From Haliotis cracherodii (taxonomy: Eukaryota): a stretch of DNA of 64,000 nucleotides. A program made the translations under genes and the position numbers. The stretch's first letter is position 1; the number at the start of each line of letters is the position of its first letter. Below the pieces are notes generated by a model. It saw only the letters and a list, made by a program, of their open reading frames with translations, was not told the origin of the DNA and made no database searches. The stretch lies in NCBI RefSeq assembly GCF_022045235.1, contig NW_027266300.1, forward strand, positions 1,364,001 through 1,428,000. The letters run 5' to 3'. This document shows, piece after piece, positions 1 through 64,000 of this stretch.

Positions 1-852
1 ATATGAATATCTCTAACACTCCCCCTTGTCTGTCTAATGTAGATATGTGACGGGATCGGAATATGTTCTTCACACATGAATATCTTTAACACTCCCCTTG
101 TCTCCTTGATGTAAATCTGTGACGAGATCGGAATATGTTCTTCACACATGAATATCTCTAACGCTCCCCTTGTCTGTCTAATTTAGATCTGTGACGAGAT
201 CGGAGTATGTTCTTCACACATGAATATCTCTAACACTCCCCTTGTCTGTCTAATGTAGATATGTGACGAGATCGGAGTATGTTCTTCACACATGAATATC
301 TCTAACACTCCCCTTGTCTGTCTAATGTAGATATGTGACGAGATCGGAATATGTTCTTCACACATGAATATCTTTAACACCCCCCTTGTCTGTCTAATTT
401 AGATCTATGACAAGATAGGAATATGTTCTTCACACATGAATATCTCTAACACTCCCCTTGTCTCCCTGATGCAGATCTGTGACGAGATCGGAATATTTTC
501 TATACACATGAATATATCTAACACTCCCCTTGTCTCCTTGATGTAGATCTGTGACGAGATCGGAATATGTTCTTCACACATGAATATATCTAACACTCCC
601 CTTGTCTCCCTGATGCAGATCTGTGACGAGATCGGAATATTTTCTATACACATGAATATATCTAACACTCCCCTTGTCTCCTTGATGTAGATCTGTGACG
701 AGATCGGAATATGTCCTTCACACATGAATGTATCTAACACTCCCCTTGTCTCCCTGATGCAGATCTGTGACGAGATCGGGGTATGTTCTTCACACATGAA
801 TATCTTTAACACTCCCCTTGTCTCCCTGATGTAGATCTGTGAGAAGATCCAG
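1..852. repeat. 72-bp tandem repeat (~11-12 units, runs off the window start) inside a chitinase intron; each unit contains a copy of the splice acceptor
   Basis: Unit ATATGTTCTTCACACATGAATATCTCTAACACTCCCCTTGTCTCCCTGATGTAGATCTGTGACGAGATCGGA recurs every 72 nt (61, 133, 205...); the last unit runs into the exon at 835. Confidence 0.95.
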
Positions 853-957
853 CACGAAAATTGGAAGGTGGAGTGGATCATGGACCAGAGAGTGCCGTAC
901 GCTCACGGCAAGGGGGAATGGGTCGGCTTCGAGTCTCCTGACAGCATAGCACTGAAG
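835..957 (+). CDS. GH18 chitinase, internal exon (gene start is upstream of the window)
   Basis: tgtag|ATC...AAG|gtaatg; 123 nt, phase 0/0; ICEKIQHENWKVEWIMDQRVPYAHGKGEWVGFESPDSIALK matches the GH18 EIC...VPYA...WVG(Y/F)D..S...K segment. Confidence 0.93.
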
Positions 958-1649
958 GTAATGTACCCAACCTCATGATGACTTATTCCAAATCTACCAG
1001 GTACTTTGTATACGATACATGACATGGCCAGTTACGTTAATGCATCAGTCAAACAATAAATCCGTCATCTGTTACACATAAGTACAATATGAGTGCAAAA
1101 CCAGTGGTCCTTGTGGGCTGCAGGTGGCGAAGTGGACTGTAACGTCGTATTTCGTTGAGTCCCTTAGATGCTAGGATCCGCCGGTTCAACAATTTGATCT
1201 GTCACTCCATGTCGTGCATCCTAGCATGACGACATGACAAATCCACCGTAGGTCGCGTTAAGTTTCATGTCAGCCATTGAATCGTCTACATTCTCGGTAC
1301 TAGGGAGAGCGAAGCATTCAATGCATCCTATCCAATGTTTATTTCTCAAAAATGGATATCAATGAGTAGTTCTGCATGCAAATAATAAAGACCATGCTGT
1401 TGTAATGATGGACATTTAATTCAAGCATTCGTATCCGAGGGCGTTGGCATTTCCATATAAAAGGGAGTACAATAACAGAGTATTTGTTTGCTGTTTTCGG
1501 TTTTCTTTTGTCGTGATTTGCGAATCGAGGTTAAAGCGAATCGATTTAGAAAGCTGATATGTGATCAACTCAAGTACTGATACATCTTTAATGTAGACTG
1601 GGCGGTCAAAATTCCTGTCAAGGGTTTGACAGATCTTCACGCAGAATGG

Positions 1650-1864
1650 GTTGTTTGTTTGTTTGTTTTAATGCCCAACCCAGCACTATTGCAGCTTTAT
1701 GACGGCGGTCTGTAAATAATCGAGTCTGGACCAGACAATCCAGTGGTTGATATCATGCGCATCGATCCACGCCATTGGGATACGATGACATGCATGAGCC
1801 AAGTCAGCGAGTCTGACCACCCGATCGCGTTAGTCACTTATTCTTCCCCGGATCTTCACGGGTC
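1650..1864 (-). mobile_element. SINE family A (GACCCGTGAAGATCCGGGG head, (AAAC)n tail)
   Basis: Homologous copies or fragments at 7720-7980, 12440-12545, 23440-23600 (-) and ~62850-63072 (+). Confidence 0.8.
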
Positions 1865-3038
1865 TCACGGAGACAGGTATCGTACCGAAGTAAAAGACCT
1901 GATTCAAATATGATTTCAGCGTCCACGACCTGCGCCTGCTTGGAGTTGCCTAACTGACATGTTATTGAAAGCGGTGTTTAACCTCCATCACTCACGAACA
2001 TTATGGCACTGTTTCTATGGCCGTCCTGAGTAATGTTTGTTCAAAAGTGTGTTGTGAGTGTCTGTAACGTGACAGCAATTACCACAAGTGTGTGAAACGG
2101 AATTGGATGATCCCTTACAAAGTCTAAAAAGTCTTCTTAAAACCAAAGTTTACTAAGTCATAAGAAGTTGGCCAAAGAAATGGTGCGGAAACCCAGAAGG
2201 GATAAGACTGAAGCTGACAGCAAACACGCACTTGTTGCAATGTTCACAGAAGACAGGCGTGAGATAGAAATGAAGCCCCCAGTCCTTGAAGGACGGAAGC
2301 TTTTTAATATTTTAATCCCGGAACATGTGCTGGTCATCCGTCAGTCAGAACCCACGTGGCAGAGTGTGGTTTAGGTGTCGAACATCTGCGAAACCCTCCA
2401 CACACAGTCCAGTCTATGATCGCCTTGGTGTTATTTGTTTAGCTCATGGTCCCCCCATGTCCAGTGTCGCCACTGGAAGACTGGCTGTTCGTCACCAAAA
2501 CACATTTAGAGGCGGGATTACTGGCAACCAGGGCCAGCGAGTACATGCATGCCTGAGTGTGAGGGGAAGTGGTTATGTAATAATGATGACGAATGGTAAA
2601 TCTGCACACACTACATATCTGCATAGGTCGCCACACTGTGTTAAATCCATTGCCTTGTCTGGTGGCATGGCAGCCGTTATCATTGCATCGTGATGCGTTT
2701 TTTTCTTGTTATGTCGACATTTTAAACCTGTATTCTTCTTTTGAAACTTAGTGAAATATGAACACTTTGATGCAGGTTTAAGTTGTTAACAAGATGTAGG
2801 ACATAGTTTGACACAAGGAAGAAAGTTTAAAATTAAAAACATTCTGATCCCATGAACAAAAACGTATTTAACTTACTTATACCCATGGACATTTAATGCC
2901 ACAAACAATGGGTTACACTGAATTGAAATCTTTCTTTTTACAGTTAAAAATTCTTAAATGGTGATCAGGTAGCATTATCATTGAGGTGTTAACAGATATA
3001 AGAAACTAAATGCTCACTTTACATGCATTTTACAAGTA

Positions 3039-3440
3039 TTGACAGTCAGGAGTAAGGTGACAGTCAGGAGTAAGGTGACAGTCAAGAGTAAGGTGACAGT
3101 CAGGAGTAAGGTGACAGTCAAGAGTAAGGTGACAGTCAAGAGTAAGGTGACAGTCAAGAGTAAGGTGACAGTCAAGAGTAAGGTGACAGTCAGGAGTAAG
3201 GTGACAGTCAGGAGTAAGGTGACAGTCAGGAGTAAGGTGACAGTCAAGAGTAAGGTGACAGTCAAGAGTAAGGTGACAGTCAGGAGTAAGGTGACAGTCA
3301 GGAGTAAGGTGACAGTCAGGAGTAAGGTGACAGTCAAGAGTAAGGTGACAGTCAGGAGTAAGGTGACAGTCAGGAGTAAGGTGACAGTCAGGAGTAAGGT
3401 GACAGTCAGGAGTAAGGTGACAGTCAGGAGTAAGGTGACA
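3039..3440. repeat. 18-bp minisatellite GTGACAGTCA(G/A)GAGTAAG, ~22 units, intronic
   Basis: Near-perfect tandem copies. Confidence 0.97.
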
Positions 3441-3780
3441 TTCCTTTGAACTTTGGGATGTTTCATTGTTTCGTCAATGCAATCAGTTTGAATTCTTCTT
3501 CCACACATCAATGTTTGTGTCCGTCAAGAGGAATGTTTGTTCTCGGAACGTGAATCCCTGTACACGTTCACCTGATAAGGTCAAGTCGCGGCGGAGTTGC
3601 CCTACCGTTGTATTAGATGCAGTGGGTTGGGTGTTTGGTGTGACAAGGAAACTCTGAAAGTGGGAGATGTCATACTTTCTACAGAACATGTACGTAACAA
3701 AGGTCAAACAATTCACATGACCTTGTTCACATTGCTCAGTTATCCCATCATGACTTGAAATGACGCTTTGGATCACCTCC

Positions 3781-3918
3781 GGGGGCTATTGAATAGAGCG
3801 TTTGGCTGGAGAGTAGAAGGTCGGCGGTTCGATCCCTGGCCGCGTCATATCAAGAGACGTTAAAAGATGGTACCTGTTGTTACGCTGCCTTTAAACCCCA
3901 TTTTACCTCACCTCACCT
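3781..3918 (+). mobile_element. Internally deleted tRNA-derived SINE, family B
   Basis: GGTTCGATCC B box and GTCATATCAAGAGACGTTAAAAGATGGTAC shared with 11168-11503; (CACCT)n tail. Confidence 0.65.
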
Positions 3919-3946
3919 AATCTAATGCCACTTTGTTTATTCATAG

Positions 3947-4133
3947 GCGAAGAATATCATCAAGCGCGGTCTTGCTGGTGCCTTCGTGTGGTCAGTGGAG
4001 ATGGACGACTTCAGCGGCCACTGCGGTGGTGCTAAGTACCCACTACTCCGTACCATTCACGACATCCTCCTGACCGAGCACGGCACCAAGGTGACCAGTG
4101 TTGCTGGACACACGGACAAACAACCCGACCCTG
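3947..4133 (+). CDS. GH18 chitinase exon: end of catalytic domain plus linker
   Basis: tcatag|GCG...CCTG|gtgag; AKNIIKRGLAGAFVWSVEMDDFSGHCGGAKYPLLRTIHDIL matches the GLGGxxxWxxDxDDF..C...YPLL motif; in frame with the previous exon. Confidence 0.93.
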
Positions 4134-4418
4134 GTGAGACTTTGTATGTGTAACCTTTTTGATTGCTTGTATAATCAGTATTGTTTTATCCTGTTTAACT
4201 AAATTAGATATTAATACATTTTACGAGTTGAATCTTCTTCGTTTAATGATTTTTGTAAGAAATAGTCTGAAGCGAATACAACGAATAAAAGAAAGGTTTG
4301 CTTAAAAATACATTATTGTATTTGAAGACCCTGGCGAAAACAAAGATGCTGGACAAGAGATTGCTAATCATCTGGTAGTTTTACATAGATATAACGGTAT
4401 ATAACGTCATTCGTGTTT

Positions 4419-4643
4419 GGGGCACAGGTAGCACTGTCGTCTACGGTCCTACTACTTCAGAGTTGAGTCCCTAAGTCACCAGGAACTGCCGCTCGTCGGT
4501 TCGACTCCAACATTCGCCATGATTATGATCTTTGGTTTGTCAGAACTTAAAACCCCAGTCACGGGTAACAGCAAAGTCTGCGACGTGAGCCTTCACTTCA
4601 TGGGCCTGTGATGTAACTGAAAATCTGTTTAAAGCGGCGTTGA
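4419..4643 (+). mobile_element. Diverged SINE, family C
   Basis: GGGGCACAGGTAGCACTGTCGTCTA head and AAAGCGGCGTT tail resemble the 13300-13595 element. Confidence 0.5.
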
Positions 4644-4857
4644 GCGTGGCTCAGATCATCACTTATAATTGTCAATGTCATATAAACTGCCTTGTGTTTG
4701 TATACGTCTTATATGCTTTTATATACGTCTTAGGTCGGCGAATTAGCACATTTACAGTAAGACAATCTTATAAGAGCTTGGTCATCAGTTGAGATGCCGC
4801 CACTGACACCTGGTATCTGTGTACTTATCGCGGGGCATTGATTCCATGTTGTGGCGG

Positions 4858-5250
4858 AGCGCTTCACCTTGATGTATATTGTGGTACAATGGTAGGGTCA
4901 GCGCTATACCTTGATGTATATCATGGTATAATGGTAGGGTAAGCATGCCGTGATGTATATCGTTGTACAATTGTAGGGTAAGCGCTATACCTTGATGTAT
5001 ATTGTTGAATACTGGTAGGGTCAGCGCTTCACCTTGATGTATATTTTGGTATAATGGTAGGGTCAGCGTTACACCTTGATGTATATCATGGTTTAATGGT
5101 AGGGTCAGCGCTTCACCTTGATGTATATCGTGGTACAATGGTAGGGTCAGCGCTATACCTTGATGTATATTGTTGAATACTGGTAGGGTCAGCGCTTCAC
5201 CTTGATGTATATTTTGGTATAATGGTAGGGTCAGCGCTACACCTTTATGT
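4858..5250. repeat. 42-bp minisatellite, intronic, with degenerate continuation to ~5430
   Basis: Unit TTGATGTATATTGTGGTACAATGGTAGGGTCAGCGCTATACC; explains the 14-aa periodic ORF 4785-5138. Confidence 0.9.
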
Positions 5251-6018
5251 ATATAGCAGTATAATAGTAGGGACAGCGATAAGCCTTATAAATACAACAA
5301 TATGTTGTTAGGGACAGCGATAAGGCTTTATAAATGACGCGGTATGATGTGAGGGACAGCGGTACGCCTGTGTATAACGGTATAATGGTCACATCAAAGT
5401 GACAGTGATGCGGCTGTATGATCAGCGCTATTCCCAACTATAACAGCAGATGACCGAAGGCACTGAGGTTTAATATTACTTGGCGTTCAGGTGTTATATT
5501 GGAAATATAATGGTATCCACATAAGCAACGGATGCATGGAATCGGTTTATAGTTTACCTAGGAAACATGAGGTGGTTGTGGTGGTGACACGGCATGCATC
5601 CAACGGCTAGGGGTATCTCGGCGACATAACGTGGTGCTCGTCTGTGGTAGGTGGTCTGCCATATGTCGGTAAGCAGTCGCGGGAGGTGTTTAACACAGCG
5701 TATACCTGTCAATCATACTTATATTTTGATATTTTCTATCGCTCTACGTTTTTATTAACGGTGTTCTCAATATGTCTCTTTCACTTACTCGTAAGAACTA
5801 AGTCATTCCTAGAACGTTGATATCCAGCGTTTGTTCACTGATTGGCTTACCCGTATGCATGTATCTTCATTTACAATTCACATTTCGATCTATACTCTAT
5901 TGTTTTTTTCAACTTCAATATTGACAATGAATATACTATGAATAGAAGTGCACATTGCAGAGTGAGAACACCTCTGAAGGTCCTTATCTGGTACTTTAAC
6001 ATCTTGTATATTCTCCAG

Positions 6019-6203
6019 GCAACATTGACTGCAACAAAGTCGGCCTCGGCATCTACAAAGACGACGCATCCTGCCTCCACTTCAACCTGTGTGTTCCTGC
6101 CGACCCCAAAGGCTTGAGGGCACTCAAGATGGTGTGCCCCAAGGGCACCAAATTCGATGACGAACTCAAAATCTGCAACCACGCCAGCAAGATTGACTGT
6201 TAG
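6019..6203 (+). CDS. GH18 chitinase terminal exon: CBM14 (peritrophin-A type) chitin-binding domain
   Basis: ttctccag|GC phase 1 matches the previous donor; GNIDCNKVGLGIYKDDASCLHFNLCVPADPKGLRALKMVCPKGTKFDDELKICNHASKIDC* has six Cys and CPxGTxF; TAG at 6201-6203. Confidence 0.92.
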
Positions 6204-7533
6204 CCTAGGACAAAAAACGGCCCCTCATATCACATCATCTCCTGATACCCATGTCTCATCTGTGTTTGTCATTGTAAATATTCCTGCTCACCAAAGTATG
6301 TATTGTGATGCTGTCCACCATATCGAAATGCTTCCATTCCAGCATGACCGCTCATCTCCCATTAATTCACAAATGGCCATCCTAAGAGACGTTAATGATC
6401 TTCGTCAGTTTCACATGCTGCCTGTGATGTTAAAACCGCCTTTGACGAACTTTCACATATTTTGAAGGAAACACTCAACGTTAACAGAACATTTCAAACA
6501 AAAGAACACACATAATTCCAATTAACTGTGTATGTGTAAAATATCACTTATGTCATACAAATTATAGGTCACTTCAAGTTGAATTGATATCCAAACTTTG
6601 CAAAATGAATTGTAACCAAGATGGTTTACGTTAGCGAACATTCCCAGTACGAAGGTCGTTAATGCTTCTCCAGGAGACCATGATTTCCTCACTCAGTCAT
6701 AATATAGATCCGTGTCAGCTGGAGTGGGAGCCACGCCGATGTACGAGATGAAGCAGAGGGGTGCAGGGATCCCCACGTAGAGGATTGGTAGTAGACGGTA
6801 GACGATTTACTTCAGGACCTAATGCATGAACAAAATCCCAGGGCGTTTAGTAAAGAAACTGGTACTGTAGAAACTTATTTCGATAGCTCTCTATGTGAAT
6901 TCTGTAAATGTTAAATATGTATTCACGCCCAGAAGCCGTGCACTATGCAGAGCTGCTTTAGTGTGATAGGTTACAGTTAATCTTGAGGCCCAAAACTTCA
7001 ACAGTTGCATCTTTTCAGCCGACCACCGTCTGGCGATAGATTCAAAATCTCCGTCTCATATACATTTCATTCAACACGACTCTCGACACCCACATTTCAT
7101 GGCATCATTAGACACTGTATGCCTTCGTCTTATATAAGTTATAATATATTACTCCAAAGTCTCATGATCTCTTTGAAATATACCAGGATGCTGTGGAATG
7201 TATGGCTCCTTTAAATGACACAAGGCAATTGCTAGACTCTTCACGTAGCTTATGTATAATACACACGTACTCAGCTTACCCAGGACATGTACATTCACCC
7301 AAGCTTTCGCACCTGCCCCAGCGCCAGAACTATCGCTCTGAATACTGTGTATTGATCATCGCACGCACGATTGGTTAGATGTGTATATACTTGACACTGA
7401 CATCAAACACTGATATTCTGTAATTCCGTGGAGAACATGATCGTCAATGTACGCGTGTGACGAGACCCGACTGAAGTAGGGTTGTCTGACCTCTTGTGAC
7501 GTATAACGGCTTTCAACCTGTATCATAGTTATG

Positions 7534-7539
7534 AATAAA
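7534..7539 (+). promoter_or_regulatory. Probable chitinase polyadenylation signal
   Basis: AATAAA followed by a GT/T-rich tract, ~1.3 kb after the stop and just before the satellite. Confidence 0.5.
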
Positions 7540-7719
7540 ATGTGTTTTTGTGATGTTTCTATCTTGTTGTCAAGATCGGGGGCGCCAGTGGCGTGAAGCT
7601 GGAGAATAGGATGGAAGGGGGTTGGGTCAAGATGGTCAGATGTTCGTCAGTGATGTACACCGTGCATAGGTGATGTCCTGTAATGGATGTCTTCTGTGAT
7701 AGGGTAATCCTCTGTTATA

Positions 7720-7980
7720 TTGTTTGTTTGTTGTTTAACGGCGCACTCAGCAATATTCCAGCTATATGACGGTGGCGTGTCAATAATCGAGTCTGAACCA
7801 GACAATCCAGCGATTTATATCCTGAACGTCGATCTACGTAATTGGGATTCGGTGGCACGCATCAACCAAGTCAGCGACCCTGACCACCCGATCACGTTAG
7901 TCGCCTTCTACGGCATGGAAAGTCGCCTTTCACGGCAAGCATGGGTTGCTGAAGACATTCACTAACCTTCTAACTCTTCA
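7720..7980 (-). mobile_element. SINE family A
   Basis: Homologous to 1650-1864; GCAATATTCCAGCTATATGACGG tail segment. Confidence 0.8.
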
Positions 7981-8057
7981 AGAGAAATCTACATAATTTG
8001 TACATGCATAAAGTAGTTTGATAAACACAACCGTGTGTCATCAAAGTTGATATACAG

Positions 8058-8069
8058 TTGTGTGTGTGT

Positions 8070-8151
<82 letters not shown>
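8058..8151. repeat. (GT)n(TA)n microsatellite
   Basis: Seen directly. Confidence 0.95.
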
Positions 8152-8153
<2 letters not shown>

Positions 8154-8171
8154 AATTCTAATATTCTACCC

Positions 8172-11100
8172 CGGATAGGTGATCTCTTGCAGTAATAGAT
8201 GTTAACTGAGAGTGGGTGATCTCCTGCTGTAATGGATGTTTAATGAGGGTGGGTGATCTCCTGCTGTAATGGATGTTTACTAAGAGTGGGGGATCTCCTG
8301 CTGTGATAGATGTCTACAGAGAATGGGTGATCTCCTGCTGTAATAGATGTCAAATGAGAGTTGGTGACCTCCTGCTGTAATAGATGTCAAATGAGAGTGG
8401 GGTATCTCCTGCCGTAATAGATGTCTACAGAGTGGGTGATCTCCTGTAATAGATGTCTACTGAGGGTGGGTGATCTCCTGCTGTAATAGAAGTCAAATGA
8501 GAGTGGGTGATCTCCTGCTGTAGTAGATGTCTACCGTGAGTGAGTGATCTCCTGCCGTAATAGATGTCTACTGAGAGTGGGTGATCTCCTGCTTTAATAG
8601 ATGTCTACTGAGGGTGGGTGATCTCCTGCTGCAATAGATGTGTACTCAGAGTTGGTGATCTCCTGCTGTAATAGATGTCTACTGAGAGTGGGTGATCTCC
8701 TCCTGTAATAGATGTCTACTGAGAGTGGGTGATCTCCTCCTGTAATAGATGTCTTCTGAGAGTGGGTGATCTCCTGCAGTGATAGATGTCAAATGAGAGT
8801 GGGTGACCTCCTGCTGTAATAGATGTCAAATGAGAGTGGGGTATCTCCTGCCGTAATAGATGTCTACAGAGTGTGTGATCTCCTCCTGTAATAGATGTCT
8901 ACTGAGGGTGGGTGATCTCCTGCTGTAATAGAAGTCAAATGAGAGTGGGTGATCTCCTGCTGTAGTAGATGTCTACCGTGAGTGAGTGATCTCCTGCTGT
9001 AATAGATGTCTACTGAGAGTTGGTGATCTCCTGCTGTAATAGATGTCTACTGAGAGTGGGTGATCTCCTCCTGTAATAGATGTCTACTGAGAGTGGGTGA
9101 TCTCCTGCTGTAATAGATGTCAAATGAGTGTGGATGACCTCCTGCTGCTATAGATGTCAAATGAGAGTGGGGTATCTCCTGCCGTAATAGATGTCTACAG
9201 AGTGGGTGATCTCCTCCTGTAATAGATGTCTACTGAGGGTGGGTGATCTCCTGCTGTAATAGAAGTCAAATGAGAGTGGGTGATCTCCTGCTTTAATAGA
9301 TGTCTACTGAGGGTGGGTGATCTCCTGCTGCAATAGATGTGTACTCAGAGTTGGTGATCTCCTGCTGTAATAGATGTCTACTGAGAGTGGGTGATCTCCT
9401 CCTGTAATAGATGTCTACTGAGAGTGGGTGATCTCCTCCTGTAATAGATGTCTACTGAGAGTGGGTGATCTCCTCCTGTAATAGATGTCTTCTGAGAGTG
9501 GGGTATCTCCTGCCGTAATAGATGTCTACAGAGTGGGTGATCTCCTCCTGTAATAGATGTCTACTGAGGGTGGGTGATCTCCTGCTGTAATAGAAGTCAA
9601 ATGAGAGTGGGTGATCTCCTGCTTTAATAGATGTCTACTGAGGGTGGGTGATCTCCTGCTGCAATAGATGTGTACTGAGAGTGGGTGATCTCCTCCTGTA
9701 ATAGATGTCTACTGAGAGTGGGTGATCTCCTCCTGTAATAGATGTCTTCTGAGAGTGGGTGATCTCCTCCTGTAATAGATGTCTTCTGAGAGTGGGTGAT
9801 CTCCTGCTGTAATAGATGTCAAATGAGAGTGGGTGACCTCCTGCTGTAATAGATGTCAAATGAGAGTGGGGTATCTCCTGCCGTAATAGATGTCTACAGA
9901 GTGGGTGATCTCCTCCTGTAATAGATGTCTACTGAGAGTGGGTGATCTCCTCCTGTAATAGAAGTCAAATGAGAGTGGGTGATCTCCTGCTGTAGTAGAT
10001 GTCTACCGTGAGTGAGTGATCTCCTGCCGTAATAGATGTCTACTGAGAGTGGGTGATCTCCTGCTGTAATAGATGTCTTCTGAGAGTGGGTGATCTCCTG
10101 CTGTAATAGATGTCAAATGAGAGTTGGTGATCTCCTGCTGTAGTAGATGTCTACTGTGAGTGAGTGATCTCCTGCTGTTATAGATGTCTACTGAGAGTTG
10201 GTGATCTATTGCTGTAATAGATGTCTACTGATAGTGGGAAATCTCCTGCTGTAAAAGATGCCTACTGAGAGTGGGTGATCTCCTGCTGTAATATATGTCT
10301 ACTGAGAGTGGGTGATTTCCTGCTTTAATAGATGTCTACTGAGGGTGGGTAATCTCCTGCTGCAAAAGATGTCTACAGAGAGTGGGTAATCGCCTGCTGT
10401 AAAAGATGTCTGCTGAGAGTGGGTGATCTCCTGCTGTGATAGTTGTCTACTGAGAGTGGGTGATCTCCTGCTGTAACATATATGTACTGAGAGTGGGCGA
10501 TCTCCTCCTGTAATAGATGTCTACTGGGAGTGGGTGATCTCCTGCAGTGATAGATGTCTGCTGAGAGTTAGTGATCTCCTGCTGTAACATATGTCTACTG
10601 AGAGTGGGTGATCTCCTGCTGTAATAGATGTCTGCTGAGAGTGGGTGATCTCCTCCTGTAATAGATGTCTACTGAGAGTGGGAGATCTCCTGCAGTGATA
10701 GATGTCTGCTGAGAGTGAGTGATCTCCTGCTGTAATAGATGTCTACTGAGAGTGGGAGATCACCTGCTGTGATAGATGTCTACTGAGAGTGGGTGATCTC
10801 CTGCTGTAATAGATGTCTACTGAGAGTGGGTGATCTCCTGCTTTGATAGATGTCTACTGAAAGTGGGTGATCTTCTGTTGTCATAGATGTCTACTGAGAG
10901 TGGGTGATCTCCTGCTGTGATAGTTGTCTACTGAGATTGGGTGATCTCCTGCTGTAATAGATGTGTACTGAGAGTGGGTGATCTCTTCCTGTAATAGATG
11001 TCTACTGAGAGTGGGTGATCTCCTGCCGAAATAGATGTTTGCTGAGAGTTAAAGAATTCCTGCTGTAATGGATGTGTACTGAGAGTGAGTGATCGTCTGC

Positions 11101-12278
11101 TGTAATGGAGGTTCACCCGGGACTTTGTAGCTCATGTTAAAATGGATGGATTCCCAGAGTGGATCAAGACTGCCTTCGTGGTCTAATGGTAGAGCGTCCA
11201 CCTGGAGAGCGGAAGGTCCGGGGTTCGATCCCCGACCGCATCATACCAAAAGACGTTAAAAGATGGTACTTGTTAGTACCCTGTCTGGCGCTCGGCATTA
11301 AGGGGCTAAAACAAGGACTGGTAGGCTCGGAGTCAGTATACTGTGTCTGAATGGGGTATTCATGTTAAACTGCGGCATGGTATCTCAGTGAGCTAGCACT
11401 ATAAATCGGCATCAGTCCGGACTAGTACAAGCAGACACACACATACACGTGCATGCACATCGCTATATAAGTGCACGTTAAACCATATTTCACCTCACCT
11501 CACCCAGTGTGGACCAGTGGGGGACTTTGGAGCGACCACGTGATCAGTCATAAACGTCGTCTCAGCGGTAACGGGTCTATTTTAAGTCCGCTTCAATAAA
11601 TCTTGTTGAAATTGGGCTAATGTTGAAGTTTATGTCTGGTGAAGATATCGACGGAATCAGAACGAATTCCAGTTGGAATTCAGGGGGCGTTATTTGTATG
11701 TAAATATATACACAATATATAGATGTCTACTGAGAGTGAGTGATCTCCTGCTGTAACATATGTCTACTGAGAGTGCGTGATCTCCTGCTGTAACCTATGT
11801 CTACTGAGAGTGGGTGATCTCCTGCTGTAAAATATGTCTACTGAGAGTGGGTGATCTCCTGCTGTAACATATGTCTACTGAGAGTGAGTGATCTCCTGCT
11901 GTAACCTATGTCTACTGAGAGTGGGTGATCTCCTGCTGTAACCTATGTCTACTGAGAGTGGGTGATCTCCTGCTGTAACCTATGTCTACTGAGAGTGAGT
12001 GATCTCCTGCTGTAACCTATGTCTACTGAGAGTGAGTGATCTCCTGCTGTAACCTATGTCTACTTAGAGTGGGTGATCTCCTGCTGTAACCTATGTCTAC
12101 TGAGAGTGGGTGATCTCCTGCTGTAACATATGTCTACTGAGAGTGGGTGATCTCCTGCTGTAACATATGTCTACTGAGAGTGGGTGATCTCCTGCTGTAA
12201 TAGTTGTCTACTGAGAGTGAGTGATCTCCTGCTGTATCATATGTCTACTGAGAGTGGATGATCTCCTGCTGTAATAGA
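8172..12278. repeat. 37-bp satellite array (GAGAGTGGGTGATCTCCTGCTGTAATAGATGTCTACT), interrupted at ~11110-11720
   Basis: Period 37 nt; the distal block 11720-12278 is a homogeneous TAAC(C/A)TAT variant; degenerate units already appear at ~7665-7715. Confidence 0.97.
11168..11503 (+). mobile_element. Full-length tRNA-derived SINE, family B (V-domain-like core)
   Basis: A box GTGGTCTAATGG, B box GGTTCGATCCC, core CATACCAAAAGACGTTAAAAGATGGTAC...GCATTAAGGG, (CACCT)n tail, imperfect TSD CCCAGAGTGGATCA/CCCAGTGTGGACCA; second copy at 36196-36512 (-). Confidence 0.85.
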
Positions 12279-12559
12279 TAACAAAAGTTTGTTATTGTGT
12301 CCTTCAGTAAAAATGCGAATAACCAACAGAGACCAAAAGCGGACAAACATTGCGAAAACCAATTCATTATTTTATGGCCCTTATTAGCTGTTGGACTATC
12401 ACGTTCCGGTTCACGGCACTACTCTATAATTAATCCAACTCTAACTATATGATGCGCATCGATCCACGCAATTAGGAGGGATACGATGCCATGCATCAAC
12501 CAAGTCAGCGAGCCTGACCACCCGATCCCGTTAGTCACCTCTTACATAAACACCACCGT

Positions 12560-13240
12560 GTGTTTTCACAGTTGATATATAGTTGATATATATGGAACCG
12601 AAATACAATATGTTGAAGCAAAACCTGTTGTGTATCAGATTATGGTTATGCAATGTTGTGTTATAACGATAGATCACGAGAGCGAAACGTGTGTCCTGTG
12701 ATACATGTGTTTTGGGACACTGGCTGGTTACACCCAAGTTGATGGTCATTAAAATTGTTCAGAAGTCCTTGACAATTCCATTGTATTAAGGTAGCAGAAC
12801 AACTCATGGGGGTTTAACTGGAGATCGTGCGCGGGAGGAAGACCCTCTCCGTTGAATTGGCGAGGAGGTTCAAAGGGGTTACACTTGATCATAGCAACTT
12901 ATCAAACTTGATGAGAAGATCATTTCAGAACATGCACAATTAGGAAAATCACAAACGAATCATTGTTTCTGGGCCACAACTGTCATAATAATTTTCTTTC
13001 ACACGTTTGCGTTAAATCGGTGATAACTTCAAATTGACAGGTCAAATCATGCGGATTCCTGATGTCAAAGGAGCCGACTTGTCTGCAGCCGTTAAAGCGT
13101 CTTGCCTGCACCCTAAAACGCTGCTGTTCAGCCATACTCCAGTTCCATTGGTAATCACCTCGTCCCAGCAGGCTCAATCCCAGTGTATCTACAGGTTAAT
13201 GATGAACCACATCATAGATCGGGGTTGTCATCTTGCTTTG
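12560..13240 (-). mobile_element. Highly decayed LINE fragment (start of APE endonuclease)
   Basis: Minus strand near 12750-12810 reads MSCSATLIQWNCQGLLNNFND, the IIQWNCxGL start of LINE ORF2. Confidence 0.4.
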
Positions 13241-13299
13241 TAACCTGTCTGCTGAGGCACGGAAAATGTAAACAATGACAGCCTTATTGACAGTTTTGA

Positions 13300-13595
13300 G
13301 TGAGTGAGTGAGTGAGTTTGGTTTAACGCCGCTTTTAACAACTGTAATTTACAGTATTCCAGTCATATCCGGCGTGTCAGCTTAGTGTGGGAGAAAAGCC
13401 CGAAGTGATGCAGGTCTCAGACATTTATCACTTCGGTGAAACCAACGAGCACGGGTATGGTGCTGACAAACCTAGAAACATAATCGGGGCGAACCGGGAT
13501 TCGAACCCACAATCATAGGTTTCTGGCGTGCCTAAGGGGCACAACTCTGCACAGCGAATCGCTGTGCCTTAGACGACTGTGCCACCCGTGCCCCC
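13300..13595 (-). mobile_element. Full-length tRNA-derived SINE, family C
   Basis: Perfect 11-bp TSD GACAGTTTTGA (13289-13299/13596-13606); B box GGTTCGAATCCC; (ACTC)n tail; related copies at 25087-25342 (+), 54880-54996 (-), 58230-58365 (-). Confidence 0.88.
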
Positions 13596-14419
13596 GACAG
13601 TTTTGAAGTGTGAGTAACTGTGATGTAGGTCAAGTTCTGCCACATCGTTGTGGAGAGGTGTTTGTTTATTTTGATTTTTTTATTATTAACTGGGTTTGAT
13701 TGCTATCAAACTAATAAGACTTACACATGCAAACTATATAGTAGAATGTTTATTCATGAAGTTTATTGTAGAAATATATTCGTTATGCATTTTAAGAACT
13801 TCCACAACCTGTCACCCCTACAATGAAAATGGCATGTTCTATTTTAGAAATGACTTCTCTGGGTGATTTCCAAGAAATAACTTGGTGAGTCCAAACAGTG
13901 CGCAGCAGGTTTGTTGAATTGAAATTAAAACACCTGTCTTTGGACTAAGTTTGGAGGGTTATTTGTCAACGTCTGTTTGACAAACGGAGTGTTTTGAACA
14001 CTTATTTTGAACTACTCAAGACTATGGTGTTTTTAATCCTGTACGTTAGTAATGACTGCTACCTATATTACTACCTATGACCACTTTTTGGAATGTTCTA
14101 AGATTGTGGACGTGTGTACCCTGTGTTGTTACACATTGCAAGAGAGCACCGTTTTCAAAGCGTTGTTGCCATCATGGTAGAATGGCGATAAACCTACTGT
14201 ATTTTGAAATTTGATGAACTCGCACTGTAGAGAAGATACCTCTTATTTATACACTTGAAACCTCGTGCTGAAGTGGTCAGTTCAAAATTAAACTAAGAGG
14301 TAACTACTCTACAGTGGGACTACATCAAATTTTAAAACACAGAAGGCTTAGCTCCTAAATCGACTCTGCGTTATGCAGATATTTCTATTGGATATAGAAA
14401 GGGTATTGTTGCTTTATTT

Positions 14420-15140
14420 CATATGGATTTCATAATAAAAACAACTTCCAAGATGAATTACTCAATGAGAAAACTCAAACATCTACTCAGAGCATGCTTT
14501 GAATACATATATGAGGTATGGGGTGGTTGCCAACGGACAACGTGGAATATTAGAAAATTACAATTAGAAGCTGCACACATTGTAACTAGCCTACCTCAAT
14601 ATGCTCCAGGCAGCAGTTTTATTGAGAAACCGGGTGAGAACCCTTAGTTGAGCTTAGAAAGAAACATTAACTTTGTCTTTTCTTCAAAACAAATTCCTAT
14701 CTGTCAGATATTCTACTAAACACTGATGCTACTAAAACTCTTTAGAAACTCTGAAAACACCAGTGCTGTTCTTATTTTCCGTTATCAGACCAAAATTCTA
14801 CGATTTTCTGTTCTTTACAAAAGTACCCCCTACGTCACCCACGTACTTGATAAACTACACTATAATATCTTACAGACAAAACTGCGGATACATGTGCAGT
14901 CAATCAAATTATGATTTATATGGAATTAGTATAAAAGAACACCCTACCTGTACGTGTTTATCTCATTAAATGAATATTGTTTAGTCACCAGTGTGTATTT
15001 ATGATTAACAGCCTTTAAAATATTGTTCATAACATACATGGTGGTGTGAATCTTTTGTTACACGGCATAACATGTCACGTTTTTACAGATAATGATAATG
15101 AGATAATATATGTAAGACAGCCTAACATTATAAATGACAG
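14420..15140 (+). mobile_element. Decayed CR1-like LINE 3' portion
   Basis: FEYIYEVWGGC...KLQLEAAHIVTSLP resembles the post-RT EY..VW..C...LEKIQLEAARIVTG region. Confidence 0.55.
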
Positions 15141-15348
15141 ACTATAACATATGTGTAAAGAACTGTTCTCTGAACAATGCATCTTTCTCTCCTCTCTCTA
15201 TCTCACAGACACACTCAGTATTGCATGTATACAGACTGAATTAAATACCAGGGAGATGCAATCTAAAGTAACATGTCCTCCAGTACCTTTCGCTTCTTGT
15301 AAATCAATATATTCAAATCAGCGAGTGGAAAGCGTACGTATGACAAAT

Positions 15349-16686
15349 CTAGCATTTCCTCACTGGCTCCATGATAGCCGCAAAATAATGCTCAGAAGGG
15401 CACTTGATGAGCACACCTGAAATACTCCTCCTTTTCTTGAATACACTTCCTATATGTATCAGATGAGACAAGGTGTACGTTCTCCTTGGTATGCTTAGTC
15501 GGATAAAGTGCTGTTGCTTGGGATTCTCCCGTTCGTTGGTATCATCGACTTTCAAGACATCATGGAGATGTTTACATCGTATGCCACCTTCTACATACAG
15601 GGCACAGTGCAGGGCCCAAGCTGGATACTGTTCTGTGGGAATGTGGGGTAAACATTTGGCAGCGTTAATGTAGATGGCACTTCCTACTGGCTCTACTAAT
15701 GGGACGCCGGCCTTCTTCAAGATGTCTCCAAATGTGGTCAAGCTTTCAACTCTGTACTTCAGATACCTGTCATCCGTTCCTTCCCAGAGACCTCTAGCTA
15801 CAGCTTCCATATCCCGGCTAGATATCCCACCATGGTTGGAATTGCCTTCAATGTAGATCATTCGTCGTTTGAATTTTCCGTATATATCAGAGAGTCGAGT
15901 GGCGAAAAAGCCACCAATGTTACACAATCCATCCTTTTTAGCAGACATGTACATTCCATCAAAGTAGGAGAACATTTCCAGAGCTATATCTCTTGCGGGT
16001 ACATCTTGATACATCTTGTTTCGTGTTTTGATGAAATATGCATTTTCTGCAAAACGACATCCATCCATAAACAGAGGGGTATCATGCATCTTGCAGATTT
16101 CAGAAACATGTTTGATGTTTGCCATGGATACTGGCTGTCCTGCTTGATTGTTGCTGGTCAGGGTCAAGATGACAATAGCCTTGCCTGCATCCACCTCCCT
16201 GAGCTCTTCCTGCAACCGTGCACAGTCAAGATCTCCATTGAAGTATCCACCAGCAACTTGTTTGCAAGGAACATCTACCACTATCGCTCCACTGAGTTCA
16301 GCATTTTTACGCCCTGTGATATACATTGTGTTACTGAATACAGTGAGACCTGGCCTAGCTAGAACTGAGAAGAGAATATGTTCTGCTGCTCTGCCTTGGT
16401 GAACGGGAAGAATGTATGGAAATCCAGTTAAACGTTTGATGCTATCAACAAAAGCGTCAAAGCTCTCGGGATTGATGCAACCTTCGCTTGTATCCACCAT
16501 GGCAGCCCACTGGTGTTGGCTCATTGAAGCCATGCCGGAATCACTCCAAAGGTCAAAAGTTACATACTTGTCTTTGATCTGGAACGGATTGTAGCCGCTT
16601 TCATGTAGAATTTTCAATCGTTCTTCTCTGGTTGGATTCGGCAATGGTTCCACCATCTTAATGCGGAAGGGCTCAATGAATGACAT
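15349..16686 (-). CDS. tnaA: Tryptophanase/tyrosine phenol-lyase family PLP-dependent beta-eliminating lyase (TnaA-like), single coding exon, 445 aa
   Basis: Motifs EPFRIK, GYNPF, DLxxDSG, HQGRAAE, GQPVSMAN, DxxRFAENAYFIK, MSAKKDG (PLP Lys251), GG..RDMEA, PHIP..QYPA, RLSIPRRTYT; uninterrupted ORF; the symbol denotes family resemblance, not proven activity. Confidence 0.93.
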   Translation of the reverse strand: MSFIEPFRIKMVEPLPNPTREERLKILHESGYNPFQIKDKYVTFDLWSDSGMASMSQHQWAAMVDTSEGCINPESFDAFVDSIKRLTGFPYILPVHQGRAAEHILFSVLARPGLTVFSNTMYITGRKNAELSGAIVVDVPCKQVAGGYFNGDLDCARLQEELREVDAGKAIVILTLTSNNQAGQPVSMANIKHVSEICKMHDTPLFMDGCRFAENAYFIKTRNKMYQDVPARDIALEMFSYFDGMYMSAKKDGLCNIGGFFATRLSDIYGKFKRRMIYIEGNSNHGGISSRDMEAVARGLWEGTDDRYLKYRVESLTTFGDILKKAGVPLVEPVGSAIYINAAKCLPHIPTEQYPAWALHCALYVEGGIRCKHLHDVLKVDDTNERENPKQQHFIRLSIPRRTYTLSHLIHIGSVFKKRRSISGVLIKCPSEHYFAAIMEPVRKC

Positions 16687-16710
16687 TCTCTAAAATGAAA
16701 AGGTATTTGA
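16687..16710 (-). promoter_or_regulatory. Spliceosomal 3' acceptor directly upstream of the lyase ATG
   Basis: Minus strand reads tcaaataccttttcattttag|AGA ATG: polypyrimidine tract, TAG, and A at -3. Confidence 0.75.
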
Positions 16711-16738
16711 ATTTGAATTGAATTACATTAAAAACAAT

Positions 16739-19150
16739 TGAGTGAGTGAGTTAAAATTAAAGTCTCATCGGCAATATTTCAGCCATATCGTGACTATCAA
16801 GGGCTAAACATAATAAATTCATTTACACTATATAAACACCTGCGGACATAGGACAGTAAAATAACTAAACGTATCACAGAAAAAATAGGGTAGGCCTAAA
16901 TGTACTTTGAATGATGTGGAACTTCCTTAAACCCCCTTCAACAGTACAGACACTGAAATCTCATATTCTACTAATATTAAAACGACATTAAGATCTTTTA
17001 GAAAATCAAGTTCTTTCCAACAATTCAATTTCCTGTTAAAATCCAGTAATCAAGCGAGAAATATAACCATTAAAAAGATCCTTGGGAGATGATGATTTGA
17101 AATATTTATCCCTCGTCATGGCAAAATCAATAGTCAATCGCAACATGCTTGAGTGTGATTCTCTCATCAAAATGGAGGATCCCAACCTTTCAATAAGTAT
17201 TCATGTGTATATTTGCTATGGCCAATTCTACATGGTCATATTATGACCTCTTCAAATCTGGACAGACAACCTAAGCAAGTGTAACAGAAAGTTGGTTTTA
17301 TTTCATGTGATATCTTTATACATACTTGCGTGTCCCATTTCTTTTGCTTAGGAATTTTGATGTAACATCTAATTCTAATTCCAAAATTTCAAGTAAAAGT
17401 GGATGTTTTCATAGGAAATGTTCTTAATGGCCTGAAGACAGGGAATCGGGAAAAAGTATGAACTGTTTATGTTTAGATTGAGCATATATACATTTAAGAG
17501 CTGTAAACATTGCGTTTGATTCTTCTGTTAAAATTAAACTATATTTGGTAATCTTGATGACATAGTTGTCAGTCGCAAGTACATCACCATCTTTGTATTC
17601 ATCTAGAAATATAGATTTGTAAGTGCTATATGTGTTACGCAACTGATTATATTGTCGTAGGTAGATGAGTTACTTGTAGTTTCTTTCTGATTTCTTGACT
17701 TTAGTTAATGACAGGTCAACCAACTGTACCAACTGCAATGGTGAAGAAGACATGGTGGAGAGTTCTATTTTGAAGATTGATATTGGCAGCAGGAATGGAT
17801 GTTCTGATGGCTCCAAGGCAAAGATAGACACTGGATGTTGGTTATCAAAAACTTCATGTTGAACAAAATACTCTAACTAAATGGTCAACAATACTTCGAT
17901 TTTTCAGAAATCTGCACTGAATATTTGTAAATAAATTATTACATCTAAAGTTCCATATCAATCTATTGTTGACCATGCGTTCCGTGGTTTTGCAAACGAA
18001 TCTGGTCAAGGAAATAGATCTATAATTGGAAGGATCAGTGTGATCCCGTCAAGGTTTAGGTATGGGAACAACTATGGCATCACGTCATGAAGACAGAAAT
18101 TTTCCTGACGCCCAAATTTTATGAAATATTAATAGGTCTTCAAAAAAAATCAGGCTTTCTGTATAATGATTTCACTGGCCAATAAATATCCTTTATATTA
18201 CTACCAAACTGACATTATTTATATTATGAATATGGCTGTAGATAAACAGATCCCTTAGTTAAGTTAAGATATTAACCAGATCCTCAAAATCTGCATCAAA
18301 AGGCTCTGTCCGGTACACAACCCAGAACACCCAACTGATCCGTCATGGGGAAAAGGAATATCAACAAATCCGTATTGAATTAGGAAATTTGCACCTGTTG
18401 CACACGTGCGTATCATTGGAAATATGCCAGTCAAAATGACAACAAATCAAAAACCTTTTGTCTGAAAAAACATGAAAGCGAACGCTGTATTTTAGGGCAC
18501 ACAATTCCATGCCTCGGCGTTTTCAGGCATGTGTCAGAGCCCAAGGTGAACATAACCTCGGTGCTCCCAGCTTCGTTCTGAGCCTCTGTGACGTCATCCA
18601 CCGGCGTGTTCCTTACGGATTTTATTGTCAACATTTAATGTGATGGTTATGTTTGGTTCAGTTGGTTTTCTATCAATGAATTAGAATACACACCATCTGA
18701 ACATTGAATTGTTTTTTCAATGTCTTTTTTAATATATGTCATTTATTCAAGATTGTTTTTCAGATCTGTGCTGTTAGGAAGGTGAAGATTGAGACAATCT
18801 GTAGCTTGATTTGGTCAAGATGGAGGCGTACAGACGGTTTGTTTTTGTTGCCTTCGAAAATTGTTAATGTCCCCGTAAATTCTACAGTTAGGAGGTGTTC
18901 TACTTAGCAATGAAAACTCATAAGATGCAGAATAAGAATGTCCGATCAACAAGTGCCCACACCCGTGTAAATCAAGAGAAAGAAGAGGCCAACAATTGTA
19001 AACTATACCTCTTGACTCGAGTTTATTTGGAGATTCTAATCTTGATGTTATCTTGACTATCAAAATCAACCAATTCCGTTAAATTGGCTTGGTAGAAATA
19101 GCTTTGATATATCCTAAAGCCCAAACCCCTGCTCCTACTTCCTTAATATT
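16739..19150 (-). mobile_element. Decayed I/Nimb-like LINE remnants, including a 3' end with (ACTC)n tail
   Basis: Minus strand ~17235-17110 reads CRIGHSKYTHEYLLKG..PP...TLKH; 3' tail GCTGAAATATTGCCGATGAGACTTTAA..(ACTC)n at 16739-16795; weak RT-like remnants near 18.9-19.15 kb. Confidence 0.55.
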
Positions 19151-19317
19151 AAGATTTGAGAGGTGAAAGAAGAATATCCCATTCAATTCAACTGTGTCGT
19201 GTTGACCAGATATAAACGTCTGTACCCTTGACCATTATTCATTTCTTTTTGCGGTACTTAGTATTGTATTACTGACCAGAGATTGGGAATAGTCAGTATG
19301 GTGGAAATGTATTTCAA

Positions 19318-20597
19318 ACAAGAGACGTGCTAAACAATTTAAAAAATACTGCTGATACAAAAGTGATTAATGTAACAAAAATGTAACACATTATTGATGC
19401 TTACGTTGTGCGTCAAAATGAGATTTTAGCTTCAGAGAACTGTAAACTTGTCCACGTGGTATATTGAGGTCCTGAGATATTCTGAAACACGTTCATACAA
19501 ACAAATGAGAAGCCATTAGAGTACCACTCTAGCTGTATATATGTCCAAATACTCAAACATGCTTTTGGTCACTATTCACAACCGGTTCTTCATATCCAAT
19601 CGATTAAACATTTTGATTCAGCGCAGGAGGACAAATGCAAAATTCGTCCTCTTCAAATGATTAATCGATTAGAGTATTTCTCTGTAATCTGTCTGTCCGT
19701 ATACAAGAGTAGTTATTGTTCTATCAAAACAATACCATTGATTTGGGATTCGGAATTTTGTATTTCTGTCAAGTACACACCAATATGAACAGTCAAAATC
19801 AAATTTGTTGCCATGGAAACAGAATTTGTTTTCTATACACACCGTAGTAGCAAAAGGCAAACTGGTGTGTGCAAAGTGTCATGAAAGAATACCTATCAGT
19901 TTTAGAGATATAGTCTGGACAAACACACCACTATGAACAGAGTCCAAGTCAAACTTGTTGCCATGGAAAATAATTCCTAAATAACAAAAAAACACCACTT
20001 CAGTACTTGGTTAATACATGTACCAGGTTAGGATGAAAAGTCTTTCACAGTTTTCAAGTTGTGCACCTACCCCTACATTCTTAGACTAAGTCCAAATTGT
20101 TTCCATGGAAATCAAGAAAAAATAAAAATGCCAATAATCCGCAAATAACAAAAGCTACCACAACAGGATCTGTGTGATATATCTGCCAAGTTTTGTAGAA
20201 AAATACAGAACGGTTTTCGAGTTACGCTCAAGAAACCAAAAACAAGTCGCGCAAAATTATCCGTGAAACCAGCAATCGTGTCCGTGTCCAACTTCTTTCC
20301 ATAAAGATTTTTAAAAGATTTGTTTTTTGAAATTTCAAAATAGCAAAAGGTACCACTTCAGCGTGGAATGATTCGATCAAATATACTGAATGGTTTTTGA
20401 ATTCTGCCCTGGAAACGAACCCCATCTCCAATGGAGTCTATGTCCAACTTCTTTCCATAACAATTTAAAAAAAAATATCAAAAAATCCCAAAATATCAAA
20501 AGGCACCACTTCACTATGTGACTGATAGATTTGACAAGTTTCGATCAAATACACTGAATGGTTTTCGAGTTCTGCCTCGGAAAAGGAAATGATTGCG

Positions 20598-20629
<32 letters not shown>

Positions 20630-20675
20630 GACTGGCTGATCACTTTATCCCCCTGCATTATATGCCGGGGGATAA
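19318..20675 (+). mobile_element. pearl/HINE-like non-autonomous element with internal tandem core repeats
   Basis: Starts ACAAGAG after an A-run; repeated ~150-170 bp core (AAAAGGCACCACTTC...TTGCCATGGAAAC); (GACG/GACA)n microsatellite; terminal hairpin TATCCCCC...GGGGGATA; related element at 37457-37942. Confidence 0.65.
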
Positions 20676-20949
20676 TAAAAAAGTTGTTCATCCATATATC
20701 TTATCCTTACTAAAAATCATTTCACATAACATCAGTTTCAAAATCGGTGACTTTCATGTGGATCAAATGTGGTGATATTGTTAGAAAACTGTCAACTGCA
20801 ATAAAGCGGCGCATTACCAACCAAAGATTGCCCCAAATGAACTTGCGTTACCGGCTTGTCCTGGTCTTTGCATCAGAAAGTCTGTTACACCATGTGCAAC
20901 ATGTGGGTGGGCGGGCATTATCCTGCTTCAACGTGACATTACGTTTTTG

Positions 20950-21634
20950 CATTTGCAACGATGTCGTCCCGTTACCGTACGGCGCCTGTTGACCTTTGCA
21001 AGACTCATCTGTGAACAGGATACTGCACCAGTCTTCTCTTCTGTACCTCAGATGGTGTCTACACCAAGCTATGCGTGCCCGGCGTTAACGTGGCAGCTTC
21101 TGCTATTGACTGGTCTCAACCCAGGAAGTCCGAACTGTTAATGTTGCAGTTTGGTATCGATTCCGTAGATGTACAAACCGAATATGGTTGTTTTCTTGAC
21201 GTGACTCCCGTGGCAAGTCATCGGTGTTGCCTGCTGTAGATAACGTTTCCAAAGAGATGATATTGAGTATTGATGAACATTAAAATGTTTCGCAGCTTCA
21301 CTTTTCGCAACTGTTGTTTGAAGCATACCCAAGGCGTGTAGACGTTGACTTTCAGCAAGACGTGGCCTTGTGTAAGCGTTATTTACGGTTAAAGAAAAGT
21401 GTTTTTATGAGCACCTGATGAGTCAACGATCATTGTGTGCTGTTCACTTAAAAAAGCCTGTGCGTGATCATCATGCTTCCAACAAACACACAAACATCCA
21501 AATTGTGTGAATCAAACCTTTAATGTCGAGGAGATGCCTTCATGAATAAGCATTGAAAAGGTGCAATATTACATTTCAGAATAGATCTAATTTTTAACTA
21601 TATATGAAAGACAGTTACGTTTTTCCGTTAGTAT
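20950..21634 (-). mobile_element. Truncated Tc1/mariner element (N-terminal transposase remnant)
   Basis: PRLAESQRLHALGMLQ...AAKHFNVHQYSISSLWKRY helix-turn-helix similar to the neighbouring Tc1; TIR-like end at ~21615-21634. Confidence 0.65.
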
Positions 21635-21866
21635 ATTCTATAAATAAAATCGGTTCTGATTAGTGTCAAAGAAGGTATTCAACCATGGAGTATGTTGTTT
21701 TTGTGACATGTTTGACGTTCAGAGAAAAATATATGCAACTCAATTAACACAGGAAAGTAATCATAATATATGGAACTGCAATGGAGAATTTTTATAATTA
21801 AAACATTCATGATCTAATCAGAAGCATTCCAAAAATGCACAGAAATAGCCAAAATCGAAACAAATA

Positions 21867-23343
21867 TACTCAACAACAAAAGTTCCCGTGACACCAATAT
21901 TTTAGTGTATATTTCGAACAAGTAAAGTTTGGTTTTCAATATTGTAGTACATGTATGGAATCAGGTCACAAAAACGCAACTGCTACAGAAAAGCATGAAT
22001 TCCACGCAAAAGTTGACTTTTATGCAAGTCCCATGTATTTCACCACCCAAAAATGGGTATAAAAAACATGTGCGTTAAGGGGATTCCAAATGCATTGTTT
22101 AGCCTCGTGCTGACAACCACTCAGAAAAACAGCAAAATTTTGCAAGTATTCAAAATTACTAAATGCCACGCCTGTCCGAAAATGAGCGTCTGCGAGCCAT
22201 TGGTGTGCTTGAAGCAGGATCGAGTCAACGTCATGTTGCAAGACAATTTAACGTCCACAGAGACACCATTTGATGTTTATGGCATCGTTGGCAACAGACG
22301 AATGCAGTCAGAGACCATTCTCGGAGTGGCAGGCCACGCGTAACCAATAATCGACAAGATAACTGGATTCGAGCAACACACCTACGAAATCGATTCCAGC
22401 CAACAACAGTGACTGCAAGAAGCATCCCTTGGCTTCGACGAATATCTTCACAAACCGTACATCGTCGCCTCAGATGTGCAGGGATTGTCGCCAGAAGATC
22501 CGCCAGACGTCCCATTTTGACAGGAAACCACCCTCAAACACGTCTACAGTGGTGCAGCGTTTACGCTGGATGGCCATGCAGTTCACTGACGAGTCTCGTT
22601 TTCATCTCAGCCACAACGATGGAAGGATTCGAGTATGCCGACGTCGAGGTGAACGTTACGTCAATCATTGTGTCACGGAAGAAGAACGGTTCGGGGACGG
22701 CAGCATCATGGTATTGGTTGATATTACAGCAAGACAGAGGACCCGTTTGATAGTGGTAGAGGGAAATCTCAATGGACAGCGCTACCGCGACGAGATCATC
22801 GGCCCTGTTATTCTACCGTTTTTGCGTCGTCATGGCCAAGGCATTACCTTTCAACGTGACAACGCCCGGCCTCATATTGCTCGACTTGTTCAGGGTTCTC
22901 TCCTTAACAAAACAACGTGAATGTCATCCCCCTGGCCGGCTCGCTCCCCTGTTCTGTTACCAATCGAGCACATCTGGGATGAGATTGATCGGCGCCTTCG
23001 ACGTCAACCACGTGTTCCACAGACACTCCAGGAACTTTGAAACATGCTCCAGCAGATAAGGACAGATATCCCACAGGACTTTGTGCGACACCTGGTCCAT
23101 TCCATGAGACGAAGATGTGTTGCTTGGGTCGCAACCAGAGGTGGACACACACGCTATTGATTTGTAAATTGACATTTTGGCATGTTCATGTTATTTTTAT
23201 GAAATCAGTATGGCAAATTAAACCATTTGAACACTTACAGGAGTCTTTTATCTGTTGCAAACCGAAATTGGTTCAGATTTGGTAAAAAACATAACTTTGA
23301 ATTAAATCTTATTCAATGTCACAGGAACTTTTGTTGTTCACTA
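21867..23343 (+). mobile_element. Full-length but decayed Tc1 transposon
   Basis: 27-bp imperfect TIRs TACTCAACAACAAAAGTTCCCGTGACA / TGTCACAGGAACTTTTGTTGTTCACTA with TA on both sides. Confidence 0.9.
22163..23160 (+). pseudogene. Tc1 DDE transposase pseudogene
   Basis: MPRLSENERLRAIGVL...FTDESRF...FQRDNARPH...SPVLLPIEHIW...GGHTRY*, with stops and frameshifts. Confidence 0.88.
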
Positions 23344-23599
23344 TATTTTCATGCAGTGATGCTACACACGTTTTATTATGGTATTATGGGGCACGGATGG
23401 CCCAGTCGTCAGAACAGAAGTTTATTTACGCTCAGGTTCGTTGGTTGGTTGTTTTTTTAACGCCGCACTCAGCAATATTCCAGCTATATGACGGCGGTCT
23501 GTAAATAATCGAGTCTGGACCAGACAATCCAGTGATTAATATCATGAGCATCGATCCACGCAATTGGGATCGATGACATGCATCAACCAAGTCAGCGAG

Positions 23600-25082
23600 T
23601 CAAATTTTACAGCCAACGAGAAAGGGATAACTAATAAATACTTTTCAAGGGCGAGTTCAGTTTTAAATGTGCGATATGTGATATCTTAAGAAGAATTTGT
23701 AATCTCTGCATTCCATGTTTGAGTTGCTATATCAGATAATCCTAACGACATGATAGATTTAAGGACATTATGAGGAGCTGCTTGTTGGCTTAACAAATAG
23801 AAACGGAAGCCCGTTTCATTTAAAATAATTTCCAAACATTTTATCCATTTATTACAGCTATTGTTTGTACAGACGTCATTGTATAACATTTGATATTGAA
23901 TTCTTGATAACTTTGTTCTTTGCCAGATAAGACCTTAGCCAAAAAACATACCATTCGACATTTGATAGAATTACTCAAATGGGCTGTTCCAAGTTCTCCA
24001 TACAACATGTATAAAGATGTACTTTTCTTAATGGGAAGCAATTTACGTAGAAAGTTAAGGTGAACAGATTCAATCTGTTTACAATTTTCAAAACCCCAGA
24101 TTTCACAACCATATAATAGAATTGGTTTTACCATAGCATCGAAGAGATATATTGACATTTTATGGGTAGATTAAATGTTTTACTTTTACGTAATACAAAG
24201 TACATGGCCTTCACAATTTGTTTTTATAGAAGTTTTGAAAGAGTTTTTATTTGATAAGTGAATTCCAAGATATTTAAAATCAGTGACATATTCAATTGGT
24301 GAGCTATTTAATAACATATGTTTATTCTTGTCTCTTTTTGTACCACCAAAAACTATATTTTTTGTTTTACTGGTATTGATATGCAATCTCCATTTTCTGC
24401 AGTAAAGTGAAAAAAATACAAACATATTTTGTAAACTTTGATCATTAAAAGCTAACAAAACTGTATCATCTGCATATAGTAATGCGAACAACTCAGAGAT
24501 CTAACAGACCATTAAGTGACTGAAATTGGATAGAAACACTAGGGCAGTTTGGAGAATATAAAAACGGTTCCAGATCATTTAGAAACAATCAAAACAAAAT
24601 TGGGGACAGATTTTCTCATTGACGGACCCCAAAAAGACAAGGGAACTGTTCTGAATATACACCGTTTGAACACACACATGATTTAATGGCATCGTACATA
24701 TTAACAATAGTACGAATGAGTTTTCCATCAATACCTAGTGCTGAAATTTGTTTTCCATAAACCGATACGCCAAACATTGTCAATTGCCTTTTTGAAATCA
24801 ACGAAACCACAATCCAAATTTTTCTTTCTATTTTTTAGAAAATCAATAATTCCATACACGGTAAAAAATATGATCATTTGTGGAGTAGCCATGTCTAAAA
24901 CCCGCTTGTGATTCAGACAGAATGTTATTACTTTCAACATAATCGTTTAATATTTTATTAATAACTCTGATAAGACTGATAAGACTTATGGGCCGAAAGT
25001 TTCCAGGGTCATCCGTACTTCCTTTACCTTTGCAGATCGGACGAATAATTCCGTTTAACCATTGTTCTGGAAACATCCCAGT
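23600..25082 (-). mobile_element. Decayed non-LTR retrotransposon reverse transcriptase region
   Basis: Frameshifted pieces DPGNFRPISL, QAGFR, FVDFKKAID, GVRQ, LLYADDTVL, KYLGI, KPILLYGCEIWG. Confidence 0.88.
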
Positions 25083-25086
25083 GTCA

Positions 25087-25342
25087 AAGGCGCCGCGATT
25101 CGCTGTGAAGAGTTGCGTCCCTTGGGAACGCCAGAAACCTATGATTGGGGGTTCGAATCCCGGTTTGCCTCGATTATGTTTCTAGGTTTGTTAGCACCAT
25201 ACCCGTGCTCGTGGGTTTAACCGAAGTGGTAAACGTCTGAGACCTGCATCATTTTGGGCTTTCCTCCAAAATTAAGCTGATACATTGTGATATAACCGGA
25301 AAACTGTTAAAACCTGCGTTAAACCCAACTCACTCACTCACT
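25087..25342 (+). mobile_element. SINE family C, 5'-truncated
   Basis: Colinear with the reverse complement of 13300-13595; (ACTC)n tail. Confidence 0.8.
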
Positions 25343-25539
25343 ATTATGATATTTTTGTACAGCACTCTGATATTTAATATTAGATAAGTGGCTAATGAAG
25401 AAACCCAAGAAACAGATTTTGCTTGTCGAGTCTTTTTCTTATGATATCGGCATGTCCTTTGGATTCGACAAATGTAACATTCTTCATTTGAAAGATCAGT
25501 CAGTTTACTTTAGGGAGGAGTTATTGACCATCTCGTGGA

Positions 25540-26950
25540 AGGTCAGCCATATACGTACTCCAGAATGCCCATAGCAAGGTCAAACTTCGGGCAGAGTACA
25601 AATGTAGACTTAAGAAAATCTAGAGTTCAGAGCTGAACGTTCGCAATAAAGTCAAAGCCACAAATGCTGATGCTGTACTCGTCCTGTCGTATTCTTTTGG
25701 TGTTGTTGATTGGACGAAACAAGAAATCCAGGGTATTGACACCCTCACACGAAGAATCATGTCAGACAATAGATCCTACCACCCTCGCCCTTCCCTGTAT
25801 CGCTCATATTTAACAATATGATGGAAGGGCGTGGTTTGATTAACGTTTGGGCTCTTCATAATAGAATTGTTTTGTGCACATTTGCACCAATTTGTCTGAT
25901 GATCCTCCTGTGAAGCATGTCAAGATTCATGATAAGGCATTCCACAGTTTTCTAAAACGAGCCAAGGATGTGGGACATAATCCCAATGTCAGTTTTGATT
26001 TTGTTGATGGTTCTGTACTGCTGGACGGTACAGAAATGAGTGTCAGCCAAGCGAAATGCCATATCAAATCGGCCCAGGCTCATGTTTTCTAGGAGAGTCT
26101 TTGTGAACGACCACTGCATCAAGTTTAAATGCAATGTGTTGATTAGCAACCCTGCAGAGTCCTTCGCTTGGATGAAGTCGGCTGGCCTGAAAAGTGAAAC
26201 AGAAGGTTTTCTGTTTGCTGCACAGGACCAGTCACTTCCCACTCGAAACCGTCAATGTGTGATTTTTCATCAAAATGTAAATATGAAATGTAGATTTATG
26301 TAGAATTTAATGACACATGATGGTGTAGCTCGATCCTTGTATTACAATACCCGCAATGCTTGTGGTTTTGACACAGTGGTCCATCCATGGTACGATCTGG
26401 AAAATGTAGGGGGCGTCATGGAAAATGATAAATACAAAATTCTTTGGAATAGGCCCGTATACAGCCTCAGACGTATCTAGGCCAACAAACCTGATAAATC
26501 CAATGAAATCATTTATATTATTGAATTTTCTGTCCCTCTTGACACAAATGTGATTGACAAGATTCATGAAAAACACGGCAAATATGCGGATCTCGCTTTC
26601 GAAATGTCATGCTTGCATCCCAAGTACCAAGTTGTCCGACTGCCCATTGTTCTCGGTGCCTTAGGTGTGGTACCTCCCAATCTGTTGACTGACAGAGTAC
26701 CCTGATTTGCTACCAGGAATACAGCCCTTCTGACAATCTAGGTAATGCAGAAGGCTGCAGTGTTGGGGAGTCTTCACATTCTCCGAATAGTTCTGTGTGG
26801 GTTTGACTAGGCAGCGCTTCCTGGGAGAAGTCCCATTCGCTGTCTGGGCTGCGTATAGAAGGGGCAAGGGCCCTGAGCTGATGATGAACCTAACCAGCTT
26901 GACTGTGCCAGGGTCACCTAAACCCTCTAGCGGTATTTTTTTATTTTAAT
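25540..26950 (+). mobile_element. R4/Dong-like non-LTR retrotransposon, 3' half (restriction-like endonuclease), decayed
   Basis: LSYSFGVVDWTKQEI, LKSETEGFLFAAQDQSLPTRN, HDGVAR, ILWN...NKPD, IIEFSVP, K..KY.DL, PIVLGALG, MQKAAVLGSLHILR. Confidence 0.85.
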
Positions 26951-29186
26951 CTGTACATTGTACAATTCCGACTATATCATGAAATGTGTTTATGAGTCAC
27001 TATCAAATAGTTAATGATACCAGGTGTTTGCGAAAAGGTGAGTGTATCCTGCCCAACCCGTCAAAAAAACATGTATATAGGAACATGTGGTACAAGTCAA
27101 AATAATGAATTACATCGGACATCATTTTTGTCACTGATGCATCAAATTTCGAAATGTCTACCAAAAAACTTTTCGGAAGCTTTACTATAGGCCTTGAATG
27201 TTGTAACCTTGATCAAACAACTCTTCAGCAAGAATCGTATGACGGAGTGTCCAAGTCCTAAATATGATATGCTAGCACATATCTTTAGGCAACAAATAAA
27301 ATATATATTCATACACTGATGAAGGTTTTGAAACCGTATATGAATGCAATGCCAGATTAAACCACTCATTTTAATATATAGCTCCAAATCATGTGCAGCC
27401 ATGCTTGCTGACAGAAACACACACAAAGTGAATATCCTCTAAAAAATGGGAACGTCACACAAAGGTTTATTGTACATGTAGGCATTGCATCGAGTAATGG
27501 AGCAAGATAATTATTTTATGTTGCTTCAACTTGCATTTTGATAGGATTCTGAAATGTGTTTATCAGACTGATAACTCTACCCATTATACGTCTGATTTGT
27601 GGTTGCATTAACAAAGCGATGCGTGCATACAATGCAACCCAATTTAAAAGTTGCCTCATCTCTATATATTTGATTTTTGTCTTTATTATATTCCATTTCT
27701 ATTTCATATTAGATCAAAAGACAAAAAAAACACTTTGAACAAATTCACAACATGAATTCCACCAAAGCCTGGACTAGTTTCAGGCAGAAAATGATGTCAA
27801 AGTAGGAGCGTTGTGACACATTTTCTTTTTAAACCGCAACTTTAGCATAATCAGGCAGCATGGGAGTTAAGTAATTTATGGCTGCTATAATTCGGACTAT
27901 TTACTTAATCTGTGCAGCACTACACCATCTTATTTCGATAGCCATTTAAACTGTATTAACTGGCAAAGGTAGTTTATCTTGTGAGGTGAAACTAAAGCGA
28001 AATATTCATCATCTCAATCTCTGACCATCTCCATTTTTGGACACTTTTGGAAAGGATAAATGCATTTTGATAGAGGGTCAGCAACATATCATCTTTTAAT
28101 GTACCCACAGTGTGAAAATACGTATGGCTGCGTATGGCTTGGACGAAACAATCCAAACTACCACATTTAACCTTGAAACTAAGGTCAAGGAGGTCAGCAT
28201 AAGTAACGAAGCACTGTTTCAGAAAACACGAGAAAATATTTTGCTTAAATATATTTGGTTTTAGACCCAAACAGAAGCAAAGAAAACTGACCACTGGTAA
28301 TGACCATTACCACGATTATACGTGACTTCTGGCACCCGGATTCTAGGATGAGTCATCCGGATTCCTCGTTTAACAGTCGGCTGAAAAACTGCCCATATTC
28401 ACCGAATGTCAAATATAGAAACATGCTATCAACTCATACATAGCACGTATGTGTTTACATTACCGTTTCCTTAATCATTTTGAAACATCATGGAACGTTT
28501 CTGTATTTTCATGAATCGTTTCTTTCATGTCGCTTGGAAATAGTTACGGAATGGATTAGATGTGAGTAGTATATAGTGCACTTATGCCCGTTTTTTAATT
28601 ACAGCCCTCCCATTGGCTGATTTATGCCCGTCATATATTGCAGCCCTCCCATTGGCTGATTCTACCCGCAAGGTCCCCCTCCCCCACCTCCCAATCCAGG
28701 GTAATGACGTCATATATTTCTGTCCTCTCATTGGCTGATTTCTACCCGCAGGGTCCCCCTCCCCCACCCAGGGGTCCCACCCCTCAACCCTGAGCGCTGT
28801 TATGTAACTTATTCATAATTAAACCTAGTGAATGCTATTCTATACTTAGTGTTTACAATAATGATAAAAAAAGAAATTCTAAAATTACAAAGTGAAATTC
28901 TCCAGCTGAAAAGAGAAATAGAGAAAGCATATCTTTATTGAAAGCGTCTCAGCAAAATGTTAAAAGTTTTCTTTTGGGAGATTTGGTGGTTCCATAAGGA
29001 ACCTTTGCGTACGCTGTACACGTGGATGTTGACGACGTCTTAGATCGTCGTGGATGGTGAGCCAAATACGGTCTTCGGATCAGGTAGACGCGGTTGGGGG
29101 AATGTCTTCTATGTTCTTGTAATACTTTGTCTTCATATTTCCATTTGTACAGTTTAATACCGCACATATAGCACTGAACGCAATCG

Positions 29187-31044
29187 CTATAGAATGTGCA
29201 AAGTCTGAACTAGATTTATTGTCAGTACCGGGTGTTGTGAGGAGCATGACCGATAGTCAATGGGTGCGATATACTCCGACAACCTCTACAATCGGGTCTG
29301 GACCCATACGATTCGATATCCTAAATCCCGTTAATAGTTATATCGATTTAGCGCAGTGTTATTTGCGAATTGTTGTCAAAGTAACTAAAAGTAATGGCGA
29401 CAATACAAACCCGAGAGCATCGGCATGTAATATATGTTGTATGGGAGCGGTTAAAACAGAAGCTGTAAAGCTTGTTCACCAATCCCAACTCATTTCAATG
29501 AATAAAAATATGTTTAAACCAAGTACCACCTCTTCTGAAAACCAAAATTTCAGTTACACACATGTTAATTTGAAGTCCCCACATTTTACAAAAAAATTAT
29601 AAAATATCAATTTTTCTTTGCAAACCTATCACTGTGTCATCAAAAATACCAAAATCATCTACATATAGTAAAAGTAATATGTCTTTAAACTCCTCTCCAA
29701 TAAAAATCCCTCGCAAATATCTACTTTCTATCATAGACTGTAATTCAAGAATAAACATCGTGAACAGAAACGGACTCAACATGCAGCCCTGTCGAACACC
29801 ACTAAGTGATTCGAAATAATCTAAAATTAGTTGCTGTGATCAACGAATCGTTACAGAGGGGTATCAAGTCCGAAACCAAGAAATTGTAGGATGTAGATCC
29901 TAATGAATTTTATTACTATCCAACGGACTGGGAGTTTTTAACTATTAAGAACCACACCGTTTATTTCAAATTACCTCCTATTTCCAAAGAAGAAGAAAAA
30001 CAATATACCCGAGTATGGACTGGACCCATACGATTTGATATCCTAAATCCTGTTAATATTTATATCGATTTAGCGAAGCGTTATTTGCGAATTGTTGTCA
30101 AAGTAACTAAAAGTAATGGCGACAATACAAACCCAAGAGCATCGGGCCAAGATAATAATATACCTCCGGACCACGTGGCGCCTATAAATAATTCAATTCA
30201 ATTCAATAAAATCAATAGTTCCCACGCGTGAAGTAGAATACGTGTCAAGACTTGCAATATATTTTTACAACCCCGTTATCTCATAGACGGCGTTAATATA
30301 AAACTCGAACTCATTCGTTCATCGGATCAGTTTTGGTTGAAGTACGCCGGTGGTGGGACTACTTATAAAAGTGAGATCTTCAGAGCGGAATTTTACGTCA
30401 GACAAGTGGAAGTTTCGCCACGAATAAGAGAACTACACATTAAAGCTTTACAGAAAGGGATAACTGCAAAATATCCAATAACGCGAGTCAAGACAACTGC
30501 TCACGATATACCAACGGGTGTAAGAGATTATCATAATCAAACTATTGTCAACGGAGATCTCCCGAAACGTATGGTCGTTGGTTTGGTGGAAAATAATGCG
30601 TATGCCGGTACATGCCATTTGATCCCTTTCAAATTTGGCCATCAAAGTTTGACAAATCTAAACGTAAAATTGAATGGCCAAGAGGTACACCGTAAATCTA
30701 TCCACGTAGATTACGACGACAACTCGTCCAGATTGTACGAAACTTACTTAGACCTGTTTCGTAATGGCAGTGGACTCTGGCGAAATGGATTACACGGTAT
30801 AACGGCCGAACAATTCCGTGGCGGTTTTACCCTGTACATTATGGATTTTAGTAACGATCTAGGCGCGGATGAAGGACATCACTACCCTAAACAATCGGGC
30901 AAAGTAGGAATCGAACTGTACTTTTCACAACCGCTAGCTCACCTTTTGACCATGATTACCTATTTGGAAATGAATAACTGCATTGAAGTGGACGCGTACC
31001 GTAACGTTATGATGACGTACAGATGCTGTACACCTCGGATATAG
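29187..31044 (+). pseudogene. Polinton major capsid protein (double jelly-roll), disrupted
   Basis: ECAKSELDLLSVP...QWVRYTP...GPIRFDI...YIDL (N-terminus); FLQPRYLIDGVNIKLELIRS; AKYPITRV, LPKRMVVGLVEN, GGFTLY..DFS.DL, IEVDAYRNV (C-terminus); start codon missing, internal deletion and insertion. Confidence 0.88.
29424..29820 (-). mobile_element. LINE RT fragment inside the capsid gene
   Basis: GVRQGCMLSPFLF...LLYVDD. Confidence 0.8.
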
Positions 31045-31473
31045 ACGCTTTCGTGCGAGGCGACTACGAGTTAAAGGACGTCTACAAAGGTACATTACCT
31101 AGGGATTATTTTACTATGTACGCATAAACGAGAGACTTTACCGGCAGCCTATATCGTGAACACTACGCCAGCTTCGCATTCGGGATTACACTGGATTTGC
31201 TTTTACGTACCGAATAAGGATACCGTAGAAAGTTTTGATTCATTCGGTTTGAATAATTCGCTTATGTATGCTGAATTCAATAGTTTTAAATATCTATACG
31301 GTATACGTGTGTACAAATATTCTAGTAGAAAGCTTCAATGTTACGATAGCGTTGTTTGCGGTTACTATTGTCTGTATTTTCTATATTATCGGTGTGGACA
31401 CAACTCCATGAGTCGTATTTTAAACAGTTTCACCGATGACTGTACTATAAACGATGATATCGTACACTCTTGA
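31023..31473 (+). pseudogene. Polinton adenain-like cysteine protease, frameshifted near the N-terminus
   Basis: YIVNT...GLHWI, FDSFG, LQ....VCGYYC (His/Asp/Gln/Cys); the ATG at 31023 meets a stop and is in a different frame from the catalytic part. Confidence 0.85.
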
Positions 31474-31884
31474 TATTGGAATAAACAAGCGTTAAAAACG
31501 TATATGCTACTATTTTGTTGTTTATTCGGATATTAAAGCAACGTACGGCTACAGGTTAAACGGTTGATAATAAGAATGACATGTTGGTACATTCGATATA
31601 ATCGGGTGTGAGTAGCTTCCGTCAACGGATCGGTCAGACGTAATCAGCGTCAGCGATCCGTAATACCAGCTGCTGCGCAACAGCCTCTGGTGATTAACCG
31701 ATAACAACGGCGATGCGGTCAGCGTCAATGTCGCTCACGCACGGTGTCATAACTATTTTTCAGAAGTGACAGTTTCAAAATGTTTGCGACTATCGAAGGT
31801 AATGAAAACGGTATCATATTTCTTAATACATAAACGTGTTTCAATACGACATTTGGAAAGCTTAAGTATAAAGACAGTGTCTAT

Positions 31885-32240
31885 TCACGACATATTATAC
31901 GTTATCGTGCCTATTATGGAAGGTCTACACTTTCCAGTAACGTTAAACAATCCGAGTTCAGTCTTTATCAAAGGTAGCAATTGTAGCATAGTTCTCCATT
32001 CTTCCATGGCCATTGCTATTCCTTTAATGGTGGCCTTACCGGCCAGAAACATTCTCACGTCCAAAACTGTACGGTTTTCAACTCGACATACGTTTAGTCT
32101 GGTGACTGCCGACAATTTGAACTGATTAAGCGAACACTTTTCGCCACGGGTGTTCAGACTTCTTATAGTCTCAGATCTGGGTAGATATTTTAATGTCTGG
32201 AAAATAGCGTAAGAGGCTTCGATTATTAGTTGTCCTAGTG
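31885..32240 (-). pseudogene. PC4-like ssDNA-binding protein of the Polinton (no clear ATG)
   Basis: FKLSAVTRLNV...VLDVRMF...KGIAMAMEEW matches PC4 LS..R.V.V...IDIRE...KGISL..EQW. Confidence 0.6.
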
Positions 32241-32689
32241 ATCTATTCGGCTACCGAAAAACCGGTTAGAAGACACATCAGGATAGATGTACCTAAAATA
32301 ATAATACGGAAGGGTGTGGAAGGGGGGTTGGGAGAGGGGGTCCCACCTTTCCTTTCGTTTTTCATAATAATATATTTTTAAGTTGTATATTACGTATGAA
32401 TCCCTTCTCAGAGTACTTTATCTCAGTTCTATATGACGTACTATATTACTTCTCTGTGTCGTTCTTGTTTTCTCTTCAGTGTGAGGTTAAACTGTATCAT
32501 TTTTACTATTTTGATATTTTGCAATGTGTTGTGGTCATCAGTTATGCAAATCAGTTTCGGTGTGTCTTTTTAACAAGGTGTTCTTCATTAAGATTCACCG
32601 CCAGCCCCATTGTAACAATTACATGTACACTTTGCTTTGACGATGCCGGTTGATGTTGTTCAATACAGGTGTTTTTGAATCTATTCTAC

Positions 32690-33045
32690 ATGCTAATCAT
32701 TTCGGGAAGATGATACACATTTATCTATATTTTGGGTTACATTGCTTATAAAGATTATACATATAAACGTACGCAGTCTTAGTAGATTTTAAAGTAGATT
32801 TAATCAGTGATGAAGTAGATAGTTATGATGTTGTATGTTTAACAGAAACCTGGTTGCACCATGATATTCTAGCCCCGGGTATTACACTGATACCATCTTC
32901 AAATCGTAGCCTGTATTAAGGAATATATTTTAGATCTTTAATCAGAGTATAGCGGCGTGGATATGTTGACAGTTTTTACGTAGTTAGTGTTAACACCGAA
33001 TGTTTGCGAGGATTAATAAGATTTCTGAAATCAGTTATATCAGTA
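32690..33045 (+). mobile_element. CR1-like LINE APE fragment (second copy at ~34915-35100)
   Basis: INVRSL...YDVVCLTETWL motif. Confidence 0.6.
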
Positions 33046-33048
33046 GTT

Positions 33049-35482
33049 CCGGTGTCACGAAATATATTCGCCCCCAGAATAATCCCCCCCCCCCCCCCCC
33101 GGCGAATTTATACCGGTACAGTTCAGCCCCACCAATTCTCCCCCACCCTACGAAATAAAATATCCCCCCAGAATACCCCCCCCCCCCCCCCCCCCCCCCC
33201 CAGTTATTTACACGTGTCATGTCAGCCCTATGACATTCGCGATTGTCCACTTCCAGAAAACATCCTGTGCTGGTTTAACATATAAAGGGTTAATTAGGGA
33301 TGCCCAACACGTTGATTAATGAAAGACGAGTAGTCAAAACACAGTCATTTCCTGCCCAGGACATCACACCCCTACACGCTAAGGTCGGTGAGAAACATTC
33401 TCATCAAAGAAAACACACAGTCAAGACACTGACTTTTCTACGAGGACTCACGGAACATTTTCTCCCCGAACTATATATTTATATAGACTTGTCATGCAGT
33501 TCAACAATTGTAATTGTCTAAAACTGCTTTTGCTTTTTGTGGTGTCTTTGTGGTATATTTTGATGGAGAATATCAGCTTATCAACAAGTTTTACTTGCGT
33601 GCATTATTGCGTGTATTAATGGTTGAAGAATTTTGAACTGAGCTGTCCGAAAGTTAATATCTAACATTTTGGAATTGAAGTCTTATGTCAATATGTGGAC
33701 TCATAAATATTGGTTTTATGTTTTAACGGAGATATGATATTTTCTTATGAAATATCGCGTAATAGAGTAATTTGCATGCTTTACCATTCATTGTACCATT
33801 CTAAACCATGTGAATGTTGTATGTCAGTCAATCGGATGAGAAAACAGCCCAATCCTCATTCTATAAGGGACTATGTCAATCATTTTGCAAGTTGAAATGA
33901 CCCCTGATACTTTATGACAGTTTATTTTGGGCTTACCATGCGGTTCAAGATAATCGAGCGCTGTTCGACTTGTTTTTAGCCGAGCGGTCCTAACAGCGCC
34001 TATGGAAATACTTCACCATAAATGAACTGTTTCGATTTGCCAATGGAAATACTACACCATAAATGAACTGTTTCGATTTGCGCGGTTTCACCAACTGCTA
34101 GCCCCTAGCGGTTTGCAGTTGGTGAAACCACGGACTTGTATAACCGCGCACAATGGAAACTAAGTCGCCGAACTTTTAAGCATAGTTTTTGTATATAGCA
34201 TTTCACCCGCCTTCCTAAACGTGCCCCAAACCGCGTGGCAAACCGCGCACATGGAAACTAAGTCGCCGAACATTTAAGCCTAGTTTTTGAATATAGCATT
34301 TCACCCGCCTTCCTAAACGTGCCCCAAAACGCGTGGCAAACCGCGCACATGGAAACTCAGCCTAAAGGGCGGCGGCTTTTACATAAGCCAGTAAAGCTTG
34401 TTTGTCAATCCCCATTCATATATTTAAAAATCTGTTGAAACAAAATACATTAAAAAGCCTGGTTTGTTTGCGTTAAAATCAAAACAACGGAATCTGTAAT
34501 TAAAATGTGTAAGGTGTAAAAAGCTTTTACATAAAAGAGCAAAATACATGGGGGAGAGTAAATACATAATTCTATATAATTTTCTTGAATGGAGCACATT
34601 TGAGAGAAAAAAGATAATCCAAGCATATGCGATATTACCGTGTTGAAAGAATTTATATCAGTCATATATTTCTAACTTAGATCACCGGTATGTAACCCAG
34701 GTAAAGCATGCATATCGGGGAACATTGTAATGTTGGTACAGTTTATCATGTCTTCGGCTTTAGCATTACACAATGGCTTTTCACATTCCTCAAGGTTTTA
34801 ATGTTTATTTGTTTATGTACTTTTATATTTATATTTTTCTCTCCTTTGTTTTTTCTGGGTTAAATATTTATCTAAATATACATTTAGTTACTTGTATGTG
34901 TGGGGGTGTTTAGCAGTAACCTGGTTGCACCATGATATTCTAGCCACTGATACCATTTTTAAATCGTATAGCCTGTATTAAGGAATATATTTTAGATCTT
35001 AAATCAGAGTATAACGGACAGCATGAGCAGGAGGCGCGCACTGTTGACAGTTTTTAAGTAGTTAGTGTTAAAACCGATTTCTGAATTCAGTTACAACAGT
35101 AACCGTACATGTATTTGTTACATTAAGTCATTTCATTCAAATTTGTTTGGTTTGATATATATCTTATAATTATTTTAGGATGGAAGGTACAGTTACCAAA
35201 TAAAATATACTGAAATATCAATTCATTATGACCATATTTCATAATCTATTTTTTAAAGCAACCCTCCTTACATTAGAGATATCTATTTAAAGAATATAGT
35301 ACTTAAAGACATTGCAACAAACCGAATAATCAGGGGGGAGACTTTATACTGAGGGGGGCGCGAAATATATCCGCCCGGGGGAGATTTTATTTCAGAACAG
35401 ATTCTCCGGGGGAGAGTCTGTACCGGTATAAACTCTCCGGGGGGAGAATTTGTACGGGGGAGAGTTTATACCGGGACACCGG
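33049..35482. mobile_element. Nested non-autonomous TIR element with CCGGTGTC termini
   Basis: CCGGTGTCACG...CGGGACACCGG, with inverted C-rich/G-rich subterminal repeats (AATTTATACCGGTACA / TGTACCGGTATAAACT); no TSD seen. Confidence 0.55.
33930..34362. mobile_element. Harbinger-like MITE with an internal palindrome and a ~110-bp tandem duplication
   Basis: Ends CATGGAAACTCAGCC+TAA; palindrome GGTTTCACCAACTGC...GCAGTTGGTGAAACC; duplicated 34143-34360 block. Confidence 0.45.
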
Positions 35483-36195
35483 CCAGGTGCGGGTTATTCT
35501 ACACGGGAATGAACGATTGCGTTCAGTGCTATATGTGCGGTATTAAACTGTACAAATGGAAATATGAAGACAAAATATTACAAGAACATTAAAGACATTC
35601 CCCCAACTGCGTCTACCTGAAGACCGTATTTGGCTCACCATCCACGACGATCTAAGACGTCGTCAACATCCACGTGTACAGCGTACGCAAAGGTTCCTTA
35701 TGGAACCACCAAATCTCCCAAAAGAACACTTTTAACATTTTGCTGAGACGCTTTCAATAAAGATATACTTTCTCTATTTCTTTTTTCAGCTGGAGAATTT
35801 CACTTTGTAATTTTAGAATTTCTTTATTATTATTATTGTATACACTAAGTGTAGAATAACATTCACTAGGTTTAATTATGAATAAGTTACATAACAACGC
35901 TCAAAATCAAAATGGGTGGGGAAGTGGGGTAGGACCCCTGGGTGGTGGGGGAGGGGGACCCTGGGTGGGGGTGGGACCCCTGGAGTGCTGGGGTGGGGTG
36001 GGGGGACCCTGGGCTGGGGGAGGGGGACCCTGCGGGTAGAAATCAGCCAATGGGACGGCTGCAATATATGACGGGCAGAAATCAGCCAATGGGAGGGCTG
36101 CAATTAAAAAACGGGCATAAGTGCACTTTATACTACTGATGTGGCCCTCCCGTTTAAGCAATATACATGTATAAACACCATGAAGTACAGTGTAA

Positions 36196-36512
36196 GAGGT
36201 GAGGTGTAATTTAATGTTTTAAGATTACTGCACTTATAGAGCGACGTGCATGTACGTTTGTGTGTTTGTGTGGCTGCTTGTACTAGTCCGGACTGATGCC
36301 GATTTATAGTGCTAGCACACTGAGATACCATGCCGCAGGTTAACATGAATACCCCACTCAGACACAGTATATTGAATCCGAGCCGGCCAGTCCTTGTTTT
36401 AGCCCCTTAATGACGAGCGCCTGACAGGGTAATAACAAGTACCATCTTTTAACGTCTTTAGGTATGACGCGGCTGGAGATCAAACCCCGGACCTTCCGCT
36501 CTCCAGGCGGTC
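36196..36512 (-). mobile_element. SINE family B
   Basis: Reverse-complement homolog of 11168-11503. Confidence 0.85.
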
Positions 36513-37456
36513 TAATGACACATGGGGCAGCCACCACTGCCCAATTAAAATATCATTAAATATATGCCATCTACCGACCCTCTCAACTGACACCCCCGGC
36601 AAATGAAATTTATTTTATAAAAAAGCTAACTGGCAACTATTTACAAATCTATGCAACCAAACAGACACAGACCAAATCCATGACATAAACATAGAGTCAC
36701 ATTCAACACAAAACTCACTAACAAATGACAATAAACAGCCATTGAATACATCCCCATTAGTGCCACTAACCACACGCACGACCCAGTCAGTCCCCTGGTG
36801 GAGCTCTGAAATTGAAAACAAAGAAAATTAAGAAAATAGGCTCTCAATAAATCAAAGAGAGGCCATTCAAAATTACCTTTATTCATAAATCTTAGAAACA
36901 AAAAAACCCAACTCATTAAGGCAGCCAAAAAAGCCACTGGCAATCCTTTTGTAAAAATAATACTAGGAAATTGTGGAAAATTTTTTAAAGCCATGAAGGG
37001 TACTTAAAAAAAACAAGTTTATCCAAACATTAAGGACCTATCTGCAAATAAAGAGAAAGCTAATGTTATCGCTGCCCATTTCGCCAAAACCAGCAGCTCC
37101 ACCAACTACTCACCCCAATTCCAAAACACCATAAAAAACATCCCTTTTTCACAGAAAGGCCAAACCACACCCAGCTACCAATCAACAAAATACTTAATAT
37201 ACATGAATTGCAAACAGACTGAAAAAAACACAAAAATACAGCCTCCGCCACAGGTCTTGACTACATTTTTAATAAAATCCCCAACAAAATTCAAAAATTA
37301 CTTTTACAATTGTACAACAAAATATAGACAACAGGCACGACACAATCAACATGGAACGTGCAAAAGTAGTACCAGTCCTGAAACCATGAAAACCCAAAAA
37401 TGAGCCTGACTCATACTGCCCCATATCTCTAACTAAATTTTGGAATCAATTATAAA

Positions 37457-37942
37457 CAAGCATGAAATACTCACATCCCCCGCCAATATGACATGTCGGG
37501 TGTGTGCAATGCATTAGCTCCCGTGTACTATGTTCACAGGGCCTTTTTTGTAAAGAGATATAGTACGTTTTTCAAGATCTGCTCAGGAAACGAGGAGAAC
37601 CAAAAAATCCAAATTTATCCAAAGGCACCAGTTCACCACTAGACCTATCAATGTGCAAAATATGGTGAAGAAAATAGGTACGGTTTTCAAGATCTGCTCA
37701 GGAAACGAGGACCACCACCATTTTGAGTCTAAATCAAAGTCGTTGCCATGGAAACTAAAAAATATTGCTTTTAAAAATCCCAAACTATCAAAAGGCACCA
37801 GTTCACCACTGGATCTATTTATGTGCCAAGTTCGGTGAAGAAGGTACGGTTTTCAAGATCTGCTCCTGAAACGAAATGTGACGGACGGAAGGATAGAAAG
37901 ACGGAAGGACGGACGGCACCCATTCCTATATCCCCCTTTCAC
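37457..37942 (+). mobile_element. pearl/HINE-like element inserted in the LINE
   Basis: ACAAG start; two core repeats (AAAGGCACCAGTTCACCACT...TTTTCAAGATCTGCTC); (GACG/GAAG)n; TATATCCCCC end. Confidence 0.65.
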
Positions 37943-39421
37943 TTCCCATCAAACATAATCAGATACCCACCAATTAGAAAACGGCACCCCACAAGGAAGC
38001 ACCTTGTCACCAACTTTATATTATTTCATGATTGAAAACATTTTTCCAAATTCTATTAAAAAACAATGATATATCTACAGCCAAATTTGCAGGCGACATT
38101 TCCTTTCTCATCTTTGTTAAACCTAATTAAAACCAAAATACAGTCTGCACTTAACAGTATTCCAAAATGGTCTAATAAGTGGGGCTTTCAAAATAAACAC
38201 TAAAAAACTATTGGCATGCTATTTAAAAAATAACATATGATAAATTATACACCCAAACTTTACCAAAACAATGAAGAAATCACATTCCAAAAAGAGGCAA
38301 AATTCTAGGAGCCACATTTGACCAACACCTCACCTGGACACCTCATATATCAAAACTGGTCAACTCTTGTGAAAAAAGATTTAAATCTAATTAGGGCCAT
38401 CAGAGGCACCAACTGGGGTCCAGACAAACAAACACTTCTTAGTAAATACAGAACACAAATACAATCAAAAATAGATTATGCCCCTCTGGTCCTAAGTAGC
38501 ATTTCAAGTAAAAATCAGAATAAACTAAAATCTGTCCAATATAAAGCCCTCAGAATAGCCAGGTACCAGGAATGTTACTGCCCACAATACACCACTACTA
38601 ATGACAGGCACACTCTCAATCACACACCACAGACAGCAAGCTGGCTTAAATTACAGGGCTGGGGCCCAACATTACCTGATATACAAAACACTCACACAAA
38701 AATATGACAACATTAAAAATCTACAATACCGGGTAACTAAAATCAAAACCCACCCAGTAAAAGTCCCATACCTTACTCACCTATACAAACTATGACAAAC
38801 CCATAACCTAATTAATATGAAACACACTCCCCCACCCCAACACTTCATACTTGATCAACCAGCACCACATGACACAGCATACTGCAGAACTATAAACAAT
38901 ACTTACAGCCCTCCATCCATTCAAAACACTTAAACAAAACAACTTTTTAATTATTTCAGACCCCCTCGGCCCACTAAAACAAATTCAAAACAAATATTAG
39001 AATATATGACCTGATTTAATCAACAACATTATCCATTTCATTTCAGAATTAAAATCAGAAAACAAATCTGTAAGTCTACTTTGGGCACCTGGCCACTCCA
39101 ACACACCTGGTAACAACATTGCAGGCATTACAGTAATACTTGCCATAACACATCCATCCCCAACCATTGATTTTCACACTACTAAAGCCTAGATGAATTC
39201 AAATATTAAACAATCCATCAAAATTCAAAATTTTCAAAATCTTATTCAAAATTCTAACTCTACCTTGATTAAGACTCTATTTAATAAACCAATCTATAAA
39301 TGACCTTTTTTGACAAAATAATATCCCGTATTATCAGTGGCGATACAAATCTAAACTATAATCTACATAAGCAAAAAAGACATCAAAATACTAACTGTTC
39401 AAACTGCCTCATTCCCGAAGA

Positions 39422-39588
39422 GGAGCGGTCAGGAAGCCTAGTGGTTGAAGCGTTCACTTGTCATGCTGAAGACCAGGGTTTGATTCCCGACATGGGTACA
39501 GTGTGTGAAGCCCATTTCTGGAGTTCCCCGGACTGGAATATTCTGGAATATTGCTTAAAGCGGCGTAAAACCATACTCACTCACTCAT
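39422..39588 (+). mobile_element. Short tRNA-derived SINE, family D
   Basis: AGCCTAGTGGTT A box, ATGGGTACAGTGTGTGAAGCCCATTTCTGG core, (ACTC)n tail, TSD TTCCC(G/A)AAGA. Confidence 0.85.
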
Positions 39589-39919
39589 TCCCAAAGACCT
39601 AGACCAAATTTTTAAAGACTGATTACTTTATAGCACTTTCCATTCTCAACTATATCACTCTATACCATGTCACTATCAGCACAATATTTCCTTACTATTC
39701 ATTCAACCCTCCAGCAATATGCGACTCAATTACCAATTTCATTCTTAATGCTAAAATCACTGTCAAAGTTTAGAACACCCCATACAAACTCTGCTTCAAA
39801 ATCTCATAATATAAACACATGTTTTTCCCATTTGGGATCGGATCGAAAAATCCAGCGGGGACTGTCTTCTACGACGTCCGCTTGGGAAGTCTCACTTATC
39901 CATACCACTAACAAAGACA

Positions 39920-40140
39920 GAGTGAGTGAGTGAGTGAGTGAGTGAGTGAGTGAGTGAGTGAGTGAGTGAGTGAGTGAGTGAGTGAGTTTTGGTTTTACGC
40001 CGCTTTTAGCAATGTTCCAGCAATATCGCGGTGGGGGACACCAGAAATGGGCTTCACACATTGTACCCATGTCAGGATTCGAACCCGGGTCTTCGGTGTG
40101 ACGAGCAAACGCTTTAACCACTAGGCTACCCGACCACCCC
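39920..40140 (-). mobile_element. SINE family D with expanded (GAGT)n tail
   Basis: B box GGTTCGAATCC on the minus strand; same core as 39422-39588. Confidence 0.88.
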
Positions 40141-40159
40141 AACATAGACAGACAATAGT

Positions 40160-40775
40160 TTATTAGTGTCTCACTTCTGTACATACATAAAACAGCTTTT
40201 TACAAATAAACATTTATAGAATGTACAGAACCATTCACAAGAATTATAAGAGACAAATTATTTGAAAATTCATACATATATGCTATAAAGATGATACAGT
40301 AAAATGTTATCCATATAAAAGATGCTTTATAAAAAAAACAAAAAAACATGCTTTATACGATTAAGAATTAAAAAAGCAGACCTTGGCAAATATAAAACAC
40401 ACACTGGCATCACTGAAAATTAAACACAGTTTGTCGATATCAGGTATATCTAAAAAATTATAAGATTTCGCAATACATTCATGTAAAAGAGTTGCCCTGA
40501 TATCGTCATATAATACGGAGTGAAACAAAACATGGACCTCGTCTTCTATGCTGTCATAACAGTGAACACATTTTCTATTATGGACAGGTACACCTTCATA
40601 CCAACCGGTTTCCACACGAAAAGGAGCCACGCCACACCTAAACTTGGCTAGTGCTGACCTATAGTTTCGTGGCATCTTATTTGAAACATAGTATTCTGTC
40701 CCATATACTTGCTTGTAACATCGGTACATTCTCAATTTATTAAGCCCATTTCGCCCCTCTTCCTTTCTTAACATA
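40160..40775 (-). mobile_element. LINE 3' fragment (C-terminal cysteine-rich region)
   Basis: KLRMYRCYK...RSALAKFRCG...ETG...RKCVHC...IEDEVHVLF. Confidence 0.85.
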
Positions 40776-41188
40776 GGACATCAATAATCCAGCTAACTGC
40801 TAATGTCAAGGCTATAACAACACCTCTCACTGCCAGCAATCGCCTCCCTACCCCGCCACCACGACTCCCCACCCCGCCACCACGACTCCCCACCCCAGAG
40901 ATTATAGACTTAGGCTAGGCTCATATTCCCTTTCTTTTTCTTTAGTAGGCCCCATTTCTAATTACAGCTTATCTGTAATAAATTTATAACCTATTATGCT
41001 ATACTTTATACATATTTCGTTAATACTATATAAGAGTAGCAGTAGCTGTACCAGCTAACATAATATTGTCAGATCAAATTCTTGGGTTTTAAATTATTAC
41101 CATTTGTCCAAATTCATCCAAATATTTACACCTCCCCTTGTAATAATAAATTAAAATATAATACATAGATATATATTATAAGTACATA

Positions 41189-41314
41189 TACTACTCAAAA
41201 GAAGTTAAGGATCATCGATTCTTTCATATTACAATTGTTAATCTGCCCTGAAATGAGAGATTACCTGTAGTAATATGAAAGAATCGGGTGATCCTTAACT
41301 TTTTTTGAGTAGTA
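41189..41314. mobile_element. Tc1-type MITE (126 bp, almost fully palindromic)
   Basis: TACTACTCAAAAGAAGTTAAGGATCA...TGATCCTTAACTTTTTTTGAGTAGTA flanked by TA. Confidence 0.8.
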
Positions 41315-41340
41315 TATTATAGACATAGGTATTGGTAGAT

Positions 41341-43040
41341 AGTTATTTTCCCTTTAGTTATAGTTTTTTGGGTATGGTGATTTATGTATATTTCTTATTA
41401 TATTCTTATTCATAATTCCCAACCTACATCCCATCTCCGAAATACATTAACTGTGAAGAAGACTCCCAAAACTCCGCTCATTAAGTAAGAGAAAGCAGAG
41501 AAGTATGGCGGGGGGGGGGGGGGGGGGGAGAGGGAAACCTTAAAATCACAAATGCCAATGTTGAGTTCATCTGCTCTCCGATTGTTGTTACACAAGTGGT
41601 AAAATGGTATCCTCCCATCAATCATACAGGCCATTTGTCATACAGCTTAAAACAACATAGGTTATGCATGACTGGACCACTAACCCCCTGCCTTCTACCT
41701 ATCAATATGGACTGTTCCACACAGATCATTAACTTTGTTTATGTTTAAGTTTGTATTATAGGGAACACCAGGATTATAAATATGAATGATCTTGTGCTAA
41801 TTCATTTGCAGATTGTAAGAAAACAAATTGTAAAGAAGAAAAGTAATAAATAAATTAGTATGGTTTATTCAACATAATATTATAAATATGAACCATGTTT
41901 AACAAGAATTAATTACATAATTCAACATTCAAAGCATCATAATGGAGGATAATGGCTATCCAAGCTTCAATAGGTGACCTGCAGCATCAAGGAACTGGAT
42001 CAGACTTTTCCTTCCTTGGGTCAGCTGATCTTTCAGTCTCTGGAGTCTATTGTCAACCTCACGGTAGACCCGCTTTCTACTTGGTTCAGGTGCACGGAGG
42101 TTGATCTGCATCAACTGGATGGCACAGATTGCTGCTTGTTCAAAATCTGTCTGAAGGGGAGTGGTGGCAAGTTCTCTGTTCAGGGTGTCTGCAAACATTG
42201 GTCTTCAAAAGGCTGAACAGTCTTCTGTACGTTGGCATCTGGTGGTCGGGTAGCAAAGCATAAACTACAGGATAGCTAGCAGATCCACTTCTGATGTGAA
42301 GTATGTACACTTGATCCCAAAGGGCAGGGCAGGTGGTAAAGGTACAATCCATGTATGTCGTCTCAGCACCTTGTAGGATCTGTAGCTGCTCATCTGTGGC
42401 AAAGGCAAGGACCTTATTTTCTTCTCCATCGCTATATAGGAGGAAGCGGCCCCCATCTGATGTATGGCTCCAGGCATCATCTAGGTCCACGTGGGCTCTG
42501 GTTTAGGGCAGGACGGGTATGGTCTTCCTTCTGTGGTGGTAAAGGGCACTGCTAATGCTGGGGAAGGCAGGGAGGGCTTGGGCCTGGTCATCATCTTCAT
42601 CAGCGATCTGTTGGTTGTAGAGCAGCTGTATCGGGGTTGTTTCCTCTTTTGCTCTTCCTCAAGTTGCTGACAAAATGAACTAGGTTTGAATTCTCTGGGG
42701 TGGTTGTGCTCTGACACATTCCTCACAAAATACCAACAGTAGTGCACTTGCTGGAGCAGGATTTAATTACACGACGCCAGTGTTGTGCTGTCTGTCTTGT
42801 TGCATTCTTGTTAAACAAGTATCCTTCAAAGAGAACCTGCTGGGTACCGCGGGCTGACGTAACATATTCTACAAGTCGCAGAGCCATGATTGTGAATGAT
42901 GACTGACTGATTTATAGATTTTTACGTCCGCTTCGCATTTATTGCATTTCGAGGATGGGGTAGGTGGGGAAATAAAGATGAATAGATTAAATATGAAAAT
43001 CACCATGCCCAAAAAACTGTAACTAGCCGGGGGATGATCT
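41341..43040 (-). mobile_element. Mutator-like (MULE) transposon with FLYWCH-MULE transposase pseudogene (~41956-42887)
   Basis: ~120-bp imperfect TIRs (TAGTTATAGTTTTTTGGGTATGGTGAT / ATCACCATGCCCAAAAAACTGTAACTA); motifs FEGYLF..W, HNHP, YMDCTFTTCP..QVYILH, PVVYALLP, TDFEQAAI. Confidence 0.85.
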
Positions 43041-43179
43041 AGATTGTACTAGTGATGATACTTCGAGAGTATTATTATGGGTGTTGTTATTAGGAGGGAG
43101 CGTTAAGGGCCTTTACTATATATTACAGGGGAACACTGAGGTAGGGGTATAGCATATTGGGTGATTGAAGATATGTAGT

Positions 43180-46100
43180 TAGGCCACATTATTTAAGTAA
43201 GGGGAATAGATAAATAAAGAAAAAAGGGTTAAATTTTAGAGCCGTATAAGCCGGTTGTCCCCTGGGGTGGGTGGTGGGTGGTGGTGTTGTGACGTGGGTT
43301 GGTGGCGAGCGGTGTGGGCTTGTTATTGGTTGGTGCCGGCTGGCTTAACGACTGTATTAAGTTAGTGTATGGATAACCAGGGTTATAGGCACGGACGTCG
43401 GAGAGGACGACTCGTGTTGGAAATTTTGATCCCGATCCGAAAGTTGTTTTTTTTGGTTTACTAGGGCATAGTTATGTTGTATAGATTTGTTTGGGAGGTT
43501 CTAAAATCAGTCTGTAAGGTCGGCTTTGATGATGAATTGGGTTATTGCGTTGAAGATGGGGATAGGGTTGGAAGGGTTGAAAAGTTGTGTGAGGTTTTGT
43601 TTATAGTTAGGAGGGATAGCGTGATAAAGTTCGGAGTGAAGGGCGCAATATAAAGGACAGCTGTTAAAAATATGATACAAGTCTTCTGGTTGATTACAAT
43701 ATGTACATTTCCCGTCCGGGTGCTGCCTTGTTTGTGTAAATTGTGGTTGAGGTTGGTATTTCCGCTAATGATTCTTGATATAATATTGTCCAAGTGGTTA
43801 GAGCTGTTAAAGTTGCGGCATTTGAGATTGTATTGCGTAAAAAGTGTTTTGAGCCATTGCGAGTTGGTGTTTTGGATTATATTGTTGTAGTTTTGGAGTT
43901 TTATAGACTTTTTAAATTTGTTTTTTAACTCTGCTTTGGAGGTGTGGAAATATATTTCTAATGAGGGCTGTTGGGTGGCTATTTTGGCTGCTATATGTGC
44001 TTTGTTATTGCCTGGTATATTGGTGTGTCCCGAGGCCCAGAGTAGACTGATTTGTTTGTTGTTATTGTTGAGTTGGGTGATGAGAGTAATAATGTTGTTG
44101 ATGAGGTCTGGGCGTGTTCTGGAGTATTTGTTTTGAATTTGTTTCTGTGCGGTTAGTGAGTCTGATATTATTAGAAATTTTTGTTGGTTAATTGTTTTGA
44201 TGGCATGAATTGATGTAAGGATGGCTAATAGTTCCCCTGTGTAATTGTTAGTGAAGTTTTTATAGTGAAAGTTTGTTCTGACGGGGGGTTGTTGGTCTAT
44301 GTGTATTCCTAGTCCTGTTTTCCCATTGTTTTGTGATGCGTCGGTGTAAATGTGGGTGTGTGTCGGCCAGTTGTTGTGGAGGTGTCTAAGGGTTGCTTCG
44401 GTCTTTTTTGCAGTTGGAGTACCGGGGCTTTGTATAAATAATTCGTGGAGCAGTGTGTCTACTGGGGGGGGGGGATGGGAGGTCGGCTATGTATTGGAGG
44501 GAGGGGTGTGTGTGTGTTATATTGCTTAGATTGTGGGTGTGTATTAGCTTGAGTAGGTGGGTCATGTATGGGGCTTGGTCAGGGGATTTATTGAATTTGA
44601 TTGCCGTTTGTTTGTTAATGTTGTTATATTTTTGTTTGAGTGTTTTAAAGATTGGATTGTGTTGTGCCCCAGCCCCAGTAGTTGAGGATTTTCTGTTGTA
44701 ATCTGTGTGTAATGGAGAGAGAGTTGGTCATGAGTAGTAAGGCATGGTGTGAGGTACCAGTCCTGGTGCCGGTGGCTATTTTGAGGGCCTTATATTGGAT
44801 TGATTTAATTTTGTTGTAGTTAGTAGTTGAAATGCCACTTGAGGCTGGAGCGGTGTAGTCGATTTTGGATTGAATAAGTGTTTTGTAGATGTTGAGGTGG
44901 GTTTGTTTGTCAGACCCCCAATCGTTCCCTTTCATAGCTCTCATTAGGTTTAAATCTTTTTCACAAGAGTTGACCAATTTTGATATATGGGGGCCCCATG
45001 TAAGATGTTGATCAAATGTAACTCCTAGGAACTTAGCTTCTTTTTGGTATGTAATTTCTTTGTCATTAAGGTGAAGTTTGGGTGTGTAATTTTGCATATA
45101 TTGTTTTTTGAAGAGGGCCAATGGTCTTTTTGGTGTTTGATTTGGAATCCCCAGTTGGAAGCCCAATTTTGGATATTGTTTAAAGCAGATTGCATTCTAG
45201 TTTTTAGTAAATAGATGGAGGCCGAGGAGGTCCAGAGGGAAACGTCATCTGCGAATTTTGCTGTGGTAATTTTTTCTTTATTTTTTAATCTGAGAAGATG
45301 TCATTTATCATAAAATTGCATAGAGTTGGCGATAAGATGCTTCCTTGTGGGGTGCCGTTTTCAATGGGGTGAGTGTCGGACAGGGTTTGATGGGATTTAA
45401 CAGTGATGTGTCTGTCGGTTAGGAAAGAGTGAATGAAGTTTAGTATTCTCCCATTGATATGATTGTTTTCAAGTTTTTTAAGAAGGCCGTTATGCCAAAC
45501 CATGTGGAAAGCTTTGCTGACATCTATAAAGATGTCCAGGGTGTATTGTTTCATTGATTGTCTGTCCTTAGGTCTTGTTCTAGGTGTAGGATGTGGTCTA
45601 ATGTTTGTCTGTTATTTGTGAAGCCCCTCTGGTCTGGGCTGATTAGTCTGTTTATGGAGATGTGATGCTTAAGTCTATTATTGATAATTGATTCAAGGAT
45701 TTTGCATGTGTGGGAGGTTAGGGATATGGGACGGAAGGAGTCGGGATCATTGGGGGGTTTGCCTGGCTTCAGGACTGGAATGATTTTTGCGTGTTTCCAT
45801 GTTTGTGGTGTTGTGCCTGTTGACCATATTTGGTTGTAGAGTTGTAGTAATAATTGTTGTATTTGAGGTGTGATTTTATTTAGTATCATGTAGCTTATGT
45901 TATCTAGTCCCGTGGCTGAGGCTGTGTTTTTGTTATGGAGTGCATGTAGAAGTTCATGTATATTGATGGTTTTATTGATGGAGAGATGGGCTAAGTCGTA
46001 GGTTCGTAGGGGTGGTGGTTTTTGATTTTGTCTTGGAAGGGGGGGGGGGGATAGTTGGCGGTGCTGCTGGTCTTGGCAAAGTGAATAGCTATATGATTGT

Positions 46101-49100
46101 TTTATATATGATTTAAGTTTGTTCCTTATTTTTCTTGAATTATTTTCGCCAAATTTGAGGGTATTGCAGAAAAGCTGCTAGTTTTTTTTTCTGGCCGTTT
46201 TAATGAGCTGTTTGGTATGGTTTCTGAGATGAATGAAATCAGGAATTTTTGTTTTTATCTCGTTTGCTTCTACTTAGGGCTCTTTTCCTTAATTTCCTAG
46301 AGTTTTGGGTGTCCGCCGCTCCACCAGGGGACTGGGTTGTGGGAGGGGGTGGGTTGTGGGAGGGGGGTGGGTAGTGGGAGGGGGTGGGTTTGTGGGAAGG
46401 GGTGGGTTGTGGGAGGGGGACTGGGTTGTGGGAGGGGACTGGGTTGTGGGAGGGGGTGGGTTTGGTTGTGGGTATGCATTGGCTTGCGATTTGGAATAAC
46501 GTTAGGTTGGTATTGAATGTGTCTATGTTGCTGTTTTGTATATTTTTGGGGTCTGTTTGGTTGCATAGTTTGGTAAAGAGTTGCCAATTGGCTTTTTGGA
46601 AGTTGAATTTTATTTGCTGGGTGGTTTCTAAAGGAGGTTCGTTAGTGGATAAAGGGGGATTTGAAGAGCATTTAGTTTCGATGTTAATGGGGAAGTGGTC
46701 ACTTCCCCAGGTGTCGTTATGAACATCCCAGCTAATTAGATTGGACAGTCTGTTTGTTATTAGTGAAAGGTCTACTGTGGTAGGTTTTGTAGTCTGGATG
46801 TTGGGTATCTTGTGGGTTGGTTATCGTTGAGTGAGATGAGGTTTGCCTTGTCTATCCATTCTACCAGAAGTCTCCCGAATTTATCAGTATAGTTTTTAGT
46901 TCCTCAGAGCGGGTGGTGTGCATTAAGGTCTCCGAGTAGGATGGTGTTATGGGTGATATGCTTGGACAGAATATCAAGGTCCTGGGAGGTAAAAGGTTTG
47001 GTTTTAGTATGATAGATATTTATTATTCTTACATTAGTTTTGTGGAAGGTTGTATCTATTGCCAGGGTTTCTAGATTGGGGGTGGGGATGGGGACGGTAC
47101 TGTAGTTAAGTGAATTATGGATAAAAAGAGCAAGTCCTCCGTGACGGGGGCCGGGAGTGTTTGGTTGTCGGGGTCGGTCTTTACGTAGAAATTGGAATTC
47201 GGGGATTTGGAAGTCTTTTTTGGATGGAAGTAGGGTTTCCTGGAGTGCAATAATGAGGGGTAGTATTTCTTTAAGAGAGAAGAGGGCCTTTAGTTCGTGT
47301 CCGTTGGCCCGAAGGCCATTACAATTCCATTGTATGATGGACATGCTTGGAAGGGGGGTTGTGCTGGGGGCTAGGGATTGGACTGGGGGGGTAGGGTAGG
47401 TTGGAATGTTAGTATTTTAGTTTGAGGGTAGCTGTTTGGAGAGATGCAAAAGACTTCTGGTAGATTTTGGACATGGTAGCTAATGTGTGGAGTTTTTTGG
47501 CAGTAGGGTGTTTAAGAAGAATGGCTGCGATTATAAATTCGACTAGTTTGTTTGTGTTATTGTACAGTTTTTGTGGAGTGATGTTTGCGGAGGGTGTGGA
47601 CTTAAGTTGATGTATTTTGTTTGTTAGGAATTCTCTTCTGTGTTTGGAGATATGGAGTGGATTGGAAGTGGGGTGGGGGAGGGATTGGTAGGGGGTGGGG
47701 AGGTGGGGAGGTGGGGAGGGGGGTATGTGGGGGAGTATGGGGGTAGGGGTTTGGAATGCTAGCGGTTGTTTGGGTATGGTGGATGAGGGTTGGGGGGGTG
47801 GTGGAAGAGCTGTGGTCTGAGTGTTGTTTGGGAGTGTAGAGGTTTGTGGGGGGGGAGGGTTTGTGGGGGGGGGAGGGTATGTAGGGGAGAGTAGCGGGGC
47901 TGTAGTTGTGGATGGCAAGGGATGGATGTAGACTGTGGTTGTGGTGGTAGGGGGTGGTGTGGGTTTGGTTGGTTTTTGGTTGGTGGCCCGTGGGTGAGTT
48001 GAAGTTGATGGTGGCATGGGCTGGGGGTTGGGGGTAGGAGGGGTGGTTGTGTGTAGGAGCTGAATGAGGAATCAAGGTCATGGTCGGAGAGGGGATAGGG
48101 GTCTTCAGGGTTGTCTTCTGAGTAATACTGGAGGAGGGGGATTTGGGCTGGTTTGGGGAGGTCAGTTTGTTTGAGGTTTTTGTTTAGATTGAGTATGTAT
48201 TTTTGTTTTGTTGGGCATGTATTCCGGTTTGAGGTGTGGCCCTCTGATTTGCAGTTAACACAGTATGGGGCCCAGGAGCATTCCTGGATGGCATGGTTTT
48301 CAGAGCCACATTTAGGGCACAGGGGCGTTTTTTTGCAGTCGGAGGCCTTATGTTCGAAAGAATGGTAGTAGATACATTGGGGTGGTTTTTTTCTGATTGG
48401 GTGAACTTTGTAGTTTAGTGCTCCGAAGGTAATGTAGTTTGGTAATGAGGTTGCTTTGAATGTAAGAAAGATGGTTTGTTTGGTGAGTCTACCCTGGGTG
48501 AGTTGGCGTTTGTTTATTGCTCTGAAGTTGGTGATTTGGGGTTGTGTGGGGAATTGGTTGGACCATGTTGATGTAATCTTGAATGTCGTCTGAGGTGCCA
48601 CTTGTGTCGAGGTAAATCACTTCTTGCATTTCTGTTTGCCATCGGGGAATTTGCCAATTGATATTTAGACCATCAATGATGGGGGTTCTGATAGCCAAGT
48701 TGAGGGGGAGGATTGGTCGTAAAAGGTAATTTTTAAACCTCTCCCGCAGGAGTTAATGAATTTGAAGTTTAGATTTGATTTTTTGAGGCAGACTGCGAAT
48801 TTGTTGGCTGAGAAGGTTTCATTTAGTGGTGTAGTGGAGTTTGCATGGAAGGCTGTGAGAATTTGTTTTGTGGGTGGGTTTTGGGTAGTGTTCTGGGGGG
48901 GTGTTTGTTTGTCACAGGTTTTTTTGGTGTTTTGTTGGATTTCTGTTGGGGAGTCAATGGACCTTTTGTTATTTTTGTTGATGTTGGTTTGGGGGGGGGA
49001 TAGATGTTTAAGTGATGGGTCGGGAGGGGGTGATGATTTCCAGGTCTAGTCCAAAATTTGGGGGTATTTTATTTATGTTTTGTGTAGTGGGAAGGCCTGG

Positions 49101-49675
49101 AAATTCTTTGGGATCGGGTGTGGAGAAGATGGAAGTGGATAGGAGTGGGGAGGGGAGGTCCATGGGGGGCGAGTATGTAGTGTCCATGATTTGGGAGAGG
49201 GGGTTGGGAACGGTGGTGGGGGTAGGTGGATATATACAAGATAATGGGTGATATACAAACAATCAATCAATGAAATAATTTACAGTTGGATGAGAATTGA
49301 TGAGTATTTACAGTCTATTTACATGGTTTATGCATTGAAGTACAAACATTGCATTGGGGAACATAAAAGTGGGAGGATAAATATAAGTTTTGATGAAGTA
49401 GGGGAGATAAGGTAGCAACTTATCTATGCTTTGGTTCTTTGTATCGAGAGTCCGTGGGGTGGGCTTGGGGGTGAGGCATTCGGTTGCAGTGGCGGCCGGC
49501 CGGCTTACAATGAATGTCCGAATCCCAGTATTTGGGCTTGTGTGTTATGGTGACGTTCGAAATCCCAGTTGGCGATGGTGAGTGCTGTGATCTTGGATGT
49601 AACGATGTTTGAGGTGAGTTAATGACTGGAGATGGCCTAGGAGGGCTGTTTGGGTTCCCATGCCGGGGACATGAC
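43180..49675 (-). mobile_element. Near full-length decayed I/Nimb-clade LINE (ORF1 with CCHC knuckles; ORF2 APE-RT-RNase H)
   Basis: ORF1 QC...H...C, CPKCGSENH..EC, CVNCKSEGH...CP; ORF2 MSIIQWNCNGL, LQET, LLGDLNAHH, FRPISLTS, DVSKAF, GTPQGSILSP, FADD, IYTDAS, SDSL; many frameshifts; 5' boundary approximate. Confidence 0.92.
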
Positions 49676-51306
49676 TTTCTTCTCAAACATGAAAAATATA
49701 TGACGACGCTGTGAATGATGCAATTGATACAGTATTTATACATATGTGTGTGATCACAAAATACATCTCATCAGTTAAACAGTTTCTCAGCTCAAACATC
49801 TCTAGTCTCCTTTCATAGGATTACATAAATTACATTTATTAACCTCAAAGGGCAAAGTATTCATTAAAACATATTAATTATTTGTTAGTAAAAGAACTTA
49901 CAGTGACTTTGATCATTTTATTACCCTCTTCTCACAAGATAACCAGCTCACAACAACTCACCCTTGATGACTTTAACATTGTTGTTGTAACAAAGACCTT
50001 AACTCAGAGTGTGGGCCATACCATTACAGCTGAAGGTGAGTGCTCTAATTACCCCTCTACTCAACTGTATGACGATTGGCAATAACAAGGTGTATGACAA
50101 ATGGCCTGTCTGATTGATGGGATTAGTCCCGATCCTACCCTGTTTGTTAAAAACCTCAAACACCCGATGAGGATATACTGAAAAGGCTTTGTTTTTCATT
50201 GGCTTTAATAGCCAATTCAATAAGGTGTAATGTATCACTACATCAAGGTACTTCATTTCGCACTTTGGAACCATTACCAGTAATAATATTTTCTGTACAT
50301 GTCTTAAAGACACATCTTTAATTGGGTCATTCTACAGGAAAAAAACAACACATTTTGTTATTTATTTTATAAAAACAAAACACTTAAGAAATATGTTCAT
50401 AATCCAATGTGTGACGTATTCACCATGGGCCGCCTCTTTATATTGAGTATATTATCAACTATATTTTCAAACTTCAAATACTGTAAATCTTGAAATTAAT
50501 GTGAGCTTAATTCAAATGCAAACTATGCAAGCTAGTGGTCTTTGCTCGCCTTGAATAAACATTACAGTTATATCTCAAAATGACAATCAATAAAAAGGCC
50601 CCTCACTTCACATTTTGGATGGCAGAAATACGAACTTGGACATAAAAACAAACAACTATGTATATTCCACATCATTGTATATTGAGCAGCAGTTGTAACA
50701 AGTATTTAACAATGTCATTCAAACACTAGAAATTACATATAAACATTCAGTGAATTGTCACTGCTGGGGTCAAGAGATCTACTCACTCATGTCGAACATT
50801 GGAGATGAAAATTTAACTTGAGTTGGTTCAATTATCTTATTTCCTTTGAACTTCCATAATACCAGTCAACAGAATAAACACATACTTTATCTACTGTTTT
50901 TAGGAAAGCACTACGTATTGATTTTGCCGTAAGTACACAACTAATAATATTTACTGGTTGATTGGATTAAGGTTGGATTAAGGTAAGGAGTCACATTCAT
51001 ACTGAGTAACGTTTTTGGCTAGGGGCCAGCAGTATCATTCCATTGGATCGAGGTGCTTTCATTTCAAGATTTACAGTAGTCAGACTACAATGTACAGCAG
51101 AGGTAATTCTGAGATTAATTGTAATATTATGGTAATGACATTCGGTGTCGATTGTAACATGTAAATAAAGAAAGTTCAGTATTCTCATGAATACTGAGAT
51201 GAGAACTTATAAATTTCAGTTGTTTTCATGATCAAATAGTTCATTAACTTAGTTAAATCCAATACAGGTTTAAGATAAAACAATATATAATCATATATCT
51301 GAGTAG

Positions 51307-51729
51307 TAGGGCTGGTATGGGTAACTAGGGTACTCGGGTCGGGTGGGTACTGAATAGGACTCGGGTACCCACGGGACTACCCGGACCCGTGGTTAGTCAC
51401 AGGATAGATTGTTTAATGACAAAAATTATCTGAAACTATGGTTACACTACAAGTCACTAATGTTCCCATTTCTTTCTGACAAAGCGCCCATTCCTTCTGA
51501 CTTTTGTATGTTTGAATAAAGTTAAAACTTCATGCAGTTAACTTTAGTGTTTGCATGACCAGATTGTTTTACACGTGTATCTAAATACATTTTGCCAGGG
51601 CTATGGTCAAACTTTTCCAAATACGACACTTTGTACCCATCTCTTAATATCTACAGCGGATACCCGGGTAGGGTCAGATAATAGGGTGGTGGGTACCCGG
51701 GTAGTAAATTTGGACTCGTCCCAGCCGTA
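51307..51729. mobile_element. hAT-type MITE
   Basis: TAGGGCTGG...CCAGCCGTA termini; 8-bp TSD CTGAGTAG/ATGAGTAG; subterminal GGGTACCC repeats. Confidence 0.75.
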
Positions 51730-51990
51730 ATGAGTAGATCAGTTATGTTACCCATTAACTTCAAAACGTCTTGATCTCATGGACACAGAGGAATATCAAG
51801 TCTATTTGGCTTGGCCCATTACCACAACAGGTAAATCTCACATAGCTTGACAAGCCATCTCTACTCCACTGTCTAACAACTTGGGTATCTGACAAATGGG
51901 GCAGGACCAACGAAGAAGTAGATGCCAGCCTACCCAAGAACATGTCTCCATACCTACGTGATCAATTCAACTTAATCCACCAAAATAACA

Positions 51991-52156
51991 GTGAGTGAGT
52001 GAGTGGGGTTTTACGCCGCTTTTAGAAATATTCAAGCAATATCACGGCGAGGGACACCAGAAATTGGCTTCACACATTGTACCCATGTCGGGAATCGTAC
52101 CCGGGTCTTCAGCGTGATGAGTGAACGCTTTAACCACTAGGCTACCCGACCGCCCC
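51991..52156 (-). mobile_element. SINE family D
   Basis: Perfect 14-bp TSD CCACCAAAATAACA. Confidence 0.9.
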
Positions 52157-52390
52157 CCACCAAAATAACAAGATACTAAGTATCTATAAACATGATAGTA
52201 TTAAAAAACCACCAAAGTGTGCTAGAAAATATGCCAGCACACACAGGAAAGCTGTGAGGTTTTCCGCCTTGTTCATGCACAAGAAAATTGGGCAGTAGAA
52301 GATGATTATCCATACGACTATGGATAGCTGAGAGTGAAGACGACTGTTAAAACTCGGAAGATATTTTTGTGTGACGACAGCCAAAATACA

Positions 52391-53157
52391 AGAATGTCTG
52401 TATGAGTGAGTAGAAAGTCTGTATGAGGAGCAGACTGTCTATTTGAGTGCGGTAGTAGAATTTCTGTATGAGTGAGGAAGTAGAATGTCTGTATGAGTGA
52501 GTAGAATGTCTGTATGAGTGAGGAGGTAGAATGTCTGTATGAGTGAGGAGGTAGAATGTCTGTATGAGTGAGGAGGAATAAGAATGTCTGTATGAGTGAG
52601 GAAGTAGAATGTCTGTATGCGTGAATAGAGTCTGTATGAGTGAGGAAGTAGAATGTCTGTATGCGTGAGGAGTTAGAATGTCTGTATGAGAGAGTAGAAT
52701 GTCGGTATGAGTGAGTTAGCAGAATGTCTGTATGAGTGAGTAGAATGTCTGTATGAGTGAGTAGTAGAATGTCTGTATAAGTGAGGAAGTCGAATGTCTG
52801 AGTGAATAGAATGTCTGTATGAGTGTGTAGAATGTCTGTATGAGAGAGTAGAATGTCGGTATGAGTGAGGAGGAATAAGAATGTCTGTATGAGTGAGGAA
52901 GTAGAATGTCTGTATGCGTGAGTAGAATGTCGGTATGAGTGAGTTAGCAGAATATCGGTATGAGTGAGTAGAATGTCTGTATGAGTGAGTTAACAGACTG
53001 TCTGTATGAGTGAGTAGAATGTCTGTATGCGTGAGCAGGTAGAATGTCTGTATGAGTGAGTAGAATGTCTGTATGAGTGAGTTAGCAGACTGTCTGTATG
53101 AGTGAGGAAGTAGAATGTCTGTATGAGTGAGGAGGTAGAATGTCTGTATGAGTGAGT
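52391..53157. repeat. ~21-28-bp variable minisatellite AGAATGTCTGTATGAGTGAG(GA)(GT)
   Basis: Seen directly. Confidence 0.93.
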
Positions 53158-53552
53158 GCTATTCATATTCATCAATGTAAAGTTTTGATGAATATGTTAT
53201 CCTTGTTGAATAGAAAATGAGAAAACAAGACTTGTTTTGTTATATACGGTAACCTGTTAGAATCACAAAGCATGTTTTGACAGCATAGCCGCGAGAGCCA
53301 CATTATACAATCACGCAACCATAACCATTGCCGCGAGAGCCACATCAATTTGGGCTATCTATTTTCGAAATGTGGCTTTGCCGGCCTGTAACCCATAAAA
53401 TAACTCCCATTTTGAACAGAATAACAAATATTTTCACAACTTTTCCTCCCAAGGATACATAGTTTTGAATCCGAGTTATCTCCTTTCACAATGAAAACAT
53501 ACACGGCACCAGAACAGGATTGTGCAAGAACACAATGCCAGTCAAAGACTTA

Positions 53553-53737
53553 TAGTGTATTTTCTTGAATACAGTGCACACCCAAGTATAATGCACACCC
53601 CCCTCTAGCCTCCTAGCGGATTCAGTATTTTGGAGAAAAAAAAAATTAAACTCATTATGGCGTGTGTAATGCGCACCCCCTTCTACACAGCTGTGTTTTG
53701 GAAAAAACGTGCGCACTATACACAAGAAAATATGGTA
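53553..53737. mobile_element. Tc1/pogo-type MITE
   Basis: Imperfect TIRs TAGTGTATTTTCTTGAATACAGTGCACAC / GTGCGCACTATACACAAGAAAATATGGTA. Confidence 0.6.
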
Positions 53738-55809
53738 AAATGAAAAGTGTCACATTATTTCACAGAATCATTAATAAAATATGGATTAATATTTACTAAC
53801 AACATTCTCACTCTATGTTGTGTTGGATTTCATTACACAATAAATGAAACAATTCTACCTATTGTGTTAATTATCACAAAACTAAGTAATTATTATTCAA
53901 GCTTGAGCTTAATGGGGCTTAGAGAAAACACGATGCAAACGCCTGTGGATACAGGTTCTACAACAACAAATCAGAATCAGTTGTTCGACAAGCAGTTTTG
54001 TGGAGGTTTTTAGTGGGTCGAATGTATTGGTTGCATGCCCTGAATGTGAACGTTGCTTCGTCTTGTGGTTGAAGAGGCAACAGTCCCTCAGGGTGGCTCT
54101 GTCCATCAAGTCACGGCCCGCTGCCTTATAAAGAGTATGATAGTGTTCCACATTACGATATTATCTCCTGTTTTGTAAAATGCTTGATATCTTTCTTTCC
54201 CCTTTGAATCCATAAATTATTGCCAAAAACTGTTAATTGTGAACAAAAATAACCACTATCGTGTCGGGTTAACAATGTTTAGATGGAATTTTTAATTTCT
54301 ATCCGTCAAACTGACAAATAACTGAAATTGGCATGTATTGCCACCGAAAAACATTTAAACAAAACATATTTGTGAGTTCCTGAGAGTATTTCAAAGTCTT
54401 AACTAAATGAATCAATAGATATTAGTGTAATTTTTTGGTTTCAACGAGCTTCCTTCTACTTGAGGGGTCATTTCCCTTCCTTGGCTTTGACAGCAGATAT
54501 GGCTCACATGGTCAGTGTTTGAGATTGCTGACCACAATCAACCTCCTTACTTCCTACTTTTTGGTAAAGTTCATTACCTAGCCTCACATGTATGAGAACT
54601 TTAAAGCTGCTTAATGTGTCCCTGGCCAAATTCTGGCCTGAATTTCATGCTTTCTGTCCACATTTGAATAATGTGTCAGATTCCTTTCAACGTATACTTA
54701 TGTCATCAGGTTATAACATAGGTGCTTGTTGGAGGCAATAGAAGCCCAAACATTTGTGTTTGTAAGTTGGAGGAATATCTCACGATCACATCATGTTATG
54801 AATGTCAGAACAATATTCCATGAATGTAGAAAGCTCTGCAATGAACTGATTATACCATGAAGGCAAACAACTGACCATTAATGTGGAGTAAAGCCCGAAG
54901 TGATGCAGGTCTCAGACGTTTACCACTTCGGTGAAACCCACAAGCATGGGTATGGTGTTGACCAACCTAGAAACATAATCGGGGCGAACCGGGATTGTAT
55001 GATTGTAATAACTATTTTTTTAGTACAGGAACACATTTTGTAATACATTGCTGAAATAAACATAATTTTAACTCTTTTGTTTTGTGGTATTTATGTTAGA
55101 TAGGAAAGTTATTGAAGATATATCCATTTTCATTCTTGTCTGAGAAACTACATGTAAATACAATACATAAATTACAGATTTGCCTTGTGCAGACTTTTCT
55201 TATTTGTCTATAGGTTCTGCTACACAAAATCAGATTCAGCAATTATGACATACTATCACGACCCTACTTTTGATATTTATAATCCATGCATCCATCCACA
55301 TGATTCCCTGTTTGTATGCTAATTAACAGATTAAGCAAAGTTAAACATCTTTGATAAAACACAAGTTTGTTGGTTTTGTCTACATATGTCAGTGCTAGCT
55401 GGAATACATTAAATTTACACCCCAGGGGAATGTCCAACAAAGTTGTATTTATAGACAGCTAACAAAAGCCATCATTTGGTACACAACCAAACTCAGCGGA
55501 CCTTAACTGTGTACTTTGGACATGGGCCATGGGCCATGGGCCATGAATCCCATGATGAATATGAATGACCTGAGCAGATTCACCCATCTCTCTAGTTACA
55601 AGTTCACTTTACTAATTTTTATATTTTAGTACAACATAGTCTTTTTTCATTGAAAGTGTGAAATTTCTGTATATTCATCGAAAGTGTAAAATTTCCGTAT
55701 ATTTCTGTTGTCTGTATTGAAGAATGAGCTATCTCGGTCTGTCACAAACAAATGTGTAAATATTACAAATACATGTAGACTGAAATGTCCGCAACACAAT
55801 AACTCTCCC

Positions 55810-55862
55810 TCACACTCACACTCACACTCACACTCACGCTCACACTCACACACTCACACACT
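55810..55862. repeat. (CACACT)n microsatellite
   Basis: Seen directly. Confidence 0.9.
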
Positions 55863-56159
55863 GAACTAATTGCTGCAAGAAAGGTACTATATATACTGAA
55901 CCCTTGAGATTCTTTGTACTATGAAGGTGGCACAGAAATTCTGCTACTTGTGGGAATGTGGACATGGCTGCTTAAACTCTTCATAGGTCGCAAAATGGTC
56001 AAAGCTCTTCCATTTATAATCATTATATCCGCTTTTGGTGATTTGTGATGTTTTTGTGATGCATTTAACATTCTTCTTTCAATTCTTAGTGGAAACGTGC
56101 CTAAACAAGCGTTTAAAGCTTCTAAAAAAAACTAATCACTCAAACTAGTAGTGCCTTAC

Positions 56160-56263
56160 CTAGAGTGCTCACAGCAACCCTCAAGTGCCACAGCGGCGAC
56201 TGCTCCAGGTGTGCCCTGTACTCTGTTGTGTGTCGTGGTGTGGCAGTGGTCCATGTTCCTTGG
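56160..56263 (-). other. Candidate 104-nt spliced exon, probably 5' UTR or non-coding
   Basis: ctttgttgcag|CCAAGG...CTCTAG|gtaagg; GC-richer than its flanks. Confidence 0.4.
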
Positions 56264-56371
56264 CTGCAACAAAGTTGTAAATTTTACAATAAATTGTATA
56301 TTCATAATACTTATCCTATCTCACACTAGGCATTTCTCATTCTTCTTTCAATCCTTAGTGGAAAGGTGCTT

Positions 56372-56902
56372 AAACAAAGGCCTCTGTGTGTCTGGTCATT
56401 AGTCTAAACAAAGGCCTCTATGTGTCTGGTCATTAGTCTAAACAAAGGCCTCTATGTGTCTGGTCATTAGTCTAAACAAAGGCCTCTGTGTCTGGTCATT
56501 AGTCTCAACAAAGGTCTCTATGTGTCTGGTCATTAGTCTCAACAAAGGTCTCTATGTGTCTGGTCATTAGTCTAAACAAAGGCCTCTGTGTCTGGTCATT
56601 AGTCTAAAAAAGGCCTCTATGTGTCGTGTCAATGTGTCTGGTCATTAGTCTCAACAAAGGTCTCTATGTGTCTGGTCATTAGTCTAAACAAAGGCCTCTG
56701 TGTCTGGTCATTAGTCTAAACAAAGGCCTCTGTGTCTGGTCATTAGTCTCAACAAAGGCCTCTATGTGTCTGGTCATTAGTCTAAAAAAGGCCTCTATGT
56801 GTCGTGTCAATGTGTCTGGTCATTAGTCTCAACAAAGGCCTCTATGTGTCTGGTCATTAGTCTAAACAAAGGCCTCTGTGTGTCTGGTCATTAGTCTAAA
56901 CA
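56372..56902. repeat. ~34-bp minisatellite TGTGTCTGGTCATTAGTCTAAACAAAGGCCTCTA
   Basis: Seen directly, ~15 units. Confidence 0.95.
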
Positions 56903-57673
56903 GACCATTCCAATATTTTTGAATCCCCATGTCTATTTTGATAATGACACTGTACATGAAACAAGTATATGCCCATCATATTCCATGTGTTTGTCAGGTC
57001 TATCTGAGTGATAATACATTCACCCCTTGCTTTAAATGATAAACATTGCTGTTTAAAACTGTTATTTCCAAGTAAGTCATTGCAATTTTAACAGAATTTT
57101 TAACTCTGGGGATGGCTCTCATGGCATCCACTGTGAATAAAAGTGAATAAGCGCCCCCCACCCCCCCACCCCCCACTTTTCCCTGATGCCCAAGTAAGGT
57201 TTACTCACCTGTTTTTTACATACAGTCAAGAATCTTTTGTAGTCGATTAATGAGGAGATGTTCACCAGTAAAACGTAAGTAACAGTTTATCTCTAGCCCC
57301 CCAGCAACAAAAGAATATTGATTGGCTTACTGATGAATTTACGCCAATTTGACTCTGAATTGGTACCAAAAAGAGCCTACCCATTCTGTCTTTATTTATA
57401 TGGGCGCATATTGGGTCGAATACAGGGTAGTTCAAATTTAATGTTGCGTCGGTTTTGTTTCAGCTATAGAGCAATATTCCCTAAAAACGTTCAAATAAAA
57501 GTAACTACGAATGTGTGTGGGAAGAAGACGTGTGACATTCAAGTACTTCTGGAAAGAGCTGTCCAGCTGCATGGTGATCGTAGACAGTAATCCAACTTGC
57601 CGTTACCTATTTCAATATATTTGCTACATGTAATTAGTTTTTTCAATGGCAGCTGACTAATGGAAATACTTAC

Positions 57674-57881
57674 CTTGTAGATATTGCTGTCACTGTGCAG
57701 CCACAGCTGTGAACAGACGCTGACCACTTCACTTCCGGTGTCGGCAAGTGCTCTTGGCGCCTCCTATTGCGGCACGAGCAGTGAAGAGTTTTTCCGTGTC
57801 TCATTCAGCCACGGTCGAGTATCTCGCCAACTGCATGCCCAACTACTCTTTCTAAAACTTGATAAAGATTAAGAGAAGAAG
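57674..57881. promoter_or_regulatory. Putative bidirectional promoter with divergent first exons
   Basis: ETS-type CACTTCCGGT at 57730-57739 in a small CpG-rich patch; minus donor AAG|GTAAGT at 57674; plus donor AAG|GTATGT at 57881. Confidence 0.4.
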
Positions 57882-59779
57882 GTATGTACATGAACTGTAA
57901 CAATCAACTGAATGAAAAAAATGATTCTATGCACGTAGCGTTGTTATTCACAGGAGTAAAGTGACATTATTGTTAAAGTCTCCTTGTCTGTGGTTAATTC
58001 TATTTCACTTCTGTATTAATTAAAATTACATACTGCCACTCTTTGAATGTTGTCTGTAATGGTTACAGTTAAAACGGCACCTCAGCTAAACCTCACCAAG
58101 CGAAAACGGCTACTTTATTGCACCTTATTTTTATTTTTTTACCTTGGTACTGAAAAAATGAAATTAAACTTACATGGTCACTTGCAAACACAAATAATTG
58201 TGAAATGTTAACATAAGACAAGACCACTACAGTGAGGGGGTTTAACGCCGCTTTTAACAGTATTCCAGTTATATCACGGCGTGTCAGCTTAATGTGGGAG
58301 GAAAGCCCGAAGTGATGCACGGGTATGGTGCTGACAAACCGAGAAACATAATGGGGGCAAACCGCCAACCACTCCAGACAAGGCTGATTCAGGAGGGCTG
58401 ACTCAGGGCCGATGTGAGGAAGTCCTCCACATCTCTTCAGGATGACATCTTCCACGTGTGGCAGAGATATAAAGATGGATGCCTCTCCCGGACTCGGTTG
58501 CTGACACAATGCTCTGTGGACCTTTGAAAGATTCAAGATGACAATATTCTACTGTGAACAACTGTGGAAGACAAGACAATGTACATGAAGCATATATACT
58601 ACCACATAAATCATTCTTGAAAATAAAGGTGCTGTTTTTGCCCGATAAATAGCAGCCATTTTCACCAAACGAAGTGTCATTTTCGCCCGAGAATCAGTGA
58701 GGTTTTGCTGAGGTGCTGTTTTAGCCTACACCCCTGAACATCACTTGCTTGATAATGGTCTTAGAATTTACACTGAAATGTCGCTCCTAATTGTAATAAA
58801 AAAGTTGTTCATCCATACATCTTATCCTTACTTAGTACTCCAACTAGATGCCTCTAAAAGAAGTAACACTTTGTATGTTGGCTTCAGTGAATATGTGATA
58901 TCTTCTATATTGAAACCTGTCACCTCTACAATGTTGGAGCGCGCTTGGAGACATAATTAAACATGCACGTCGTCATGATGTTTATTAACTTGCTAAGTAA
59001 CTAATATACCAAAATGTATGGATGGTACAGATTGACGAAGAATCGTGTGTAATACATGAATACGGACAATTAAGATCGGTAGTATCATGATATAACATTT
59101 ATACTAAGTTTTCATATCATAATTAGATCCACAGCAAGGGCTCTTATAAGTTATCATTTTGCAACATTGACACTTAATTTTATATAATTATAATTAAGTA
59201 GTACATGTTTATCAAGGAAAAATGGAGATACAAAATATTAGTAGGTTCAGGTATAGCTTTTCAGACAGATGCTAGCCTAACATGCCTAAGGTAACAAGGA
59301 CACATCTCCCAGACATAATATCCAACAAGACAAAAGATATGTGTACAAAGATTGCCTTGAACTAAGTAAATCACCTACATCATGCATATTAGAATAACAT
59401 TCAACAAATACTTCCATTTTTCATTAAGTAAGTCCCCTCTGTCTAACCATTCATTAATCATTGGGCACACTCCATTGTAAATCAACCAATCATATTCCTT
59501 TTTATTGTTCTAACTTCTAACAAATAATGCTGTGAGTAAATCTAGTATCACTATCACCCATGTTTTGTTCTACTATTGGGCCCCCAGGTAACCCCTTGAG
59601 AATTCAGGAGGGGGCTCTTCCATACCCACATCACCTGATTGATGAAGCCAGTCTAGCACAGAGCACCTAACTACTTGTTTGTCTCCTACTGGTAAATTAG
59701 GTGAAGTGGGCGAATACCGGTGAGTAGAGGGGTAGGTCCTGCACAATGGTTCAGCAAAGTGACTCTCAGCAATTGTTAA

Positions 59780-60330
59780 AACAAGTTTAAACTACAAAGT
59801 TATTAATCTGTGTTTAGTGGTGCCTATACCAGACGTTTGAACTGTAAATTATCCTTGTCTCCAACAGATATTCATGGGAATGAAACAGCAGACAGACTGG
59901 CAAAGCTAGCTCTGGACAAAGCGGAGATACACCCTATTGCTTTCAGCTAACTGGAGGAAATGCAAAATCAAAGCAGAAATGACAGACAAGCCCAATAGGA
60001 TGCAAGTGAAGGTTGCAGATGGCTTTACAAAATACAAAATTGAAACCTAAATTGGAAAAAAAGCCATACCCCTACTCATCTGTAAAGATGGTCAGCTCCT
60101 CAACCGTATCTTTACAGAGCAGCCAAAGTAATTACATCCATTTTTAAACAGACAAATTTGTATCAGTTAGAAAAAAGAAACCATATCAAAATAAAAGCAG
60201 AAAGATGGTCTAAGAGTAACAAACTGTTCAACTGTTCAACCACACGAAACATGCATATTCTGTATGAACAATTATATTATATTTTGTCAACATAATTATG
60301 ATCTCAGAAGGGCATTACTGCCATCAATCA
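59780..60330 (+). mobile_element. Decayed LINE RNase H fragment
   Basis: IHGNETADRLAKLAL at ~59868-59912. Confidence 0.55.
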
Positions 60331-61514
60331 TCTAGACTGGGACTTGACTTTCAGTGCATGTCTTTATTTATTGTGATTATTTATTCTGAACTTTATTTTG
60401 TCATGGTCACTGAACAAAAGCCTTGTGGGGGCACCTCTATTGTGCTGACATGTCTTGTGTGAGAGGTTAACATGCACATTATATACAGATGATGTGAAAA
60501 CCTGTCATTTTACTTTCTTTATTATGCCTGTTTGGCATTATTTTTTTTAACATTTGAAAATCTATACTGCCTCAACATTTCATACAACACAAGTGCATTT
60601 GTTTTCCAACCACTATGTGCTTATTACTCCGCTCAATGGATCAGTGTGCACTTAACAATCATTCTTAGCTCCCTGGGGAGTATACAACCCAAACTGCCTT
60701 GACGTACTAGAAGGTAAAAAGTCACATTGACATCTCATCCTACCGGGTACCCATTCACAGCCTAGCTGCTGAACAAAGTCGGTCCAACTACTCCCCACGA
60801 CCAGTGTTGCTCAACTTGACATGATTTGTGACCTGTGCACTGTGCACAGGACCACATGCCACCAGCTCATGCATTCTGATACAGATATGATAAATGATCA
60901 ATAATTCTGATATTAAAAAAACTATCTTGACACCTACTTCGCATACTCTGAGTTTCATGTTTTTCTTTGTGGGTCAGTCAACTGCTTGGTGGTCAATCAG
61001 AGTGTAAGCCCAGGCGTCCTCTGGATTGGCTATTTTTAAATCTCTGTGTCCCACTTTCAAACCCATTTGTTTTCACCCTGCACTTTGCATCGATACTTGA
61101 CTGTGCACTGGACTGGAAGAAAGCATATACTTATATAAAGGTTAGTAGTTAAAGTTATAATTGTATTTTATGGCAGTATAATTATGCAAATCACTTTAGT
61201 TTAATAAATGTCTATGTAGATCCTTAATTATATTTAAACATGTCTTATTTACTAATATTAGTGTGTGCATGGTGAGTGTATGTATACTAGATATATTTCA
61301 TTTCACTATATGTGTGTCTGTGTTAAGGACATTTGTGATTTCAGTAACTTGCATTTTGTATTAATTTGATAATAGTTTACATGTAATATTCATGTGTGTA
61401 CATAAACATACCTTCATGATGTATTTTATATCATGAACAGGTTTTCACGAGGGTTTTGTCATATTTACGAGGGATTGTGACCACCCAAATACACCCCAGT
61501 GGGATTCACTGGAA

Positions 61515-61555
<41 letters not shown>

Positions 61556-62401
61556 CTTATATATTGCTTGCATCGTAACATAATATTATATTTATTGATT
61601 TATTGTACCATATTCATATTGAATGTGTAAATCCATTAACTTACATATCTAAGCATATAATCGTGAAATGTTATAAATGATATATCAAGTATAGCTATAA
61701 GTGTGGTAGATTATTATTTAATCTGCTTCGGTTTTGATGTACTGGATATAATTGTATGTTTATTATTGTATTGACTGTTCCAGGGTGTCGGTTTATCACG
61801 ACAGAAAATAAATGATCAGACCTCACACCCTAGCCTGTGTCATTATGTTATCTGGTATACATATGCACATATTTATGGCTACAACAGTTGTAACATACTT
61901 AAAGTTGTCAATACTGGGGCTTGATTGATATGTTGATGGGTAACACAACTGACATTGACATTGATTCAATAGTGGCAGGAAATATCAATATAGACTGATT
62001 ACCTTAGTATCCTTAAATGACTCGAATATTTGTAGCCAACTTTTAGTCTTCATCAAATTATTATTGAACCCACAAGGTTTACTCAGCATCCCCGAACATT
62101 TAACTAGTATTATACTCTTCAGGAGCTCTTGACCCTGTAACTGGCGACCATTGTCTCGTACATGTTAATCTGAGTAACTCTAAACCCGTTGACATAAGTT
62201 TTAAAAGAAAGATGTATTATTAGTTTGCTTGACAAGGTGAAATTAATGTGGTATTTGTGTAAGTATAACTGTATTCTCACCCTACTGAAGGTGCCAGATA
62301 CACTAACAATATCCTCAGCTACAATTGCCATAAGTCATTGGAGAGAACATTGTTTAAAGTAACATGCACTAGAACCTAAAGAGGTAACATAAGCTTCATG
62401 A

Positions 62402-62592
62402 AGTGAGTGAGTGAGTGAGTGAGTGAGTGAGTGAGTGAGTGAGTGAGTGCATGGTTTACTGTGACTTTTGACATTAACATTATGGCAGAGGACACCAGAA
62501 ATGGGCTTCACACATTTCACACATTATACTCATTTTGGGAATAGAACCTGTACCTGGCATGACAAGTGGACACTTTAACCCAGGGGCTACCA
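62402..62592 (-). mobile_element. Diverged SINE family D with (GAGT)n tail
   Basis: GGACACCAGAAATGGGCTTCACACATT core. Confidence 0.75.
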
Positions 62593-62849
62593 GGAGACAC
62601 TGAGGCTGACTACAACTATTTACATTATGAAGAGAACCACATCAGATCCAAGTTCAACTTGTAACTTTTTCAGTGACATAAACTGTTGGAGAAAACAAAG
62701 AGTGCACATGAAATCATATACCAAATGCAGCACCAGCGTATTGTTCTCCTCCATGACAGTTGCTGGGTTTTAATAAAACCAAATGAAAGGTACCCAGAAA
62801 GGCGTGCCTTGCTTTCTGTGACTATCCAATCATCCCAGTGTGCCTGCTG

Positions 62850-63072
62850 TATATCAGGTCCATAGAACCCATGTTGTCGGCCAACTGTAGCCAGGTGGTC
62901 GGGATGTGTGAGCTGGCTCACTGTGTGTCACTTTACCCATTACACAGTGCTGACCTATACTGCTGGATACATCTATTGGTCATTGATCTTATTCACAGAC
63001 CACCGTCACATAGCTGGAATATTGCTGAGAGCGGCGTTAAACAACAAACAAACAAACAAACAAACAAACAAA
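62850..63072 (+). mobile_element. Diverged SINE family A with (AAAC)n tail
   Basis: CAGACCACCGTCACATAGCTGGAATATTGCTGAGAGCGGCGTTAAACAAC tail. Confidence 0.7.
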
Positions 63073-64000
63073 CCAAAGCAACCCCCCCCCCCCCCCCAAA
63101 CAGAATAGATATGTTAGTCTCAATATGAACTGTGGAATAACTGAGTTAAAGCCCTGGCAGGTTTACTAACAGTGCAACATTGTTTCACTAATGGCAAGGG
63201 GAGGGGAAGGGGGAGGCTAAGGGAAGCTAAGGAAGGGAAGGGAAGGGAAGTGTAGGTGGGGGTTAGTGTTGTGGGAAGGAAAGGAACATGCATAATTTTA
63301 CTCTCTTCTATACGTCGTCGACAATGGCCACAATCCCACAGGTGAACTGCCTCCTTTAAATCACTGCATCGTACATGCAGGCATAATATGACATTGACAT
63401 TGAACACGAAGAAAGAGTGAACAGAAACTGAAGCTCTCTCGTGTGACGGAGCACTTTTGGATTTTCTGTTGCTGCAAAGACAATTTACCTTGGCACGTGC
63501 TGCTCAATGCAACCTAAATATAACCTACCTACACAATGTGAAAAGAACTCTTCATATTCCTCTCTGGGATAATAAGCAATGGGCGACTTTAGGTGACAGG
63601 CGCAAGGGAGCAATGGCTGCGAGGAAGCCGTACAATTCTGAATGGAAGGAAATGAACGCAATAGGACGTTGGCAGCGTTATGATGGCCCCTAAACAGACA
63701 ACTAGATACATCTTAGGAAAAACGACAAGGACCCAGATCAATGTAAATAGCACGCAAGCTAGTAGTAAAGCTGTTTTGTGAAATTTTGTGAAATGAATTC
63801 TCCCAGGTGTGGCGTATTCGTGGGCCGTCGTTGATAAAAACTAGTTCCGAAAAAATGAAAATGATCGTTCCCCATTTTGGGATTGTTAGTAGTGTATGGA
63901 ACATTCTGTTCAATTATTCAGCCGCTGTTATTTGTCCAAACTGTCTATAATCGCTACTCGGCACTGTGCGAAAATTTGCACTAATTTCTCTTTTCTGGGG

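What the first reader, a model, noticed from the sequence alone, without database searches (positions are those of the whole stretch)
15349..16710. Bacterial-type tryptophanase/TPL-family gene embedded in an animal genome and wired for splicing
Seen: an intact intronless 445-aa ORF with TnaA/Tpl motifs from end to end. It is flanked by host LINE/SINE relics (a LINE tail ~50 bp upstream). There are no bacterial neighbours (no tnaC leader, no tnaB permease), and a canonical acceptor (ccttttcattttag|AGA ATG) lies 3 nt before the start codon. Established: this family is predominantly prokaryotic and not part of the standard metazoan gene set; acquiring a 5'-UTR intron is a typical step in domesticating transferred genes. 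Inference: a horizontally acquired gene expressed from a host promoter. It is the only long ORF that stays intact while every TE ORF around it has decayed, which suggests purifying selection.
Basis: partly seen in the sequence, partly recalled or inferred. Interest (0 to 1): 0.85.

Follow-up and report, generated by a model that had tools for sequence, protein, structure and literature searches.

The report
Re-tooled tryptophanase-like gene in abalone
This is a real, transcribed and spliced abalone gene of the bacterial-looking tryptophanase family, but it comes from an old animal branch of that family that multiplied in abalone and lost the residues needed to split tryptophan, so it is neither a recent gene transfer nor a working tryptophanase.

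Summary
Window 15349-16686 (-) is an intact 445-aa ORF of the beta-eliminating lyase family (PF01212; NCBIfam tryptophanase subfamily 457 bits), set in abalone (Haliotis cracherodii-like) DNA with host repeats. The predicted splice acceptor is used. Transcriptome-like contigs from two runs join 16689 to 19405/19407 across a 2.7-kb GT..AG intron, from a 5' exon that is unique in the genome.

The reading as a lineage-specific transfer is only partly supported. The genome holds at least 8 intact copies plus fragments, all with the same one-coding-exon layout. All Haliotis copies form one clade. That clade groups with chiton, freshwater mussel, Nematostella and horsehair-worm genes, apart from all sampled rows treated as bacterial (most unnamed; support 83-99). 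The nearest bacteria are only about 45% identical. Animal tryptophan indole-lyases are already in the literature (Boya 2021; Yuasa 2023).

What looks undescribed is the abalone expansion and its remodelled active site. The PLP lysine and the phosphate and carboxylate contacts are kept. The catalytic Tyr is Cys70 here, and the indole-binding Asp and His are gone in every abalone copy. dN/dS against the nearest paralog is 0.24, but this allele carries private changes and a 4-codon deletion.

Most likely it is a PLP beta-lyase with a new substrate. A partner subunit or a decaying copy are the rivals.

The parts
15349..16686 (-). Complete coding sequence (445 codons + stop) of a tryptophanase/TPL-family PLP lyase, encoded on a single exon
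16687..16689 (-). Last 3 nt of the 5' UTR on exon 2 (AGA), between the acceptor and the ATG
16690..19404 (-). 5'-UTR intron, 2715 nt, GT..AG on the minus strand (donor GTAAGC; acceptor = polypyrimidine tract + AG)
   Evidence: Joints 16689->19405 (run X1) and 16689->19407 (run X4, 166 letters on the far side). Donor read. No contig depth across 17300-17699 and 17900-19099, and at most trace depth in the rest of the intron apart from the repeat.
19405..19572 (-). 3' part of exon 1 (non-coding 5' exon). Contigs continue upstream to about 19832; the transcription start is not known. An in-frame TAA in exon 1, 8 codons upstream of the splice junction (9 codons before the ATG), means no N-terminal extension.
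   Evidence: 19300-19666 has no other copy in the genome.
19667..19900 (.). Dispersed repeat of about 240 bp (77-89% identical copies on many contigs) that overlaps the upstream part of exon 1
16739..16885 (.). Dispersed repeat of about 147 bp inside the intron, 53 bp upstream of the ATG; very high depth in transcriptome contigs
14900..15348 (-). 3' UTR (minimum extent). The X1 contig has about 136 more letters beyond 14900; the poly(A) site is not determined.
16477..16479 (-). Codon 70, TGC = Cys, at the position of the catalytic general-acid Tyr (Tyr72 in P. vulgaris, Tyr74 in E. coli)
16318..16320 (-). Codon 123, ATC = Ile, at the position of the indole-NH-binding Asp (Asp133 in P. vulgaris, Asp137 in E. 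coli)
15934..15936 (-). Codon 251, AAG = Lys, the PLP Schiff-base lysine within the S-A-K-K-D motif
15433..15434 (-). Site of a 12-nt in-frame deletion (4 codons) private to the window allele, relative to transcripts of three runs, paralog L002 and the H. asinina ortholog
15241..16832 (-). Only block homologous (92.4% nt) to the nearest paralog on contig C45; the flanks beyond it are unrelated

Best explanation
The ORF is a genuine nuclear abalone gene. It belongs to a Haliotis-specific expansion (at least 8 intact copies plus several broken ones) of the animal tryptophan indole-lyase (tryptophanase-like) lineage. That lineage is bacterial in type but entered animals long before abalone existed.

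Shown here: the whole lyase body is one exon. A non-coding 5' exon about 2.7 kb upstream is spliced to an acceptor 3 nt before the ATG. The same layout (an AG acceptor 0-10 nt from the start codon) is found in every intact copy checked. At the deep paralog on contig C5, comparing the gene model with the genomic ORF implies an intron directly before its conserved Met, so this gene structure predates the expansion.

Inferred function: the protein keeps everything needed to bind PLP and the amino-acid carboxylate (Lys251, Asp208, Arg211, Gln-Gly-Arg 97-99, Ser248, Arg402, cation ligands Glu68 and Asn256). It has lost the residues that make a tryptophanase or a tyrosine phenol-lyase: Tyr to Cys70, Asp/Thr to Ile123, His/Phe to Tyr434, with Leu374 rather than Arg. 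It is therefore most likely a cytosolic, oligomeric PLP enzyme that still does alpha,beta-elimination or beta-replacement, but on a substrate other than tryptophan. The likeliest substrates have a better (S- or O-linked) leaving group and do not need the tyrosine general acid. The remodelled pocket is conserved between the cracherodii and asinina orthologs, which argues for a retained, changed function rather than decay.
For: Family and integrity.

Animal context: paralog L002 is amino-acid-identical to the H. cracherodii protein P0002, and L006 to P0006. The flanks are host repeats. GH18 exons lie on the same scaffold.

Family size: 20 matches in the genome, 8 of them intact, mostly in the first 0.9 Mb of contig C45.

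Not a haplotig: homology to L002 is limited to 15241-16832.

Splicing and transcription: contigs of four runs cover 14900-16689 and 19405-19832 but almost none of the intron apart from its repeat. GT..AG joints at 16689|19405 appear in two runs. Exon 1 is unique in the genome.

Conserved acceptor in all paralogs. In the C5 copy, the gene models start with 8 residues that are not collinear with the genomic ORF, directly before an AG|ATG.

Phylogeny: the Haliotis clade has support 99-100. The clade of animals plus unnamed large-contig rows, against 51 rows treated as bacterial (most unnamed), gets SH-like 99 (FastTree, 146 rows), SH-aLRT 97 (LG+C20 PMSF) and 60.5/83 (LG+F+G4). Phe242 is shared by 9/12 Haliotis rows and 9/13 other animal rows but by 0/51 bacterial rows.

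Active site: mapped to P. vulgaris numbering through. Roles of Tyr74 and Asp137, and the alternative substrates (S-alkyl-cysteines, serine, beta-chloroalanine), come from PMC6826157 and PMC2770544.

Selection: dN/dS is 0.24 against L002 and 0.11-0.14 against older paralogs.
Against: No enzyme assay exists, so the substrate is a guess. The clade of animal sequences is only moderately supported under LG+F+G4 (UFBoot 83). Long branches of the animal sequences could attract each other, and I could not name most cluster representatives. Cephalopod, coral and hemichordate sequences were therefore not knowingly included.

The window allele has private replacements (A78, K127, A145, V313, S414; T203 is less sure, since two of the four runs show no change there) against one synonymous change, plus a 4-codon deletion. 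That pattern fits relaxed constraint on this copy.

The runs are only guessed to be RNA, their organisms are coded, and none is shown to be the window's own species. Contigs cannot give expression level, start or end.
Confidence: 0.7

Rival explanations
1. One reading: a bacterial gene transferred into the abalone lineage itself, independently of other animals, then domesticated by acquiring a 5'-UTR intron.
For: The family is overwhelmingly bacterial. The best non-Haliotis hits to the window protein are bacterial, at about 45% identity. The slow-evolving chiton protein is as similar to Chloroflexota proteins (52-55%) as to the one named animal protein listed, a mussel protein at 54%. The coding region has no introns. 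Support for the animal clade drops to UFBoot 83 under a simple model.
Against: Three tree analyses all recover Haliotis together with chiton, mussels, Nematostella and Gordionus, and never inside a bacterial group; the site-heterogeneous model gives the highest support. A residue signature is shared with the other animals. There is no close bacterial relative among 5.8 billion proteins.
Confidence: 0.12
2. A transcribed but functionally dying duplicate or pseudoenzyme: the copy on scaffold C37 is a young duplicate of the C45 gene drifting towards loss, and its open frame reflects youth, not selection.
For: On the window lineage there are about 5 non-synonymous changes to 1 synonymous, including Ser at an otherwise invariant Asp/Glu (position 414). 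A private 12-nt deletion falls in the C-terminal domain. The family shows birth and death: L003, L009, L011, L012 and the C23 fragments carry stops, and L008 has lost the PLP lysine. The catalytic Tyr is absent.
Against: The frame is intact over 445 codons. dN/dS against L002 is 0.24 at dS 0.11. The Cys70/Ile123/Leu374/Tyr434 pocket is identical in the H. asinina ortholog P0003, so the remodelling is old and maintained. The locus is transcribed and correctly spliced in at least two other samples.
Confidence: 0.2
3. An obligate subunit of a mixed tetramer. As reported for the two cephalopod indole-lyases, Tyr-less subunits (the Cys or Ser types) pair with Tyr-bearing paralogs (the L006/L007 and C5 types). 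The tyrosine acts across the dimer interface, so only hetero-oligomers would be active.
For: In this family the general-acid Tyr reaches into the neighbouring subunit's active site (PMC2770544). Hybrid dimers of Y74F and H463F mutants regain activity (Phillips 2002, by its title in the reference list of PMC12980246). Cephalopods have two such genes (Yuasa 2023 J Mol Evol; title only, details from my memory). Abalone keep both Tyr-bearing and Tyr-less paralogs, each conserved across species.
Against: No abalone paralog retains the Asp or the Arg-His-Phe motif, so no combination can rebuild a canonical tryptophan site. Co-expression was not examined, and no interaction test was run.
Confidence: 0.15
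4. Bacterial contamination or a chimeric assembly.
For: The gene sits on a 1.44-Mb unplaced scaffold.
Against: Host dispersed repeats lie on both sides and in the intron. A spliced transcript links the ORF to an exon 2.7 kb away. Paralogs sit on chromosome-scale contigs and in four other Haliotis assemblies. GC content matches the host.
Confidence: 0.01

Closest known systems
Bacterial tryptophanase / tryptophan indole-lyase (TnaA, EC 4.1.99.1; e.g. P. vulgaris 1ax4, E. coli 2oqx)
   Same: Same fold and length, and alignable from residue 3 to 442. The PLP lysine motif S-x-K-K-D, Asp and Arg at the pyridine ring, the Gln-Gly-Arg phosphate loop, the carboxylate-binding Arg and the monovalent-cation ligands are all kept.
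   Different: The catalytic Tyr is Cys, the indole-binding Asp is Ile, and the Arg-His-Phe C-terminal motif reads His-Tyr-Phe. Scores fall far below both tryptophanase equivalog cut-offs (336 against 826 bits; 374 against 750 bits). There is no tnaC/tnaB operon; the gene has a eukaryotic structure with an intron.
Tyrosine phenol-lyase (TPL, EC 4.1.99.2; Citrobacter freundii 2ez1)
   Same: Same subfamily; 1e-89 to solved TPL structures. An aromatic residue stacks on PLP (Tyr122).
   Different: The TPL specificity residues are missing: Ile in place of Thr124 and Leu in place of Arg381. The catalytic Tyr71 equivalent is Cys. TIGR02618 scores 361 bits against a cut-off of 721.
Metazoan tryptophan indole-lyases (Yuasa 2023, Comp Biochem Physiol B 263:110801; Yuasa 2023, J Mol Evol 91:912; survey in Boya et al. 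2021, PMC8537960)
   Same: An animal-encoded gene of bacterial type that groups with chiton, mussel, sea-anemone and nematomorph genes. It carries substitutions expected to disrupt tryptophanase activity, and the family has multiple paralogs.
   Different: Chiton P0324, mussel P0455 and Nematostella P0166 keep the full canonical site. Every abalone copy has lost the Asp and the Arg-His-Phe motif, and the family has grown to at least 8 intact genes. I found no paper in the searchable library that mentions the Haliotis genes. I could not read the two Yuasa papers, so they may cover abalone.

Membership tests
Beta-eliminating lyase family (Pfam PF01212) / NCBIfam NF009709 tryptophanase subfamily | Profile match above the curated cut-off over the full length | tested here: met
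   PF01212 scores 190.5 bits (cut-off 27). NF009709 scores 456.8 bits (cut-off 285) over residues 3-442 of 445.
Beta-eliminating lyase family (Pfam PF01212) / NCBIfam NF009709 tryptophanase subfamily | PLP Schiff-base lysine and PLP-anchoring residues | tested here: met
   Lys251 in S-A-K-K-D, Asp208, Arg211, Gln97-Gly98-Arg99, Ser248 and Asn179 are all conserved.
Tryptophanase proper (TnaA, EC 4.1.99.1) | Equivalog-level profile score | tested here: not met
   TIGR02617 scores 335.6 against a cut-off of 825.8; NF053783 scores 373.9 against 750.
Tryptophanase proper (TnaA, EC 4.1.99.1) | General-acid Tyr (E. coli Tyr74 / P. vulgaris Tyr72) | tested here: not met
   Cys70 is at this position. 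46 of 51 sampled rows treated as bacterial and 12 of 13 non-Haliotis animal or unnamed rows that cover the site have Tyr.
Tryptophanase proper (TnaA, EC 4.1.99.1) | Indole-binding Asp (Asp137/133) and His (His463/458) | tested here: not met
   Ile123 and Tyr434 occupy these positions. Role of Asp137: PMC6826157.
Tryptophanase proper (TnaA, EC 4.1.99.1) | Indole formation from L-tryptophan | not testable with these tools
   Needs an enzyme assay.
Tyrosine phenol-lyase (EC 4.1.99.2) | Thr124, Arg381 and Phe448 specificity residues, plus the equivalog score | tested here: not met
   Ile123, Leu374 and Tyr434 occupy these positions. TIGR02618 scores 361.5 against a cut-off of 720.7.
Metazoan tryptophan indole-lyase lineage | Groups with other animal sequences to the exclusion of bacterial ones | tested here: met
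   Recovered in three analyses with support 99, 97 and 60.5/83. Animal sampling was limited to Mollusca, Cnidaria and Nematomorpha.
Metazoan tryptophan indole-lyase lineage | Shared gene structure or synteny with other animal members | not tested
Recent lineage-specific horizontal transfer | Nested within a bacterial clade, or close identity to a living bacterium, with no relatives in other animals | tested here: not met
   The best bacterial identity is about 45%, and animal relatives exist.

The most novel reading that the evidence does not exclude
Abalone have turned an anciently acquired tryptophanase into a family of new PLP lyases. Paralog groups carry Cys, Ser or Tyr at the general-acid position and different pocket residues, and each group is conserved across species. 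They would act on substrates not yet known for this enzyme family, for example sulfur- or oxygen-substituted amino acids from the seaweed diet, possibly as mixed tetramers.
Probability: 0.3. Interest if true: 0.6.

Novelty: new variant of a known kind. Interest (0 to 1): 0.42.

Why it matters
This is a clean, checkable example of what happens to a bacterial-type enzyme after hundreds of millions of years in animal genomes. It has a host-type gene structure with a conserved intron just before the start codon. It has undergone lineage-specific tandem expansion with birth and death of copies. Its catalytic pocket has been rebuilt while the cofactor machinery is kept.

For annotation, it shows that the label 'tryptophanase-like' on abalone genes should not be read as indole production.

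For enzymology, natural Tyr-to-Cys and Tyr-to-Ser variants at the general-acid position, conserved across species, are ready-made probes of how this family chooses its leaving group.

It does not change the picture of gene transfer into animals, because the animal branch of this family was already known.

Tried and rejected
**Readings considered and rejected**
- Contamination or chimera: rejected.
- Allelic haplotig of the C45 copy: rejected, because the flanks are unrelated beyond 15241-16832.
- Processed retrocopy of L002: rejected. The shared block runs 143 bp into the intron, there is no poly(A) tract at its 3' edge, and the 3' UTR continues past it.
- Membership in TnaA proper or in TPL: rejected on residues and equivalog scores.

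**Steps that did not work or added nothing**
I could not fetch ortholog DNA from other species or the gene structures of the chiton, mussel and sea-anemone genes. Ortholog dN/dS therefore rests on the partial difference table.
- The 'careful' site-heterogeneous tree did not finish in two 288-s runs. I report the quick C20 tree and a finished LG+F+G4 tree with ultrafast bootstrap. One run was killed by the sandbox.
- No AU test was run.
- The listing of cluster members gave no names for the large-contig ENA sequences or the Logan transcripts that fall in the animal clade.
- The ESM Atlas added nothing beyond the family name.
- The two Yuasa papers are not held. The compendium's supplement is not held.

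Exons were handled by reference only.
- No structure or complex prediction was run. The outputs would not give residue distances, and a homodimer pass would not discriminate between the explanations.
Full report
**1. The observation**

Window 15349-16686 on the minus strand is an uninterrupted 445-codon frame. It is the longest ORF in the 64 kb by a wide margin; the next is 280 aa. The protein matches Pfam PF01212 (Beta_elim_lyase) at 5e-56. It matches the NCBIfam tryptophanase subfamily NF009709 at 456.8 bits against a cut-off of 285, covering residues 3-442. It stays far below the equivalog cut-offs for tryptophanase (335.6 against 825.8; 373.9 against 750) and for tyrosine phenol-lyase (361.5 against 720.7). 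The best solved relatives are Proteus vulgaris tryptophanase at 2e-93 and tyrosine phenol-lyases at about 1e-90. The polypyrimidine tract plus AG, 3 nt before the ATG, is in the sequence.

**2. Whose DNA it is**

The closest proteins are 'tryptophanase-like' proteins of Haliotis cracherodii (94%), H. asinina (83%) and further Haliotis paralogs at 57-63%. The best non-Haliotis hits are bacterial, at 42-46%.

The window is C37:1364001-1428000 of a 1.18-Gb assembly with 80 contigs. Two other copies in that assembly are amino-acid-identical to H. cracherodii proteins (L002 = P0002, L006 = P0006). The genome is therefore black abalone or something extremely close to it.

The surroundings are animal DNA:
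- A dispersed repeat of about 147 bp, with more than 1000 candidate copies, lies 53 bp upstream of the ATG.
- A second dispersed repeat lies at 19667-19900.
- A LINE endonuclease relic lies at 46904-47344.
- Exons of a GH18 chitinase-type gene lie on the same scaffold just left of the window.

**3. A gene family, not a lone gene**

The genome has 20 matches to the protein:
- the window copy on C37;
- a cluster in the first 0.9 Mb of contig C45, which includes six of the intact copies (L002, L004, L005, L006, L007, L008);
- a divergent intact copy on C5 (47% identical);
- broken copies or fragments on C45, C23 and C1.

All intact copies encode the lyase body on one exon. The nearest copy, L002, shares only the block 15241-16832 with the window, at 92.4% nucleotide identity. 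The flanks are unrelated. The two are therefore dispersed paralogs and not haplotypes. The block runs into the intron and has no poly(A) tail at its end, so the window copy is not a processed retrocopy.

**4. Transcription and splicing**

One search found 17 small assemblies the tool guesses to be RNA (the coded organisms A to E) and 6 further runs of unknown kind that hold part of the ORF. None is on record as RNA. I laid the contigs of four of them on 14900-20899.

- Coverage is continuous over 14900-16689 and present over about 19405-19832. It is zero across 17300-17699 and 17900-19099 and at most trace elsewhere in the intron, apart from the very deep signal of the repeat at 16700-16899. 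This is what transcripts look like and not what genomic DNA looks like.
- Two runs from different coded organisms contain the joint 16689 to 19405 (X1) or 19407 (X4). X4 has 166 matching letters on the far side. The skipped segment reads CT..AC on the plus strand, which is GT..AG on the gene's strand.
- The donor reads GTAAGC at 19404 downward.
- The segment 19300-19666 has no other copy in the genome. These spliced contigs therefore come from the ortholog of this locus and not from L002.
- An in-frame TAA in exon 1, eight codons upstream of the splice junction and nine before the ATG, shows that the intron is purely 5'-UTR (read).

Limits: these are contigs, so level, start, end and strand of the RNA are not shown. 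The organisms are coded, and none is shown to be the window's own species.

**5. The intron position is old**

Each of the seven intact copies on C37 and C45 has a polypyrimidine tract plus AG within 0-10 nt upstream of its start codon. For the deep C5 copy, the gene models of three species begin with eight residues that are not collinear with the genomic ORF. The genome reads ...tttttcaag|ATG at exactly that point. That implies an intron directly before the conserved Met-Glu-Pro-Phe. The layout 'small 5' exon plus one exon for the whole enzyme' thus predates the expansion.

**6. Origin**

A representative search of 1.84 billion proteins, followed by name look-ups, showed relatives in a chiton (Liolophura), two unionid mussels (Potamilus, Sinanodonta), Nematostella and the nematomorph Gordionus. 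There were also unnamed proteins on contigs of 0.36-8.6 Mb.

| Analysis | Haliotis clade | Animal and unnamed large-contig rows against rows treated as bacterial |
|---|---|---|
| FastTree, 146 rows | 99 | 99 (clade of 36 rows) |
| IQ-TREE LG+C20 PMSF, 77 rows | SH-aLRT 99 | SH-aLRT 97 (26 against 51 rows) |
| IQ-TREE LG+F+G4 with ultrafast bootstrap | 99.8/100 | 60.5/83 |

Phe242 is shared by 9/12 Haliotis rows and 9/13 other animal rows, but by 0/51 rows treated as bacterial.

The simplest reading is one old entry of the gene into animals, or an even older presence, followed by patchy loss and then expansion within abalone.

I cannot exclude long-branch attraction among the fast-evolving animal sequences. 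The slowly evolving chiton protein is as similar to Chloroflexota proteins (52-55%) as to a mussel protein. I also could not knowingly include cephalopod, coral or hemichordate sequences.

The presence of this family in octopus, sea anemones, corals and hemichordates is already published (PMC8537960). Two papers by Yuasa (2023) deal with metazoan and cephalopod tryptophan indole-lyases. I know them only by title, from the reference lists of PMC12980246 and PMC13342648. They are not held in the library.

**7. Active site**

Using the residue-by-residue alignment to P. vulgaris tryptophanase and a 77-sequence alignment:

*Kept in the window protein*
- the PLP lysine (Lys251 in S-A-K-K-D);
- Asp208 and Arg211;
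- the Gln-Gly-Arg phosphate loop (97-99), Ser248 and Asn179;
- the carboxylate-binding Arg402;
- the cation ligands Glu68 and Asn256.

*Lost in the window protein*

| Role (P. vulgaris / E. coli numbering) | Canonical residue | Window protein |
|---|---|---|
| General acid | Tyr72 / Tyr74 | Cys70 |
| Indole-NH binding | Asp133 / Asp137 | Ile123 |
| C-terminal motif | His458 / His463 | Tyr434 |
| Tyrosine phenol-lyase specificity | Arg381 | Leu374 |

In the sampled sequences, 46 of 51 rows treated as bacterial have the Tyr and 43 of 51 the Asp. Chiton P0324, mussel P0455 and Nematostella P0166 keep the full canonical set. Every Haliotis copy lacks the Asp and the Arg-His-Phe motif. The Tyr survives only in the L006/L007 group and the C5 group. 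It is Cys in the window group and Ser in the L004, L005 and L008 groups. L008 has also lost the PLP lysine.

Within each group the pocket residues are largely the same, and in the C5 group identical, between the H. cracherodii-type and H. asinina orthologs. The remodelling is therefore old and maintained.

From the literature:
- The Tyr donates the proton to the leaving group (PMC6826157) and reaches into the neighbouring subunit's site; the Y74F mutant has negligible activity (PMC2770544).
- The Asp activates the indole ring (PMC6826157).
- The enzyme also accepts S-alkyl-cysteines, serine, O-acyl-serines and beta-chloroalanine. Substrates with good leaving groups need no general acid (PMC6826157).

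**8. Selection**

By the Nei-Gojobori method, dN/dS is 0.24 between the window copy and L002 (dS 0.11, dN 0.026) and 0.11-0.14 against older paralogs.

The listed differences between the window and the transcript contigs give roughly equal synonymous and non-synonymous counts. That corresponds to about 0.3-0.55 after allowing for the number of sites. The difference table was truncated, so this is rough.

At sites where all four runs and L002 agree against the window, the window lineage has about five amino-acid replacements to one synonymous change. One replacement puts Ser at an otherwise invariant acidic position (414). The window also has a private 12-nt in-frame deletion. The X1 contig carries L002-type bases in patches. 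That may reflect gene conversion or a mixed contig.

**9. What it most likely is and does**

*Shown:* a real abalone gene, transcribed and spliced in related samples, and a member of a Haliotis-specific expansion of an animal branch of the tryptophanase family.

*Inferred:* a cytosolic PLP enzyme. There is no N-terminal extension or signal sequence, because the protein starts where bacterial ones do. It probably still forms the family's dimer-of-dimers and catalyses alpha,beta-elimination or beta-replacement on something other than tryptophan or tyrosine. The likeliest substrate is a cysteine or serine derivative with a good leaving group.

*Rivals:*
- a decaying or non-catalytic duplicate;
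- a subunit that works only in mixed tetramers with Tyr-bearing paralogs, as hybrid-dimer rescue in E. coli and the cephalopod pair suggest;
- contamination, which is effectively excluded.

**10. Novelty**

The kind (bacterial-type tryptophanase genes in marine invertebrates, some with disruptive substitutions) is known, and the abalone genes carry automatic 'tryptophanase-like' names. I found no description of the size of the abalone family, its shared intron-before-start structure, or the family-wide loss of the tryptophan-specific residues with Cys/Ser/Tyr variants at the general-acid position. I cannot rule out that the unread Yuasa papers mention it.

An earlier first-stage note of this scan on the same stretch (s1-826250) made the same active-site observation, and I confirmed it here.

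**11. Tools and limits**

- The careful tree did not finish.
- No AU test, structure prediction or complex prediction was run.

Noticed in passing
G000:C45:62834-878347 (loci L002-L009, L011, L012): Most of the family sits as a loose cluster in the first 0.9 Mb of a chromosome-scale contig: six intact copies, plus copies with 1-2 stop codons and fragments. This is a birth-and-death pattern.
   Followed up: partly
L008 (G000:C45:836988-838235): An intact 456-aa paralog in which the PLP lysine motif reads A-H-M instead of S-K-K and the Gln-Gly-Arg phosphate loop reads Q-R-S. It cannot bind PLP in the usual way, yet the frame is open: a candidate pseudoenzyme.
   Followed up: partly
window 19667-19900: The upstream part of the gene's 5' exon, as seen in transcript contigs reaching about 19832, overlaps a dispersed repeat of about 240 bp. 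The promoter or first exon may therefore be repeat-derived.
   Followed up: no
window 16700-17703: In run X8 the contig runs 11 nt past the acceptor and then skips 1002 nt to 17703, with GT..AG ends on the plus strand (the wrong strand for this gene) and only 30 letters on the far side. It may be a 1-kb insertion/deletion difference between species or an unspliced variant. Unexplained.
   Followed up: no
window 15733-16079 compared with L002: The X1 transcript contig matches the window at most paralog-distinguishing sites but carries L002-type bases in two contiguous patches. This suggests gene conversion between the two paralogs, or a contig that mixes them.
   Followed up: partly
proteins P0121-P0130: Deltaproteobacterial MAG proteins of about 900 aa consist of two tandem tryptophanase/TPL-like domains. 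They were the top-scoring non-abalone representatives, named by their sources as tryptophanase or tyrosine phenol-lyase.
   Followed up: no
protein P0156: A 3002-aa metagenomic protein labelled 'tryptophanase/guanylate kinase' carries a full lyase domain at residues 85-507.
   Followed up: no
window 12000-12274: A tandem array of a 37-bp unit, 7.4 copies, 93% matches.
   Followed up: no
window 42000-50000: Strong positive GC skew (up to 0.62) and negative AT skew across about 8 kb. The region includes a LINE endonuclease-like ORF at 46904-47344.
   Followed up: no
G000:C37:1356819-1363299 (just left of the window): Three exon-sized matches to GH18 (chitinase family) on the plus strand.
   Followed up: partly

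What the first reader, a model, noticed from the sequence alone, without database searches (positions are those of the whole stretch)
15370..16545. Lyase active site is remodelled: PLP machinery kept, catalytic Tyr and specificity residues lost
By-eye alignment to Citrobacter TPL/E. coli TnaA as remembered. Retained: Gln/Arg of HQGR, Asn179 of TSNN, Asp208/Arg211 (DGCR), Ser248/Lys250/Lys251 (SAKKD) and the carboxylate-binding Arg of RLSIPRR. Changed: GDEAYAGS becomes TSEGCINP, so the general-acid Tyr71 equivalent is Cys70 (TGC, 16477-16479). Also LLTDSG to LWSDSG, F(T/D)TTR to YITGR, (S/T)YGG to NHGG, GGHA to G-SA, E(R/I)G to HLH, and LR(F/H)F to EHYF. Established: this Tyr is needed for C-C cleavage of Tyr/Trp, whereas substrates with good leaving groups (e.g. 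S-substituted cysteines) depend less on it. Inference: probably not an indole- or phenol-producing enzyme but a new PLP lyase, perhaps acting on sulfur, halogenated or dietary algal amino acids. Automated annotation would miss this.
Basis: partly seen in the sequence, partly recalled or inferred. Interest (0 to 1): 0.8.

Follow-up and report, generated by a model that had tools for sequence, protein, structure and literature searches.

The report
Abalone lyase lacking its catalytic tyrosine
An abalone gene of bacterial origin keeps everything needed to hold vitamin B6 and an amino acid, but its orthologues in four abalone species have replaced the residues that let tryptophanase cut tryptophan, so it is probably a re-tooled enzyme whose substrate nobody has tested.

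Summary
Window 15349..16686 (-) is an intact, intronless 445-aa ORF of the tryptophanase/tyrosine phenol-lyase subfamily, in a Haliotis cracherodii-like genome.

**What changed.** HMMER and MAFFT alignments put Cys70 (TGC, 16477-16479) under the general-acid Tyr. All 229 nearest non-Haliotis homologues, mostly bacterial or unnamed metagenomic, have Tyr there. The indole-recognition pair Asp-133/His-458 is Ile123/Tyr434, and about 20 other sites invariant or nearly so in those homologues are replaced.

**What was kept.** The PLP Lys, Asp, Asn and phosphate-loop residues, the cation-site residues and the carboxylate-binding Arg396 are all retained.

**Not decay.**
- The Cys and the new pocket are identical in 7 full-length orthologues and co-orthologues of 3 species; a H. 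rubra fragment also has the Cys.
- dN/dS against the in-genome paralogue is 0.24 (p = 3e-7).
- The AlphaFold model is confident and matches TPL at TM 0.91.
- Transcript-like contigs cover only the gene and stop exactly at an AG acceptor 3 nt before the ATG.

**Family context.** The gene belongs to an abalone family of at least 9 intact copies, with a single Tyr loss leading to one Cys clade and three Ser clades.

**Reading.** It is very likely not a Trp or Tyr lyase. A beta-eliminating lyase for heteroatom leaving groups is the best guess. This is untested, and E. coli Y74F data warn that activity and PLP affinity may be low.

The scan also noted this same stretch as s1-826210.

The parts
15349..16686 (-). 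Complete intronless CDS, 445 aa, TnaA/TPL-subfamily beta-eliminating lyase (Cys clade of the abalone family)
16477..16479 (-). Cys70 codon TGC, aligned to the general-acid Tyr (Proteus Tyr-72, E. coli Tyr74, TPL Tyr71)
   Evidence: Tyr in 229/229 nearest non-Haliotis homologues
16531..16551 (-). LWSDSGM (residues 46-52). Replaces LLTDSGT. Ser48 equals the carboxylate-binding Thr-50 and Ser50 equals Ser-52. L47W and T52M are at sites invariant in the 229 homologues; T48S keeps the hydroxyl at a site that is Thr in 227 of them
16390..16398 (-). QGR (97-99), the phosphate-binding loop and Arg-101 equivalent, retained
16309..16323 (-). YITGR (122-126). Replaces FDTTR: Phe-132 becomes Tyr, the indole-NH acceptor Asp-133 becomes Ile, Thr becomes Gly
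16147..16152 (-). Asn179 (equals Asn-194, which binds PLP O3' and the carboxylate) retained; the neighbouring Ser is now Asn
16054..16065 (-). DGCR (208-211). Asp208 equals the PLP-N1 Asp-223; Arg211 retained
15931..15945 (-). SAKKD (248-252). Ser248 equals Ser-263; Lys251 equals the Schiff-base Lys-266
15832..15843 (-). NSNH (282-285). His285 replaces the invariant Tyr of xYGG. I equate that Tyr with E. coli Tyr307, which bonds the neighbour's PLP phosphate; that equivalence is inferred from the motif, not aligned here. F/Y282 is now Asn
15679..15684 (-). G-S (335-336). GGHA is shortened by one residue and the His (TPL His343 by the alignment) is replaced by Ser
15559..15573 (-). KHLHD (372-376). 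Replaces VEIGS, or SMERG in TPL; there is no Arg381 equivalent. Model confidence here is only about 64
15481..15501 (-). RLSIPRR (396-402). Arg396 equals the alpha-carboxylate-binding Arg-414 and is retained
15382..15390 (-). HYF (433-435). Replaces RHF: His-458 (TPL Phe448) becomes Tyr434; Phe-459 (TPL Phe449) is kept as Phe435
15433..15434 (-). Site of a 12-nt in-frame deletion specific to this copy (VFK----KRR). The H. rufescens orthologue and the X1 and X18 contigs carry KNILGE here
16690..16700 (-). Splice acceptor tttcattttAG, ending 3 nt before the ATG. X1 and X2 contigs stop exactly at 16689, and the X2 contig continues for 187 nt that are unlike the window
14764..15348 (-). Probable 3' UTR: the extent of the X1 transcript-like contig beyond the stop codon
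   Evidence: table 8, record 6

Best explanation
**Origin.** The gene is a domesticated copy of a bacterial tryptophanase-type PLP enzyme. It belongs to a family that expanded in abalone.

**Order of changes.** The family first lost the indole-binding Asp/His pair. On one later branch it then lost the proton-donor Tyr, which became Ser in three clades and Cys in this one. The side-chain pocket was rebuilt with Trp47, Ile71, Asn72, Tyr122, Ile123, Gly125, Asn282, His285, Ser336, Lys372-His-Leu-His-Asp376, His433 and Tyr434. The PLP site, the cation site and the alpha-carboxylate clamp stayed intact.

**Proposed mechanism.** I infer that the protein still forms the external aldimine and the quinonoid, and performs alpha,beta-elimination (or beta-replacement) on an amino acid. 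The beta-substituent would leave without protonation at carbon, so it would be a thiol(ate), persulfide, selenol, oxygen ester or halide. The products would be pyruvate and ammonia. The small polar residue at position 70 would keep a hydrogen bond toward Arg99 and the neighbouring subunit's PLP phosphate, rather than acting as the acid.

**Shown:** the residue replacements, their fixation, purifying selection, the preserved fold, and probable transcription and splicing.

**Inferred:** that it binds PLP, that it is catalytically active, the reaction class and the substrate.
For: **Residue evidence.**
- Cys70 aligns under the Tyr in alignments to the Proteus TnaA sequence (1AX4), to a TPL (9J3U) and to the B. 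theta TnaA (8SBG).
- 229 of 229 nearest non-Haliotis homologues have Y70, F122 and D123, and 226 have H434. This shows a tryptophanase-type ancestor.
- All PLP, cation and carboxylate residues are kept.

**Fixation and selection.**
- The new pocket is invariant in 7 Cys-clade proteins of H. cracherodii, H. rufescens and H. asinina. The H. rubra fragment also has Cys.
- dN/dS is 0.24 against paralogue L002 (27 nonsynonymous and 29 synonymous differences, Fisher p = 3e-7) and 0.13-0.24 against the Ser clades.
- Against the rufescens-like contig X1 there are 9 synonymous and 11 nonsynonymous differences, roughly 0.3.
- The tree has the Tyr clades basal and one starred branch (SH-aLRT 99) to the Cys plus Ser clades. 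The codons TAC, TCT/TCC and TGC are one step apart.

**Fold.** AlphaFold2 gives pLDDT 86.8 and pTM 0.89. Foldseek gives TM 0.91 to TPL 6DVX.

**Transcription.** X1 and X2 contigs cover only 14764-16689 plus repeats, and end at the AG acceptor.

**Literature on Proteus TIL (PMC11301627).**
- D133A is dead on Trp but active on good leaving groups.
- H458A is 10-fold better than wild type on S-ethyl-Cys.
- Tyr-72* is the proton donor to C3.

**Precedent.** A TnaA-fold domain that is a C-S lyase exists: 9CEN thiocysteine lyase, TM 0.77.
Against: - No activity, PLP binding or substrate was tested.
- E. coli Y74F retains only about 0.4% activity on the good-leaving-group substrate SOPC and has poor PLP affinity (PMC2770544).
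- By my motif-based equivalence, the second phosphate-bonding Tyr (E. coli Tyr307) is also replaced here, by His285. The enzyme may therefore be weak or need other compensation.
- This particular copy carries a private 12-nt deletion in a C-terminal helix.
- It also has Met at the otherwise invariant Thr52.
- The family sheds copies: there are pseudogenes, and one clade lacks the PLP Lys.
- The RNA status of runs X1 and X2 is the tool's guess, and both contigs come from related species rather than this individual.
- Model confidence is low (53-64) over residues 371-390, which hold part of the new pocket.
Confidence: 0.55

Rival explanations
1. Pseudo-enzyme or strongly attenuated enzyme. The protein folds and may still bind PLP or an amino acid, but it no longer turns over substrate usefully. 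It would be kept for binding, sensing or scaffolding, for example as a partner of a Tyr-bearing paralogue in mixed dimers.
For: - E. coli Y74F is nearly inactive even on SOPC and loses PLP affinity.
- Both Tyr residues that I equate with the ones bonding the neighbour's PLP phosphate are replaced (C70, H285).
- A sister clade (L008, P0012) has lost the Schiff-base Lys yet keeps an open frame with omega about 0.22. Non-catalytic retention therefore does occur in this family.
- The active site is built across the dimer (Tyr-72* comes from the other chain).
- A reference listed in PMC11301627 has the title that hybrid dimers of H463F and Y74F E. coli TIL rescue activity (title only, paper not read).
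Against: - Every residue for PLP, cation and carboxylate binding is conserved, and the Schiff-base Lys is kept.
- The rebuilt pocket itself is invariant across species. That is expected for a site that still recognises a ligand.
- Omega of 0.24 is compatible with either reading.
Confidence: 0.2
2. Still a carbon-carbon lyase on an aromatic or heteroaromatic amino acid other than Trp or Tyr, such as a halogenated or hydroxylated algal amino acid. The Cys70 thiol would take over as the general acid.
For: - A thiol is a competent proton donor.
- Aromatic residues are kept or added in the pocket (Tyr122, Tyr434, Phe435, Trp47).
- The neighbouring A71I and G72N changes could move the loop toward the substrate.
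Against: - Sister clades with essentially the same framework carry Ser, a very poor acid.
- Cys is several angstroms shorter than Tyr, whose OH sits 3.9 A from C3 in Proteus TIL.
- The Asp/His (TIL) and Thr/Arg (TPL) residues that polarise the ring are all gone.
Confidence: 0.08
3. A recently duplicated copy drifting toward pseudogenisation. The active-site changes would be inherited baggage with no function of their own.
For: - A private 12-nt deletion.
- Several private nonsynonymous changes (A78, V313, S414 and others) against all four contig sets.
- Neighbouring family members L003, L009, L011 and L012 are broken.
- The copy lies apart from the main cluster among satellites.
Against: - An intact 445-codon frame.
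- Omega of 0.24, significantly below 1.
- Its terminal branch (0.016) is shorter than that of its H. rufescens orthologue (0.032).
- This copy keeps Arg396, which the annotated paralogue P0002 has lost.
- The orthologue appears to be transcribed.
Confidence: 0.07

Closest known systems
Tryptophan indole-lyase / tryptophanase TnaA (EC 4.1.99.1; Proteus vulgaris 1AX4, E. coli 2OQX)
   Same: - Same fold: Foldseek TM 0.91 to 1AX4 at 37% identity in the structural alignment, and TM 0.88 to 2OQX at 33%.
- HMMER E 2e-93 to 1AX4.
- Same PLP Lys, Asp, Asn, Ser and phosphate loop, the same carboxylate Arg and Thr/Ser, and Glu68, Gly51 and Asn256, which I equate from memory with the TPL K+ ligands.
- The nearest non-Haliotis homologues carry the TnaA signature FDTTR ... 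RHF.
   Different: - Tyr-72 is Cys, Asp-133 is Ile, His-458 is Tyr and Phe-132 is Tyr.
- The YGG Tyr is His, GGHA has lost its His, and VEIGS is KHLHD.
- It is encoded in an animal genome behind a splice acceptor.
Tyrosine phenol-lyase (EC 4.1.99.2; Citrobacter freundii 2EZ1/6DVX, 9J3U)
   Same: Best structural match (6DVX, TM 0.91). E 1e-92 to 9J3U. Same cofactor machinery.
   Different: - Tyr71 is Cys and Thr124 is Ile.
- There is no Arg381 equivalent.
- Phe448 is Tyr, and Met288 is Asn by the alignment.
Laboratory variants Y71F TPL (2YCN), Y74F TnaA (2V1P), and D133A/H458A Proteus TIL
   Same: They remove the same catalytic groups that nature removed here. D133A and H458A keep or improve activity on S-ethyl-Cys while losing Trp activity.
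   Different: - Here the replacements are Cys or Ser, not Phe.
- They are combined with about 20 further pocket changes.
- They are maintained by selection in several species.
- Y74F is nearly dead and binds PLP poorly.
Thiocysteine lyase SH domain of the guangnanmycin/leinamycin PKS (9CEN)
   Same: The only solved non-TnaA/TPL relative that was found (phmmer E 4e-18; TM 0.77). It is a beta-eliminating-lyase fold used for C-S cleavage, which shows the fold can be re-aimed at sulfur substrates.
   Different: Only 23% identity. It is a PKS-embedded bacterial domain. Residue-level correspondence at position 70 was not examined.
Haliotis 'tryptophanase-like' paralogues (e.g. XP_071080328, XP_071096805, XP_046335027)
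   Same: Same family, one origin (SH-aLRT 99). P0250 of H. rufescens is the orthologue of the window gene at 96% identity.
   Different: - Other clades carry Ser (three clades) or Tyr (two clades) at position 70.
- One Ser clade has lost the PLP Lys.
- The annotated in-genome paralogue P0002 has Gly at the carboxylate Arg.

Membership tests
Pfam PF01212 Beta_elim_lyase (fold-type I PLP enzymes) | Profile match above the gathering score | tested here: met
   190.5 bits against a cutoff of 27, residues 45-412
Pfam PF01212 Beta_elim_lyase (fold-type I PLP enzymes) | Schiff-base Lys, PLP-N1 Asp, O3' Asn and phosphate-binding Ser/Gln-Gly-Arg | tested here: met
   K251, D208, N179, S248 and Q97-G98-R99 align to Proteus Lys-266, Asp-223, Asn-194, Ser-263 and Arg-101
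Pfam PF01212 Beta_elim_lyase (fold-type I PLP enzymes) | Predicted fold superposes on solved members | tested here: met
   pLDDT 86.8, pTM 0.89; TM 0.91 to 6DVX and to 1AX4
NCBIfam NF009709 (PRK13238, tryptophanase subfamily) | Score above the curated cutoff | tested here: met
   456.8 against 285. Lower than bacterial P0042 (684) and P0122 (597)
Tryptophanase TnaA, EC 4.1.99.1 | General-acid Tyr from the partner subunit (Tyr-72 in Proteus, Tyr74 in E. coli) | tested here: not met
   Cys70; Tyr in 229/229 nearest non-Haliotis homologues
Tryptophanase TnaA, EC 4.1.99.1 | Asp-133/His-458 pair that binds the indole NH | tested here: not met
   Ile123 and Tyr434. Role of the pair from PMC11301627
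Tryptophanase TnaA, EC 4.1.99.1 | Equivalog HMM scores (TIGR02617, NF053783) | tested here: inconclusive
   335.6 against 825.8 and 373.9 against 750. A canonical-looking bacterial homologue (P0042) also fails, at 519 and 591, so these cutoffs do not discriminate
Tryptophanase TnaA, EC 4.1.99.1 | Indole release from L-Trp | not testable with these tools
   Needs an enzyme assay
Tyrosine phenol-lyase, EC 4.1.99.2 | Tyr71 general acid | tested here: not met
   Cys70 aligns to Tyr71 of 9J3U
Tyrosine phenol-lyase, EC 4.1.99.2 | Thr124 and Arg381, which bind the phenol OH; Phe448/Phe449 | tested here: not met
   Ile123; no Arg in 372-376; Tyr434/Phe435. Roles from PMC10170061 and PMC9262865
Animal gene acquired from bacteria | Sits in animal DNA, with nearest outside relatives bacterial and all animal copies forming one group | tested here: met
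   - The gene is flanked by abalone satellites and repeats.
- Orthologues lie on 54-102 Mb chromosomes of other Haliotis.
- Apart from four unnamed clusters of unknown origin, the next relatives are bacterial or metagenomic at 42-46%.
- All Haliotis copies sit on one side of a branch with SH-aLRT 99.
Animal gene acquired from bacteria | Eukaryotic transcript processing | tested here: inconclusive
   There is an AG acceptor at 16690-16691, and contigs X1 and X2 end at 16689. The X2 contig continues for 187 nt elsewhere. The runs are only guessed to be RNA and come from sister species

The most novel reading that the evidence does not exclude
After an animal captured a bacterial tryptophanase, the fold was re-invented for chemistry new to this family. 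Cys70 reaches across the dimer to where the substrate's gamma atom sits. There it would act as a catalytic thiol: as a sulfur or selenium acceptor, forming a persulfide as cysteine desulfurases do, or as the proton donor for a C-S, C-Se or C-halogen cleavage. The substrates would be seaweed-derived amino acids. The Ser, Cys and Tyr paralogue clades would form a diet-processing enzyme toolkit specific to abalone.
Probability: 0.12. Interest if true: 0.85.

Novelty: new variant of a known kind. Interest (0 to 1): 0.62.

Why it matters
The catalytic Tyr of tryptophanase and tyrosine phenol-lyase is present in every one of the 229 nearest non-Haliotis homologues sampled here. This gene is a natural lineage, kept by selection, that has replaced that Tyr together with the substrate-recognition residues, and it sits in an animal.

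It gives PLP enzymologists a ready-made set of clades for asking what the Tyr, Asp and His residues are really needed for. The set comprises Tyr, Ser and Cys clades and one clade without the Schiff-base Lys.

It gives evolutionary biologists a clear case of a gene of bacterial origin that expanded to at least 9 intact copies and diversified in an animal.

It also warns that the database label 'tryptophanase-like' should not be read as indole production in abalone. I found no paper on these genes. The 2021 survey of tnaA across life lists anemones, corals and octopuses but not Haliotis.

Tried and rejected
I could not fetch orthologue DNA from other Haliotis, so codon-model tests across species were not possible. 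I also could not see what organisms the unnamed sister clusters P0122, P0123, P0126 and P0127 come from.
- The protein-atlas search could not read P0126.
- A scan of 185,579 prokaryote species genomes for close relatives of P0126 found none. Their origin stays open.
- All four runs were contigs, so no strand, level or tissue information was available.

**Searches not run or empty**
- Three word-based searches had already ranked all close relatives.
- Literature searches for Haliotis or abalone with tryptophanase found nothing on these genes.
- The thiocysteine-lyase paper says nothing about a Tyr71 equivalent.

**Readings considered and rejected**
- Bacterial contamination. Rejected because the flanks are abalone repeats, DNA-run contigs cross them, ORF GC (0.45) is close to that of the flanks, and orthologues sit on chromosomes.
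- C37 as a haplotig of the C45 copy. Rejected because homology between L001 and L002 covers only about 1.6 kb (145 nt upstream to 110 nt downstream of the CDS), with dS 0.11.
- Other copies in the window. There are none.
- NCBIfam equivalog cutoffs as a membership test. These proved uninformative, because a canonical-looking bacterial homologue fails them too.
Full report
**1. What is at the coordinates**

The finding (15370-16545) lies inside a single open frame, 15349..16686 on the minus strand, 445 aa with an ATG start. This is the only ORF longer than 280 aa in the whole 64-kb window. The rest of the window is AT-rich and full of satellites.
- Pfam gives Beta_elim_lyase at E 5e-56.
- NCBIfam places it in the tryptophanase subfamily PRK13238, at 457 bits against a cutoff of 285.
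- The best solved relatives are Proteus vulgaris tryptophanase 1AX4 (2e-93) and tyrosine phenol-lyases (1e-92 to 1e-89).

**2. The organism**

The nearest proteins are all 'tryptophanase-like' entries of Haliotis. Two other copies in the window's own genome are letter-for-letter identical to H. cracherodii RefSeq proteins: L002 equals XP_071080328 and L006 equals P0006. The window is therefore black abalone or something extremely close to it. It is G000:C37:1364001-1428000.

**3. Check of the residue claims**

Retained:
- Gln97-Gly98-Arg99
- Asn179
- Asp208 and Arg211
- Ser248, Lys250 and Lys251
- Arg396 of RLSIPRR, which corresponds to Proteus Arg-414, the alpha-carboxylate ligand
- Glu68, Gly51 and Asn256, which I equate from memory with the potassium-site residues of TPL

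Replaced:
- L47W, T48S, T52M
- S69G, Y70C, A71I, G72N
- F122Y, D123I, T125G
- S180N, F282N, Y285H
- GGH becomes G-S
- V372K, E373H, I374L, G375H, S376D
- R433H, H434Y

I aligned 229 nearest non-Haliotis homologues, mostly bacterial or unnamed metagenomic. Among them Y70, A71, G72, F122, D123, Y285, G336 and G375 are invariant. E373 and R433 are 228/229, and H434 is 226/229.

**4. What the replaced residues do in the known enzymes**

In Proteus TIL the hydroxyl of Tyr-72, from the other chain of the catalytic dimer, lies 3.9 A from C3 of the substrate ring and delivers the proton as the C-C bond breaks. Asp-133 accepts the indole NH and is bridged to His-458. Phe-132 and Phe-459 pack on the ring (PMC11301627).
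- D133A is inactive on Trp but keeps activity on substrates with good leaving groups.
- H458A has 1.6% of kcat on Trp, but twice the kcat and ten times the kcat/Km on S-ethyl-L-cysteine.

In TPL, Tyr71 is the acid, while Arg381 and Thr124 hold the phenol OH (PMC10170061 and PMC9262865). All of these residues are gone here. Loss of Trp and Tyr C-C lyase activity is therefore a strong inference.

E. coli Y74F has 0.2 against 45.7 U/mg even on S-(o-nitrophenyl)-L-cysteine, and it needs millimolar PLP. This is because the hydroxyls of Tyr74 and Tyr307 bond the neighbouring subunit's PLP phosphate, and Tyr74 also bonds Arg103 (PMC2770544). By the motif, I equate Tyr307 with the YGG Tyr, which is His285 in this protein. 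That equivalence was not aligned here. Position 70 is always a small hydrogen-bonding residue (Cys or Ser) in the Tyr-less abalone clades and never a hydrophobic one. This fits retention of the bonding role and loss of the acid role, but that is my inference.

**5. Family context**

The window's genome holds at least nine intact copies plus fragments and broken copies. Most are clustered on contig C45, and one divergent copy lies on C5. A maximum-likelihood tree of 23 Haliotis and 52 other sequences puts all Haliotis copies on one side of a branch with SH-aLRT 99 (quick method). The order within is:
- first the C5 clade (Tyr; DESYKNS; at least 90% identical in four species);
- then a Tyr clade (L006, L007, P0007);
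- then a starred branch leading to the Cys clade and three Ser clades.

The codons are TAC (Tyr), TCT/TCC (Ser) and TGC (Cys), each one step apart. Even the Tyr-bearing clades have lost Asp-133 and His-458. The family therefore left tryptophan specificity before it lost the Tyr.

The closest outside sequences are four unnamed clusters: P0122, P0123, P0126 and P0127.
- They come from ENA contigs of 0.14-1.5 Mb and one Logan contig.
- They have fully canonical residues.
- They share several motifs with the abalone proteins.
- Together with the abalone proteins, they are split from the other 47 sequences by a branch with SH-aLRT 98.
- Their organisms could not be determined.

Beyond them, the relatives are bacterial or metagenomic tryptophanases. 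Those nearest the window protein are Chloroflexota and Bacteroidota at about 45%. Those nearest P0122 are Acidobacteriota at about 54%.

**6. Decay or function**

- The Cys clade has seven full-length members: two in this genome, four in H. rufescens and one in H. asinina. There is also a H. rubra fragment. All have Cys70. The seven full-length members also share Ile71, Asn72, Tyr122, Ile123, Gly125, Asn282, Ser336, His373, Leu374, His375, Asp376, His433, Tyr434 and Phe435.
- Against its in-genome paralogue L002 the window gene has dS 0.110 and dN 0.026, so omega is 0.24. Fisher p is 3e-7 for 27 nonsynonymous differences over 1041 sites against 29 synonymous differences over 285 sites.
- Against the Ser clades omega is 0.13-0.24.
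- The two copies share only about 1.6 kb of homology, so they are separate loci and not haplotypes.
- The H. rufescens protein P0250 is the orthologue of the window copy. It is 96% identical and pairs with it at SH-aLRT 99. The window's terminal branch is the shorter of the two.
- The window copy has a private 12-nt in-frame deletion (VFK----KRR, at 15433/15434). P0250 and the X1 and X18 contigs read KNILGE at that point.
- The window copy shares Met52 with the rufescens proteins P0250 and P0251.
- The window copy keeps Arg396. The annotated paralogue P0002 has Gly there.

**7. Fold**

AlphaFold2 with a 60-sequence alignment gives mean pLDDT 86.8 and pTM 0.89. Low confidence is confined to the N-terminus and residues 371-390. 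Foldseek returns TPL and TnaA structures at TM 0.88-0.91. Lower down, at TM 0.77, it returns the thiocysteine-lyase SH domain 9CEN, a C-S lyase built on this fold. Only a monomer could be modelled, so the distance from Cys70 to the partner's active site was not measured.

**8. Transcription and gene structure**

On the coding strand, directly upstream of the ATG, the sequence reads ttttcattttag|aga ATG. This is a pyrimidine tract followed by AG at 16691-16690.

Of the four public contig sets laid on 13500-19400, the two small ones (X1 and X2) were guessed by the tool to be RNA.
- Beyond 17440 they have almost no depth, and from 13500 to 14700 they cover mostly repeats.
- Within the gene they cover 14764-16689 (X1) and 15076-16689 (X2).
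- Both stop exactly at 16689.
- The X2 contig then runs on for 187 letters that do not lie anywhere in the laid stretch.

The large set X18 and the set X6 cover the flanks as DNA would. X1 is 98.5% identical to the window and carries the KNILGE letters, so it is the orthologue from a rufescens-like species. Its listed differences are 9 synonymous and 11 nonsynonymous, which gives omega of roughly 0.3.

I read this as probable transcription with a spliced 5' leader. This agrees with the scan's other note on this stretch (s1-826210). It is not proof for this copy in this species.

**9. Reading**

- **Best supported (0.55):** a PLP-dependent alpha,beta-eliminating (or beta-replacing) enzyme. Its substrate would carry a heteroatom leaving group, so that no carbon protonation is needed.
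- **Near certain (about 0.85):** it does not make indole or phenol.
- **Rivals:** a pseudo-enzyme or weak enzyme (0.2), a C-C lyase using the thiol as the acid (0.08), and a drifting duplicate (0.07).

The new pocket is rich in His, Lys and Asp (His285, Lys372, His373, His375, Asp376, His433). This hints at a polar or charged side chain. That is speculation, and no substrate can be named from sequence alone.

**10. Novelty**

The fold, the cofactor chemistry and the presence of tnaA-like genes in some marine animals are already known (PMC8537960). I found nothing in the searched literature on three things:
- the abalone family;
- its stepwise loss of the Trp-recognition pair and then of the catalytic Tyr;
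- the selected Cys and Ser variants.

I class this as a new variant of a known kind.

**11. Limits**

- The tree used the quick method.
- dN/dS rests on in-genome paralogues and on a partial list of contig differences.

Noticed in passing
L008 = G000:C45:836988-838235 (also P0012 and P0061 of H. rubra and H. rufescens): One Ser clade of the family has lost the Schiff-base Lys (SAKKD reads AAHMD, or AAH- in P0012). Asn179 is Asp and the QGR loop is altered. It still has an open 456-aa frame, with omega about 0.22 against its relatives. It is a candidate pseudo-enzyme.
   Followed up: partly
L002 = G000:C45:238722-240062 (XP_071080328): The annotated H. cracherodii paralogue of the window gene has Gly in place of the alpha-carboxylate-binding Arg (FIGLSIPRR). 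The window copy and all H. rufescens and H. asinina members keep Arg.
   Followed up: partly
L010 = G000:C5:35311728-35312957 (XP_071096805): A separate single copy that keeps the catalytic Tyr (DESYKNS). It is at least 90% identical in H. cracherodii, H. rufescens, H. rubra and H. asinina. It has also lost Asp-133 and His-458 and has Glu at the FDTTR Arg. It is the most conserved member and basal in the tree.
   Followed up: partly
P0122, P0123, P0126, P0127 (ENA and Logan contigs, 3 kb to 1.5 Mb): Four unnamed protein clusters with canonical tryptophanase residues are the closest outside relatives of the abalone family. They share motifs with it, such as YTISH, GEILK and an MEPFKIKMVEP start. 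No close relative exists in 185,579 prokaryote species genomes. They may come from other eukaryotes, but their source is unknown.
   Followed up: partly
G000:C45:62834-63892 (L003), 80742-82085 (L009), 104353-105102, 128042-128882, 147490-148741; C23:76072856-76073821: Broken or partial family copies, with stops and missing N-termini, lie among the intact genes of the C45 cluster and on C23. L003 is a 5'-truncated Cys-clade copy with one TAA stop.
   Followed up: no
window 8178-11106 and 11723-12274; also 3-849, 3040-3440, 52391-53157, 56371-56902: Large satellite arrays: a 37-bp unit with about 80 copies plus a further 15 copies, a 72-bp unit with 12 copies, an 18-bp unit with 22 copies, and others. 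The lyase gene sits alone among them.
   Followed up: no
window 42001-50000: An 8-kb stretch with very strong G-over-C skew (up to +0.62) and negative AT skew. It includes G-rich 35- and 72-bp repeats at 46326-46464 and two overlapping minus-strand ORFs at 47409-48601.
   Followed up: no
window 16739-16794 and 13500-13600: Very high-copy repeats, with contig depth hundreds to thousands of times that of the neighbouring sequence in all four runs. One lies about 50 nt upstream of the gene's splice acceptor, next to a (GTGA)n-like run.
   Followed up: no
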